Source: Eledone cirrhosa (taxonomy: Eukaryota). From it: a stretch of 64,000 nucleotides of DNA. The stretch is taken from NCBI GenBank assembly GCA_964016885.1, contig OZ024742.1, forward strand, positions 20,026,001-20,090,000. The letters are read 5' to 3'. Position numbers and translations under genes: made by a program. Shown one piece after another: positions 1-64,000 of this stretch (position 1 is the stretch's first letter; each line of letters begins with the position of its first letter). Under the pieces are notes generated by a model, which searched no databases, was not told the origin of the DNA, and worked only from the letters and a program-made list of their open reading frames with translations.

Positions 1-3000
1 ACTTTGTTCTGAGGTTGACTTTGCTCTGAGGATGACTTTGTCCCGAGGTTGACTTTGTCCCGTGGTTGACTTTGTCCTGAGGTTGACTTTGCTCTGAGGT
101 TGACTTTGCTCTGAGGTTGACTTTTCTCTGAGGTTCACTTCGTCCTGAGGCTGACTTTGCTCTGAGGTTGACTTTGTCTTGAGGTTGACTTTGTACTGAG
201 GTTGACTTTGCTCTAAGGTTGACTTTGCTCTGAGGTTGACTTTGCTCTGAGGTTCACTTCGTCCTGAGGCTGACTTTGCTCTGAGGTTGACTTTGTCTTG
301 AGGTTGACTTTGTACTGAGGTTGACCTTGCTCTGAGGTTGACTTTGCTCTGAGGTTGACTTTGTCCTGAGTTTGAATTTGTCCTGAGGTTGACTTTGCTC
401 TGAGGTTGACTTTGTCCTGAGTTTGAATTTGTCCTGAGGTTGACTTTGCTCTGAGGTTGACTTTGCTCTGAGGTTGACTTTGTCCTGAGTTTGAATTTGT
501 CCTGAGGTTGACTTTGTTCCGAGGTTGACTTGACTCTGAGGTTGACTTTGTACCGAGGTTGACTTTGTCCCGAGGTTGACTTTGTCCTGAGGTTGACTTT
601 GATCTGAGGTTGACTTCGCTCTGTGGTTGACTTTGTCCTGAGGTTGACTTTGTCCTGAGGTTGACTTTGCTCTGACGTTTACTTTGTCCTGAGGTTGACT
701 TTGCCCTGAGGTTGATTTTGCTCTGAGGTTGACTTTGTCCTGAGGTTGACTTTGCTCTGAGGTTGACTTTGCTCTGAGGTTGACTTTGCTCTGAGGTTCA
801 CTTCGTCCTGAGGCTGACTTTGCTCTGAGGTTGACTTTGTCTTGAGGTTGACTTTGTACTGAGGTTGACTTTGCTCTAAGGTTGACTTTGCTCTGAGGTT
901 GACTTTGCTCTGAGGTTCACTTCGTCCTGAGGCTGACTTTGCTCTGAGGTTGACTTTGTCTTGAGGTTGACTTTGTACTGAGGTTGACCTTGCTCTGAGG
1001 TTGACTTTGCTCTGAGGTTGACTTTGTCCTGAGTTTGAATTTGTCCTGAGGTTGACTTTGCTCTGAGGTTGACTTTGTCCTGAGTTTGAATTTGTCCTGA
1101 GGTTGACTTTGCTCTGAGCTTGACTTTGCTCTGAGGTTGACTTTGTCCCGAGGTTGACTTTGTCCCGAGGTTGACTTTGCTCTGAGGTTGACTTTGCCCT
1201 GAGGTAGACTTTGTCGTGAGGTTGACTTTGCTCTGAGGTTGACTTTGCTCTGAGGTTGACTTTGTCCTGAGTTTGAATTTGTCCTGAGGTTGACTTTGTT
1301 CCGAGGTTGACTTGACTCTGAGGTTGACTTTGTACCGAGGTTGACTTTGTCCCGAGGTTGACTTTGTCCTGAGGTTGACTTTGATCTGAGGTTGACTTCG
1401 CTCTGTGGTTGACTTTGTCCTGAGGTTGACTTTGTCCTGAGGTTGACTTTGTTCTGAGGTTGATTTTGTCCTGAGGTTGACTTTGTCCTGAGGTTGACTT
1501 TGCTCTGAGGTTCACTTTGCTCTGAGTTTGACTTTGCTCTGAGGTTGACTTTGTCCTGAGGTTGACTTTGTCCTGAGGTTGACTTGGCTCTGAGGTTGAC
1601 TTTGTCCTGAGGTTGACTTTGTCCTGAGATTGACTTTGTCCTGAGGTTGACTTTGTCCTGAGGTTGACTTTGCTCTGACGTTTACTTTGTCCTGAGGTTG
1701 ACTTTGCCCTGAGGTTGATTTTGCTCTGAGGTTGACTTTGTCCTGAGGTTGACTTTGCTCTGAGGTTGACTTTGCTCTGAGGTTGACTTTGCTCTGAGGT
1801 TCACTTCGTCCTGAGGCTGACTTTGCTCTGAGGTTGACTTTGTCCTGAGGTTGACTTTGTCCTGAGGTTGACTTTGCTCTGAGGTTGACTTTGTCCTAAG
1901 GTTGACTTTGTCCTGAGATTGACTTTGTCCTGAGGTTGACTTTGTCCTGAGGTTGACTTTGCTTTGAGGTTGACTTTGCTCTGAGGTTGACTTCGTCCTG
2001 AGGTTGACTTTGCTCTGAGGTTGACTTTGTCCTGAGGTTGACTTTGTCCTGAGGTTGACTTTGTCCTGAAGTTGACTTTGTCCTGAGGTTGACTTTGCTC
2101 TGAGGTTGACTTTGTCCCGAGGTTGACTTTGTCCCGAGGTTGACTTTGTCCTGCGGTTGACTTTGTCCTGATGTTGACTTTGCTCTGAGGTTGACTTTGC
2201 TCTGAGGTTGACTTTGTCCTGTGGTTGACTTTGTCCTGATGTTGACTTTGTCCTGAGGTTGACTTTGCCCTGAGGTTGACTTTGCTCTGAGGCTGACTTT
2301 GCTCTGAGGTTGACTTTGTCCTGAGTTTGACTTTGTCCTGAGGTTGACTTTGTCCTGAGGTTGACTTTGCTCTGAGCTTGACTTTGCTCTGAGGTTGACT
2401 TTGTCCTGAGGTTGACTTTGTCCTGAGGTTGACTTTGTCCTGAGGTTGACTTTGTCCTGAGGTTGACTTTGCCCTGAGGTTGACTTTGCTCTGAGGCTGA
2501 CTTTGCTCTGAGGTTGACTTTGTCCTGAGGTTGACTTTGCCCTGAGGTTGACTTTGTCCTGGGGTTGACTTTGTCCTGAGGTTGACTTTGTCCTGAGGTT
2601 GAATTGGCTCTGAGGTTGACTTTGCTCTGAGGTTGACTTTGTCCCGAGGTTGACTTTGTCCCAAGGTTGACTTTGTCCTGAGGTTGATATGCTCTGAGGT
2701 TGACTTTGTCCTGTGGTTGACTTTGTCTTGAGGTTGACTTTGTCCTGAGGTTGACTTTGCTCTGAGGTTGACTTTGCTCTGAGGTTGACTTTGTCCTGAG
2801 GTTGACTTTGTCCTGAGGTTGACTTTGCTCTGAGGTTGACTTTGCTCTGAGGTTGACTTTGTCCCGAGGTTGACTTTGTCCCGAGGTTGACTTTGTCCTG
2901 AGGTTGACTTTGTCCTGATGTTGACTTTGCTCTGAGGTTGACTTTGCTCTGAGGTTGACTTTGTCCTGTGGTTGACATTGTCCTGAGGTTGACTTTGCCC

Positions 3001-6000
3001 TGAGGTTGACTTTGTCCTGAGGTTGACTTTGTCCTGAGGTTGACTTTGCCCTGAGGTTGACTTTGCTCTGAGGCTGACTTTGCTCTGAGGTTGACTTTGT
3101 CCTGAGGTTGACTTTGTCCTGAGGTTGACTTTGTCCTGAGGTTGACTTTGTCCTGGGGTTGACTTTGTCCTGAGGTTGACTTTGTCCTGAGGTTGAATTG
3201 GCTCTGAGGTTGACTTTGCTCTGAGGTTGACTTTGCTCTGAGGTTGACTTTGTTCTGAGGTTGACTTTGCTCTGAGGTTGACTTTGCCCTGAGGTTGACT
3301 TTGTCCTGAGGTTGACTTTGCTCTGAGGTTGACTTTGCTCTGAGGTTGATTTTGTTCTGAGGTTGACTTTGCCCTGAGGTTGATTTTGCTCTGAGGTTGA
3401 CTTTGTCCTGAGGTTGACTTTATCCTGAGGTTGACTTTGTCCTGAGGTTGACTTTGCTCTGAGGTTCACTTTGCTCTGCGGTTGACTTTGCTCTGAGGTT
3501 GACTTTGTCCTGAGGTTGACTTTGTCCTGAGGTTGACTTTGTTCTGAGGTTGACTTTGCTCTGAGGATGACTTTGTCCCGAGGTTGACTTTGTCCCGTGG
3601 TTGACTTTGTCCTGAGGTTGACTTTGCTCTGAGGTTGACTTTGCTCTGAGGTTGACTTTTCTCTGAGGTTCACTTCGTCCTGAGGCTGACTTTGCTCTGA
3701 GGTTGACTTTGTCTTGAGGTTGACTTTGTACTGAGGTTGACTTTGCTCTAAGGTTGACTTTGCTCTGAGGTTGACTTTGCTCTGAGGTTCACTTCGTCCT
3801 GAGGCTGACTTTGCTCTGAGGTTGACTTTGTCTTGAGGTTGACTTTGTACTGAGGTTGACCTTGCTCTGAGGTTGACTTTGCTCTGAGGTTGACTTTGTC
3901 CTGAGTTTGAATTTGTCCTGAGGTTGACTTTGCTCTGAGGTTGACTTTGTCCTGAGTTTGAATTTGTCCTGAGGTTGACTTTGCTCTGAGGTTGACTTTG
4001 CTCTGAGGTTGACTTTGTCCTGAGTTTGAATTTGTCCTGAGGTTGACTTTGTTCCGAGGTTGACTTGACTCTGAGGTTGACTTTGTACCGAGGTTGACTT
4101 TGTCCCGAGGTTGACTTTGTCCTGAGGTTGACTTTGATCTGAGGTTGACTTCGCTCTGTGGTTGACTTTGTCCTGAGGTTGACTTTGTCCTGAGGTTGAC
4201 TTTGCTCTGACGTTTACTTTGTCCTGAGGTTGACTTTGCCCTGAGGTTGATTTTGCTCTGAGGTTGACTTTGTCCTGAGGTTGACTTTGCTCTGAGGTTG
4301 ACTTTGCTCTGAGGTTGACTTTGCTCTGAGGTTCACTTCGTCCTGAGGCTGACTTTGCTCTGAGGTTGACTTTGTCCTGATGTTGACTTTGACCTGAGGT
4401 TGACTTTGCTCTGAGGTTGACTTTGTCCTAAGGTTGACTTTGTCCTGAGATTGACTTTGTCCTGAGGTTGACTTTGTCCTGAGGTTGACTTTGCTTTGAG
4501 GTTGACTTTGCTCTGAGGTTGACTTCGTCCTGAGGTTGACTTGGCACTGAGGTTGACTTTGTCCTGAGGTTGACTTTGCTCTGAGGTTGACTTTGTCCTG
4601 AGGTTGACTTTGTCCTGAGGTTGACTTTGTCCTGAGGTTGACTTTGTCCTGAGGTTGACTTTGCTCTGAGGTTGACTTTGTCCCGAGGTTGACTTTGTCC
4701 CGAGGTTGACTTTGTCCTGCGGTTGACTTTGTCCTGATGTTGACTTTGCTCTGAGGTTGACTTTGCTCTGAGGTTGACTTTGTCCTGTGGTTGACTTTGT
4801 CCTGATGTTGACTTTGTCCTGAGGTTGACTTTGCCCTGAGGTTGACTTTGCTCTGAGGCTGACTTTGCTCTGAGGTTGACTTTGTCCTGAGTTTGACTTT
4901 GTCCTGAGGTTGACTTTGTCCTGAGGTTGACTTTGCTCTGAGCTTGACTTTGCTCTGAGGTTGACTTTGTCCTGAGGTTGACTTTGTCCTGAGGTTGACT
5001 TTGTCCTGAGGTTGACTTTGTCCTGAGGTTGACTTTGCCCTGAGGTTGACTTTGCTCTGAGGCTGACTTTGCTCTGAGGTTGACTTTGTCCTGAGGTTGA
5101 CTTTGCCCTGAGGTTGACTTTGTCCTGGGGTTGACTTTGTCCTGAGGTTGACTTTGTCCTGAGGTTGAATTGGCTCTGAGGTTGACTTTGCTCTGAGGTT
5201 GACTTTGTCCCGAGGTTGACTTTGTCCCAAGGTTGACTTTGTCCTGAGGTTGATATGCTCTGAGGTTGACTTTGTCCTGTGGTTGACTTTGTCTTGAGGT
5301 TGACTTTGTCCTGAGGTTGACTTTGCTCTGAGGTTGACTTTGCTCTGAGGTTGACTTTGTCCTGAGGTTGACTTTGTCCTGAGGTTGACTTTGCTCTGAG
5401 GTTGACTTTGCTCTGAGGTTGACTTTGTCCCGAGGTTGACTTTGTCCCGAGGTTGACTTTGTCCTGAGGTTGACTTTGTCCTGATGTTGACTTTGCTCTG
5501 AGGTTGACTTTGCTCTGAGGTTGACTTTGTCCTGTGGTTGACATTGTCCTGAGGTTGACTTTGCCCTGAGGTTGACTTTGTCCTGAGGTTGACTTTGTCC
5601 TGAGGTTGACTTTGCCCTGAGGTTGACTTTGCTCTGAGGCTGACTTTGCTCTGAGGTTGACTTTGTCCTGAGGTTGACTTTGTCCTGAGGTTGACTTTGT
5701 CCTGAGGTTGACTTTGTCCTGGGGTTGACTTTGTCCTGAGGTTGACTTTGTCCTGAGGTTGAATTGGCTCTGAGGTTGACTTTGCTCTGAGGTTGACTTT
5801 GCTCTGAGGTTGACTTTGCCCTGAGGTTGACTTTGTCCTGGGGTTGACTTTGTCCTGAGGTTGACTTTGTCCTGAGGTTGAATTGGCTCTGAGGTTGACT
5901 TTGCTCTGAGGTTGACTTTGTCCCGAGGTTGACTTTGTCCCAAGGTTGACTTTGTCCTGAGGTTGATATGCTCTGAGGTTGACTTTGTCCTGTGGTTGAC

Positions 6001-9000
6001 TTTGTCTTGAGGTTGACTTTGTCCTGAGGTTGACTTTGCTCTGAGGTTGACTTTGCTCTGAGGTTGACTTTGTCCTGAGGTTGACTTTGTCCTGAGGTTG
6101 ACTTTGCTCTGAGGTTGACTTTGCTCTGAGGTTGACTTTGTCCCGAGGTTGACTTTGTCCCGAGGTTGACTTTGTCCTGAGGTTGACTTTGTCCTGATGT
6201 TGACTTTGCTCTGAGGTTGACTTTGCTCTGAGGTTGACTTTGTCCTGTGGTTGACATTGTCCTGAGGTTGACTTTGCCCTGAGGTTGACTTTGTCCTGAG
6301 GTTGACTTTGTCCTGAGGTTGACTTTGCCCTGAGGTTGACTTTGCTCTGAGGCTGACTTTGCTCTGAGGTTGACTTTGTCCTGAGGTTGACTTTGTCCTG
6401 AGGTTGACTTTGTCCTGAGGTTGACTTTGTCCTGGGGTTGACTTTGTCCTGAGGTTGACTTTGTCCTGAGGTTGAATTGGCTCTGAGGTTGACTTTGCTC
6501 TGAGGTTGACTTTGCTCTGAGGTTGACTTTGTTCTGAGGTTGACTTTGCTCTGAGGTTGACTTTGCCCTGAGGTTGACTTTGTCCTGAGGTTGACTTTGC
6601 TCTGAGGTTGACTTTGCTCTGAGGTTGATTTTGTTCTGAGGTTGACTTTGCCCTGAGGTTGATTTTGCTCTGAGGTTGACTTTGTCCTGAGGTTGACTTT
6701 ATCCTGAGGTTGACTTTGTCCTGAGGTTGACTTTGCTCTGAGGTTCACTTTGCTCTGCGGTTGACTTTGCTCTGAGGTTGACTTTGTCCTGAGGTTGACT
6801 TTGTCCTGAGGTTGACTTTGTTCTGAGGTTGACTTTGCTCTGAGGATGACTTTGTCCCGAGGTTGACTTTGTCCCGTGGTTGACTTTGTCCTGAGGTTGA
6901 CTTTGCTCTGAGGTTGACTTTGCTCTGAGGTTGACTTTTCTCTGAGGTTCACTTCGTCCTGAGGCTGACTTTGCTCTGAGGTTGACTTTGTCTTGAGGTT
7001 GACTTTGTACTGAGGTTGACTTTGCTCTAAGGTTGACTTTGCTCTGAGGTTGACTTTGCTCTGAGGTTCACTTCGTCCTGAGGCTGACTTTGCTCTGAGG
7101 TTGACTTTGTCTTGAGGTTGACTTTGTACTGAGGTTGACCTTGCTCTGAGGTTGACTTTGCTCTGAGGTTGACTTTGTCCTGAGTTTGAATTTGTCCTGA
7201 GGTTGACTTTGCTCTGAGGTTGACTTTGTCCTGAGTTTGAATTTGTCCTGAGGTTGACTTTGCTCTGAGGTTGACTTTGCTCTGAGGTTGACTTTGTCCT
7301 GAGTTTGAATTTGTCCTGAGGTTGACTTTGTTCCGAGGTTGACTTGACTCTGAGGTTGACTTTGTACCGAGGTTGACTTTGTCCCGAGGTTGACTTTGTC
7401 CTGAGGTTGACTTTGATCTGAGGTTGACTTCGCTCTGTGGTTGACTTTGTCCTGAGGTTGACTTTGTCCTGAGGTTGACTTTGCTCTGACGTTTACTTTG
7501 TCCTGAGGTTGACTTTGCCCTGAGGTTGATTTTGCTCTGAGGTTGACTTTGTCCTGAGGTTGACTTTGCTCTGAGGTTGACTTTGCTCTGAGGTTGACTT
7601 TGCTCTGAGGTTCACTTCGTCCTGAGGCTGACTTTGCTCTGAGGTTGACTTTGTCCTGATGTTGACTTTGACCTGAGGTTGACTTTGCTCTGAGGTTGAC
7701 TTTGTCCTAAGGTTGACTTTGTCCTGAGATTGACTTTGTCCTGAGGTTGACTTTGTCCTGAGGTTGACTTTGCTTTGAGGTTGACTTTGCTCTGAGGTTG
7801 ACTTCGTCCTGAGGTTGACTTGGCACTGAGGTTGACTTTGTCCTGAGGTTGACTTTGCTCTGAGGTTGACTTTGTCCTGAGGTTGACTTTGTCCTGAGGT
7901 TGACTTTGTCCTGAGGTTGACTTTGTCCTGAGGTTGACTTTGCTCTGAGGTTGACTTTGTCCCGAGGTTGACTTTGTCCCGAGGTTGACTTTGTCCTGCG
8001 GTTGACTTTGTCCTGATGTTGACTTTGCTCTGAGGTTGACTTTGCTCTGAGGTTGACTTTGTCCTGTGGTTGACTTTGTCCTGATGTTGACTTTGTCCTG
8101 AGGTTGACTTTGCCCTGAGGTTGACTTTGCTCTGAGGCTGACTTTGCTCTGAGGTTGACTTTGTCCTGAGTTTGACTTTGTCCTGAGGTTGACTTTGTCC
8201 TGAGGTTGACTTTGCTCTGAGCTTGACTTTGCTCTGAGGTTGACTTTGTCCTGAGGTTGACTTTGTCCTGAGGTTGACTTTGTCCTGAGGTTGACTTTGT
8301 CCTGAGGTTGACTTTGCCCTGAGGTTGACTTTGCTCTGAGGCTGACTTTGCTCTGAGGTTGACTTTGTCCTGAGTTTGACTTTGCCCTGAGGTTGACTTT
8401 GTCCTGGGGTTGACTTTGTCCTGAGGTTGACTTTGTCCTGAGGTTGAATTGGCTCTGAGGTTGACTTTGCTCTGAGGTTGACTTTGTCCCGAGGTTGACT
8501 TTGTCCCAAGGTTGACTTTGTCCTGAGGTTGATATGCTCTGAGGTTGACTTTGTCCTGTGGTTGACTTTGTCTTGAGGTTGACTTTGTCCTGAGGTTGAC
8601 TTTGCTCTGAGGTTGACTTTGCTCTGAGGTTGACTTTGTCCTGAGGTTGACTTTGTCCTGAGGTTGACTTTGCTCTGAGGTTGACTTTGCTCTGAGGTTG
8701 ACTTTGTCCCGAGGTTGACTTTGTCCCGAGGTTGACTTTGTCCTGAGGTTGACTTTGTCCTGATGTTGACTTTGCTCTGAGGTTGACTTTGCTCTGAGGT
8801 TGACTTTGTCCTGTGGTTGACATTGTCCTGAGGTTGACTTTGCCCTGAGGTTGACTTTGTCCTGAGGTTGACTTTGTCCTGAGGTTGACTTTGCCCTGAG
8901 GTTGACTTTGCTCTGAGGCTGACTTTGCTCTGAGGTTGACTTTGTCCTGAGGTTGACTTTGTCCTGAGGTTGACTTTGTCCTGAGGTTGACTTTGTCCTG

Positions 9001-12000
9001 GGGTTGACTTTGTCCTGAGGTTGACTTTGTCCTGAGGTTGAATTGGCTCTGAGGTTGACTTTGCTCTGAGGTTGACTTTGCTCTGAGGTTGACTTTGTTC
9101 TGAGGTTGACTTTGCTCTGAGGTTGACTTTGCCCTGAGGTTGACTTTGTCCTGAGGTTGACTTTGCTCTGAGGTTGACTTTGCTCTGAGGTTGATTTTGT
9201 TCTGAGGTTGACTTTGCCCTGAGGTTGATTTTGCTCTGAGGTTGACTTTGTCCTGAGGTTGACTTTATCCTGAGGTTGACTTTGTCCTGAGGTTGACTTT
9301 GCTCTGAGGTTCACTTTGCTCTGCGGTTGACTTTGCTCTGAGGTTGACTTTGTCCTGAGGTTGACTTTGTCCTGAGGTTGACTTTGTTCTGAGGTTGACT
9401 TTGCTCTGAGGATGACTTTGTCCCGAGGTTGACTTTGTCCCGTGGTTGACTTTGTCCTGAGGTTGACTTTGCTCTGAGGTTGACTTTGCTCTGAGGTTGA
9501 CTTTTCTCTGAGGTTCACTTCGTCCTGAGGCTGACTTTGCTCTGAGGTTGACTTTGTCTTGAGGTTGACTTTGTACTGAGGTTGACTTTGCTCTAAGGTT
9601 GACTTTGCTCTGAGGTTGACTTTGCTCTGAGGTTCACTTCGTCCTGAGGCTGACTTTGCTCTGAGGTTGACTTTGTCTTGAGGTTGACTTTGTACTGAGG
9701 TTGACCTTGCTCTGAGGTTGACTTTGCTCTGAGGTTGACTTTGTCCTGAGTTTGAATTTGTCCTGAGGTTGACTTTGCTCTGAGGTTGACTTTGTCCTGA
9801 GTTTGAATTTGTCCTGAGGTTGACTTTGCTCTGAGCTTGACTTTGCTCTGAGGTTGACTTTGTCCCGAGGTTGACTTTGTCCCGAGGTTGACTTTGCTCT
9901 GAGGTTGACTTTGCCCTGAGGTTGACTTTGTCCTGAGGTTGACTTTGCTCTGAGGTTGACTTTGCTCTGAGGTTGACTTTGTCCTGAGTTTGAATTTGTC
10001 CTGAGGTTGACTTTGTTCCGAGGTTGACTTGACTCTGAGGTTGACTTTGTACCGAGGTTGACTTTGTCCCGAGGTTGACTTTGTCCTGAGGTTGACTTTG
10101 ATCTGAGGTTGACTTCGCTCTGTGGTTGACTTTGTCCTGAGGTTGACTTTGTCCTGAGGTTGACTTTGTTCTGAGGTTGATTTTGTCCTGAGGTTGACTT
10201 TGTCCTGAGGTTGACTTTGCTCTGAGGTTCACTTTGCTCTGAGTTTGACTTTGCTCTGAGGTTGACTTTGTCCTGAGGTTGACTTTGTCCTGAGGTTGAC
10301 TTGGCTCTGAGGTTGACTTTGTCCTGAGGTTGACTTTGTCCTGAGATTGACTTTGTCCTGAGGTTGACTTTGTCCTGAGGTTGACTTTGCTCTGACGTTT
10401 ACTTTGTCCTGAGGTTGACTTTGCCCTGAGGTTGATTTTGCTCTGAGGTTGACTTTGTCCTGAGGTTGACTTTGCTCTGAGGTTGACTTTGCTCTGAGGT
10501 TGACTTTGCTCTGAGGTTCACTTCGTCCTGAGGCTGACTTTGCTCTGAGGTTGACTTTGTCCTGAGGTTGACTTTGTCCTGAGGTTGACTTTGCTCTGAG
10601 GTTGACTTTGTCCTAAGGTTGACTTTGTCCTGAGATTGACTTTGTCCTGAGGTTGACTTTGTCCTGAGGTTGACTTTGCTTTGAGGTTGACTTTGCTCTG
10701 AGGTTGACTTCGTCCTGAGGTTGACTTGGCACTGAGGTTGACTTTGTCCTGAGGTTGACTTTGCTCTGAGGTTGACTTTGTCCTGAGGTTGACTTTGTCC
10801 TGAGGTTGACTTTGTCCTGAGGTTGACTTTGTCCTGAGGTTGACTTTGCTCTGAGGTTGACTTTGTCCTGAGGTTGACTTTGCTCTGAGGTTGACTTTGT
10901 CCTGAGGTTGACTTTGTCCCGAGGTTGACTTTGTCCTGAGGTTGACTTTGTCCTGAGGTTGACTCTGCCCTGAGGTTGACTTTGTCCTGAGGTTGACTTT
11001 GCTCTGAGGTTGACTTTGTCCTGAGGTTGACTTTGCTCTGAGGTTGACTTTGTCCTGAGGTTGACTTTGTCCTGAGGTTGACTTTGTCCTGAGGTTGACT
11101 TTGTTCTGAGGTTCACTTTGTCCTGAGGTTGACTTTGTCCTGAGGTTGACTTTGTCCTGAGGTTGACTTTGCTCTGAGGTTGACTTTGTCCTGTGGTTGA
11201 CATTGTCCTGAGGTTGACTTTGTCCTGAGGTTGACTTTGTCCTGAGGTTGACTTTGCCCTGAGGTTGACTTTGCTCTGAGGCTGACTTTGCTCTGAGGTT
11301 GACTTTGTCCTGAGGTTGACTTTGTCCTGAGGTTGACTTTGTCCTGAGGTTGACTTTGTCCTGGGGTTGACTTTGTCCTGAGGTTGACTTTGTCCTGAGG
11401 TTGAATTGGCTCTGAGGTTGACTTTGCTCTGAGGTTGACTTTGCTCTGAGGTTGACTTTGTTCTGAGGTTGACTTTGCTCTGAGGTTGACTTTGCCCTGA
11501 GGTTGACTTTGTCCTGAGGTTGACTTTGCTCTGAGGTTGACTTTGCTCTGAGGTTGATTTTGTTCTGAGGTTGACTTTGCCCTGAGGTTGATTTTGCTCT
11601 GAGGTTGACTTTGTCCTGAGGTTGACTTTATCCTGAGGTTGACTTTGTCCTGAGGTTGACTTTGCTCTGAGGTTCACTTTGCTCTGCGGTTGACTTTGCT
11701 CTGAGGTTGACTTTGTCCTGAGGTTGACTTTGTCCTGAGGTTGACTTTGTTCTGAGGTTGACTTTGCTCTGAGGATGACTTTGTCCCGAGGTTGACTTTG
11801 TCCCGTGGTTGACTTTGTCCTGAGGTTGACTTTGCTCTGAGGTTGACTTTGCTCTGAGGTTGACTTTTCTCTGAGGTTCACTTCGTCCTGAGGCTGACTT
11901 TGCTCTGAGGTTGACTTTGTCTTGAGGTTGACTTTGTACTGAGGTTGACTTTGCTCTAAGGTTGACTTTGCTCTGAGGTTGACTTTGCTCTGAGGTTCAC

Positions 12001-15000
12001 TTCGTCCTGAGGCTGACTTTGCTCTGAGGTTGACTTTGTCTTGAGGTTGACTTTGTACTGAGGTTGACCTTGCTCTGAGGTTGACTTTGCTCTGAGGTTG
12101 ACTTTGTCCTGAGTTTGAATTTGTCCTGAGGTTGACTTTGCTCTGAGCTTGACTTTGCTCTGAGGTTGACTTTGTCCCGAGGTTGACTTTGTCCCGAGGT
12201 TGACTTTGCTCTGAGGTTGACTTTGCCCTGAGGTTGACTTTGTCCTGAGGTTGACTTTGCTCTGAGGTTGACTTTGCTCTGAGGTTGACTTTGTCCTGAG
12301 TTTGAATTTGTCCTGAGGTTGACTTTGTTCCGAGGTTGACTTGACTCTGAGGTTGACTTTGTACCGAGGTTGACTTTGTCCCGAGGTTGACTTTGTCCTG
12401 AGGTTGACTTTGATCTGAGGTTGACTTCGCTCTGTGGTTGACTTTGTCCTGAGGTTGACTTTGTCCTGAGGTTGACTTTGTTCTGAGGTTGATTTTGTCC
12501 TGAGGTTGACTTTGTCCTGAGGTTGACTTTGCTCTGAGGTTCACTTTGCTCTGAGTTTGACTTTGCTCTGAGGTTGACTTTGTCCTGAGGTTGACTTTGT
12601 CCTGAGGTTGACTTGGCTCTGAGGTTGACTTTGTCCTGAGGTTGACTTTGTCCTGAGATTGACTTTGTCCTGAGGTTGACTTTGTCCTGAGGTTGACTTT
12701 GCTCTGACGTTTACTTTGTCCTGAGGTTGACTTTGCCCTGAGGTTGATTTTGCTCTGAGGTTGACTTTGTCCTGAGGTTGACTTTGCTCTGAGGTTGACT
12801 TTGCTCTGAGGTTGACTTTGCTCTGAGGTTCACTTCGTCCTGAGGCTGACTTTGCTCTGAGGTTGACTTTGTCCTGAGGTTGACTTTGTCCTGAGGTTGA
12901 CTTTGCTCTGAGGTTGACTTTGTCCTAAGGTTGACTTTGTCCTGAGATTGACTTTGTCCTGAGGTTGACTTTGTCCTGAGGTTGACTTTGCTTTGAGGTT
13001 GACTTTGCTCTGAGGTTGACTTCGTCCTGAGGTTGACTTGGCACTGAGGTTGACTTTGTCCTGAGGTTGACTTTGCTCTGAGGTTGACTTTGTCCTGAGG
13101 TTGACTTTGTCCTGAGGTTGACTTTGTCCTGAGGTTGACTTTGTCCTGAGGTTGACTTTGCTCTGAGGTTGACTTTGTCCTGAGGTTGACTTTGCTCTGA
13201 GGTTGACTTTGTCCTGAGGTTGACTTTGTCCCGAGGTTGACTTTGTCCTGAGGTTGACTTTGTCCTGAGGTTGACTCTGCCCTGAGGTTGACTTTGTCCT
13301 GAGGTTGACTTTGCTCTGAGGTTGACTTTGTCCTGAGGTTGACTTTGCTCTGAGGTTGACTTTGTCCTGAGGTTGACTTTGTCCTGAGGTTGACTTTGTC
13401 CTGAGGTTGACTTTGTTCTGAGGTTGACTTTGTCCTGAGGTTGACTTTGTCCTGAGGTTGACTTTGTCCTGAGGTTGACTTAGCCCTGAGGTTGACTTTG
13501 CCCTGAGGTTGACTTTGCCCTGAGGTTGACTTTGCTCTGAGGTTGACTTTGTCCCGAGGTTGACATTGTCCCGAGGTTGACTTTGCTCTGAGGTTGACTT
13601 TGCCCTGAGGTTGACTTTGTCCTGAGGTTGACTTTGTCCTGAGGTTGACTTTGTTCTGAGGTTGACTTTGCTCTGAGGTTGACTTTGTCCCGAGGTTGAC
13701 TTTGTCCCGGGGTTGACTTTGTCCTGAGGTTGACTTTGCTCTGAGGTTGACTTTGTCTTGAGGTTGACTTTGTCCTGAGGTTGACTTTGCTCTGAGGTTG
13801 ACTTTGCTCTGAGGTTGACTTTGTCCTGAGGTTGACTTTGTCCTGAGGTTGACTTTGCTCTGAGGTTGACTTTGCTCTGAGGTTGACTTTGTCCTGAGGT
13901 TGACTTTGTCCTGATGTTGACTTTGCTCTGAGGTTGACTTTGCTCTGAGGTTGACTTTGTCCTGTGGTTGACTTTGTCTTGAGGTTGACTTTGTCCTGAG
14001 GTTGACTTTGCTCTGAGGTTGACTTTGCCCTGAGGTTGACTTTGTCCTGAGGTTGACTTGGTCCTGAGGTTGACTTTGCTCTGAGGTTGATTTTACTCTG
14101 AGGTTGACTTTGTCCCGAGGTTGACTTTGTCTTGAGGTTGACTTTGTCCTGAGGTTGACTTTGTCCTGATGTTGACTTTGCTCTGAGGTTGACTTTGCTC
14201 TGAGGTTGACTTTGTCCTGTGGTTGACTTTGCTCTGAGGTTGATTTTGCCCTGAGGTTGACTTTGTCCTGAGGTTGACTTTGTCCTGAGGTTGACTTTGC
14301 CCTGAGGTTGACTTTGCTCTGAGGCTGACTTTGCTCTGAGGTTGACTTTGTCCTGAGGTTGACTTTGTCCTGAGGTTGACTTTGTCCTGAGGTTGACTTT
14401 GCTCTGAGCTTGACTTTGCTCTGAGGTTGACTTTGCTCTGAGGTTGACTTTGTCCCGAGGTTGACTTTGTCCCGAGGTTGACTTTGTCCTGAGGTTGACT
14501 TTGTCCTGATGTTGACTTTGCTCTGAGGTTGACTTTGCTCTGAGGTTGACTTTGTCCTGTGGTTGACTTTGTCCTGATGTTGACTTTGTCCTGAGGTTGA
14601 CTTTGCCCTGAGGTTGACTTTGCTCTGAGGCTGACTTTGCCCTGAGGTTGACTTTGTCCTGAGTTTGACTTTGTCCTGAGGTTGACTTTGCTCTGAGGTT
14701 GACTTTGTCCTGAGGTTGACTTTGTCCTGAGGTTGAATTGGCTCTGAGGTTGACTATGCTCTGAGGTTGACTTTGTCCTGAGGTTGACTTTGCTCTGAGG
14801 TTGACTTTGCTCTGAGGTTGACTTTGCTCTGAGGTTCACTTCGTCCTGAGGCTGACTTTGCTCTGAGGTTGACTTTGTCCTGAGGTTGACTTTGTCCTGA
14901 GATTGACTTCGTCCTGAGGTTGACTTTGTCCTGAAGTTGACTTTGCTCTGAGGTTGACTTTGTCCTGAGGTTGACTTTGTCCTGAGGTTGACTTTGCTTT

Positions 15001-18000
15001 GAGGTTGACTTTGCTCTGAGGTTGAACTTGTCCTGAGATTGACTTTGCTCTGATGTTGACTTTTTCCTGAGGTTGACTTTGCTCTGAGGTTGACTTTGTC
15101 CTGAAGTTGACTTTGCTCTGAGGTTGACTTTATCCTGAGGTTGACTTTGTCCTGAGGTTGACTTTGTCCTGAGGTTGACTTTGTCCTGAGGTTGACTTTG
15201 CTCTGATGTTGACTTTGTCCTGAGGTTGACTTTGCTCTGAGGTTGACGTTGTCCTGAGGTTGACTCTGTCCTGAGGTTGACTTTGTCCTGAGGTTGACTT
15301 TGCTCTGAGGTTGACTTTGTCCTGAGGTTGACTTTGCTCTGAGGTTGACTTTGTCCTGATGTTGACTTTTTCCTGAGGTTGACTTTGCTCTGAGGTTGAC
15401 TTCGTCCTGAGGTTGACTTTGTCCTGAGGTTGACTTTGCTCTGAGGTTGACTTTATCCTGAGGTTGACTTTGTCCTGAGGTTGACTTTGTCCTGAGGTTG
15501 ACTTTGTCCTGAGGTTGACTTTGCTCTGAGGTTGACTTTGTCCTGAGGCTGACTTTGCTCTGAGGTTGACTTTGTCCTGAGGTTGACTTTGTCCTGAGGT
15601 TGACTTTGTCATGAGGTTGACTTTGTCCTGAGGTTGACTTTGCTCTGAAGTTGACTTTGTCCTGAGGTTGACTCTGTCCTGAGTTTGACTTTGTCCTGAG
15701 GTTGACTTTGTCCTGAGGTTGACTTTGCTCTGAGGTTCACTTTGTCCTGAGGTTGACTTTGTCCTGAGGTTGACTTTGTCCTGAGGTTGACTTAGCCCTG
15801 AGGTTGACTTTGCCCTGAGGTTGACTTTGCCCTGAGGTTGACTTTGCTCTGAGGTTGACTTTGTCCCGAGGTTGACATTGTCCCGAGGTTGACTTTGCTC
15901 TGAGGTTGACTTTGCCCTGAGGTTGACTTTGTCCTGAGGTTGACTTTGTCCTGAGGTTGACTTTGTTCTGAGGTTGACTTTGCTCTGAGGTTGACTTTGT
16001 CCCGAGGTTGACTTTGTCCCGGGGTTGACTTTGTCCTGAGGTTGACTTTGCTCTGAGGTTGACTTGGCTCTGAGGTTGACTTTGTCCTGAGGTTGACTTT
16101 GTCCTGAGGTTGACTTTGCTCTGAGGTTGACTTTGCTCTGAGGTTGACTTTGTCCTGTGGTTGACTTTGTCTTGAGGTTGACTTTGTCCTGAGGTTGACT
16201 TTGCTCTGAGGTTGACTTTGCCCTGAGGTTGACTTTGTCCTGAGGTTGACTTGGTCCTGAGGTTGACTTTGCTCTGAGGTTGATTTTACTCTGAGGTTGA
16301 CTTTGTCCCGAGGTTGACTTTGTCTTGAGGTTGACTTTGTCCTGAGGTTGACTTTGTCCTGATGTTGACTTTGCTCTGAGGTTGACTTTGCTCTGAGGTT
16401 GACTTTGTCCTGTGGTTGACTTTGCTCTGAGGTTGATTTTGCCCTGAGGTTGACTTTGTCCTGAGGTTGACTTTGTCCTGAGGTTGACTTTGCCCTGAGG
16501 TTGACTTTGCTCTGAGGCTGACTTTGCTCTGAGGTTGACTTTGTCCTGAGGTTGACTTTGTCCTGAGGTTGACTTTGTCCTGAGGTTGACTTTGCTCTGA
16601 GCTTGACTTTGCTCTGAGGTTGACTTTGCTCTGAGGTTGACTTTGTCCCGAGGTTGACTTTGTCCCGAGTTTGACTTTGTCCTGAGGTTGACTTTGTCCT
16701 GATGTTGACTTTGCTCTGAGGTTGACTTTGCTGTGAGGTTGACTTTGTCCTGTGGTTGACTTTGTCCTGATGTTGACTTTGTCCTGAGGTTGACTTTGCC
16801 CTGAGGTTGACTTTGCTCTGAGGCTGACTTTGCCCTGAGGTTGACTTTGTCCTGAGTTTGACTTTGTCCTGAGGTTGACTTTGCTCTGAGGTTGACTTTG
16901 TCCTGAGGTCGACTTTGTCCTGAGGTTGAATTGGCTCTGAGGTTGACTATGCTCTGAGGTTGACTTTGTACTGAGGTTGACTTTGCTCTGAGGTTGACTT
17001 TGCTCTGAGGTTGACTTTGCTCTGAGGTTCACTTCGTCCTGAGGCTGACTTTGCTCTGAGGTTGACTTTGTCCTGAGGTTGACTTTGTCCTGAGATTGAC
17101 TTTGTCCTGAGGTTGACTTTGTCCTGAAGTTGACTTTGCTCTGAGGTTGACTTTGTCCTGAGGTTGACTTTGTCCTGAGGTTGACTTTGCTTTGAGGTTG
17201 ACTTTGCTCTGAGGTTGAACTTGTCCTGAGATTGACTTTGCTCTGATGTTGACTTTTTCCTGAGGTTGACTTTGCTCTGAGGTTGACTTTGTCCTGAAGT
17301 TGACTTTGCTCTGAGGTTGACTTTATCCTGAGGTTGACTTTGTCCTGAGGTTGACTTTGGCCTGAGGTTGACTTTGTCCTGAGGTTGACTTTGCTCTGAT
17401 GTTGACTTTGTCCTGAGGTTGACTTTGCTCTGAGGTTGACGTTGTCCTGAGGTTGACTCTGTCCTGAGGTTGACTTTGTCCTGAGGTTGACTTTGCTCTG
17501 AGGTTGACTTTGTCCTGAGGTTGACTTTGCTCTGAGGTTGACTTTGTCCTGATGTTGACTTTTTCCTGAGGTTGACTTTGCTCTGAGGTTGACTTTGTCC
17601 TGAGCTTGACTTTGTCCTGAGGTTGACTTTGCTCTGAGGTTGACTTTATCCTGAGGTTGACTTTGTCCTGAGGTTGACTTTGTCCTGAGGTTGACTTTGT
17701 CCTGAGGTTGACTTTGCTCTGAGGTTGACTTTGTCCTGAGGCTGACTTTGCTCTGAGGTTGACTTTGTCCTGAGGATGACTTTATCCTGAGGTTGACTTT
17801 GTCATGAGGTTGACTTTGTCCTGAGGTTGACTTTGCTCTGAAGTTGACTTTGTCCTGATGTTGACTTTGTCCTGACTTTGACTTTGTCCTGAGGTTGACT
17901 TTGCCCTGAGGTTGACTTTGCCCTGAGGTTGACTTTTCCCTGAGGTTGACTTTGCTCTGAGGCTGACTTTGTCCCGAGGTTGACTTTGTCCCGAGGTTGA

Positions 18001-18431
18001 CTTTGCTCTGAGGTTGACTTTGTCCTGAGGTTGACTTTGTCCTGAGGTTGACTTTGTTCCGAGGTTGACTTTGCTCTGAGGTTGACTTTGTCCCGAGGTT
18101 GACTTTGTCCTCAGGTTGACTTTGTCCTGAGGTTGACTTTGCTCTGAGGTTGACTTTGCTCTGTGGTTGACTTTGTCCTGAGGTTGACTTTGTCCTGAGG
18201 CTGACTTTGGTCTGATGTTCATTTTGCTCTGAGGTTGACTTTGCTCTGAGGTTGACTTTGTCCTGAGGTTGACTTTGTCCTGAGGTTGACTTTGTTCTGA
18301 GGTTGACTTTGTCCTGAGGTTGACTTTGTCCTGAGGTTGATTTTGTCCTGAGGTTGACTTTGTCCTGAGGTTGACTTTGTCCTGAGGTTGACTTTGCCCT
18401 GAGGTTGACTTTGTTCTGAGGTTGACTTTGC
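1..18431. repeat. 17-bp satellite array, monomer G(TC/CT)CTGAGGTTGACTTT, ~1,080 copies, open at the left edge
   Basis: Continuous 17-bp period with two major variants (gtcct/gctct). Rare variants recur at multiples of 17 bp. The minus-strand ORFs repeat every 17 aa (3 monomers). Confidence 0.99.
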
Positions 18432-18661
18432 CTTTCGTTATTTCGAGGTCGATCAAAAAAAGTACCAGGCCAATACTGAGGTCGATTCTTCTTTTATATC
18501 TCTTCTCACTTTCTCTCACTCTCTGAATCTTGGAAGAAATCAGCTATGTTCAGACTTGGGGAAGGAATAGACTTGGCCAATATAAATTATAATTATCTGT
18601 GTCTCGACGTATGTCAGTCACAACGAAGCCCCTACGACTCCATCAGGAGTTACGGGTCCAT
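18418..18661 (+). mobile_element. 3' part of a SINE (family B, long tail) continuous with the last satellite monomer
   Basis: gaggttgactttgcctttc...gaggtcgatcaaaaaaagtaccag...actgaggtcgatt, then the B tail ending ctacgactccatcaggagttacgggtccat; collinear with 19245-19781 and 37144-37430. Confidence 0.85.
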
Positions 18662-18948
18662 TTGTTATCTTAGTTTAACAATAGGATTCAAAATAGATAA
18701 ATTTAGTGAACGGGGAAACAATGAAATGTTTTGTCACAAACAACTTTATCGCATTCACTCACCTTTATAATGAATCTCGTGTTGATGATAAATTGCTATT
18801 TAAAGTACGTTTACATTTTAAGCAAGTTTCCACTCACTAACACACACGCACACCACATACACCCGTATGATCGCACACTCACGTGTATCTATATACTCAC
18901 ATACACATACATAGGTACACTGATATACATATACGCATGCACATACAA

Positions 18949-18984
<36 letters not shown>

Positions 18985-19074
18985 TCACATACTTAGATAC
19001 GCTGAATCATATAAACTCACACACGTACACGTATATGCGCACACTCACATATATTTACTCATACACACATACTC

Positions 19075-19105
<31 letters not shown>

Positions 19106-19244
19106 CTCACACATATTTGACACGCACCTGCAGATATAAACAAAGACAATATTTCAACTACTCTATATTGAATTAAAAATCGATAATGATATTCACGTGT
19201 TCGGGAAATTACCCAGAATTTAACTAGCAATAACAAAGAGAGAA

Positions 19245-19781
19245 GGTGGCGCATTGACAGAGTTATTAGAATGTCGAGCAGAGTGTGTTGCGCTATTCGT
19301 TCCGGCTCTCTGCTCTCTGAGATCAAATCCCGCCAACTTTGCCTTTCATCCATTTAAGGTCGATAGAAAAGCACCAGTCTAGTACTGGGGTCGATTGTTC
19401 CTCTTTATTTCTTTCTCACTTCCATTATCTCTCTTTCTCTAGGGCGGTGAATTGGCAGTATCGGTAGAGGGTCAGACATGCTTTCCAGCATAGTTACGTC
19501 CCTTTACGATCTGAGTTTAAATCCCGCCAAGGTTAACTTTGCCTTTCATCCTTACGAGGTTGATAAAATAAAGTACCAGTAATGCACTGGATAATTGCTG
19601 GCCTTGTGCCAAAAGTAGAAACAATTATCTCTCTTTCTCTATCCTTCTCTGGAAGAAATCTGCTGCATTCAGACCCGGAGAAGGGATGGGCTCTATCAGG
19701 GTTTTTTTTTAATGCCCTAGAAACGCTGTATATGAATAGGGCACCGCAAGACTCCCTTACGAGTTACGGCTCCATACATAC
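19245..19781 (+). mobile_element. Full-length tRNA-derived SINE family B (~340 bp net), carrying a nested family A SINE
   Basis: TSD aacaaagagagaa at 19232-19244 and 19782-19794; degenerate A/B boxes; ends in ccatacatac. Confidence 0.85.
19441..19623 (+). mobile_element. tRNA-derived SINE family A nested in a family B copy
   Basis: A-box tggcagtatcgg, B-box-like gagtttaaatccc, tail ggccttgtgccaaaagtagaaacaatt; TSD attatctctctttctct at 19424-19440 and 19624-19640. Confidence 0.9.
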
Positions 19782-20063
19782 AACAAAGAGAGAACGATCT
19801 AAAGTTTGTATTCTGTAGAAGTAAATCAGCAGAATGATCAGGAGTTCGAATCCTATTCACACCAACACCAAAACCAACACTATTACCTTATGTCTGTTGT
19901 AAAGACTCTTACCAATCAATTTATAAATAAACATTACGTTCAATGACCTCATGAGGCTTTTGCTGCGGGTGTCTCTGACTATTCTCCACGTTAACGCTTG
20001 CATTTTGACCACGAGGCGTGGTTGAAACACCACTCAGATTGGCGTGTAATGTCTGTCCCTCCC

Positions 20064-20257
20064 CAGAGCTGTCAACTCTCCTCCGTCCGACGGGGAGATC
20101 TCCCACCCACTTTGGGGTGGGTGAGAGATCTCTTTTCTTATGAAAATGGGTATAGCTTTCATTATGTAAAATCTCCCCATTTTGCCTCATTTCTCCCCGT
20201 TTGGGGCACTTGTTTCATGGTACTCGCCGTTTCGGTTTTTAGACGTTGGCAAGTATG
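20064..20257 (+). mobile_element. ~195-bp MITE (family D)
   Basis: Termini similar to cagacctgccaac/gttggcaggtctg; flanked by cctccc on both sides; further copies at 21914, 24427 and 39185. Confidence 0.8.
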
Positions 20258-20359
20258 CCTCCCCCTTTCTTTTTCTTTTACTGCTTGATCATTTTTTCTT
20301 TTTCTTCTTTTCATTTCCATTTTACCCCCTTTTTTTTATTCCCTTTAATAATGTGTTAT

Positions 20360-20530
20360 TGGATGACTGTTGATTCTCCTGAATCTATCCGCCCTTTGAC
20401 GGGTTTTGTTTTTCATCCCGCAGGGTGTCCAAAATCACCCTCCTTACCAAGTAAGCTTGGTGGGGCTACTGGTTTAGTCGTCGACAATCCATGCATGCAT
20501 GGATTGAGTTACATGTTACCTGTAGTGCTC
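20360..20530 (-). mobile_element. Probable 5' fragment of an RTE-type LINE
   Basis: Resembles RTE 5' UTRs from memory only (cgacgactaaaccag...ggacaccctgcggg); contains the 22-bp palindrome caatccatgcatgcatggattg. Confidence 0.35.
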
Positions 20531-20680
20531 AAAAGCACGACATTTGACTAACGGGTGGTATTTAGCCCATAAATCATCTCTGAGTAAACCTATAACTAAA
20601 GCTAGTTCAACTGACACCGTTTCTTCTTTTTTTCAGGCAGAGTATTCAGACCTGCTTTAGCAATGTATCCTTCCTTATTA

Positions 20681-20856
20681 AGGGTGTTATTTGAATGAGA
20701 TTTGGGTGTTATTTAAATGAGATTTGGGTGTTATTTGAATGAGATTTGGGTGTTATTAAATGAGATTTGGGTGGTATTTGAATGAGATTTGGGTGTTATT
20801 TGAATGAGATTTGGGTGTTATTTGAATGAGATTTGGGTGTTATTTAAATGAGATTT
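20681..20856. repeat. 22-bp tandem repeat gggtgttatttgaatgagattt, ~8 copies
   Basis: Directly visible. Confidence 0.95.
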
Positions 20857-20899
20857 AGTTACTATTCCTAAAAAGGTAGAGTTGTTGTTTTAACCTAGA

Positions 20900-21058
20900 A
20901 GGTCGGACGCCATGCTTTCCAGCATAGTTACGTCCCTTTACGGTCTGAGTTCAAATCCCGCCGAGGTTAACTTTGCCTTTCATCCTTACGGGGTCGATAA
21001 AATAAAGTACCAGTAATGTACTGAGTAATTGCTGGCCTTGTGCCAAAAGTAGAAACAA
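20900..21058 (+). mobile_element. SINE family A, 5'-truncated
   Basis: Near-identical to the body of 19441-19623. Confidence 0.85.
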
Positions 21059-21225
21059 GAAAATTATAGAATTGTCAAGTATTTTGACATCTCTCAATAA
21101 GTTCAATTCCTCTGAAGAAGTGAAGTCCCGTTGTGGTAGACTAGCTTCCTATCCCTTATCTCGTGGAGCATCTATGTGGTCGCTCAATATGGTTGAAATA
21201 ATAGGTAAAACGTACTACTGCTGCT

Positions 21226-21475
<250 letters not shown>

Positions 21476-21504
21476 ATTCATACCACTTTGTGGTAACATG
21501 ACAA

Positions 21505-21655
21505 AATATTAAAACCATTCCATCTGACACAATCCAACATTAACTACCTCAGTTCTTCACCAGATAGTTCTGTATCTTCCACAATGACTCTCTTTAATGT
21601 CTTGAGAGGTCTTCCGCGTTTGTGTTTCACATTAATGGGCTCCCACAGTAAACAA
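21505..21655 (-). pseudogene. RTE-type LINE C-terminal remnant
   Basis: Minus strand reads LLWEPINVKHKRGRPLKTLKRVI..., a typical RTE ORF end, with an internal stop. Confidence 0.5.
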
Positions 21656-21913
21656 CCACCATCAAAGTAAAAGTTAACCCCCACCTAGTAAAAACTAACC
21701 CATAGTAAAGTTACCCCCATAGTAAAAGTTAACCCATAGTAAAAGTCAAACCTACCCCATACCAAACCGAACCGACTTAATTAAAGGACATATTAAAACA
21801 AACTATATATTAGTAACAACGTTTGTGTCGTTCTTTAAAATATCTGTCAATCTCTCTTTATCTCTCACTAACAATACAAACACAATATATACATATATAT
21901 ATTCATATATAAT

Positions 21914-22247
21914 CAAATCTACCAATCTCTAAAAACCCTACGGAGAGTACCATGAAAAAAGGTGCCCTAAAACGGAGAGAAGTAAGGCAAAATGGGTAGA
22001 TTTTACATAATTGTTTCTACTTTTTAGCACAAGGCCAGCAATTACCCAGTGCATTACTGGTACTTTATTTTATCGACCCCGTAAGGATGAAAGGCAAAGT
22101 CAACCTCGGCGGGATTGACTTTGCCTTTTCCCGGGGAGATTTTACATAATGAGAGCTATACTCATTTACACAAGAGAAGACATCTCTCAGCCACCCCAAA
22201 GTGGGTGGGGGATCTCCCCGTCCGACAGGGTAAGTTGACAGAGTCTG
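21914..22247 (-). mobile_element. MITE family D copy interrupted by a SINE A fragment (22012-22132)
   Basis: Reverse complement of the 24427-24621 copy; SINE TSD ggg(t/g)agattttacataat at 21994-22011 and 22133-22150. Confidence 0.8.
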
Positions 22248-22257
22248 TATATATATA

Positions 22258-22536
22258 CAGTTGTACCCCGGTATTCGCGGGGGTTACGTCCCTACAGCAC
22301 ACACGAAGAGTAAAAAACAGCGAATATTGACGTGGTCCATAAAAATGCCTATAAACGTAAAATATAGGCCGGCAAATACCGTATATTGTTATTAATAATT
22401 TAGTGTTGAAAACCGTGAAACAATATATATTGGCACGAAAAAAGCCATTAAAATATCGCGAAAAATATTTACGATTCCACGAATATGTAGTTAGGTTATA
22501 AGGAAAATCCCGCGAATAACCGGGATCGCGAATCTG
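22258..22536. mobile_element. Tigger/pogo-like MITE
   Basis: TA|cagt...ctg|TA ends; subterminal ccggtattcgcggg / cccgcgaataaccgg inverted repeat. Confidence 0.55.
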
Positions 22537-22924
22537 TATAGAGAGAGATGCACAATAAAGAAGATATTGGTTAACAAATGTGGCGCAGAACAGTAATAAA
22601 ATAGATAGGATGGTCATGGATGGAATACTTTTGGTTATAGATTTGCTGAGATTATACAACAACATCAACAACAACAATTATATAAGCCAGAAATAATCTC
22701 CCATCTCATAGGATTCTTATTATTGGACAAAGGATAAATCAGTCTTTTTATTATAATTAATTATTGTTATTAGCTTCTTGTATTGATTAGTTTATCATAT
22801 AATTAATAACAGTCATATCTCTATATTAATTACTAATTTATAAATTTGGAAGTATGGCTTGGCCGAAGTGTTAGCTTCTTCATCTTATCACATAGCAATA
22901 TCAAATTATCATATTACATTTAAT

Positions 22925-24020
<1,096 letters not shown>

Positions 24021-24426
24021 ATGTACTTGCATACGTAACCTCTCCTCGTGTTGTCCAGACAACCGTCTTCCTACACCTGCTGCTTTAATCACATGCCGCT
24101 CCTCCACATTATAGTGAAGTACTTCTCTTACTATTTCACACCTTTATTAGATTGAAAGGATATCTATTTGCTGTGTGTTCGTCCCGGCCCTGCCTCCACC
24201 CGATATGTTCTGCATTGCACCTATCACATCCTTCATTTATAGCAGAGTCATTGCTACCTTCACCACTTCCATGTCACCCTTTTGGGATGGGCTGTACGAA
24301 CAATGATCCTTGTTTTTTTTTCTCTAATTAGTTGGCTTGCTGCCATAAATAAGCAGATAAGACCGCCAAATACATCTGAACGTAGAACAAACTCAAATAA
24401 ATCACTGAATTTACCTATATTTAAAT

Positions 24427-24621
24427 CAGACCCGTCAACTCTCCCTGTCCGACGAGGAGATCTCCCACCCACTTTGGGGTGGGTGAAAGATGCCTTCTCT
24501 TGTGAAAATGGGTATAGCTTTCATTATGTAAAATCTCCCAATTTTGCCTCATTTCTCCCCATTTTGGGGCACTTTTTTTCAGGGGCGTCCCCATTCATGT
24601 TTTTAGAGGTTGGCAGGTCTG
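24427..24621 (+). mobile_element. MITE family D
   Basis: cagacccgtcaac ... gttggcaggtctg; flanks ttaaat/gtaaat. Confidence 0.8.
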
Positions 24622-24630
24622 GTAAATAAT

Positions 24631-24858
24631 GGTGTCTTATGTAGGCACAAGGCCAGCAATTTTTTTTTTTTGGGGGGGGGGGGGGGGGTCGATGAAATCG
24701 ACCCCAGTGCGTGACTGGTACTTTATTTTATCGACCCCGTAAGGATGAAAGGCAAAGTTAACCTCGGCGAGATTTGAACTCAGATCATAGAGGGCCGTAA
24801 CTCTATTAGGCAAAGCATGGCATCCGACCCTCTACCGATACTGCCAATCCACCGCCCT
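24631..24858 (-). mobile_element. SINE family A (long form)
   Basis: TSD aggtctggtaaataat at 24615-24630 and 24859-24874. Confidence 0.9.
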
Positions 24859-25185
24859 AGGTCTGGTAAATAATACACCCCGAAAACAAAGCCAACAATA
24901 AAGTAAAAAGCCAAGGGATAGGACCACCGAATGCCAAACTCATAACTAATACACTCATTAAGTCAAAGCCAATTACAAATGAAATATCTATACTAGAACC
25001 AAGATATCATCCATAATTCCAACCGTATCATCCATAATTCCTGGCTCACTTATTCCTTCAACCCAACTAACCCATTCTAAATATCATTATGAGGAAGACA
25101 GACTTTTTCAAGTTGCAGTTGTCATATTACACAATTTCTGTATAAGAATAAACAATGAACAATATTTATTATTATCTACAACGTT

Positions 25186-25375
25186 AGGGCGGTGGATTGG
25201 CAGTATCGGTAGAGGATCGGACGCCATGCTTTGCAGCAAAGAGTTACGGCCCTTAATGGTCTGAGTTCAAATCCCGCCGAGGTTAACTTTGCCTTTCATC
25301 CTTACAGGAGTCGATAAAATAAAGTACCAGTAATGTAACTGGTAAAATGCTGGCCTTGTGCCAAAAGTAGAAACA
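25186..25375 (+). mobile_element. SINE family A
   Basis: TSD attattatcta(c/a)aacgtt at 25168-25185 and 25376-25393; B-box gagttcaaatccc. Confidence 0.9.
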
Positions 25376-25529
25376 ATTATTATCTAAAACGTTATGTTTC
25401 ATCATCAATCTATATAGTAAGCACAATCTCCTTCTTCCTCTTCCTCTTCTTCTTCTTCCACTTATTCTTGAGAGGGTCCTGGGAGTAGGTTCATCAAACA
25501 ATCCTTCCAGCAGGTCCTGTCAGAAGCAA

Positions 25530-25660
25530 CAGGTACAATTCATTGAGTGAACTGGAACAACGTAAAATAAAATATCTTGCTCGGGGACATAACGTACCGT
25601 CAGGGATCGAACACACAATTTTACGATCGTGAACAGAACATCATACAGCTAAGACATGCG
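25530..25660 (-). mobile_element. SINE family C fragment
   Basis: Similar to 42235-42380. Confidence 0.6.
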
Positions 25661-27171
25661 GTGTGACTTCACATTTTATCTATTTACTTAAACATATACA
25701 CAAACCCACTCTCCCTCTCTCTCTTAAAATGAGGTCTATTTTAAAAAATGGGAGAACGCGGAAACAAAAACAAAATAATTAGGAAAAGCCTAGCAGTTAT
25801 ATTTTAGTCACATGTCTTAATATAATATTTATTCCGATTCCTGTCGCACATATAAAGAATGATATGGTTTTTTTTATAACCTTGTGGTTTGTCTGTGAGA
25901 AAAAACTACACCAACGGCTAAACACGTGCACGACCAATCTTATATAGAGTACACGCAGACGATGGTGAAATAAACCACTTTCTACACAAAAGAAGCTCGT
26001 GAATGTACCAGTTGCTTCTTTATAAAGTCATCCATAACCTAAATACAATATATAAAATATCTACTTTGCCAGGGAAAGAAAATAAGAGAAAAGAAAAAAA
26101 AAATTTGCTTGATAGTTTGTGTGAACATTCCCACGTCTTCTTTCAATAGAATCTGATATTTTCTTTATTTCCTTGTCAGTTCAATGTGTCACATTGAATT
26201 AATCCAGGTGACTGTCAGGTCAGGCTGACTCCTTTCTTCAACACAACTTACTTTGTCCACCAACGTTCGAAGCTCAAATCATGCTGAAAATGATTTTTAT
26301 TTTCATTCCTCTGGAATCGATACCAATAAGTACCAATCATGTACTGGTATTAATTTAATCGACAAAAATCCATCTCTTACAAACCAATAAATAGCATGTA
26401 CTTGTTAATCATGTACTAAAGTTAATAAAATCGATTCCTTACAAACCGACACGCCTTTGTCAACAGGAGACGAAACAAATTTATTGTTATATCACTGTTC
26501 ACGTCTCCAATATCGATACATGAATCTATTCATTCTGTCTGTGAGTTTATAATGACCTGTAGACAGCATTGCTGAATCATTAAGAAGTTTGCTTTTCAAT
26601 CATTAGGTCCTGGGTTCACTCCTGTTGCGAAGCATTTTGTCTAAAGTCTGTCACAAGCCCGGAGGCTAATGAGGCTGGTCCTTAACCAGGTTTCATTGGC
26701 GTTAAACGACTGAAAGTACAAGTCTACCCCTAGACAGAAGACGGTTCGAGTAAAATTTGGTTGTCGGAAACTGTTTGGAAGTATATCGGATGCACCGTAT
26801 CTGTAATTTAAAGGGACAGCTTTTAGTCATATTTCCAATATTTACTTCCATTTAAAATAAAGTACCAGTTAAGTACTGAGCTGATTTGTTCAACTTTGTC
26901 CTTCTTCTAAATTTACTGGCCTTGTGCCTAAATTAAAAAACAATATTTACTTTCACTACTCGAGACATCCTACGTAGTTTTAAACAACATAATAAAGAGA
27001 ATGTTTATTATTTGTATATTAGACAGCATATTACATATTAACAATGAATCAAAATGAAAAAAAACAAAGGAAAAGCCATCCAGGCCGTCCCAACTACAAC
27101 AGGGACTGTTTAGAAAAACAGTTCATATATTACACACACGCATGTATATATAACTGTGTTTGTTTGCTTGT

Positions 27172-27173
<2 letters not shown>

Positions 27174-27210
<37 letters not shown>

Positions 27211-27256
27211 CGTGTGCGTGTGTGTGTGTGTGTGCGTGTGTGTGTATGTGTGTGTG

Positions 27257-27322
<66 letters not shown>

Positions 27323-27344
27323 GTGTGCGTGTGTGTGCGTGTGT
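27174..27344. repeat. (TG)n microsatellite
   Basis: Directly visible. Confidence 0.98.
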
Positions 27345-27614
27345 TTGAGTCTCCAGGGGGTAACTTACAATCTCTATAAATGGGTTACCTCCTAGAGAGA
27401 GAGACCAATGTGGAGGTTATATCTAGGGTTTTTATCCTTATGATGAATGTATTAAAAATACAAACAAAACATAACGTTGAAAACTATTATACTAAAACCT
27501 TCCCTTGCTAAGACTAAATATTTAGTTCCCAAGACCAACTGTATTGTCCAGTTAAAACTAATAATTGTCTGTGTAGTTGTTGTCCTCTTAAAACTAGTAA
27601 TGGTGTGTCTCTGT

Positions 27615-27923
27615 CAGCATTTCTGAACCTGTTCACCCCTGTGGAACCCTTAAATTAGATTTCATGTCTCAGGGACCTCCTGCGTAAAAGATATATACTA
27701 TTATTAATATCTATCTCTTTTATTTAGGTTGAAGCCTTTATTGCCATAACCAGGGATTTTCCAACAATATGTCGTACGTCTATAGTAAAATAACGAATAT
27801 AAAATTAAACAAATACTACTCAAAAATGCATTAACTAGCATATTTATCAGTGTTTCTTGTGGAACACCTAGTGACCTCTTGCGGAACCCCAGGGTCTAGG
27901 AAAACACCGGTCGAGAAATGCTG
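27615..27923. mobile_element. hAT (Charlie-type) MITE
   Basis: TIR cagcatttctgaacc / ggtcgagaaatgctg; 8-bp flanks gtctctgt/gtctatat; ggaaccc subterminal motifs. Confidence 0.8.
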
Positions 27924-28938
27924 GTCTATATCATTGTTTTTAAAACTAACAATGGTGTGTGTTATTGTTCTGTTAAAACTAGCAATGGTTGGTCTGTTGG
28001 GGACGTTGTGGTTCTGTTAAAACTGACATTGGTTGGTCAGTTGGGGCTGTTGTGGTTCTGTTAAAACTGACAATGGTTGGTCTGTTGGGGACGTTGTGGT
28101 TCTGTTAAAACTGGAATTGGTTGGTCTGTTGGGGACGTTGTGGTTCTGTTAAAACTAACAATAGTTGGTCTGTTGGGGACGTTGTGGTTCTGTTAAAACT
28201 AACAATGGTTGGTCTGTTGGGGACGTTGTGGTTCTGTTAAAACTAGCAATGGTTGGTCTGTTGAGGCCGTTGTGGTTCTGTTAAAACTAGCAATGGTTGG
28301 TCTGTTGGGGCCGTTGTGGTTCTGTTAAAACTAACAATGGTTGGTCTGTTGGGGACGTTGTGGTTCTGTTAAATCTAACAATGGTTGGTCTGTTGGGGCC
28401 GTTGTGATTCTGTTAAAACTAGCAATGGTTGGTCTGTTGGGGCCGTTGTGGTTCTGTTAAAACTAGGAATGGTTGGTCTGTTGGGGACGTTGTGGTTCTG
28501 TTAAAACTGACATTGGTTGGTCAGTTGGGGCTGTTGTGGTTCTGTTAAAACTGACATTGGTTGGTCTGTTGGGGACGTTGTGGTTCTGTTAAAACTGGCA
28601 TTGGTTGGTCTGTTGGGGCCGTTGTGGTTCTGTTAAAACTGGAATTGGTTGGTCTGTTGTGGACGTTGTGGTTCTGTTAAAACTAACAATGGTTGGTCTT
28701 TTGAGGCCGTTGTGGTTCTGTTAAAACTAACAATGGTTGGTCTGTTGGGGCCGCTGTGGTTCTGTTAAAACTAACAATGGTCGGTCTGTTGGGGACGTTG
28801 TTGTTCTCTTAAAACTAGCAATGGTTGGTCTGTTGGGGCCGTTGTGGTTCTGTTAAAACTAGCAATGGTTGGTCTGTTGGGGCCGTTGTGGTTCTGTTAA
28901 AATTGACATTGGTTGGTCTGTTGGGGCCGTTGTGGTTC

Positions 28939-31106
28939 TGTAGTGACCTACATTCCGCGGGCTCACATACATTCTCTGTGCGTGATTTGGTTCAGCTCAG
29001 CCAATCAGCGCCATTAGAAGAGGATGTATCCCTACGCGTCCTGAGGGAGAAATTCCCCGCGAAGATTTGAAGAATCTTCCTCTCGCACCAGGAACTTCGA
29101 ACCAGCAACATGTGACGGTGAGATTTTGCACCTTAGCCTGCCGGCTTTCCGGCGCAATGGCACATTACCTTTTGTAACCTCATTTTATGTGTAACTTCAA
29201 CCATACAAGTTAACCAACATTATTTGTGCTACAACAAAATAAACATACATTTCATCTCTAATTTCTGCTGTTGACGTCATTATTATGTTACTCGTGCCTC
29301 AATAACATTTATACACCATGCTGCTAAAAGTGGTGACCCCGACGTGATGAATATTTTCAGTTCAAAATATTCCTTTTGAAATAAAATTAAAATTGGCAGT
29401 GTATGTATAAACAAATTTACGCCACGAGGAAATTTCAAAACGGCTACCACCAAGTACCAGCCGTCAGCAGCAACACATGGCTAACTATTAACCAACACCA
29501 GGGAATGGCTTGTAACTTTACCGACGCAACCACCATACCTTCTGTCTCGTTACCACAAGGACTCGAGAAATTAAGACATTAGTCTTCTCACCATTATGGC
29601 GTCAGACGTGCTGCCATGTTGGTGACTATAGGTTCTTCAACGCTAGACTTCGACTCTACAGAAGATTCATTGTGACTTTGCTTTAACAACAACAACTCTA
29701 CTAGCTCCCTAGTAAGAGCGATCCCAAAGAAAAGAAAAGCGAACTTTTTGTTAAAAGAAAAGAAACATTCTTTCTTTCTTCCTTTTTTTTTTTCAGGCAT
29801 TTATTTTGGACATTTGTTTTTTTAAAACTGTATTATCTGGAAATTCATTTTTTTTCTATCATTGTATATATGACTGCATCATTTTTTTATCATTGTATAT
29901 ATGACTGCACCCACACATTTATTTGCTGTTTTACATGCCTGCATATGCACACATTTCTTTGTCATCCTACAACATGTTGTTCTTATTCTTCAAACGTAAT
30001 ATACTGCGAGATCCCTTTTCACCTGGTTGAGGTGCCGTCACATGCTAGCGACTCATAGAGCTTAATTCACCTGGATTCAAACAGGCACCGCAACGCGAGA
30101 ATGTTAATTGCAGCTGAACTCAAACAGTTTCGCATCTCGTTGCACACTCATCGTCCATAACAACCTCCATCTTGTTACCTTACCCGACTCACTGGGAAAA
30201 CAACATATAGAACTGGACTTGTCAGCATTTCCACCACTTCTGTGGATTCGCCCGAATTATGGAATTTACACTACAACCCACCTACAGATTCAACTTGCTT
30301 TTTTTCTTTTCAAAGCAACCAGCCATTTTTTTTCCTGGCTCCCTAGCACATTCGATAATACATCTGGGAGGCCAACATTTTCTCGCCTACCCATCATCTT
30401 CTTGCCAGCACTGGTAAACTACCATAATAGCTTCATCCCCAGCTACTGGTACAACACTTACCATTAACATTTAATGCAAGAACAGCAACTTCGCCCATGT
30501 CAGACTTTATCCGTTTTATGTTAGACCTTTGGTGGTCACGTATAAACTACAAAACAGCTAGTCATTTGACACAGCGGCTCAACACGGCCCTTAGCGCCTC
30601 ATTCTTTTTCTTGTATGCATCCTTCTGCACAATTATTTTTTCACTGATGTGCTCTTTCAGCATTTGTTCTTGCTGATTCAATAATCTGTATCGACTTCCG
30701 TCTAGAAAGGGAGTATTGTAGTGACCTACATTCCGCGGGCTTACATACATTCTCTGTGCGTGATTTGGCTCAGCTCAGCTAATCAGCGCCAGTAGAAGAA
30801 GATGTATCCCTACGCGTCCTGAGGGAGAAATTCCCCGCGAAGATTTGAAGAATCTTCCTCTCGCACCAGGAACTTCGAACCAGCAACATGTGACGGTGAG
30901 ATTTTGCACCTTAGCCTGCCGGCTTTCCAGCGCAATGGCACATTCCCTTTTGTAACCTCATTTTATGTGTAACTTCAACCATACAAGTTAACCAACATTA
31001 TTTGTGCTACAACAAAATAAACATACATTTCATCTCTAATTTCTGCTGTTGACGTCATTATTATGTTACTCGTGTCTCAATAACATTTATACACCCTGCT
31101 GCTAAA
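28939..31106 (+). mobile_element. Non-autonomous LTR retroelement (2,168 bp; Gypsy-like cis signals)
   Basis: 390-bp LTRs at 28939-29328 and 30717-31106 (~9 differences by eye); TSD gttc; PBS 29331-29348; PPT agaaagggag 30704-30713; no gag/pol ORF. Confidence 0.93.
29331..29348 (+). other. Primer-binding site complementary to the tRNA-Trp 3' end
   Basis: tggtgaccccgacgtgat is the complement of ATCACGTCGGGGTCACCA and lies 2 nt after the 5' LTR. Confidence 0.9.
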
Positions 31107-31982
31107 GTTCTGTTAAAACTAACAATGGTTGGTCTGTTGGGGCCGTTGTGGTTCTGTTAAAACTAACAATGGTGGGTCTGTTGGGGACGTTGTGGTTCTG
31201 TTAAAACTAGCAATGGTTGGTCTGTTGGGGCCGTTGTGGTTCTGTTAAAACTAGCAATGGTTGGTCTGCTGGGGCCGTTGTGGTTCTGTTAAAACTAACA
31301 ATGGTTGGTCTGTTGGGGACGTTGTTCTCTTAAAACTAGCAATGGTTGATGTAGTTTCCGTGCCGTTAAAACTAGCAACCATCTGTCTATATTGTTGCTG
31401 TTGTTTTTCTATTAAAACTAACGACTGTCTGTCGTCTTTATTGTTCTATTAAAACTAGTGACGTTCTGCATTAGTATTGTTCCTTTAAAACTATTGATAG
31501 TCTACGTATGTGTTAGCTAAGTCCATCATGTAGAATCAGTTATCTAAGCCAGGGTTGGATTAAAGCCGGATTTGCTGACAGAGTAAAACATTCATTTCTA
31601 TTTCTATTTGTGTATGTTTGTGTTTCTAGAAATAACCATCGTCTTTGTCATTTTCACAGTTTGATTGTATGACGACATTAAAGTTTAGTGTTCATTGTTG
31701 TTGTTGTTATGTTGTGTGTTGTTATTTATAGATTAGTTCATTACTGACTGCAGTAGAAGAAGAAGAAGGAGTAGAGACTAATACATTAATCGCCCTGGGA
31801 ACCAGAAGGCCAGTGTTAATCGATAGAACGCCGACACGTGTTCTCTCTCTCTCTCTATATATATATAAGAGAGATAAAGAGGGAGTAAGGGGGGGGGGAG
31901 GAAAGAAAATGAGAACCTGAGAGAGAAAAACCTCGTTAATGTAGGTCACTGAACAATTGACTGTTAAACAGTGCTGCTGGCT

Positions 31983-32196
31983 GCCACCACCACCATTGAC
32001 ACCACTGACACCACTGTCACCACCACCACCACCACCACCACCACCACCACTACCACCACCAATACAACCACAACCACCACCACCACCACCACCACCACAG
32101 CCACCACTACCACCACTACCAATTCCACCACCATCACCACCACCACCACTGCCACCACCACTCCCACCATCACCACTGTCACCACCACCACCACCA
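31983..32196. repeat. (CCA)n imperfect microsatellite
   Basis: Directly visible; source of the poly-P/G/T/V ORFs. Confidence 0.95.
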
Positions 32197-32881
32197 GACC
32201 GTAAAGGGCACAACTCTGTGCTGCAAAGCATGGCGTCCGACTCTCTACCGATACTACCAATCCACCAATGAGGGCAAATTTTGAATAGGAAATACTGTTA
32301 TGGTGAAAGTATAGAAGAGTGAGAGAATGAGACTGAGAAAGAGATACAGAGGAAGAATAGAAACTAGTGTTATATTCGACCTCGAATGGATAAAAGGCAA
32401 AGTTGACCTCAGCGGGATTTGATCTGAGAGAACAGTGAGCCAGAACCAGCGGTAGACTGGCCAGGTTGCCAGGTTGCCCAATGGAAAGTGGGCCCCAGGT
32501 GGCTCACGGTAGCATCGCAAGGGCCCACAGTATCATTGCAGGGCCCACTGTAGTATTTTAGGGCCAATGTTTAGCTTTCAAAAAATACCTGAAGTCTAAG
32601 AGAAAGAATAACATTTAAAAAAACAAAACAATAAGCAAACCATTTGGCCAACCAATTCCCCGGGGAATTAATAGAAACCAAAACATATGATAATGCAAAT
32701 AGCTGGAATCGGTGGTTTACATTCTACTAAATCTAAAGCTTAGAGTATTCATTCATGCATACAAACATACATATATAGACATAGACACACAAGCATATAT
32801 ATATATGTATTGAAGTTTCTGTTGAAAATTGAAAAAGTCATAGGAGTGAAGAGTGCTCTATGTAAGTACCAGAGCAAAATT

Positions 32882-33175
32882 TAATGTATAATAAACAATA
32901 CAATATAATTACCTCATTACCAGAGGTTTCCCGAATAAGACGAATACGAAAAACGTCCTCATTCGTTCGTCGGACAAGGCAATTTAAAACATAGTGAAAT
33001 ATTTAGAAAGTCTCCTCAAGAAAATCTTATATCAAATAATATCTTAAAAATCAAATATTTCACTATGTTTTAAATTGCCTGGTCCGACGAACGAATGGGG
33101 ACGTTTTTCGTATTCGTCTTATTCGTGAAACCTTTGGTAATGAGGTAATTATATTGTATTGTTTATTATACATTA
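32882..33175. repeat. Fold-back element: ~123-bp inverted arms with a ~48-bp spacer
   Basis: Arms 32882-33004 and 33053-33175, about 4 mismatches. Confidence 0.93.
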
Positions 33176-33241
33176 TATATATATATATATATATATATTT
33201 ATTTATTTATATACTTACACACGAACTACAGACCAAATAAT

Positions 33242-33424
33242 TGTTTCTACTTTTTGGCACAAGGCCAGCAATTATCCCAGTGTATTACTGGTACTTTATT
33301 TTATCGACCCCGTAAGGATGAAAGGCAAAGTTAACCTCGGCGGGATTTGAACTCAGTCCGTAAAGGGACGTAACTGTGCTACAAAGCATGGCGTCGGACC
33401 CTCCACCGATACTGCCAATCCACC
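33242..33424 (-). mobile_element. SINE family A
   Basis: TSD acagac(c/t)aaataat at 33228-33241 and 33425-33438. Confidence 0.9.
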
Positions 33425-33569
33425 ACAGACTAAATAATATTTGGTATCAATGGGTTAAAGACATTTGTCACATAAATTAGTGGTGCAGGTGGTGTACACA
33501 CACACAGACACACACACACACACACACGCACACATATGTATTGAGTGTATGTGAAAGACCAAAGGTCAT

Positions 33570-33670
33570 CGCCGAGGTTAACTTTACTTTTCATCCTTAC
33601 GGGGTCGATAAAATAAAGTACCAGTAATGTACTGATTAATTGCTGGCCTTGTGCCAAAAGTAGAAACAAT
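33570..33670 (+). mobile_element. SINE family A, 5'-truncated
   Basis: Starts at cgccgaggttaacttt and ends ...agaaacaattatt. Confidence 0.85.
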
Positions 33671-34415
33671 TATTGAAAGTCTCTGGATTTCGCAAAATAC
33701 ATAATATTTTTTATTGGATAAGGTAAGATATTTTCCCGCAAATATAGTCTAGATCACAGGTTCTCAACCCATTTAGGCCAAACATCCCCTTTTGTCCCTC
33801 GAAATCACGAAACGCCCTCCTACCCTATTTTTCCATTTTTCAATATACTACTGATTTTGATATCAGTAGATTACTGAAAAATTAACAATATTCCAAAGAT
33901 ACCATTGCAGGCAGCTGAGAGTATAAATACATTCCTTGAAAGGAAATATATAAATTTCAAAAAAAGGAACATAATGTTCTTTTTTATGAATAAGGACCAG
34001 TTGAATGTGTTATATTCCCACCAGGCGTTATCAGCTATTTTGAACATTTATACAAGAGCAACTCTGTCTATCCCAAGAGTGCTCTTATCTGGAAGATAGT
34101 GGCAATTATATCATTTCAAAGCTTTCCAATTTTCCCTTTAATGAAACGGACAGAATAAATGTTGATATCTAACTTGATGTCCCCTCTGCTTTGTGAGCTT
34201 AGAGACCACGGAAGAGGATTTTCATGACCACGCGGGAGGGTATATTTATTAGTAAATGGTAAAATATATACAACAAATGAGTAAGTGAATTGTAGTAGAT
34301 GGTTCCCAGTTCAGTCAGACTGCAACTACAAATAAAAAAAATTGTTAGTTTGTTTTGTAACAATAGCATATCCAAGTTTTCAGATAAATCAACTTACTTT
34401 AACTTTGACCTCCTT

Positions 34416-35455
34416 TCAATGGGACCCTTGAGCTTCATGGAGTCTAGCTAACTCTTTGACGTGAGGCTGAATGTTCCTAAGATGTAGCCAGAGATCTCCA
34501 CGTGTAATTACATTGTAGCGGTTGCGAGACTTACTGTGCAGTCTGGAAACAGCATCAAACCTCCTCTCGATTAAGTATGAGCTTGGAAAAGGCAGAGCAA
34601 ATCTCTTAGCCTCTGCATGTAGGTGTGGAAATCGACGCTGAATTTCCTCTTGCATCCCAAAAAGGGGTTCACCTATTTTGGGAAATCTAATTTTGATCAT
34701 GTTATTTGCTTGAAGTTCAATGAATACTTCCTGAAATTTAACATCCAAATTGTCGACGTTAGCTATGAAGTGATCTGCTATCCACATTGGAATGTCCTTC
34801 GGCAAAAGGTTGACAAACCATTCTCTCATGTTGTCTTGTAGTGCACGGAGGTGAATGGTATACATTTTGAGTTGGTCATCGCTTACAATGTTTTGAACAT
34901 TGGCGACACTAGGAAAATTATAGAATTCCCGTCAACAAAGATTCCTTTCGATGACATTCAATTTGGCCAGGAATGTTTTCACAGCATTCCTTGCTTTAAG
35001 CAAGGTGATCTTCTTCCCCTGCAAAGCCAAAATGACGCTATTGCATTTGTCGAAGATGTCGGTGAGGTAGGGGTTTTCTTGTACAGTTCTGTGTTGCGTC
35101 CTCGCAGAAACTCAATGATAGAGTCGAAGAGTTCAAAGAAGTGAGTAAAGCACTTGCCCTTTGAAAGCCACCTCACTTAAGTATGAAGGAGCAACTTGAT
35201 GAATTCTTCGTCATTATCTTGGCACAGTTGCCGGAAAATTCGTTCATTGAGGGAATGCCGTTTGATAAAATTGATGACATCAATGGCCACCTGCAAGAAC
35301 TTGCTCAGCGGCTTGCTGAGTTTCTTCGCAGCCAAGTGTTGTCGATGAATGACACAATGAACAGCAAATATAGATAGATTTTCTCTCTTCAGAAGAGTGA
35401 CGAAACCCTTATGTTGGCAGACCATTGCTCTTGCGTCGTCCGTAGCACATGATAC
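34416..35455 (-). pseudogene. hAT (Buster/Charlie) transposase, C-terminal half, disrupted
   Basis: Motifs VHCVIHRQHL, LLLHT*VRWLSKGKC, FPSSYLIERRF and ...QGSH across stops and frameshifts. Confidence 0.9.
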
Positions 35456-35457
35456 AA

Positions 35458-35700
35458 TGTGTGTTGCATGTGGTCCCAGCTGTATGTATTACCTACTTGT
35501 GTGTTGTATGTGGTCCTAGATGTATGTATTACCTGATTATGTGTTGTATGTGGTCCTAGATGTTTGTATTACCTGATTATGTGTTGTATGTAGTCCTAGA
35601 TGTTTGTATTACCTGCTTGTGTGTTGTATGTGGTCCTAGATGTATGTATTACCTGCCTGTGTGTTGCATGTGGTCCTAGATGTGTGTGCTACCAGCTTCT
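35458..35700. repeat. 40-bp tandem repeat (~6 copies) inside the hAT element
   Basis: Unit tgtgttgtatgtggtcctagatgtatgtattacctgatta. Confidence 0.93.
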
Positions 35701-37143
35701 GTGTTTTTACTTTTCTTTTTTTTATTTGTAATATTATTTATACAATAGGAAATAAAATAGATCTACATAGTGTTAACTCGTTAACTCGTTACGGTTGAGT
35801 CAATAATTTCACACATGAAATACATTGTTATCGGTGAAGGAAAGATAAGATTCTAACTGGTTGCGCTCAAAGTTTCCTTGACCCAGTTGACTGCAGGTTT
35901 TTCCATTTTTAGGATCTCAATTGCCGGTTAATGTCTAGACACGCCTGCACACCTGCTCACATCTGCTGTCAGACTATAGTTATGCTGTCTGCATGCTCAT
36001 TCAAATGCATTCACACTGGCTGTCTCAAAGACATACAAATATGGCTTATAAAACTTACCAAAGTAAAGAGCTTTCCAGCCCCCCATTCCCCAAACGCCCC
36101 CCTGGAGTTCCGAAACGCCCCCGGGGGTGCATATGCCCCCCCCCCCCCCGTTGAGAACCTTTGGTCTAGATAGATCTGAAACAAAACGAGGATGTAGTTC
36201 ATGGAACACCTAAATGATTTAGAAATCGACCTTAAGTAGGAGCAAACACATTAAGAAAGACATAAACGACACCACAACACTTTGTTTTGAAAGTTTTGAA
36301 AGTTTTGAAAGTAGGTTTATAAGTATGAATTTTCATAAGATTTTCGTAATTGTCTCTGTGGCCTAGCGGTAGGTACTACAGACGGTGGAGATCCTGGTCA
36401 AGAGGTACATGTAACCTTTTTCAGTTTTTATTTTACAACCCATAGAAAAAAAAATGAAAAGGCTTACGGGGAACCCTACTCCCGACCGGGATCAAACTTC
36501 AGACCGGGAGTACCACCGTTTATGGTTCCTCCAAGTAGGCCACCGAGACAGCTACAAAACTATAATGAAAATTGATAATTATAAACCTACTTTCAAAATC
36601 AAAGTTAAAATGATGTGGTGTCGTTCATGGCTTTCCTAGAGCTATTAGTCATATTTAAGGTCGACTTCTGGTCACTATTGAAAGTCTTTGGATTTCGCAA
36701 AATATATTTTTTTTATTGGAGAAGGTAAGATTTTTCCGCAAAAATTTGATTGCACTGTTTTGTTTCCACTCATGTATTTTTTTAAAATGTTATTTATTCA
36801 TTATAAAAATTAAATGATAACATTCTATATGTAGGTGGGCCCCCTTCCTCTCTTGGCAACCAATATTTTTAGACCCAGTCCGCCATTGGCCAGAACGAAT
36901 ATCACAAAGCATTTTATCCGAGATTCTAACGATTCTGTAATTTTGCTATCTACTGTCTTGAAAAAAGGGAGAACATTTTGAATAATGGCGTCCTACAAAC
37001 TGTAGCAGAGGAAATATGGGGTGCTTATAGATGGAACATATTTAGCCATAGGTCAGATCGATCAGGGTATATCAAGCATTAATTACAACAAAAATAATAT
37101 AATATGGTATGTGTATTTGTTTTTGGTGTAAGTGTATTAAATG

Positions 37144-37430
37144 TGGGCGGTGAATTAGCAGAGTCATTAGAATGTCAGATAGAATGTTTTGTGGTATTTG
37201 TTCCGGCTCTCTGCTCTCTGAATTCAAATTCCACCGAGGTAAACTTTGACTTTCATCCATTCGAGGTCAATAAAAAAGTACCAGTCTAGTACGGGGGGGG
37301 GGGTCAATTCTTGCTCTATATCTCTTTCTCACTTCTATTCTCTCACCTAGAGAGGAGATGGGATCCGCCAGGAATAAAAAGAATGCTCTAGAAACATCGT
37401 ATGTCAATACGGCGCCCCTACAACTTCCCC
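37144..37430 (+). mobile_element. SINE family B with a partially deleted tail
   Basis: Shared head followed by B-tail sequence ...gtatgtcaatacggcgcccctac. Confidence 0.75.
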
Positions 37431-37688
37431 GGGACTGATGGGACAATGCATGCAAATTAAAGGTGAACATATATCATCTACAGAAAGAATGTGTGCATGC
37501 GGGGTGTGGGGTGGATAAATCTTTTGTGTTATTTCTAACGGCTCTTTACGCTCTGAGTTCAAATCTCGCCGTCGTCAACTGTGTCATTCATCTTTTCGTG
37601 GGTCAATAAAATAAAGCACCAATCAAGTACTGTGGATAATTTAATTCATTTAATCCCCCCCCCCCCCCAAAACCATTTACCGAGAGAA

Positions 37689-37883
37689 CGGCGGTGGATT
37701 GGCAGAATAGTTAGAGTGTTGAATAAATATATTGTGGTATTTTACGGTTCAAATATCATCGTGGGCAACCTTGCCTTTCATCATTTCGGGGATCGATAAA
37801 ATGAAGTACCATTAATATTCTGGGGGTTAATTCAAGTTAATTCTCCACTTTCAAATTATTGTCCTTGTGCCTAATTCAGAAAT
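37689..37883 (+). mobile_element. SINE family A, diverged
   Basis: Flanks catttac(c/a)gagaga; head and tail motifs present. Confidence 0.75.
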
Positions 37884-39184
37884 CATTTACAGAGAGAGGA
37901 TGTTCAATAGGCAAGGAAAATTAATTTCCTTAATGTGTCTGAATATTCAATTTCGAAAGCCCCTCCAACAATTTAATTGAAGTTCTTAAGCAAGCTTGTT
38001 TTATTGACTAGCTTGGAAAACTCTGCTTTTGATAGTTAGGCTTAGAATATCTGCATATTTCAACCATGGATCCCGATAATATCTTCTGGTTGGTTTGGCA
38101 AACAATCATTTCTTTGTATGTGTTGTATTTTCTGCACGACACACATGTCTAATATACTTATGTTGTGCGTAGACAATGTAGGGGGAGTCTGTTCTACACC
38201 CACTTTCTTCTTAATTTGATATAGGGTACAGTTTGATCCCTAATCACTCATTTATCCACTTGATAACATTCATGTCTTATCATTTACTGAGCTCCAAAGT
38301 TCTGTTTAGAAATTCAGTTCTGAAATGGACTCGATTAAGTTCATTCAACTCGAGAATGATTAACGATATTCCAACCCACTGACTGAATTAATTAAAATGA
38401 CGTTGTTTAAAGGGATATTTAAATGTCAATTTATTATCTTTTCTTCGTGTGAAGGATTAATCTTTTCTGTGCTGGAGATTTGTATGTGGTCAATACTTTA
38501 ATCACCAACTGGGCGGTGGACTGCAAGAAACTATTTAATGACAAACTAATGACATTGTCATATTTAACTCAAATATCGCTAAAGTCGAGTTCATCCTTCA
38601 TAATTTCAAGGCCGATGAAATTAGTACCAGTTACATATTGAGACTCTTCCTCTAAAATATCTGACCTTGATCTTTATCAATAACTCCGTGAGATCCTGTC
38701 GAATCTTTCTTTCTATTTCGTTGTTTACTTCACCTTAGAAAAGACATATCAGTAAGTGTGGGTGTGAGGTCAGTGTCACAGTACCGCAGCTTATCTTCAT
38801 TAACTTCTATGTTTATAAACAAATTTCCTCCAATATCTATAATCTAAGAGAGTAATAGTCTTAGCTACACAACAATGTGCGTCTCAATAATTCAGAAATA
38901 ACCTGTTCAGTCCTGTTTCCTCTCCAGATATCGTTGGTTAATGTTTTCTTGACGAGAACATCTCTCGCCCTTTGACAGATTATTTTAATATCTTGCTTTA
39001 TGCCACCCACCCCCACCTTCACACCCCAGGCGGTCGATTTGGTAGATTTGGATATTTGCTTCTTGTTTCGGCGTTTTGTGCTCAAATCCCGCCATAGTTC
39101 ACTTTTCCTTTCATAATTTCGGAGACGATAAATAAAGTACCAGCCCAGTGATGCTGCAATCTTCTTTCACGCCAGACGTCATAT

Positions 39185-39379
39185 CTGACCTGTCAACTTT
39201 TCCCGTCCTACAGGGAGATCTCCCATCCACTTTCGGTTTTAGGAGATATGTTTTCTTTTGTGAAAATGGGTATAGTATTCAATTTGTAAAAGGACCCCAT
39301 TTTGCCTTACTTCTCCCCGTTTTGGGGCACCTTTTTTCATGGTACTCCCCATTTGAGTTTTTAGAGGTTGGCAGGCCTG
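39185..39379 (+). mobile_element. MITE family D
   Basis: ctgacctgtcaac ... gttggcaggcctg. Confidence 0.78.
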
Positions 39380-39406
39380 TGTGACATCCTAGATGTCTCG
39401 CTGGAT

Positions 39407-41487
39407 TACTACCTTCTAACAGGTAGGAGGACTGTACTTCAATGTACTACCTACTAACAGCTAGGGGGACTGTACTTCAATGTACTTCAATGTACTACCT
39501 ACTAACAGGTAGGTGGACTGTACTTCAATGTACTACCTACTAACAGCTAGGTGGACTGTACTTCAATGTACTTCAATGTACTACCTTCTAACAGCTAGGT
39601 GGACTGTACTTCAATGTACTTCAATGTACTACCTACTAACAGCTAGGGGGACTGTACTTCAATGTACTTCAATGTACTAGCTACTAACAGGTAGGTGGAC
39701 TGTACTTCAATGTACTACCTACTAACAGCTAGGGGGACTGTACTTCAATGTACTTCAATGTACTACCTACTAACAGGTAGGTGGACTGTACTTCAATGTA
39801 CTACCTACTAACAGCTAGGGGGACTGTACTTCAATGTACTTCAATGTACTACCTACTAACAGGTAGGTGGACTGTACTTCAATGTACTACCTACTAACAG
39901 CTAGATGGACTGTACTTCAATGTACTTCTATGTACTACCTACTAACAGGTAGGTGGACTGTATTTCAATGTATTTCAATGTACTACCTTCTAACAGCAAG
40001 GTGGACTGTACTTCAATGTACTTCAATGTACTACCTTCTAACAGGTAGGTGGACTGTATTTCAATGTATTTCAATGTACTACCTTCTAACAGCTAGGTGG
40101 ACTGTACTTCAATGTACTTCAATGTACTACCTTCTAACAGCTAGGTGGACTGTACTTCAATGTACTTCAATGTACTACCTACTAACAGCTAGATGGACTG
40201 TACTTCAATGTATTTCAATGTACTACCTACTAACAGGTAGGTGGACTGTACTTCAATGTACTTCAATGTACTACCTACTAACAGCTAGACGGACTGTACT
40301 ACAATGTACTTCAATGTACTACCTACTAACAGCTAGGTGGACTGTACTTCAATGTACTTCAATGTACTACCTACTAACAGCCAGGTGGACTGTACTTCAA
40401 TGTACTTCAATGTACTACCTACTAACAGCTAGGTGGACTGTACTTCAATGTACTTCAATGTACTACCTACTAACAGCTAGATGGACTGTACTTCAATGTA
40501 CTTCAATGTACTACCTACTAACAGCTAGGTGGACTGTACTTCAATGTACTTCAATGTACTACCTACTAACAGCTAGGTGGGCTGTACTTCAATCTACTTC
40601 AATGTACTACCTACTAACAGCTAGACGGACTGTACTTCAATGTACTTCAATGTACTAGCTACTAACAGCTAGGTGGACTGTACTTCAATGTACTTCAATG
40701 TACTAGCTACTAACAGCTAGGTGGACTGTACTTCAATCTACTTCAATGTACTACCTACTAACAGCTAGACGGACTGTACTTCAATGTACTTCAATGTACT
40801 AGCTACTAACAGCTAGGTGGACTGTACTTCAATGTACTTCAATGTACTACCTACTAACAGCTAGACGGACTGTACTACAATGTACTTCAATGTACTACCT
40901 ACTAACATCTAGGTGGACTGTACTTCAATGTACTACCTACTAACAGCCAAGTGGACTGTACTTCAATGTACTTCAATGTACTACCTACTAACTGCTAGGT
41001 GGACTGTACTTCAATGTACTTCAATGTACTACCTACTAACAGCTAGATGGACTGTACTTCAATGTACTTCAATGTACTACCTACTAACAGCTAGGGGGAC
41101 TGTACTTCAATGTACTTCAATGTACTACCTACTAACAGCTAGGTGGACTGTACTTCAATCTACTTCAATGTACTACCTACTAACAGCTAGACGGACTGTA
41201 CTTCAATGTACTTCAATGTACTAGCTACTAACAGCTAGGTGGACTGTACTTCAATGTACTTCAATGTACTAGCTACTAACAGCTAGGTGGACTGTACTTC
41301 AATCTACTTCAATGTACTACCTACTAACAGCTAGGCGGACTGTACTTCAATGTACTTCAATGTACTAGCTACTAACAGCTAGGTGGACTGTACTTCAATG
41401 TACTTCAATGTACTACCTACTAACAGCTAGGTGGACTGTACTTCAAGGTACTTCAATGTACTACCTACTAACAGCTAGGTGGACTGT
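39407..41487. repeat. 48-bp minisatellite with 38-bp variants
   Basis: Unit tgtacttcaa-tgtacttcaa-tgtactacctactaacagctaggtggac; the internal 10-mer occurs once or twice. Confidence 0.98.
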
Positions 41488-41511
41488 GCCTCACTTTGAT
41501 ACTTACTTTAT

Positions 41512-41646
41512 TATGTATGGCCCCGCAACTCCTGATGGAGTCGTAAAGGCGCCCTAGTCATATACTGCCAATCCACGATTTATTATATTTTAAACCTGGC
41601 GGAGACCATCAGCTCCCCAGGTCTGAATACAGCAAATTCCTTCCAT

Positions 41647-41735
<89 letters not shown>

Positions 41736-41755
41736 AACGAGAAAGAGATATATGA
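41512..41755 (-). mobile_element. SINE family B tail with an expanded (GA)n
   Basis: Reverse complement reads tacgactccatcaggagttgcggggccatacata; gctgtattcagacc motif present. Confidence 0.7.
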
Positions 41756-42074
41756 AAGTTAGCTTGGTGCAAGTAATTGGAATTGAAAAGTTATACATAC
41801 AGGTATTACATTAAAGAATTTTAACCATTCTTAAACTAAAATGCCCAGCTGAGGGCACAAATGAATTTCTCCGGCCGTCGCTGCTAGACTCCCCTACCAT
41901 CTCTCTGCAGGGGGCCCGGGGCAACTGCCTCCTTTGCCCTCCCTCCCCCATTAAATCCAGCCCTGCTTACGGATATCCCAGATTGGAAAGTGCGATGTTA
42001 TATCTGTGGATATATTTTGACCGACCACCAACTGGTTTCATTCTGAGCAGAATATTTTGCTATGCACCTCCGTC

Positions 42075-42380
42075 AATTTCGACGACGAGTGCTTCGATTG
42101 GTTAAACAACAGAACAGCTTACTCCTGAAATTAACGTGAAAATGACTGAACATTCCTGAGACAGCTGTACTCTTAACATAATTCTCAGGGATATCCAGCG
42201 TGATACATGTGTGACAAGGCTGACCCTTTGAATTACAGGAACAACTCTTTTTTATTAGTTGAGTGCACTTGAGAAACGTGAAATAAAGTGTCTTACTCAA
42301 GGACACACTGTACCGGGAATCGAACTCACAACCTTACTATGATGAGCCGAACACTTTAACCACTAAGCTACACGTCTTCA
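42075..42380 (-). mobile_element. tRNA-derived SINE family C
   Basis: Minus strand has A-box tagcttagtgg, B-box gagttcgattccc and gtgtccttgagtaagacactt. Confidence 0.8.
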
Positions 42381-42734
42381 TTGAGCAGAATTAATTACCT
42401 AATCTAATCTTTACATTCAATATCTACCTTAGGCCGATTACTTCTCTGGCATTGATTTTTTGACACCAATTACTTCCTTGAATCTCATCTGACCTTTACG
42501 GTTGCTCCATTAGCGTAGCTCATATAGTCTGATTTAATAGCCACGAACTTTTCTACTGGCCTTGTCATACCTCCTCTCATGTGAACTCAGCTGAACTCAC
42601 TTTACTCCAGTTCATGTAGTACACTGTAATGTGGCACTTAGCTTTATAAATCGGCAAACACCATCCTCTACTTCAATGTGACTGTTTTCGGTTTTATTAC
42701 TTAAACCTTCGGAGTTTGTCTTCTGCCGGCTTTA

Positions 42735-42972
42735 GTATGTATGGACCCGTAACCCTTGAAAGAGTCGTAGGGGCGGTGTATTGACATAACACATTTCTAG
42801 GATATTTTTGAAAACCTGACGAGGCCTATCTCCTCTTCAGGTCTGAATACAGCAAATATCTTTCAGAGAAGAGTAGAAGGTGAGAGAATGGAAGTGAAAA
42901 AGAGATATAGAGGAAGAATCGACCCGAGTACTAGATTGGTACATTTTTTTATCGACCTGGAATGGGTGAAAG
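42735..42972 (-). mobile_element. SINE family B, 5'-truncated
   Basis: Ends gggttacgggtccatacatac on the minus strand; includes the shared gtcgataaaa..gtacca core. Confidence 0.8.
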
Positions 42973-43265
42973 CCTGCTTTAGAATCACTATATAAACATG
43001 GGAGTTTTGTGCCTGTCTTAGAATGACTATATTAACTTGGGAGTTGATCTTCTGTTTGTCTTAGAATCACTTTTGAACATTGGAGGTAAACTTGTGACTA
43101 TGTTACAATTATTGTGTAAAACTTCGGTGGACGATGGAAAGCTGAATTATTAAGTTATCTAACAAATTGCTTTCCTGGTCACTAACACAGTTTTACTGGT
43201 TTGGAATTGTGTGAGAGACCAAGTTGAAAACGGCGAGATGAATATATTGACGCAAAGAAATACAG

Positions 43266-43510
43266 GGAGGCACGTGGCTTAGTGGTAAGGGTGTTGGATT
43301 TACAATCATAATGTGGTGGGTTCGATTCCTGGGCTGGGTTGTGTGTTGTAGTCTTGAGCAAAACACTTCATTTCACTTTTCTCCAGTAAATTCAGCTGAA
43401 AATGAGTACCAGCAATAGCTGGGGTTTTAACCCTGCGATGAACGGGTGTCCTGTCCAGGCTGGGGGTGTCTTGTACTCACAGTCGCATGACACCACGAGA
43501 CCGGGATAAG
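43266..43510 (+). mobile_element. tRNA-derived SINE with a family C head
   Basis: tggcttagtgg, ggttcgattcc, cttgagcaaaacactt. Confidence 0.75.
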
Positions 43511-43746
43511 TACCGGTCTGACCGGTACTTATCCCGGTCTGACCAACCTCCTGATTTGAGACAGACTTTAGTTAGGCAAGAAAAATATGATAAATGTAAA
43601 GTGAATTTAACAGTTTGTACTTTTAGAATAGCTAAAATGTTTTTTCTACACAGTACTTTCTTTAGTTTCAAGACCTGATATCAGATCAAGGCCCTTGTCA
43701 GACATGTATAATTCCCAAAACACCTTTCAATATATTTACATAAATA

Positions 43747-43963
43747 AAGGTGGTAGGTTGGCAGTATCAGTGGAGCGTTGGATAACATACTTTATGGCAT
43801 AGAGTTACCGCCTTTTACGATCTGAGTTCAAATCCTGCTGAGGTTAACTTTGCCTTTCATCCTTACGGGGTCGATAAACTAAAGTACCAGTAATGTACTG
43901 GGGTCGATTTAATCATCTTTCCTTTTTGCAAAAATTGTTGGCCTTGTACCTAAATCAGAAACC
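43747..43963 (+). mobile_element. SINE family A (long form)
   Basis: Flanks caatatattta(c/g)at(a/t)aat; B-box gagttcaaatcc. Confidence 0.85.
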
Positions 43964-44413
43964 AATATATTTAGATTAATTTTTATAAGGTTGCGAGTTC
44001 AAATCCCACCATAGTTAACTTAGTCTTTTGTATTCCCGGGGCCAGTTATTCAAATACCAATCAAATAGTGGCACAGATTAGCATAGTCGAATGGTTAAAC
44101 GGTTTTCTCTGCAATATTTAGGTTCCACGTTCCAATATTTAGGTTCCACGTTCGATCTCACATCGTGGCATCATGGGAAAATGTTATTTACCATAGCATG
44201 AGGGGTGATCCATGCCTTGTGAGTTAAACTGGGTAGGACAAATGAGGCCCTGTGCTAGTTAATTATTGAGACCCCTTACTTGGGCCCTGAAAGATGTAAT
44301 TCATCGTGCTTAAGAACATCTAAGCACAATGGTCAAGCCAGCACTGGGTAGACAGAAACTGTTGAGAAGCCCGTCGGATAGATTGTAACATATAATTCAA
44401 AAAGCCAGACCTG

Positions 44414-44414
<1 letters not shown>

Positions 44415-44496
<82 letters not shown>

Positions 44497-44506
44497 CGCG
44501 CACACG

Positions 44507-44583
<77 letters not shown>

Positions 44584-44978
44584 GATATTGTCATGCTAAA
44601 TCTCCCTGAGAATTACTTTAAGAGTACACATGTCTGTTTGTAGAATTAATTCCCAGTCACACTTAACTTTAATGAGCAGGCTGTTCCGTTAATCGAAAAA
44701 CTGGAGCAACTCATTGTTGACACCGACGGAGTTCCAATTGACTACATCTTCCTGTCCTCACTCTCCAAATTATTACATTTTACCAATGTTGGAAGTCATT
44801 AGCCCGAAACATTGCTTCAGTTATGTTTATATAAAAGTTATTATTTATCATGTTTTGTATATTAGTTTGTATCCAATTATAATTTGCTTGTGTAAAAACC
44901 CCAAAAAGCATATTTAGCTCATACACATGTAATACGTATATACACACAAAGATATATGCATACATGCATGCAAACACA

Positions 44979-45029
<51 letters not shown>

Positions 45030-45375
45030 AGCTGTGTGTGTATAACATACACATACAAACTTAAACACACATAGAATTAGGTACATACACACAAACACAT
45101 ATATATATAGGTATACAATCACACACAGACACACACAGACAGACATACACACAGACAGACACACACAAATACACACATCCACACACAGACACACACACAC
45201 AGATACATATAGACACAGATATAAATACACATAGACACAAACAGAAAAACACACATGCACATACACCGACACACACACCGACACACCTACCAACCTAGAC
45301 AATTACACACATACACCTACACACATACACACACACGCCTACACACCTACACACACCTACACACACACACACACC
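44415..45375. repeat. (CA)n and CA-rich low-complexity tracts
   Basis: Directly visible. Confidence 0.9.
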
Positions 45376-45507
45376 GAGAGAAGACCCTGTAAATATAAGC
45401 TATGTGATAAATCAACTGTAAAGTGGAGATATTTTAACACAGGAGATATTGCTCATATTAAACTTAATTAAAGTTTAAGGTTTAACTGATATTTTTTTTA
45501 TTAAACA

Positions 45508-48500
45508 ACCCAGACATTATCCAGCCCCTTCCAGTATAACCAGACATTAACCAGCCCCTTCCCAATATAACCAGACATTAACCAGCCCCTTCCCAATATA
45601 ACCAGACATTAACTTGCCTCTTCCCACTATAACCAGACATTATCCAGCCCCTTCCAGTATAACCAGACATTAACCAGCCCCTTCCCAATATAACCAGACA
45701 TTAACCAGCCCCTTCCCAATATAACCAGACATTAACTTGCCTCTTCCCACTATAACCAGACATTATCCAGCCCCTTCCAGTATAACCAGACATTAACCAG
45801 CCCCTTCCCAATATAACCAGACATTAACCAGCCCCTTCCCAATATAACCAGACATTAACCAGCACCTTCACAATATAACCAGACATTAACCAGCCCCTTC
45901 ACGATATAACCAGACATTAACCTGCCCCTTCCCAATATAACCAGACATTAACCTGCCCCTTCCCAATATAACCAGACATTAACCAGCCCCTTCCCAATAT
46001 AACCAGACATTAACCAGCTCCTTCCCAATATAACCAGACATTAACCAGCCCCTTCCCAGTATAACCACACATTAACCAGCCCCTTCCCAATATAACCAGA
46101 CATTAACCAGCCCCTTCCCAATATAACCAGACATTAACCTGCCCCTTCCCAATATAACCAGACATTAACCTGCCCCTTCCCAATATAACCAGACATTAAC
46201 CTGCTCCTTCCCAATATAACTAGACATTAACCTGCCCCTTCCCAATATAACCAGACATTAACCTGCTCTTTCTCAATATAACCTTACATTAACCTGCCCT
46301 TTCTCAATATAACCAGACATTAACCTGCACCTTCCCAATATAACCAGACATTAACCTGCCCCTTACAATATAACCAGATATTAACCTGCCCCTTCCCAAT
46401 ATAACCAGACATTAACCTGCCCCTTCCCAATTTAACCAGACATTAACCTGCCCTTTCTCAATATAACTACACATTAACCTGTCCCTTCCCAATATAACCA
46501 GACATTAACCTGCTCCTTCCCAATATAACTAGACATTAACCTGCCCCTTCCCAATATAACCAGACATTAACCTGCTCTTTCTCAATATAACCACACATTA
46601 ACCTGCCCTTTCTCAATATAACCAGACATTAACCTGCCCTTTCTCAATATAACTACACATTAACCTGTCCCTTCCCAATATAACCAGACATTAACCTGCC
46701 CCTTCCCAATATAACCAGACATTAACCTGCCCCTTCCCAATATAACCAGACATTAACCTGCCCCTTCCCAATATAACCAGACATTAACCTGCCCTTTCTC
46801 AATATAACCAGACATTAACCTGCCCTTTCTCAATATAACCAGACATTAACCTGCACCTTCCCAATATAACCAGACATTAACCTGCCCCTTCCCAATATAA
46901 CCAGACATTAACCTGCCCCTTCCCAATATAACCAGACATTAACCTGCCCCTTCCCAATATAACCAGACATTAACCTGCCCTTTCTCAATATAACCAGACA
47001 TTAACCTGCCCTTTCTCAATATGACCAGACATTAACCAGCCCCTTCCCAATATAACCAGACATTAACCAGCTCCTTCCCAATATAACCACACATTAACCA
47101 GCCCCTTCCCAGTATAACCACACATTAACCAGCCCCTTCCCAATATAACCAGACATTAACCAGCCCCTTACCAATATAACCAGACATTAACCACCCCCTT
47201 CCCAATATAACCAGACATTAACCAGCGCCTTACCAGTATAACCAGACATTAACCAGCCCCTTCCCAATATTACCAGACATTAACCTGCCCCTTCTCAATA
47301 TAACCAGACATTAACCATCCCCTTCCCAATATAACCAGACATTAACCAGCGCCTTACCAGTATAACCAGACATTAACCAGCCCCTTCCCAATATAACCAG
47401 ACATTAACCAGCCCCTTCCCAATATAACCAGACATTAACCAGCGCCTTACCAGTATAACCAGACAGTAACCAGCCCCTTCCCAATATTACCAGACATTAA
47501 CCTGCCCCTTCCCAATATAACCAGACATTAACCTGCCCCTTCCCAATATAACCAGACATTAACCTGTCCCTTCCCAATATAACCAGACATTAACCTGCCC
47601 TTTGTCAATAAAACCAGACATTAACTTGCCCCTTCCCAATATAACCAGACATTAACCTGCCCCTTCCCAATATAACCAGACATTAACCTGCCCTTTCTCA
47701 ATATAACCAGACATTAACCTGCCCCTTCCCAATATAACCAGACATTAACCTGCCCTTTCTCAATATAACCACACATTAACCTGCCCCTACCCAATATTAC
47801 CAGAAATTAACCTGTCCCTTCCCAATATAACCAGTCATTAACCAGCCCCTTCCCAATATAACCAGACATTAGCCTGCCCCTTCACAATATAACCAGACAT
47901 TAACCAGCCCCTTCCCAATATAACCAGACATTAACCAGCCCCTTCTCAATATAACCAGACATTAACCTGCCCTTTCTCAATATAACCAGACATTAACCTG
48001 CCCCTTCCCAATATAACCAGACATTAACCTGCCCCTTCACAATATAACCAGACATTAACCTGCCCCTTCCCAATATAACCACACATTAACCTGCCCTTTC
48101 TCAATATAACCAGACATTAACCTGCCCTTTCTCAATATAACCAGACATTAACCTGCCCCTTCCCAATATAACCAGACATTAACCTGCCCTTTCTCAATAT
48201 AACCAGACATTAACCTGCCCTTTCTCAATATAACCAGACATTAACCTGCCCCTTCCCAATATAACCACACATTAACCTGCCCTTTCTCAATATAACCAGA
48301 CATTAACCTGCCCTTTCTCAATATAACCAGACATTAACCAGCCCCTTCCCAATATAACCAGACATTAACCAGCCCCTTCTCAATATAACCAGACATTAAC
48401 CTGTCCCTTCCCAATATAACCAGACATTAACCTGCCCCTTCCCAATATAACCTAGACATTAACCTGCCCCTTCCCAATATAACCAGACATTAACCTGCCC

Positions 48501-49786
48501 CTTCCCAATATAACCAGACATTAACCTGCCCCTTCCCAATATAACCTATACATTAACCTGCCCCTTCCCAATATAACCAGACATTAACCAGCCCCTTACC
48601 AATATAACCAGACATTAACCTGCTCCTTCCCAATATAACCAGACATTAACCAGCCCCTTCCCAATATAACCAGACATTAACCTGCCCTTTCCCAATATAA
48701 CCAGACATTAACCTGCCCTTTGTCAATATAACCAGACATTAACCTGCCCCTTCTCAATATAACCAGACATTAACCTGCCCCTTCCCAATATAACCAGACA
48801 TTAACCTGCCCCTTCCCAATATAACCAGACATTAACCAGCCCCTTCCCAATATAACCAGACATTAACCTGCCCTTTTCCAATATAACCAGACATTAACCT
48901 GCCCTTTGTCAATATAACCAGACATTAACCTGCCTCTTCCCAATATAACCAGAATTAACCTGCCCCTTCCCAATATAACCATACATTAACTAGCCCCTTC
49001 CCAATATAACCAGACATTAACCTGCCCCTTCCCAATATAACCAGACATTAACCTGCCCCTTCCCTATATAACCAGACATTTACCAGCCCCTTCCCAATAT
49101 AACCAGACATTAACCTGCCCTTTCTCAATATAACCAGACATTAACCTGCCTCTTCCCAATATAACCAGACATTAACCTGCCCCTTCCCAATATAACCATA
49201 CATTAACCAGCCCCTTCCCAATATAACCAGACATTAACCTGCCCCTTCCCAATATAACCAGACATTAACCTGCCCCTTCCCAATATAACCAGACATTAAC
49301 CAGCCCCTTCCCAATATAACCAGACATTAACCTGCCCTTTCCCAATATAACCACACATTAACCAGCCCCTTCCCAATATAACCAGACATTACCCAACCCC
49401 TTCCCAATATATCCAGACATTAACCTGCCCTTTCTCAATATAACCAGACATTAACCTGCCTCTTCCCAATATAACCAGACATTAACCTGCCCTTTGTCAA
49501 TATAACCAGACATTAACCTGCCCTTTCTCAATATAACCAGACATTAACCTGCCTCTTCCCAATATAACCAGACATTAACCTGCCCTTTGTCAATATAACC
49601 AGACATTAACCTGCCCTTTCTCAATATAACCAGACATTAACCTGCCTCTTCCCAATATATCCAGACATTAACCTGCCTCTTCCCAATATAACCAGACATT
49701 AACCTGCCCCTTCCCAATATAACCAGACATTAACCAGCCCCTTCCCAATATAACCAGACATTAACCTGCCCCTTCCCAGTATAACC
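45508..49786. repeat. 31-bp satellite aaccagacattaacctgccccttcccaatat, ~138 copies
   Basis: Period of 31 bp; a 123-bp 4-mer recurs at ~45510, 45633 and 45756. Confidence 0.99.
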
Positions 49787-49909
49787 TCTCAACTTTATAC
49801 CTTTTATACTCTTTCATACTTTTCTCTACTTTCTTTCTCTCTTTCTTTTTCCCTCTACCCGTCACTCATTTTCTGTCTCTCTGTCTGTCTGATTGTCTGT
49901 CTGCATGCA

Positions 49910-50405
49910 TCTCTCCCTCTCCCTCTCTCTATCTATCTATATCCCTCTCTCTCTCTCCCTCTCCCCGTCTATATCCTTCTCTCTCCCTATCCCTCCCTCT
50001 ATTTCCCCTCTATCCATCTATATCCTTCTCTATCCCTATCCCTTCCTCTCTTTTCCCTCTCTCACTCTATCCATCTATATTCTTCTCTCTCCCTATCCCT
50101 CCCTATCTTTCCCCTCTCTCCCTCTATCCATCTATATCCTTCTCTCTCCCTATCCCTTCCTCTCTTTTCCCCCTCTCCCTCTATCCATCCATATCCTTCT
50201 CTCTCCCTATTCTTCCATCTCTCTCCCCTCTCTCCCCCTATCCATCTATATCCTTGTCTCTCCCTATCCCTTCCTCTCTTTTCCCTCTCTCCCTCTTACC
50301 ATCTATATTCTTCTTTCTCCCTATACCTCCCTATCTTTCCCCTCTCTCCCTCTATCCATCTATATCCTTCTCTCTCCCTATCCCTCCCTCCCTCTCTCTC
50401 TCTCT
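49910..50405. repeat. ~57-bp pyrimidine-rich minisatellite
   Basis: The ORF repeats every 19 aa (SPYPFLSFPSLPLSIYILL). Confidence 0.85.
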
Positions 50406-50783
50406 CTTCTTGTGTTCTATCTTTGTTCTCGTCTTTTCTTCAAAGTCACCTCCAGACGAGTTAACTCATCTGTTGACAGGCTCGTCCTTCAGTTTTCACT
50501 GACCTTTAAATCCCACCTACCCTCCACAACAACCACTCTCACACATTCCTTGGTTTTAGCTTTTGAAACCAACAAACTCCATTCATTTTATTTTAATTTA
50601 CACCCACAGATTCTTGTCTTGGAGATTTTAAAAGAAACGGAATGGAATGCCATGGATCTCCACCAGTTGCGACGATGGATATTCCAGTTGTTTTTATCAA
50701 CGAAACTGTTTGCTTTTAAAATTAAGGACTAAGTGATTGAGTATTCCATAGACATGGTGTGGTTTTAACGTAATTCGCAGGGA

Positions 50784-51190
<407 letters not shown>

Positions 51191-51464
51191 GAGACAAGGC
51201 TGGCTCTTTAGAATTACAGGTACAGTACATTGGACGGGCTTCCAAATAATTCAATCACATGACAGAGTTCGATCCGAGGTTGTGGTTAATGATATTTACA
51301 CTAGATGCCAGGCAGGGAAATCGAACCCGGAACCTAACGATTACGAAGTGAACACATTAAACATTCGGTCATGCTGTGTCCACTAAAAAGGACCAGGTGA
51401 TGCGTTGAGTCCTTCAGCAAGACACGTTATTCTTTCTGCCAAGAGTTTCAACCAGTAGATAGTA

Positions 51465-51822
51465 CAGTAGAACCTCGGCTCACGAAACCCTCATATCATG
51501 AACAAATCGGTTCACGAACAATTTTGTCCGAACATAAACGTCCCGGTTAATGAACAGTGTCTCGAGCAACAATAGTTGGCGACAAGCTGGGAATATTGGC
51601 GGGAAAGCGTCATTTGCAGTGTAATTAGTTACTATTGTGATATATATATATTTGTCTTTCACACAGTCTCTCTCTCTCTCTCCCAGTCTCTCTCTCTCTC
51701 TTTCTCTCTTTCTCTCTCTCTCTCAACATTTCGTATGGAGAAAAATAATTTTGGACGACGAACATTTCGGATGACGAACGGCCTTAAGGGATGAATTAAG
51801 TTCGTGAGCCGAGTTTCCACTG
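51465..51822. mobile_element. Tigger/pogo-like MITE
   Basis: TIR cagtagaacctcggctcacgaa / ttcgtgagccgagtttccactg; TA TSD. Confidence 0.88.
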
Positions 51823-51974
51823 TATTAGCAATGGAAAATTCCAACTGAAACATTGTTTCCTCGCTCCGATTTGACAAACCAAACCCGGACCAGCCGTCTC
51901 CCCAAAACTATATATATGTGTCTATATGTACGTGTGTGTTATATATTCATTAGTATTATCATAGAGAGAGAGTT

Positions 51975-52192
51975 GGGGCGGTGGAATGGCAGAATCGGTA
52001 GAGAGTCAGACACCATGTTTTACAGCATAGAGTTACTGTCCTTTACGGTCTGAGTTCAAATCCCGCTGAGGTTAACTTTGCCTTTCATCCTTACAGGGTC
52101 GATAAAATAAAGTACCAGTCACTCACTGGGGTTGATTTAATCGACTTTCCTCTCTGCTCAAAATTGCTGGCCTTGTGCCTATATAAGAAACC
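51975..52192 (+). mobile_element. SINE family A (long form)
   Basis: TSD attatca(t/c)agagag(a/g)gagt at 51955-51973 and 52193-52211. Confidence 0.9.
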
Positions 52193-52282
52193 ATTATCAC
52201 AGAGAGGGAGTAGAAACGGTGAAGTGACGGCGACAATGTCTTGCGATAGATATTAACGTCTCTTTAGATTCTATGGTGTAAA

Positions 52283-52395
52283 GGAGCGTGGCTTAGTGGT
52301 TAGGGAATTGGATTCGCAATCGTGAGCTTACAAGTTCGATTTCCGGCCCGGGCGATGCGTTGTATCCTTGAGCAAGACAATTTGTTTTATGTTGC
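52283..52395 (+). mobile_element. SINE family C head fragment
   Basis: tggcttagtgg...aagttcgatttcc...ccttgagcaagaca. Confidence 0.7.
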
Positions 52396-52615
52396 GATCG
52401 GTAGATAGAATCAGTAATGGAAAGACCATTAAATAAATAAATAAAAAAAATGATATATGCTTTTAAAAAGGTTAAAAAACAGATAGAAATTGTTAGAATA
52501 TATATATATATATATATATATTCATTAGTTAAGCAAAACAAGACCACAAATTTCACAAGGAAGCCATTATTTAAAGATTGTCAACATAGTTGTAGTTTAA
52601 TGTAAGGAATGTAAA

Positions 52616-52650
<35 letters not shown>

Positions 52651-52699
52651 GTTTCATTTATTGGCCACAAGGGCCGACATATAGGGGACAATACAAATG

Positions 52700-55272
52700 A
52701 TGCCTGCGCATCATTAGCCACGGCATGCCCAGCCCTCCCCGTAGAGGGTGCTGGCAGCAGATGGACTGCCTCACCAGCGGAACCTGACCCCTCCACAAGA
52801 ATTTGAAGAGGAGCCGCTCCAAGATGGCGAGCCGCGAACGAGGGCAAGGGACGACGGTCAGACGGTAGTAGATGACGGACGCGATGTACGCGTTCGCCAC
52901 CTCCGCCCGACCTTTCAGTGATAGCTTCATCCCAGCCCATTTCTGGGTGAGACTGGCTACCCCGCCCGTCACCTCATCCCAATTCTTATCCACCTGGAGG
53001 TCTGGCCCGAACCAAACCCCGATCAACTTTACAGGTCCGTCCGTCCAGCGCCTAACGACGCTGTTGGACGGCATGGACTTGCCTCTCCAGGTGCCGAGTT
53101 GCAAGCCCACCGACTTTTCCGGGTTAAGTTTTGCTCCCGTCAACCTTTCATATTCCTCCAATAAGTTGCCGACCACCTCGATTTCTGATGTGTCCGACAC
53201 CATCACGGTGATGTCGTCCGCATAAGCCAACACAGCCTTTCCGCGTCCCAGTTCGAGCGGGATGCCCTGCAACAGCTCCAGCTTCCGCAGTAAAGGCTCG
53301 AGAGTCAATACAGAAGGGAGGAGAGAGGGCACCCTTGACGGACCGATCGGGAGACCTGAAACGGTTCCGAGAGGTGGCCATTAATTTTGACCATCGAGCA
53401 GGTGCCGCTGTGCATTGCAGCGATCCAGCTTCTGAAGACGGGGCCGAAGCCAGCCGCCTTGAAAACAGCCTCCAGGTACCGATGGTCGACCCTATCGAAT
53501 GCTTTCGATTGATCTAAATTGATCAGAGCCCTACCGAAGCCAGGTTTACACCCTACCCTCTCTATGATGTATCGCATTAGGTGGAGCTTGTCGTGTATGG
53601 ACCTGGTTGGGATTGCGCAAGTTTGTGCCTCCTCAACCAAATCCCCGACGACAAGCGCCAACCTCTTCGCTAACACCCTGGCCAAAATCTTAAACTCTGT
53701 GTTGAGCAGAGTTATGGGCCTGAAATTGTCTAATGTGTCCCTCTTGTTCTCGTCTTTCCTTATCAGCGTCACTACACCCCGGCTCACAGAACTGGGAATA
53801 CTCCCGTTTTGCTGCCAGTTGCAGTAGAGGGCTTAGAGGAGATTGGAGAACAAGTCTGGTATATTTACGTAAAGCTCGTAGGGCAGACCATCCAAACCGG
53901 GTGACTTGCGCCTCATGCAGCCGACAAGGGCATCCTGAATCTTGGCTGAAGTAATTGGCCTTTCGCAGCGCCCAGCGTCAGCCGTCGAGAGTTGCGGCAA
54001 GCCATCGAGGTAGGGACTGAAGTCCGCCACCATCTCTGACCCGCCACTTCCCCCGAACAACCGAGCAAAATGTTGGCGAAAGACCTCACACATCCGCTTG
54101 GAATCGCTCAGCTCGTGTCCGTCTCGGTCCGTCAAAGACCGAATCGTGGTTTTATTACTACGCTGCGCCTCTGCCACGCGGGCCCATCGAACATCTTTGG
54201 TTCCCTCGTTTCTCAGAGCACGCGCCTTAGCTCTGACAATGCAACCTTCGTGTTTCGCATTGAAGAAATGGTCTAATGTCATTCTCACCGCTAGCACGTC
54301 AGTTGCAATGCCACTACCAATAGCCTCGTCTAACTTATCTACCAACTCCCCCTCCTTTCTATTTTTCTCTAACGCTACTTCTTTGCTAAACTCTATCGAC
54401 ATTACTCTAATCTCTCTTTTGAGAGCCCCCCACCATCTATTGTTGACGACTCCCCCTGTCAACTTTTTCTTAAATAAATTGTTGACCTGGTCCCTGTAAG
54501 CCTTACGTGCCGGAAATGACATGTTTAGCTTCCAGTAACCAGGTCCTAACCTACGCGTCTTATCTAGGTCGACCATACAGATCACAAACTTCTGATCTGA
54601 ATAGGCGACCGTTTCAAAACGTGGACAGCTTACACTATTTCTGTCTATTTTCCTAATGAATATCCTGTCTATATACGATCTAGATGACCCTATGCGGTTA
54701 GTCCAGGTCCACACTGGCGCATTAGGGAAATCTAGTCGGTACCTGTCAGACAGTTAGAACTGGCTGATCAGGTTCTTGAGGTTTTTGCACCCCCCTCTCC
54801 TATCGGATACTCCCACACAGTCCCAGCATGCGTCTAAGATGCCATTCCAGTCCCCCGCTAACAGTAAAGGGCGAGACGTACCCAGAAAGGCTTCCAGGCG
54901 TCTAAAGAAGTCCGGCCGTCCTGCCCCAGTAGGAGCATAGACGGCCACCAGTCTAAAGGCACCACCTTCGTTATTGTTCACGTCCAGGACCACCAACTTC
55001 CCGTCTGGATCCCGGAAGATCGACCTTACCTCGAGTTCCAGGCCTTTCCTAAACAGCACTGCCACCCCGCCTCCCATTCCCGACCGGCTAACAGATGCAA
55101 AGATCTGATAGTCGTCGAAAATGGGGGCTAGAGCGCGCGTGTCGGAAATCCTGGTCTCGCTGCCGGCAATTACATCCATTTCTATAGATCTGAGGTCGTT
55201 GAGCAGGTGACCCTGCTTCCAGGACGATCCCAGGCCTCGAACATTTAAACATCCTACTCTTAATACGGCCAT
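52700..55272 (-). pseudogene. LINE ORF2 (APE endonuclease + reverse transcriptase), disrupted
   Basis: CLNVRGL, VYAP, AGDWN, IDRIF, SD(Q), YWKLN, KSPGLDGLP, FRPITLLN, LDQSKAFDRVDH, RQGCPLS, YADD. Confidence 0.93.
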
Positions 55273-55307
55273 GTTGGCAGATAAAAAGAGAGAGAGGAAA
55301 GGTTTAC

Positions 55308-56461
55308 TTACCTTCCGGGCTCTTGTGAAGGTCGGGTTGTTCGACCTCCATAGTTGGTGGGGTTTCTTTTGGGAACCCCTTTAAAAGTCTTGAAGTGGGT
55401 TTTACGTTCGGGGTTCCCCACGTCCCTAGGAAAGCTGTCTCGTATTTCTTTGTATAAATCGAGCGACATTCGCATCAGAACCAAATCTTCCGGCATGCGA
55501 AATGTGCTCGATTTAAAAATTTCCTCCTCTTTTTGTATATTTTCACTTCGTGTTACAAGGGCCATCAGTTCCTTGTCGGCCCTCCAGACGAGCACGAAGT
55601 TTGTATGTTTTGTTGGTGTGATTTTATTTGTTTGCGTGGCTGTGGTGGTGATAGTTTTGGTGGTGTTGTTTCGGTTGTGTCTGTGGTTTCAGTTGTTTGT
55701 GTGTATATTTGTTCTTGCGACTGTTTAGGTTGTTCGCGTTTGGGGGATCCTGGTGGTGTTGATGTTGGTGTTATTGGAGAGTTGTTTGCGTGGGTGGTGT
55801 CTGCGTTTTTTATGGTGGGTGATTTTGTGCTTTGTTGAGTTGTTTTTTTTCTTTTTGTGTTTCCTTTTTTGTATTTTGGGGGATTTTGGTTTTCCCTCAT
55901 CTTCACTACTGGTTGAAGAGGAGTCTGTGTCTGTAAGTGTGTCTGTGTGTATGTTTATGGTTTTATTGGTGTGTGTATTTTGGGAGGGAGGGGGAATTTG
56001 ACAGCTTTCTTCGTTTCCCCCCTGGGTGGTCAATGTTGGTGGTGGTCTTTCTATTGGTGTTGTTGTTGGTGGTTTTGCTGGTGCTGGTGTTGTTTGTGGT
56101 CCTCGCCCCGGCGTCGACAGAAGTGGAGCCTTTCGACCCCTTGTCTCTTTCAGCAGTTGAGGGCAGAAGGCTCGCAAATGGGTTTTTTCCCCACAAACAA
56201 AACAATGCGGCCATCCACCTTCGGTCATAATGTGAATGACCGTCCCATTCTGAAGGCGGATGTGGTCCGAGATTGTCTTCACATTTTTTTTTTGTTATCT
56301 GTATTTTTGTTGTCGCTGTTACTGTCATTTTTTTCAAAATTAGAGTTCTCATTGGTATCATTGGTGTCTTTGTTTACATTGTTTGTGGTGGTGTTTGTGT
56401 TATCAATTTGTGTTAATTTCACTGTAGCGCTCCTCTCAACTTCTACGTCGTTGTCGCGCAA
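55308..56461 (-). pseudogene. LINE ORF1 remnant
   Basis: CCHC knuckle CFVCGEKTHLRAFC; low-complexity T/P/K region; frameshifted; lies directly upstream of ORF2. Confidence 0.75.
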
Positions 56462-56677
56462 CAGCAGAAATATCGCTGAGGGGCGTGGCTCAGCCTTGTT
56501 TTTTTTTTAAAGTTCAAATATTTGGGCCAAAAGACCCAAATATTATACTTTCCCCTTCACAGGGCAAAGTCTAAGGGCTTAAATCCCTTACACAACAAGA
56601 AATATTTAACAACAAATAATTTTAACAGGCAAATAAAGCGACTTACTGGGAGCGAGCAAAATACGTCCGATTAGACC

Positions 56678-56738
<61 letters not shown>

Positions 56739-57733
56739 TATAGGGAAGAAGACGCACGAGGTGGTAGAAGGTCATGAAATCGCTCCCGTAAGTTTTTGAT
56801 TTTTAACATATTTAAATCAATTGTGAAATAACAATTCTTAGTACAAATGTTGCATAATCCACCGAATGAAGTCCCATAAAATTTCGGATCCATATTATAT
56901 TGTTATATCGCTCAAATATTCAATTTTGTATTATATATTTTGTATTCAAAAAAAAGAAAATGGTTATAAATGGAAGAAAACACCCTCTGTCTACACTATA
57001 TAGAACAGCCAAATAACAGCAATTTCACCAACACCGGAAAGTTGATACACCACCTATCCCATCACACTAAATATAACAGCCAGATAACGGCAATTTCACC
57101 ACCACCCTCATCAATCCCGGCATGATAATAATAATTACTATTATTATTGTCTCAAATTTTAACAAAATGTTTAATTCCAATTTTACGGGAATATGTCAAC
57201 ACAATATATATTAAACATACGAACACAAACTCATAGATACTACATATCACAAAACCCAGTAACCACAACGCCACCGCCGCCACCACCCCATCCATCATCT
57301 TGCTACCACTATCCCATCGCCGCCGCCACCACTCCTTCATTGCTACCACCACTATTCCCCTGTTAACTTGAGAGAGAAAGGGGAAGGTGGCAGTATCACT
57401 AGACAAGGGAGAGGCTAGCAAAAGATATACATAGATTGACTTAGTGACCTGGCCACCGGCCAAACGTCAACATCAACAACTATGGGACTGCTGGCTCACC
57501 CCTTCCTCACCAACAATATAAAAAGCCCCGGCACCACCACCGACATAGTCAACAACAATAACAGGCAACTACAGCTAAAAGTATATTATATTATTGTAAT
57601 GCACTGGGTGATTGCTGGCCTTGTGCTTGAAGTGGAGACACTTATTAATAATTTCATTCTTAAGCCACGCAATGCTCACATTAAGGAACCACTCATGATA
57701 ATAACAATTTAAAAAAAAACAACAAAAAGAAAA

Positions 57734-60700
57734 CCCCGTGACCAAGAAATACCGGGATGGCGGCCGGCGGGGAATAGCCGTGTCTCTAGGGGAGAACGAC
57801 CCCTCTAGTCTTGGTTGACACTCGTTCTAGAAGTGGTAACACGAAATGATTACCCCTTGACGGATAAGGATAAAACGCGACAAAATAAAGTAAATGTCTA
57901 ATGATAAAATCTCATACCGGATCGGCCGTCACCCGGGTAAAAAAGGGCCGCGTCCCTCAGAGAGGAACCAGACTGGGGTCGAAAAATCAGCTAATGGTTC
58001 AAACCTTCCCATCACTTCGGAGCTGGAGACCTCCCATAACCGGAATACTCCTACTGTTGGCCCTCCATGCTCACCACCAAGAAATCCAAAGAAAAAGAGA
58101 GAAAAATGGTCAAGGGAAGATAATAAAGAAGTCCTTGAGGCTTTCTACACGGCCATGTACTACCCATCAAATACATCGAATACAGAACAGACATATATCA
58201 ACTGGAAAAAGAAACATACCGAAAACAGAGGCTATATTGACAGTAACAAACTAGCCAATATACGAAGAAATATTGTAAGAAAAAAGTTACTAACTGATAT
58301 AGAAATTGATCAGATCAAGCTATTAGCACAAAGTCAGCGAAGGGAAAATGAAACATGTGTCAGTGAAAACGAGGTAAACTGTAACACTTCGAACCCCAGG
58401 GTTGGGGCGGAATCACTGGCAACAGAACAAATTAAAGAAAGGATCGAAAAAGTGGAGGGAGTGCATGCTCAGGATGAAACTCCAAATGAAAATAATGAGA
58501 TCGTAAATGATAAAGAAATGAATGAGAATGAACTTGCCAACTTGAAGGATGAAATTATGATCGAATGGATGAAAATGAAAGAATCTGACATGGGGCAACG
58601 AGACACCCTCCCTAAGATCCAGAACTCCAAACAGAACCAAAAGATAATACACAAGACTAACATAATTCTCAAAAACATTATCATCACAAACAAACTAAAC
58701 ATTACTGATTTAAATCATCTCTATTATGCATCGGCTAAAGTCACCACTCACTTATGTGGAGTGAAGATGAAAAAACAAAGGAATTCCCACAAGAAATCTA
58801 CTTGGTAAGAGAACATCAATCGCCAAATAAACCTTCTCCGATCTGACATAGAAATTTTAACAAACTATAAAGTAGGTGAACATGTTAAACAAACTAAACT
58901 TAAAAAATTGAAAAAACAAGTACAGTATAAAATCAACATGTGACATAGACATGCTGATAGAAATAATCAAGCAAAAAGTGTCGGCCAAAGCTGCTCGTAT
59001 AAGGCGCTTTGAAAAACGATCTAGATTCTATAAGGACAATAATATGTTCAAAAACAACCAAAGAAACTTCTACAGAAAAATTGGTAAGTCAACAATAACT
59101 GCTAAATCAATACCACCCAAGGAGGAAGTGCAAGAATTCTGGGAAAAGATCTGGGCCGAAGAAAAAGTTCATAACATACATGCCCCATGGATAGACAGAC
59201 AAATGAATGATACAGCTCACCTTGAGGAACAAATATGGGAAAATATAACAGTTGAACAGTTGCGCTTGGCTCTAAGAAAAACCAGCAAATGGAAATCCCC
59301 AGGAAAAGACAAAATACAAAACTTTTGGATAAATGCCTTCACAGAGTCTCATGAGCTGTTAGCCCAACTTTACAATGAAATAGTTAAGGAGCCAGAAAAG
59401 ATACCACCATGGCTAGTTAACGGCATTACATTCCTGCTTCCGAAGAATGATGAGACAAACAATCCCAAAAATTACAGACCGATAACTTGCTTGACCACAA
59501 TGTATAAAATTTTAACATCAGTCCTAACTGAATACACATATGACCACCTGATAACAAATGACCTATTTCCCATTGAGCAGAAAGGGTGTAAACGAGGCTC
59601 ATATGGCTGTAAGGATCAGCTTCTGGTTAACAAAATGATACTGGAAGATTGTCATAATAGACACAAAAATCTATCGATTGCTTGGATAGATTATAAAAAA
59701 GCATTCGATAGTTTGCCACGCAGTTGGATTGAAAAATGTTTAGAGATTTTCAAAATATCCCCCGTTGTCAGGAGGTTTTTGTCATTCAGTATGAAGACAT
59801 GGAAAACGACACTCCTTTTGAATAGTGAAACAAAATCACTGGAAGCTGGAGAAGTTAATATTAATTGTGGAATTTTTCAGGGTGATTCTTTATCACCGCT
59901 TTTATTCTGCATCGCACTTATACCATTAAGTAAAATGCTCAATGAAACAAAACATGAATATAAAGTCTATGACAAAACCATTAATCACCTGTTCTACATG
60001 GATGACCTGAAACTATTTGCAAAAAATGATGAACAATTCCACTGTGGGGCAGTTCAGTGATGACATTAAAATGGAGTTTGGACTAGATAAATGTGCCAAA
60101 GCAACGTTCACCAGAGGAAAGCTGCTGAAGAGTTCAGACATTAATCTTGATCGGGGGAACGTGATAAGAGAACTTGATCAAGAAAAAACTTACAAATATC
60201 TAGGTGTTTGTGAAGGAGACGGAATCAAGCACTCGACAATGAGGGAAAGGATAAGGAAGGAATGTTACCGCAGAGTAAGAGCAATCTTAAGAACGGAATT
60301 GAATGCATAGGATCGATGCCATAAACACGCTTGCCATACCAGTAGTAACCTACAGTTACAATGTCATCAACTGGTCAAGCACAGAGATCCGTAGGCTCGA
60401 TACAAAAATTCGAAAATTCTTAACCATGCACAGAATGCATCACCCTAAGGCAGATATAGATAGAATATATCTCCCTAGGAAAGGAGGACGTGGGTTAATC
60501 CAGTTAGACATTGCGTTGAAAACTGCAACAATTGGATTATCTACATATCTAAGGGAATCACATGATTGGATGATCAAACTCGTTTTGAAACACGAAAGCA
60601 TCAAAAGATCATATTCCATTACAAAAGATGCACAAAGATACAGTAATGGACTACAAATTTCAGAAGTCCCATTTACTGCTGAAATGGAAGACACAGAAAA

Positions 60701-61666
60701 AGCAAAGCAGGTAAAAGTAACTGCAAAGAAAGAATTGCTACAGAAACTGGCTAAGAAATGGCAAGAAAAGCCTCTGTATGGAAAATACCCAGAGCGAGCT
60801 AACAATCCTGATGTTGACAAAACTTTAACCCATCAGTGGTTGGCATCCTCTGGACTGAAATCGGAGACTGAAGGACTGATTATATCAGCACAAGATCAGT
60901 GTCTGCCAACAAAAAATTACCAAGCCAACATAATAAAAAATGGATGCAGCCCATTATGCCGTGTATGCAAAAAACAACCAGAGACCATTGACCATATAAT
61001 TTCAATGTGCAGTCCTATAGCTCCAACCGAATACCTAAACAGGCATGACAGAGCTGCACAATACATACATTGGATAATGTGTAAGCATTTTGACCTGCCC
61101 CATCAAAAGAATTGGTGGGAGCATCAACCACCTCCCATACTTGAAAAAGATCACATCTCAATCTTGTGGAACTTTAGCATCCAAACAGACCGAAAAATAG
61201 ATGCAAATAGACCTGATATAATATTGAAGGACTTTAAAAAGAGGGTATGTCTGCTAATTGATATGTCTGTCCCAATAGACAAGAATGTATCTATAAAAAC
61301 ATTTGAAAAATTGAGCAAGTATAAGGACCTGGAGATAGAAATTGGAAAAATGTGGAAATTGAGAACTAAAACAATACCAGTGGTTGTAGGCGCTCTGGGA
61401 ATGATACCTAAGGGGTCTAATGATTACTTATCGCAGATCCCAGGAAACCCGCGTATAGGAGAAATACAAAAGATAGTACTAATGGGAACTGCCCATATAC
61501 TAAGGAAGATTCTGTCAATATAAGTACATCACAAGTCTAAACACTAAAGATGCATGTGTGAGTATGTATGTTCTTCCTTGAACATGGCGGACCTTGTTGT
61601 CTCTTGAGGTCACTGGTTGTGACTTGGTGATAACTCGTATGAACATAAAGCAAGATAAATGCAACT

Positions 61667-61667
<1 letters not shown>
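57734..61667 (+). mobile_element. R4/Dong-clade LINE (RT + restriction-like endonuclease), near full length, ending in (TAA)n
   Basis: Single-ORF layout with an N-terminal KWSREDN motif; no APE domain; 3' end abuts (TAA)n. Confidence 0.88.
57894..61523 (+). pseudogene. R4/Dong ORF with a stop and frameshifts
   Basis: YRPITCL, EQKG, WIDYKKAFDS, GIFQGDSLSP, YMDD, CRVC..ETIDHIISMC, RHD, RPDII, IDMSVP, K..KY. Confidence 0.93.
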
Positions 61668-61699
<32 letters not shown>

Positions 61700-64000
61700 T
61701 TTTCTTTATTAACCACAAGGGTTTACATAAAGTAGACATTAAGGACAGTACAGGACAATACAGGACGGTACAAATGGGCATTTCTGCGTGTAAAAAAAAA
61801 CAGAGGATGAAATAAAATAACAAAGAAAAATTCCCCAATAGGGGGGAGACTTCCGAGGTACATTTGTGGAGAAAGCCCATTAAAAGACCACAGTGACCCT
61901 GACCACCAGGGCAAGTGCCCTCTCCCAGTTTTCTACCCTTAATTTACAGACACATACTCAGAGAAGACCCATTCATTCGGGCCATACTTGCTTCTCTCAC
62001 CCATCTTTCAACAAAATGCTGGGAATAGAGCACTTCCCTCTCTACCCTGATTTTGCTTTTCAAATGAAATTTGAAAAAGTTAATCAAGGCATCACCGAAG
62101 AGGTAAGTGCTCGTCTTCAGCCCTTTCAAACGTGTCCACCATACTATCTCTTTCGCCATGGCCACCAGACAGATAAAAACTGCCTGCCCTTCCCGGCTAA
62201 AGGAAGGGGTCGGGGCAATCCTCACGATGGACTCAGCTGATAGCTGGATCCGTCCTACACGTGACAGCAGGTGTTCGACATAAACCCACAAGTCAGCAAT
62301 GCTCGGACACTGGACGAGTGCGTGCAGGACGGTTTCCTCGCCCTGTGCGCATCTCGGACATGCCCGGCTGACGGCACCTCCATGCCTGTAAAGTTTATCC
62401 CGAACTGGCAAAGCACCCCGGTAGCACTGCCAGGCCAGGGATTTCTGGAAGTTGTCCATAGGCCCCGGCCGGAAAGTCCTTCCGAAGAGATTGGCTAGTT
62501 GATTTTCGTCGACGCCTAGAGTTTCTCCAAGTACGTCGTCGCTCTTCCCCTCCACTAATCCCCTATAGAACGCCAAGGTGGAGTTTCCACCGATCACATT
62601 GCCCGATTGGTCGAGGGCTGTGAGCGCCTGAAGACATTCCAATCTCCAAGCGCTCCCTCTCGGTCTTCGCTTGACCCAGGACTGCAGCTCCGTCAAGGAG
62701 ACGAGCTGGGGAAAAACGTGTCTTGCAAACGGCGACCAGACCTGATCACCGTCGAGGAAGAGGTGGAGATGTCGTAGCCTGAGCGCGTGTCTGCGCATCA
62801 TCAGCCACGGCATGCCCAGCCCTCCACGTAGCGGGTGTTGACAGCAGATGGACCGCCTGACCATCGGAGCGCGTCCCTTCCACAAGAAGCGAAAGAGCAA
62901 ACGCTCCAGCGCAGTCAGGCGGGGCTTAGGACAAGGTACGACGGTCAGGCGGTAGTAGATGACGGATGCGATGTACGCATTCGCCACCTCCGCTCGACCT
63001 TTCAGGGATAGCTTCCTCTCGGCCCATTTCTGGGTGAGAGAAGCCACCCTGCCCGTCACCTCGTCCCAGTTTTTGTCCGTCTGGAGGTCTGGACCGAACC
63101 AGACACCTAGCAATTTAACCGGTCCGTCCGTCCAGCGCCCGACGATGCTGTTGGACGGCATGGAACTGCCTCTCCAGGTGCCGAGCTGCAGGCCCACTGA
63201 CTTTTCCTGGTTGATCATTGCTCCTGTCACCGCTTCGTATTCTCTTAGTGTAGTGCCGATCGCCTCGATGTGTTTGGCGTTCGACACCACTACGGTGACA
63301 TCGTCGGCATATGCTGACACGGATCTTCCGCATCCTAGTTCGCGCGGGACCCCCCTCAACGTCTCCAGTTTGTGCAGTAATGGCTCGAGAGTCAATACGT
63401 ACAATAGGGACGAGAGGGGACATCCTTGGCGGACCGAGCGCATGATGTTGAACGGTTCCGAAAGGTGACCGTTCACTCTCACTACAGAGCAGATGTCGCT
63501 GTGCATAGCAGCGATCCAGCCTCTGAAGACGGGCCCAAAGCCAGCCGCCCTCAGGACCGCCGCTAGGTAACGATGGTCGACCCCATCGAAGGCTTTCGAC
63601 TGATCTAAATTGATCAAAGATCCACCCGTGCCAGGTTCCCTAGCTCCCCTCTCTACGATGTATCGCATGAGGTGGAGGTTGTCGTGGATGGATCTGTCGG
63701 GAATGGCGCATGTCTGTGCCTCTCCCACCAGACCACCAACGACAAGCGCCAACCTCTTTGCTAGCACCTTGGCCAAAATCTTGAACTCTGTGTTTAGCAG
63801 AGTTATGGGCCTAAAATTATCTATGTTATCCCCCTTGTTCGGATCCTTTCTCAGCAGCGCCACCGCTCCTCGGCTCACAGAGCTGGGAATTCTCCCGTTC
63901 TGTTGCCAGTTACAGTAGACGTCCGCCAAGAGGCCTCCGAACAAGTCTGGCATTTGTACGTAAAGTTCATAGGGCAGACCATCCAAACCAGGCGATTTAC
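61668..64000 (-). mobile_element. L1/Tx1-clade LINE 3' half with an (ATT)n tail; continues beyond the window
   Basis: Clear paralogue of 52617-56500; ~245-bp 3' UTR with aataaa. Confidence 0.92.
61944..64000 (-). CDS. LINE ORF2 reverse transcriptase with C-terminal CCHC domain (partial, uninterrupted in window)
   Basis: 680 aa open; RPITLLN, DQSKAFD, RQGCPLS, YADD, CPRC..ETVLHALVQC. Confidence 0.9.
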   Translation of the reverse strand, partial: KSPGLDGLPYELYVQMPDLFGGLLADVYCNWQQNGRIPSSVSRGAVALLRKDPNKGDNIDNFRPITLLNTEFKILAKVLAKRLALVVGGLVGEAQTCAIPDRSIHDNLHLMRYIVERGAREPGTGGSLINLDQSKAFDGVDHRYLAAVLRAAGFGPVFRGWIAAMHSDICSVVRVNGHLSEPFNIMRSVRQGCPLSSLLYVLTLEPLLHKLETLRGVPRELGCGRSVSAYADDVTVVVSNAKHIEAIGTTLREYEAVTGAMINQEKSVGLQLGTWRGSSMPSNSIVGRWTDGPVKLLGVWFGPDLQTDKNWDEVTGRVASLTQKWAERKLSLKGRAEVANAYIASVIYYRLTVVPCPKPRLTALERLLFRFLWKGRAPMVRRSICCQHPLRGGLGMPWLMMRRHALRLRHLHLFLDGDQVWSPFARHVFPQLVSLTELQSWVKRRPRGSAWRLECLQALTALDQSGNVIGGNSTLAFYRGLVEGKSDDVLGETLGVDENQLANLFGRTFRPGPMDNFQKSLAWQCYRGALPVRDKLYRHGGAVSRACPRCAQGEETVLHALVQCPSIADLWVYVEHLLSRVGRIQLSAESIVRIAPTPSFSREGQAVFICLVAMAKEIVWWTRLKGLKTSTYLFGDALINFFKFHLKSKIRVEREVLYSQHFVERWVREASMARMNGSSLSMCL

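What the first reader, a model, noticed from the sequence alone, without database searches (positions are those of the whole stretch)
18380..18661. An 18-kb+ satellite apparently grown from inside a SINE
Seen: the last monomer (gaggttgactttgcc) continues without a break into tttc...gtcgat...aaagtaccag...actg.ggtcgatt and then the SINE-B tail. Dispersed SINE A and B copies here carry ccgaggtt(a/g)actttgcc just after the B-box. Inference: the monomer is a tandemly amplified internal SINE segment, and this junction is the seed locus. TE-derived satellites are known in general, but I do not know this family as described.
Basis: partly seen in the sequence, partly recalled or inferred. Interest (0 to 1): 0.85.

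Follow-up and report, generated by a model that had tools for sequence, protein, structure and literature searches.

The report
Satellite grown inside one SINE copy
A 34-kb block of about 2,000 copies of a 17-base DNA word sits exactly between the front half and the back half of a common jumping element, so it likely grew in place from inside one old copy of that element; this is a clear new example of a known route to satellite DNA, and nothing here shows that it has a job.

Summary
Confirmed and extended. The 17-bp array runs 34,109 bp (2,007 monomers), 15.7 kb of it left of the window. Its left edge is a SINE head (80% to the family majority), its right edge the matching body and tail (81%), in register and on one strand. 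The B box is missing: the monomer spans a 16-bp deletion junction that recurs in 16 other dispersed copies (17 vs 1,010 intact pattern matches). The array is single-locus (1,003 of 1,004 genome matches), so it is a seed that has not spread. The TSD candidate is no better than chance. Tandem duplications inside these SINEs occur at dozens of places (54 for this segment; more for a control segment), one reaching 22 kb, so this segment is no hotspot. New wrinkle: duplications of this segment lack the B box in 12 of 29 copies versus 0 of 29 controls, suggesting deletion and first duplication are linked. Closest known: SINE-derived satellites of squamates (PMC10702118), including their both-ends variant; the unit here is far shorter. 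The scan noted a SINE-tail-seeded 45-kb array elsewhere in this genome (unchecked). New member of a known kind; no function shown.

The parts
1..18432 (+). Right-hand part of the 17-bp tandem array. The whole array is G000:C3:20010324-20044432 (34,109 bp, 2,007 monomers, no N); 15,677 bp lie left of the window. Just left of it, outside the window, lie the SINE head without B box (C3:20010252-20010323, L006:4252-4323) and the left copy of a candidate TSD (C3:20010241-20010249).
   Evidence: head: 57 of 71 aligned columns match the family majority, 4 of 1500 random windows score as well, alignment
18416..18432 (+). Last monomer, in the form that matches both edges and is likely ancestral
18433..18661 (+). 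SINE body and 3' tail (B type: CT-rich stretch, then the family's 3' end)
   Evidence: 174 of 214 columns to the family majority; family end at 18661 also marked by loose ends of many contigs
18663..18669 (+). Right copy of the candidate target-site duplication. Not significant.
   Evidence: score 7; 65 of 300 random flanks and 16 of 62 swapped pairs reach it

Best explanation
The 34-kb array lies between the head and the tail of a tRNA-type SINE and likely grew in place inside one old copy, likely starting when a repair or replication slip between two look-alike words 16 bp apart removed the B box and doubled the 17 bases across the new junction. Shown: head left, tail right, in register; B box absent; single locus; nested multi-kb duplications. 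Inferred step 1: the SINE carries a built-in imperfect direct repeat (9 of 12 bases, 16 bp apart) around its B box; a jump between the two deletes the B box, as has happened repeatedly in the family. Inferred step 2: in the same event or soon after, a jump back at a 4-bp TGCC repeat made two copies of the 17-mer (microhomology-mediated end joining with templated insertion, or polymerase slippage). Inferred step 3: slippage, then unequal exchange or break-induced copying of ever larger blocks, built 2,007 units. The host copy, without a B box, is likely transcriptionally dead, so the array would have no retrotransposition route to other places; it is most likely a neutral, length-variable locus. 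About 0.85 for growth in place in one copy; about 0.55 for deletion and duplication being one linked event.
For: Head 80% and tail 81% to the family majority, i.e. equal age. Junction types between monomers: the form that matches both edges (115 of 2006) is one step from each of the two commonest (869, 722); the form expected from an intact copy is 0 of 2006, and all 151 CC-starting monomers follow one lineage. The same 16-bp deletion gives 17 pattern matches against 1,010 intact; 12 deleted copies are rejected as one clade (p-AU 0.004). Built-in repeat. Of 54 places with this segment doubled, 12 of 29 with a readable A box lack the B box, against 0 of 29 single copies (Fisher 1e-4); doubled copies of a control segment lose their upstream neighbour in 2 of 23 (p 0.011). 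Blocks of 4,946, 3,586 and 3,279 bp repeat with 1-2 mismatches; shuffled monomer order gives runs of at most 9 units. 1,003 of 1,004 dimer matches lie in this array. Templated insertions under 25 bp at deletion junctions are a described outcome of polymerase-theta joining (PMC12426944, passages).
Against: TSD not significant, so one-copy origin rests on register and equal divergence. The flanking repeat is 4 bp, below the 5-10 bp of the Haber-Louis model as quoted in PMC3389668. The 12-of-29 test has an ascertainment lean: the deletion junction itself rebuilds the word I searched for, which the control segment cannot do; one of the 12 (16-bp period) may be two chance substitutions and one has a doubtful A box (10 of 27 without them, p 2e-4); 25 of the 54 places had no readable A box and were left out. 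The order of steps 1 and 2 cannot be read from this locus. No short-read contig covered the left junction in the three runs with the best shares laid there. No pre-expansion allele was found.
Confidence: 0.8

Rival explanations
1. Duplication first, B box lost later: the post-B-box 17-mer doubled in an intact copy, the array grew, and a later deletion between the head and a monomer removed the B box.
For: A two-copy 17-bp duplication exists at C8:7.99 Mb; 151 monomers start with the CC form seen in intact copies; arrays with an intact B box exist (C17:29.0 Mb, C1:272.6 Mb).
Against: The junction form this predicts is 0 of 2006 and the CC form is tied to one derived lineage; intact copies mostly give a 15-bp unit through a GCC repeat; the left junction is exactly the recurrent deletion point.
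Confidence: 0.1
2. Two SINE copies: the array grew from one copy and later recombined with the homologous segment of another copy, so head and tail come from different insertions.
For: No significant TSD; SINE density is high (8 exact 22-base anchors in 130 kb).
Against: Head and tail are both B type, equally diverged; a weak TSD is what a 20% diverged copy would keep (inference); 9 of 14 other arrays looked at also keep head and tail (by eye).
Confidence: 0.06
3. The array is real but its length is inflated by the assembler, the near-identical multi-kb blocks being repeated reads rather than duplications.
For: Blocks of 3-5 kb differ by 1-2 bases; removing later copies of exact runs of 20 or more monomers leaves 15.1 kb.
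Against: No gap in the array; blocks are nested and shuffled at many lags; array words have summed contig depth 4,600-4,800 against about 9 for a single-copy contig in two runs of one sample, the same order as the 718 places within one mismatch, though the tool warns that depth is no copy number. Origin inside the SINE would stand either way.
Confidence: 0.15
4. Chance junction: an unrelated satellite met a SINE tail through microhomology.
For: Only that the monomer is short and SINEs are dense.
Against: Both edges match in register (4 of 1500 and 2 of 600 random windows); no other array of the monomer.
Confidence: 0.01

Closest known systems
SINE-derived satellites (sSat1-3) of squamate reptiles, Vassetzky et al. 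2023, PMC10702118 (parts 1-4 of 5 of the text read; no supplements)
   Same: Tandem array of an internal SINE segment with terminal units running on into the SINE; an uncommon variant keeps both SINE ends; some genomes have many short heterogeneous loci and one very long locus (over 1,200 monomers in Sceloporus occidentalis).
   Different: Units there are about 70-290 nt; here 17. Snake sSat3 includes the B box; here it is deleted. 2,007 units. No spread of one unit to many loci. Different phylum: the paper says it is uncertain whether such satellites are confined to squamates.
Alu- and B1-derived minisatellites (Ahmed and Liang 2012, PMC3389668, passages; Jurka and Gentles 2006 and Bois et al. 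1998 seen only as cited in PMC3389668 and PMC9659126)
   Same: Unit of minisatellite size born inside a SINE at a single locus; short direct repeats implicated; most such events stop at two copies.
   Different: Array of satellite scale (34 kb); flanking repeat only 4 bp; unit spans a deletion junction.
Octopus tRNA-derived SINEs OR1, OR2, OK (Ohshima and Okada 1994; OR1 and OR2 seen only as cited in PMC4824008, PMC4758252, PMC5804259; the name OK is recalled)
   Same: Recalled resemblance of the host SINE to octopod SINEs; tRNA-type A and B boxes by motif.
   Different: No sequence comparison could be made; family and superfamily (CORE or other) are untested.

Membership tests
SINE-derived satellite (sSat) | Repeat unit corresponds to a part of a SINE | tested here: met
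   15 of 17 to B-box-deleted copies, 14 of 17 to the family majority
SINE-derived satellite (sSat) | Terminal unit runs on into the SINE up to its end | tested here: met
   both ends
SINE-derived satellite (sSat) | At least four middle monomers, homogeneous | tested here: met
   2,007 monomers; 5.8% pairwise difference over 15 positions, 11% over all 17
SINE-derived satellite (sSat) | Unit length 70-290 nt (range described, not a definition) | tested here: not met
   17 bp
SINE-derived satellite (sSat) | Same unit at many loci (major sSat variants; single-locus cases are also described) | tested here: not met
   1,003 of 1,004 matches in one array
SINE-derived satellite (sSat) | Subtelomeric, heterochromatic position | tested here: inconclusive
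   20 Mb from the end of a 379-Mb contig; chromatin not testable
SINE-derived minisatellite (Haber-Louis type) | Unit of 10-100 bp | tested here: met
SINE-derived minisatellite (Haber-Louis type) | Flanking direct repeat of 5-10 bp | tested here: not met
   4 bp
SINE-derived minisatellite (Haber-Louis type) | Length differs between individuals | not testable with these tools
   only one sample of the species covered the site
tRNA-derived SINE (host family) | A and B boxes in the head | tested here: met
   by motif in intact copies (box motifs recalled); Rfam gave no tRNA match for one intact copy; B box absent in this copy
tRNA-derived SINE (host family) | Dispersed, high copy, target-site duplications, short 3' repeats | tested here: met
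   9,216 first-look candidates; 14 of 31 other near-full copies score 12 or more for a TSD, 3 of them in simple repeats
tRNA-derived SINE (host family) | TSD around this copy | tested here: inconclusive
tRNA-derived SINE (host family) | 3' tail shared with a partner LINE | not tested
   none
CORE-SINE / octopus OR1, OR2, OK | Shared central domain | not testable with these tools
   no reference sequence on hand; motif searches of papers and one paper's supplements gave nothing relevant

The most novel reading that the evidence does not exclude
A built-in imperfect repeat around the B box makes these SINEs self-seeding: one template-switch event removes the promoter and creates the first tandem pair, and the genome holds every stage, from two-copy scars through 20-100-unit arrays to 22-34-kb satellites, with the parent's ends still attached. 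That would be a dated, countable series for how minisatellites are born and how rarely they grow to satellite size, outside vertebrates.
Probability: 0.35. Interest if true: 0.55.

Novelty: new member of a known kind. Interest (0 to 1): 0.35.

Why it matters
The birth of a tandem array is rarely visible. Here the parent sequence, both edges and the likely first events can be read, and dozens of arrested two-copy stages lie in the same genome. It extends SINE-derived satellites beyond squamates, a question left open in PMC10702118, to a very short unit and 2,000 copies. It does not show a new system or a function.

Tried and rejected
Hotspot idea: rejected. A control segment of the same SINEs gives more doubled places (62 against 33 over C1 to C8:59 Mb, counted by hand; 2,110 against 192 matches) with similar single-copy counts for the long anchors (7 and 8 in 130 kb; 25 and 9 for the short ones). 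B-box-less subfamily: rejected (33 of 44 copies used, duplicates and poor matches dropped; the intact copies were chosen by likeness to a query). Higher-order repeat: none; no lag up to 60 monomers stands out, only irregular block copies. Coding: the minus strand has stop-free frames up to 1,244 codons because the monomer has no stop on that strand; taken as composition, not a gene. Rfam: only chance matches. One 158-base contig matches 18405-18562 exactly but has only 28 bases on the array side and may come from the assembly's own sample. Most local arrays are not SINE-internal: 1 of 21 in 164 kb (by eye). Literature: searches found no paper on SINE-derived satellites in cephalopods (listings only; one search was swamped by an unrelated enzyme name); the Octopus vulgaris repeat paper PMC13282606 (passages) has no word starting 'satellite'. 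Subscription papers and unseen supplements may bear on this.

Full report
Observation. The window's first 18,432 bases are a 17-bp tandem array. Its last monomer runs straight into a SINE body and tail, 18433-18661. The window is G000:C3:20026001-20090000 in a 3.0-Gb genome.

Left edge. In 100 kb fetched to the left the monomer starts at C3:20010324. The array is 34,109 bp, 2,007 monomers, all but ten of them 17 bp, with no N. The 72 bases before it are a SINE head of the same B type and strand: 57 of 71 columns match the majority of 20 other copies, and the tail matches at 174 of 214. Random local windows score as well in 4 of 1500 and 2 of 600 draws. Head and tail are equally diverged, about 20%, as two halves of one old insertion would be. 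The 20 comparison copies are closer to their majority (84-96%) but were chosen by likeness to a query. The family makes TSDs (14 of 31 other near-full copies score 12 or more, 3 of them in simple repeats), but the candidate here scores 7, which 65 of 300 random flanks and 16 of 62 swapped pairs reach: inconclusive.

What the monomer is. The head stops where the B box should start and passes into the segment after it: 16 bp are missing. The family majority has two look-alike words, 9 of 12 bases the same, 16 bp apart around the B box. The same deletion gives 17 pattern matches in the genome, this locus included, against 1,010 for the intact form (the patterns differ slightly in length). I read 11 of the other 16; with the array's host they are rejected as one clade (p-AU 0.004; 8 changes, 33 of 44 copies), so the deletion recurs. 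Of 2,006 monomer junctions, the type that matches both edges occurs 115 times and is one step from each of the two commonest (869, 722); the type expected from an intact copy occurs 0 times, and all 151 CC-starting monomers follow one lineage. A 4-bp TGCC repeat flanks the unit. So the unit most likely spans the deletion junction.

Growth. Monomers differ by 5.8% over their first 15 positions, far less than the host's divergence. There is no regular higher-order repeat, but blocks of 4,946, 3,586 and 3,279 bp recur with 1-2 mismatches and smaller blocks are nested at many lags; shuffles give runs of at most 9 units. This points to recent block copying; if all exact runs of 20 or more units were assembly repeats, 15.1 kb would remain. 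In two runs of one sample, array words have summed depth 4,600-4,800 against about 9 for a single-copy contig, the order expected from 718 near-exact places; depth is no copy number, and the sample may be the assembly's own. Two other organisms lack the array words (0-20). No contig covered the left junction in the best runs, and no array-free allele was found.

Spread. A 39-base trimer has 116 matches, all here. A degenerate dimer has 1,004 matches, 1,003 here; the other is probably a two-copy duplication at C8:7.99 Mb. The array is single-locus, as far as exact patterns and the assembly show.

How unusual. The same SINE segment is doubled at 54 places, with periods from 10 to 37 bp and mostly two copies. 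A control segment gives 62 places against 33 over the same contigs (hand count), so this segment is no hotspot. Of 16 places looked at, 14 gave an array, 9 with head and tail remnants on both sides by eye; sizes reach 3.9 kb and 22 kb. The present array is the longest I saw; note e1-9555341 reports 45 kb from a SINE tail elsewhere in this genome (unchecked). Locally only 1 of 21 arrays is SINE-internal.

A link between deletion and duplication. Among the 54 places, 29 have a readable A box; 12 of these lack the B box, against 0 of 29 single copies (Fisher 1e-4; 10 of 27 after dropping two doubtful rows). In 40 of the control segment's places, 23 have an A box and 2 lack the upstream neighbour (p 0.011 against 12 of 29; single copies 1 of 19). 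Several cases read as a jump over the B box, a short copy, and a jump back. This resembles templated insertions at microhomology deletions (PMC12426944, passages). The test leans my way: the deletion junction rebuilds the searched word, which the control cannot do. I give the linked-event reading about even odds.

Known kinds. PMC10702118 (parts 1-4 of 5 read) describes SINE-derived satellites in 56 squamate genomes: units of 70-290 nt, a rare variant with both SINE ends, one locus of over 1,200 units, and many short heterogeneous loci in some species. This locus works like that variant and meets its structural features; it differs in unit size, in losing the B box and in taxon. At unit scale it resembles Alu- and B1-derived minisatellites (PMC3389668, PMC9659126, passages). 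Searches listed no paper on such arrays in cephalopods. The host SINE's family name could not be tested (passages, a motif search and one paper's supplements).

Verdict. Real, correctly read in outline, a new member of a known kind; no function shown. Interest 0.35.

Noticed in passing
G000:C1:4331025-4352996 (L113, L114, L117): 22-kb array, 568 units of 39 bp, each with a piece of the B-type SINE body; SINE-head-like DNA at one end, no tail at the other.
   Followed up: partly
G000:C8:49.53 Mb (L110:2154-2608): Close parallel: 24 units of 19 bp from the same segment, B-type head without B box on the left, tail on the right.
   Followed up: partly
G000:C3:1.958-1.962 Mb (L121, L122): 118 units of 33 bp inside an A-type SINE, head up to the B box on the left and tail on the right.
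   Followed up: partly
G000:C8:59 Mb onward: 689 unlisted matches of the doubled downstream segment point to further long SINE-derived arrays.
   Followed up: no
window 39433-41487: 48-bp array (44 units) ending about 25 bp from the 3' end of a reversed B-type SINE; its left flank resembles another dispersed repeat. Any link to the 48-bp satellite of note e1-9585604 was not checked.
   Followed up: no
window 27967-28941 and 31107-31348: The same 44-bp unit forms two arrays 2 kb apart.
   Followed up: no
window 45510-49786: 31-bp array of 138 units with strong strand skew; no SINE at its edges.
   Followed up: no
window 52658-55380 (-), 57894-61523 (-), 61944-63998 (-): Long frames that read like endonuclease and reverse-transcriptase parts of LINEs, some broken (by eye, no family search).
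   Followed up: no
window 22000-22130: Two SINE pieces overlapping around the same segment on opposite strands, forming a short inverted repeat.
   Followed up: no
L053-L064 (C27, C20, C16): Twelve SINE hits with identical scores, 100-1,400 kb apart on C20 and C27: likely large segmental copies.
   Followed up: no
G000:C1:4374482-4386000 and beyond (L119, L120): 46-bp array of at least 11.5 kb about 21 kb from the 22-kb array; not SINE-like.
   Followed up: no

Follow-up and report, generated by a model that had tools for sequence, protein, structure and literature searches.

We analysed a window of 64,000 nucleotides from Eledone cirrhosa (contig OZ024742.1, positions 20,026,001 to 20,090,000), and all coordinates below are positions within this window. 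Two L1/Tx1-group LINE copies lie on its minus strand, and the second of these stands tail-to-tail with a plus-strand LINE that served as a negative control. This latter element presumably is Dong/R4-like, a label that we base on sequence motifs.

52650..56500, minus strand: L1/Tx1-group LINE copy 1, decayed, with its 5′ end at about 56500 or 56677
55725-56294, minus strand: ORF1 remnant of copy 1, with a C-x2-C-x4-H-x4-C knuckle read directly
54757-55380, minus strand: APE domain of copy 1 (Exo_endo_phos, E 1e-8)
53305-53832 and 52701-53380, minus strand: RT of copy 1, frames broken
52675-52650, minus strand: terminal block of copy 1, GGCCCTTGTGGCCAATAAATGAAACC (stem GGCC 52675-52672, loop CTTGT 52671-52667, stem GGCC 52666-52663)
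52649-52617, minus strand: (ATT)11 located 3′ of copy 1, either a tail or a target microsatellite
61699..64000, minus strand: L1/Tx1-group LINE copy 2, with an open ORF2 of 684 aa (RT and zf-RVT) that continues past the window, and a 3′ UTR of 245 nt
61723-61699, minus strand: terminal block of copy 2, AACCCTTGTGGTTAATAAAGAAAAC (stem AACC 61723-61720, loop CTTGT 61719-61715, stem GGTT 61714-61711)
61698-61669, minus strand: (ATT)10 located 3′ of copy 2, common to the tail-to-tail Dong/R4-like element, which reads (TAA)n
57894..61667, plus strand: Dong/R4-like LINE, whose RT is closest to R2 among solved structures

The initial annotation had placed the two minus-strand LINEs in the L1/Tx1 group, and this assignment is upheld by several observations. 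An Exo_endo_phos domain in copy 1 and RVT_1 and zf-RVT domains in copy 2 give the APE, RT and zf-RVT architecture of the L1 group, and the two copies are 79% identical across 1215 nt. The LINE RT matches human L1 ORF2p with an E value of 1e-34 and R2 with an E value of 1e-18, in a comparison set made up without CR1, L2 or RTE references, and its named protein matches include a TX1-named protein. In an RT tree that took in 32 of 240 matches and was built without a curated Tx1 or vertebrate L1 reference, it falls within a 22-row group (90/93 support, which is below the starred threshold) that includes a TX1-named coral protein and fish/frog RBD_ZCCHC3 (CCHC-bearing) proteins. The ORF1 of the Tx1 clade carries RNA-binding domains and a CCHC knuckle. 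Pfam searches of the ORF1 remnant of copy 1 yielded no zf-CCHC and no RBD match, and no ORF1 homolog was found among 22 candidates.

The 3′ ends of both LINE copies are as they were previously written, and are followed by the (ATT)11 and (ATT)10 runs listed above. Copy 1 has lost about 1.04 kb at ~52700, namely the final part of ORF2 together with the bulk of the 3′ UTR, and has retained its last ~52 nt. Following the hairpin described below, the terminal block of copy 1 consists of an A-rich spacer with AATAAA and a final GAAACC, and that of copy 2 of a spacer with AATAAA and a final GAAAAC. Runs of at least four ATT/AAT units occur only three times in the window, all at or near LINE ends, and both L1/Tx1 LINE ends adjoin ATT runs. 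Many, though not all, members of the Tx1 clade prefer particular target sequences. A search for a TSD of copy 1 against 52700-58500 gave nothing above a score of 7 and no unique-sequence TSD, and the TSD of copy 2 is out of reach because the element runs off the window. An (AAT)20 run at 56678-56737 is a possible 5′ target half of copy 1. However, this run is flanked by a 13-14 bp inverted repeat and therefore may belong to another element, and it was not counted.

The tail of interest is carried by 12 copies of a tRNA-type SINE (SINE-A), whose full-length copies span 182-228 nt and whose pairwise identity among seven copies is 74-93%.

19442..19623, plus strand: SINE-A, full length, short form; 18-bp TSD beginning ATTAT; sits inside a SINE-B copy
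20896..21057, plus strand: SINE-A, 5′-truncated; TSD looked for, none found
22012..22132, minus strand: SINE-A, 5′-truncated, its 5′ junction bearing a short segment of the element's own core in inverted orientation; 18-bp TSD beginning ATTAT
24631..24858, minus strand: SINE-A, full length, long form; 16-bp TSD beginning ATTATT
25187..25375, plus strand: SINE-A, full length, short form; 19-bp TSD beginning ATTATTAT
26848..26941, plus strand: SINE-A, 5′-truncated, long form; 11-bp TSD beginning AATAT
33242..33424, minus strand: SINE-A, near full length, short form; 14-bp TSD beginning ATTATT
33569..33668, plus strand: SINE-A, 3′ half; TSD looked for, none found
37689..37884, plus strand: SINE-A, older long form; 14-bp TSD beginning ATTTA; one inner hairpin pair broken
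43746..43963, plus strand: SINE-A, full length, long form; 17-bp TSD beginning AATAT; closing pair broken
51974..52192, plus strand: SINE-A, full length, long form; 19-bp TSD beginning ATTAT; A box at +14, B box at +81
57598..57640, plus strand: SINE-A, diverged 3′ fragment; TSD looked for, none found

These elements are short, non-coding, multi-copy and TSD-flanked (9 of the 12 copies), as is characteristic of SINE2 elements. By the general A/B box consensus, a B-box-like motif is present in all seven full-length copies and an A-box-like motif at +8 to +14 in six of these, with a long A-to-B spacing of 62-67 nt. ARAGORN reported no tRNA gene for the SINE-A head, and an Rfam tRNA search of 18400-64000 at E≤0.5 gave no match to it. 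Exact short-motif searches did not find the core motifs in three supplements of mollusc SINE work, and no stray copies turned up in two scans of genome contigs from bacteria and archaea (0 loci). At the copy spanning 33569..33668, a paralogous flank at 36676 suggests the gain of one extra ATT unit. The same head and core occur with a different tail in SINE-B, which suggests that the L1/Tx1 tail is a module that was either gained or exchanged, a direction that we infer.

It had been proposed that the 3′ end of SINE-A matches that of the L1/Tx1 LINEs. Approximately 25 terminal nucleotides are common to the SINE-A copies and the two LINE 3′ ends (52650 and 61699, minus strand), where the LINEs compared are those in the window, namely the two L1/Tx1 copies and the one Dong/R4-like element. 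SINE-A tails share 14-20 of 26 positions with copy 1, the best being the SINE-A copy at 51974..52192 (20/26), and 13-17 of 25-26 positions with copy 2. Farther than 10 nt 5′ of the loop anchor, identity drops to about 0.2-0.27. Of the two SINE-A endings that had been quoted, the first is exact in four of the 12 copies and the second in one, but the remaining copies carry variants.

A two-block weight matrix was derived from the 12 SINE-A tails with ATT excluded from the profile, and was scanned over the non-SINE positions in 18451-64000 (the satellite at 1-18450 was left out). The exact end of copy 1 ranks first, and the end of copy 2 ranks 21st, of 89,268. With an end-anchored score against four of the 12 SINE-A tails, 0 of 1000 dinucleotide shuffles reach the score of copy 1 and 9 of 1000 reach that of copy 2, and the corresponding values for genomic positions followed by AWTAW are 0 and 1 of 982. 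The resemblance is thus real and exceeds that to shuffled AT-rich sequence, but it is short, with 13-20 identities over ~25 nt, and it involves only two LINE copies. Tails shared between bivalve SINEs and LINEs are 35-61 bp in length and 72-95% identical (PMC11481361), and the SINE-A tail is both shorter and weaker than these.

Other candidate links were rejected. SINE-B is not favored as a second L1/Tx1 client, as evident by scores of 2-4 for two SINE-B tails against all three LINE ends. A bipartite 5′ and 3′ LINE origin for the SINE-A body gained no BLASTN match below E 0.9 to the L1/Tx1 copies, neither of which has an intact 5′ end. A 14/15 match between the SINE-A core and the 5′ UTR of the Dong/R4-like element (E 0.23-0.27) was disregarded.

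The shared block forms a 4-bp stem with an invariant CUUGU loop, in which the stem letters vary yet pair, a feature that went unnoticed in the initial annotation. Three stem types are present (GGCC/GGCC, AACC/GGTT and TGGC/GCCA), the loop is the same in all 14 aligned rows, and the distance from the loop to the end of the element is constant at 16-17 nt. Between the two LINE copies, four of the eight stem letters differ, and all four changes preserve pairing. RNAalifold, unprompted, picks the three inner pairs. In the alignment, 48 of 56 cells are paired and both-side changes occur in three of the four pairs, although the outer pair is unpaired in six of the 12 SINE-A copies and an inner pair is broken in two. 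The covariation score, for a hairpin picked after the sequences were seen and with three sequence types contributing, is 0.319 versus 0.148 when shuffled (1/500), and slid registers reach at most 0.124; the count of double-change pairs is matched by 32 of 500 shuffles. A 4-bp Watson-Crick stem at CTTGT is found at 0 of 74 background sites, at both LINE ends and at five of the 12 SINE-A ends. SINE-A subforms with different spacers retain the hairpin core, and in copy 2 an additional 6-bp lower stem is predicted. This covarying hairpin strengthens the view that the partner is an L1/Tx1 element.

TSDs are 11-19 bp in length (median 17). Six of the nine begin with ATTAT, where the background frequency is 0.0021 per position (binomial 8e-15), and a pyrimidine precedes all nine (background about 0.63, p 0.016). 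The bases 3′ of GAAAC(A/C) are the 3′ copy of the TSD in 9 of 12 SINE-A copies, and match (ATT)n for only 1-8 nt. Therefore, the (ATT)n tail formerly attributed to SINE-A is not an array, and the apparent repeat is mostly target DNA because the TSD itself begins with ATTAT. The paired TSD copies show 9 mismatches in 146 bases and ORF2 of LINE copy 2 is open, and so the activities of the two elements could overlap in time.

We consider that the best explanation, with a probability of about 0.5, is that an L1/Tx1 ORF2p recognises the hairpin in the style of a stringent LINE and primes on ATTAT targets. An L1/Tx1-group LINE would have supplied the last ~25 nt of SINE-A from its own 3′ end, and the captured signal would comprise the 4-bp stem and CUUGU loop, positioned 16-17 nt before the element ends, with a short (AUU)n behind it. 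Pol III presumably transcribes SINE-A from the A and B boxes that are present in its copies. The LINE ORF2p would then bind the hairpin and read the loop, whereas the stem need only pair, as the covariation indicates and by analogy with ZfL2 (PMC4176376). Consistent with the observed target bias, the APE domain may nick the bottom strand at 5′-ATAAT/purine, and the freed ATAAT-3′OH end could anneal to the initial AUUAU of the tail RNA to prime reverse transcription. A second nick 11-19 nt further would yield the TSDs with ATTAT starts that are seen. It is probable that the SINE-A tail is of L1/Tx1 origin in one form or another, and its donor probably was a sister family of the lineage of copies 1 and 2 rather than either copy. 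The wider proposal that an animal L1/Tx1 lineage has kept stringent hairpin recognition (CUUGU, a 4-bp stem and AUU-repeat priming on ATTAT) and drives a tRNA-type SINE is a tentative one, with odds somewhat short of even.

It is unlikely that the tail is a vestige, derived from L1/Tx1 by template switching and used by a relaxed ORF2p that needs only the pairing of the (AUU)n end with the nicked ATAAT. Human L1 needs only poly(A), and the strong microhomology between target and tail could suffice for priming. The similarity also is short and eroded, long-form SINE-A copies have lost the outer pair, and folding energies are weak. Specifically, folding z-scores are -0.59 for copy 1, -2.05 for copy 2, and -0.72, -0.13 and -1.43 for three SINE-A tails, two of which are predicted to adopt a different hairpin. 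Thermodynamic stability, which is not significant in four of the five tails, was dropped as evidence for the hairpin. However, a vestigial tail does not readily account for a loop without variation in 14 of 14 rows, for stem changes that stay paired both between the LINE copies and between LINE and SINE, for the fixed spacing to the element end, or for a hairpin core kept across subforms whose spacers differ.

Rather less likely is a partner from another clade, a LINE outside the window whose tail is alike because LINEs exchange tails or share a recognition motif. Recent activity is recorded in Octopus vulgaris for RTE, CR1, Dong-R4, Hero and L1-Tx1 families (PMC13282606, Table 1), the partners known from molluscs are CR1, CR1-Zenon, L2 and Nimb (PMC11481361), and RTE pieces are present in Ceph-SINEs (PMC5786205). 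Once ATT-matching bases are subtracted, SINE-A TSDs are 8-16 bp (median 11), which is within the RTE range (PMC6007223). TSD length thus does not single out L1, and is ambiguous as a clade marker. The RTE-type T-run ~10 nt upstream (PMC6007223) gives no consistent signal at the nine SINE-A TSDs, a small sample. The comparison covers just one non-L1 LINE, the Dong/R4-like element, but this sole representative of another clade in the window was rejected as the partner, with a mean end score of 4.7 versus 21.5 for copy 1 and 17.5 for copy 2. Moreover, one SINE-A copy has a 5′ inversion, a feature familiar from L1.

Chance combined with convergence, in which A-rich ends near a poly(A) signal come to look alike and a 7-mer is chosen afterwards, is improbable. 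The comparison was made post hoc, and copy 2 taken by itself is modest on both the shuffle and the rank measures. Unanchored BLASTN (word 7, E≤10) of two flank-trimmed SINE-A copies against the LINE copies left the tail unreported, and the match appeared, for copy 1 only, when the ATT bases were kept (E=0.015). The Dong end, too, is similar to the A-rich final 13 nt of copy 1 (score 16). Nevertheless, the top profile match outside the SINE copies coincides exactly with the final base of a LINE, the loop, register, distance to the end and ATT junction are all the same, and the stem changes are paired. The reverse direction, in which the LINE copies acquired the SINE end as 3′ chimeras, is very improbable, since even though copy 1 has a break 52 nt before its terminus, the two LINE copies have additional 3′ UTR sequence in common upstream of the hairpin that SINE-A lacks, and neither 3′ UTR holds a SINE body.

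The partnership with an L1/Tx1 LINE was originally described as unusual, and this holds, but there are precedents in maize and Chlamydomonas (PMC3472496) and in crocodilians (PMC4494074). Three L1-tailed SINEs are known, ZmSINE2 and ZmSINE3 of maize and SINEX-3_CR of Chlamydomonas (PMC3472496). Like SINE-A, these are tRNA-type SINEs with an L1-clade 3′ end, from LINE1-1_ZM and L1-1_CR respectively (PMC3472496, PMC3747384), and the hairpin of the monocot pair similarly has a conserved loop and 3′ flank and a variable, compensating stem. SINE-A differs in its animal host, in the Tx1-like branch of its LINE and in its loop sequence, in a shared block of ~25 nt rather than ~50 and ~80 nt, and in having ATT at the junction where the plant and algal elements have poly(A) or poly(T). 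In the literature that we found, tail pairing between a SINE and an L1-group LINE is described only from plants and a green alga, and our data suggest that SINE-A is an animal case.

Crocodilian SINEU, thought to be moved by Tx1-Mar, with which it shares a target preference, resembles SINE-A as a candidate client of a Tx1 family (PMC4494074). However, SINEU has U1/U2 heads and is linked to its LINE via target choice, with no LINE sharing detected at the 3′ terminus of SINEU-1 (PMC4494074), whereas SINE-A has A and B boxes and a shared tail. The Tx1 families Kibi, Koshi and crocodilian relatives adjoin simple repeats, as both LINE ends do here, although their targets are of the (TC)n, (TTC)n, (TTCC)n and (TTTC)n type (PMC4494074), and no LINE TSD was recovered here that would mark ATT as a target. 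As a model for mechanism, the stringent L2 LINEs ZfL2-1 and ZfL2-2 and the UnaL2/UnaSINE pair exhibit loop-specific reading, an exchangeable paired stem and a terminal short tandem repeat (PMC4176376). Those systems have been tested experimentally, whereas SINE-A is known here from its sequence and has a stem of only 4 bp. The mollusc superfamilies (CORE, V, Deu/Nin, Meta/MESC and Ceph) and the octopus OK, OR1 and OR2 families combine a tRNA head and a common core with swapped tails, as SINE-A and SINE-B do, but their reported partners are CR1, CR1-Zenon, L2, Nimb or RTE, whereas the candidate for SINE-A is L1/Tx1.

It has been proposed, from the three SINEs of maize and Chlamydomonas, that the ancestral L1-group protein read a specific RNA tail and that mammalian poly(A) use is a later relaxation (PMC3472496). 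If our preferred reading is true, an animal example belonging to the Tx1 side would provide an independent test of ancestral tail recognition, would add animals to the green plants and algae in which L1-group recognition is stringent, and would supply a minimal signal of ~25 nt for asking whether poly(A)-only recognition is derived. A hairpin of 13 nt with natural compensatory variants is readily mutated. If the tail is instead vestigial, or the partner is of another clade, the finding reduces to ordinary SINE/LINE annotation. SINEs make up 11.6% of Octopus vulgaris, with recent insertions that are mostly unclassified (PMC13282606). Recognition of SINE-A by an L1/Tx1 ORF2p would assign an engine to part of this octopod SINE load, and the LINE lineage would be predicted to make few processed pseudogenes.

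Each of the 12 copies of SINE-A, a SINE family with A and B boxes, carries at its end a tail of about 25 nucleotides that matches the 3′ ends of two minus-strand LINE copies of the L1/Tx1 group (copy 1, ending at 52650, and copy 2, ending at 61699). This match is real and statistically supported, with limits. Full-length SINE-A copies span 182-228 nucleotides and present an A-box-like motif (6 of 7) and a B-box-like motif (7 of 7) followed by a core; no tRNA was recognised in SINE-A, which is presumably transcribed. Its short and long forms differ by ~30-40 nucleotides ahead of the tail. One 5′-truncated minus-strand copy, which sits within an 18-bp target-site duplication (TSD), carries at its 5′ junction (22116-22132) an inverted copy of a short piece of its own core that resembles twin priming or fold-back, and a weaker piece similar to this inverted copy lies at ~33540-33570. 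The sister family SINE-B has head and core in common with SINE-A and a different, longer tail that ends in a stem-loop and then a short repeat. Its partner LINE was not found within the window, which holds at least five SINE-B pieces.

SINE-B pieces
18416-18661, SINE-B
19244-19781, SINE-B
37145-37425, SINE-B
41506-41752, minus strand, SINE-B
42735-42974, minus strand, SINE-B

The window is repeat-rich eukaryotic DNA; besides several SINE families it contains the two LINE copies on the minus strand and a LINE of a different kind on the plus strand. In copy 2, ORF2 is open over 684 amino acids and ends at 61944 (RVT_1, E 8e-28; zf-RVT, E 4e-8), followed by a 245-nucleotide 3′ UTR and (ATT)10. 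Copy 1, 79% identical to copy 2 across 1215 nucleotides, is decayed. It has a CCHC knuckle in what is left of ORF1, an APE domain (E 1e-8) and RT in disrupted frames. Relative to copy 2 it lacks ~1.04 kb near ~52700 (the end of ORF2 and most of the 3′ UTR), a loss that either an internal deletion or a jump between templates in reverse transcription would produce, and retains the final ~52 nucleotides of the 3′ UTR and then (ATT)11. The best named relative of ORF2 is an Argonauta hians protein (68% over 98% of the 684 residues), which points to a probable octopod host. Of the solved structures compared, that of human L1 ORF2p is much nearer than R2. An RT tree was built from 35 rows, namely 32 of 240 listed matches, picked to include named ones, and three from the window. 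Both copies and the Argonauta protein fall in one four-row group (support 100/99), nested in a 22-row group (90/93, not starred) that includes a coral protein with a TX1 name and RBD_ZCCHC3-bearing proteins of fish and frogs. Assignment of the copies to the L1 group is secure, and they likely belong on its Tx1 side in this tree, which contains no curated Tx1 reference. The sister group of the octopod lineage (100/100) is a large unnamed family of ~1150-residue ORF2 proteins (P0127-P0240), ~40-50% identical. One near match (69%) carries a bacterial label, probably through contamination.

The shared tail contains a candidate hairpin. In a gap-free alignment through the core, the loop CTTGT is present in 14 of 14 rows, 16-17 nucleotides from the element end, and its flanks pair as GGCC/GGCC in copy 1, AACC/GGTT in copy 2 and TGGC/GCCA in short-form SINE-A. 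RNAalifold also arrives at the three inner pairs without prompting. In the 4-pair helix pairing holds in 48 of 56 cells, with double changes at three of four pairs, a count that 32 of 500 shuffles also reach. The covariation score of 0.319 compares with 0.148 for shuffled alignments (1/500) and with at most 0.124 for slid registers. These values concern a hairpin picked after inspection of the sequences and a covariation based on three sequence types. A 4-bp Watson-Crick stem occurs at both LINE ends and five of 12 SINE-A ends (at least 3 bp at eight of 12), versus none of 74 background CTTGT sites (3 bp at two). From the open-licence literature, this signature looks unreported.

We assign a probability of about 0.5 to the reading in which the hairpin would act as a recognition signal for L1/Tx1 ORF2p, by analogy with the ZfL2 tail, whose loop is read specifically and whose stem is exchangeable provided that it is paired (PMC4176376). 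The outer pair is open in six of 12 SINE-A copies and an inner pair is broken in two, folding energy is unremarkable in four of five tails, and a different hairpin is predicted for two of three SINE-A tails. That the tail derives from L1/Tx1 and is now vestigial is the likeliest alternative, though an unlikely one.

A better partner LINE from another clade is rather improbable. The plus-strand LINE at 57894-61667, which has an R2-like RT and which we take from its motifs to be Dong/R4-like, served as a negative control and yields a mean score of only 4.7 against all 12 SINE-A tails, versus 21.5 for copy 1 and 17.5 for copy 2; the A-rich end of copy 1 resembles the Dong-like end too (score 16). 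This element (57894-61698) lies tail-to-tail with copy 2, with one (TAA)10/(ATT)10 run common to both, and one probably inserted into the tail of the other.

Chance or convergence is quite improbable. In a two-block matrix built on the 12 SINE-A tails with ATT excluded, the precise final nucleotide of copy 1 ranks first among 89,268 non-SINE positions and that of copy 2 ranks 21st (the satellite at 1-18450 and 75 nucleotides around every SINE tail being left out). The initial annotation had named a similarity no better than to shuffled AT-rich sequence as refuting the match. With an end-anchored score built on four of the 12 tails, 0 of 1000 dinucleotide shuffles equal copy 1 and 9 of 1000 equal copy 2, as do 0 and 1 of 982 AWTAW-followed positions, respectively. 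Its proposed tail match stands above shuffled and genomic nulls, but it is short, with 14-20 identities of 26 for copy 1 and 13-17 of 25-26 for copy 2, and similarity is at background beyond 10 nucleotides upstream of the loop anchor. BLASTN does not report it without the ATT bases and with them reports copy 1 only (E=0.015). The tail would have passed from LINE to SINE; reverse capture is very improbable.

The terminal '(att)n' array ascribed to SINE-A does not hold up. TSDs flank nine of 12 copies (11-19 bp, with a median of 17 and mismatches at 9 of 146 bases), the 3′ TSD copy begins directly after GAAAC(A/C), and in these nine copies no ATT unit lies beyond the TSD. SINE-A RNA probably ends in a short (AUU)n, because for the copy at 33569-33668, which lacks a TSD, a paralogous flank at 36676 suggests one added ATT. 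TSDs start with ATTAT in six of nine (background 0.0021), AATAT in two and ATTTA in one, and a pyrimidine precedes all nine (background about 0.63). In line with this pattern, under the established mechanism of target-primed reverse transcription, the bottom strand would be nicked at ATAAT/purine and the primer would pair with the tail. Full TSD lengths favour L1 (L1-clade 7-18 bp, mode 13-15; RTE 7-15 bp, mode 10-12; PMC6007223) and are not decisive for clade, because leaving out the bases that match ATT shortens them to 8-16 bp (median 11). The ATT runs at the LINE ends may be tails or targets: no TSD was found for copy 1; copy 2 has its ATT run in common with the Dong-like element and extends past the window edge. 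Next to the copy 1 5′ end, a 13-14 bp inverted repeat around an (AAT)20 run (56640-56795) suggests a small separate element.

Other repeats were also observed. A satellite at 1-18430, with about 1084 copies of a 17-bp unit that matches part of the SINE core, leads straight into the SINE-B body at 18416, and this 18-kb array apparently arose from a SINE. The element at 33757-36162 has terminal inverted repeats and, on either side, an 8-bp duplication, and inside it lie a 40-bp minisatellite and frames resembling transposase; Pfam gave no match for it, and we take it to be a hAT-like DNA transposon remnant. A third tRNA-headed SINE (43264-43520 and 52282-52400), presumably with a CORE-like stretch, has no BLASTN match to the LINE tails.

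Minisatellite arrays
27967-31348, 44-bp unit
39433-41487, 48-bp unit
45510-49786, 31-bp unit

SINEU is tied to Tx1-Mar through target preference, and no LINE with the same 3′ terminus was detected for SINEU-1 (PMC4494074). The partners reported for mollusc SINEs are CR1, CR1-Zenon, L2 and Nimb (PMC11481361, PMC4824008, PMC4758252), Ceph-SINEs contain RTE pieces (PMC5786205), and SINEBase gives only Bov-B, CR1 and L2 as LINE-derived regions (PMC3531059). In Octopus vulgaris 13 of the 80 L1-Tx1 families were recently active, and RTE, CR1 and Dong-R4 are active too; no SINE partner analysis was found in the text consulted (PMC13282606). An animal tRNA-SINE with an L1/Tx1 tail was not found in searches of the open-licence literature; Repbase, Dfam, SINEBase or Ohshima and Okada 1994 could already name SINE-A or its partner. 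Tail sharing between SINEs and LINEs is known, and the case here falls on a LINE branch that rarely shows it.
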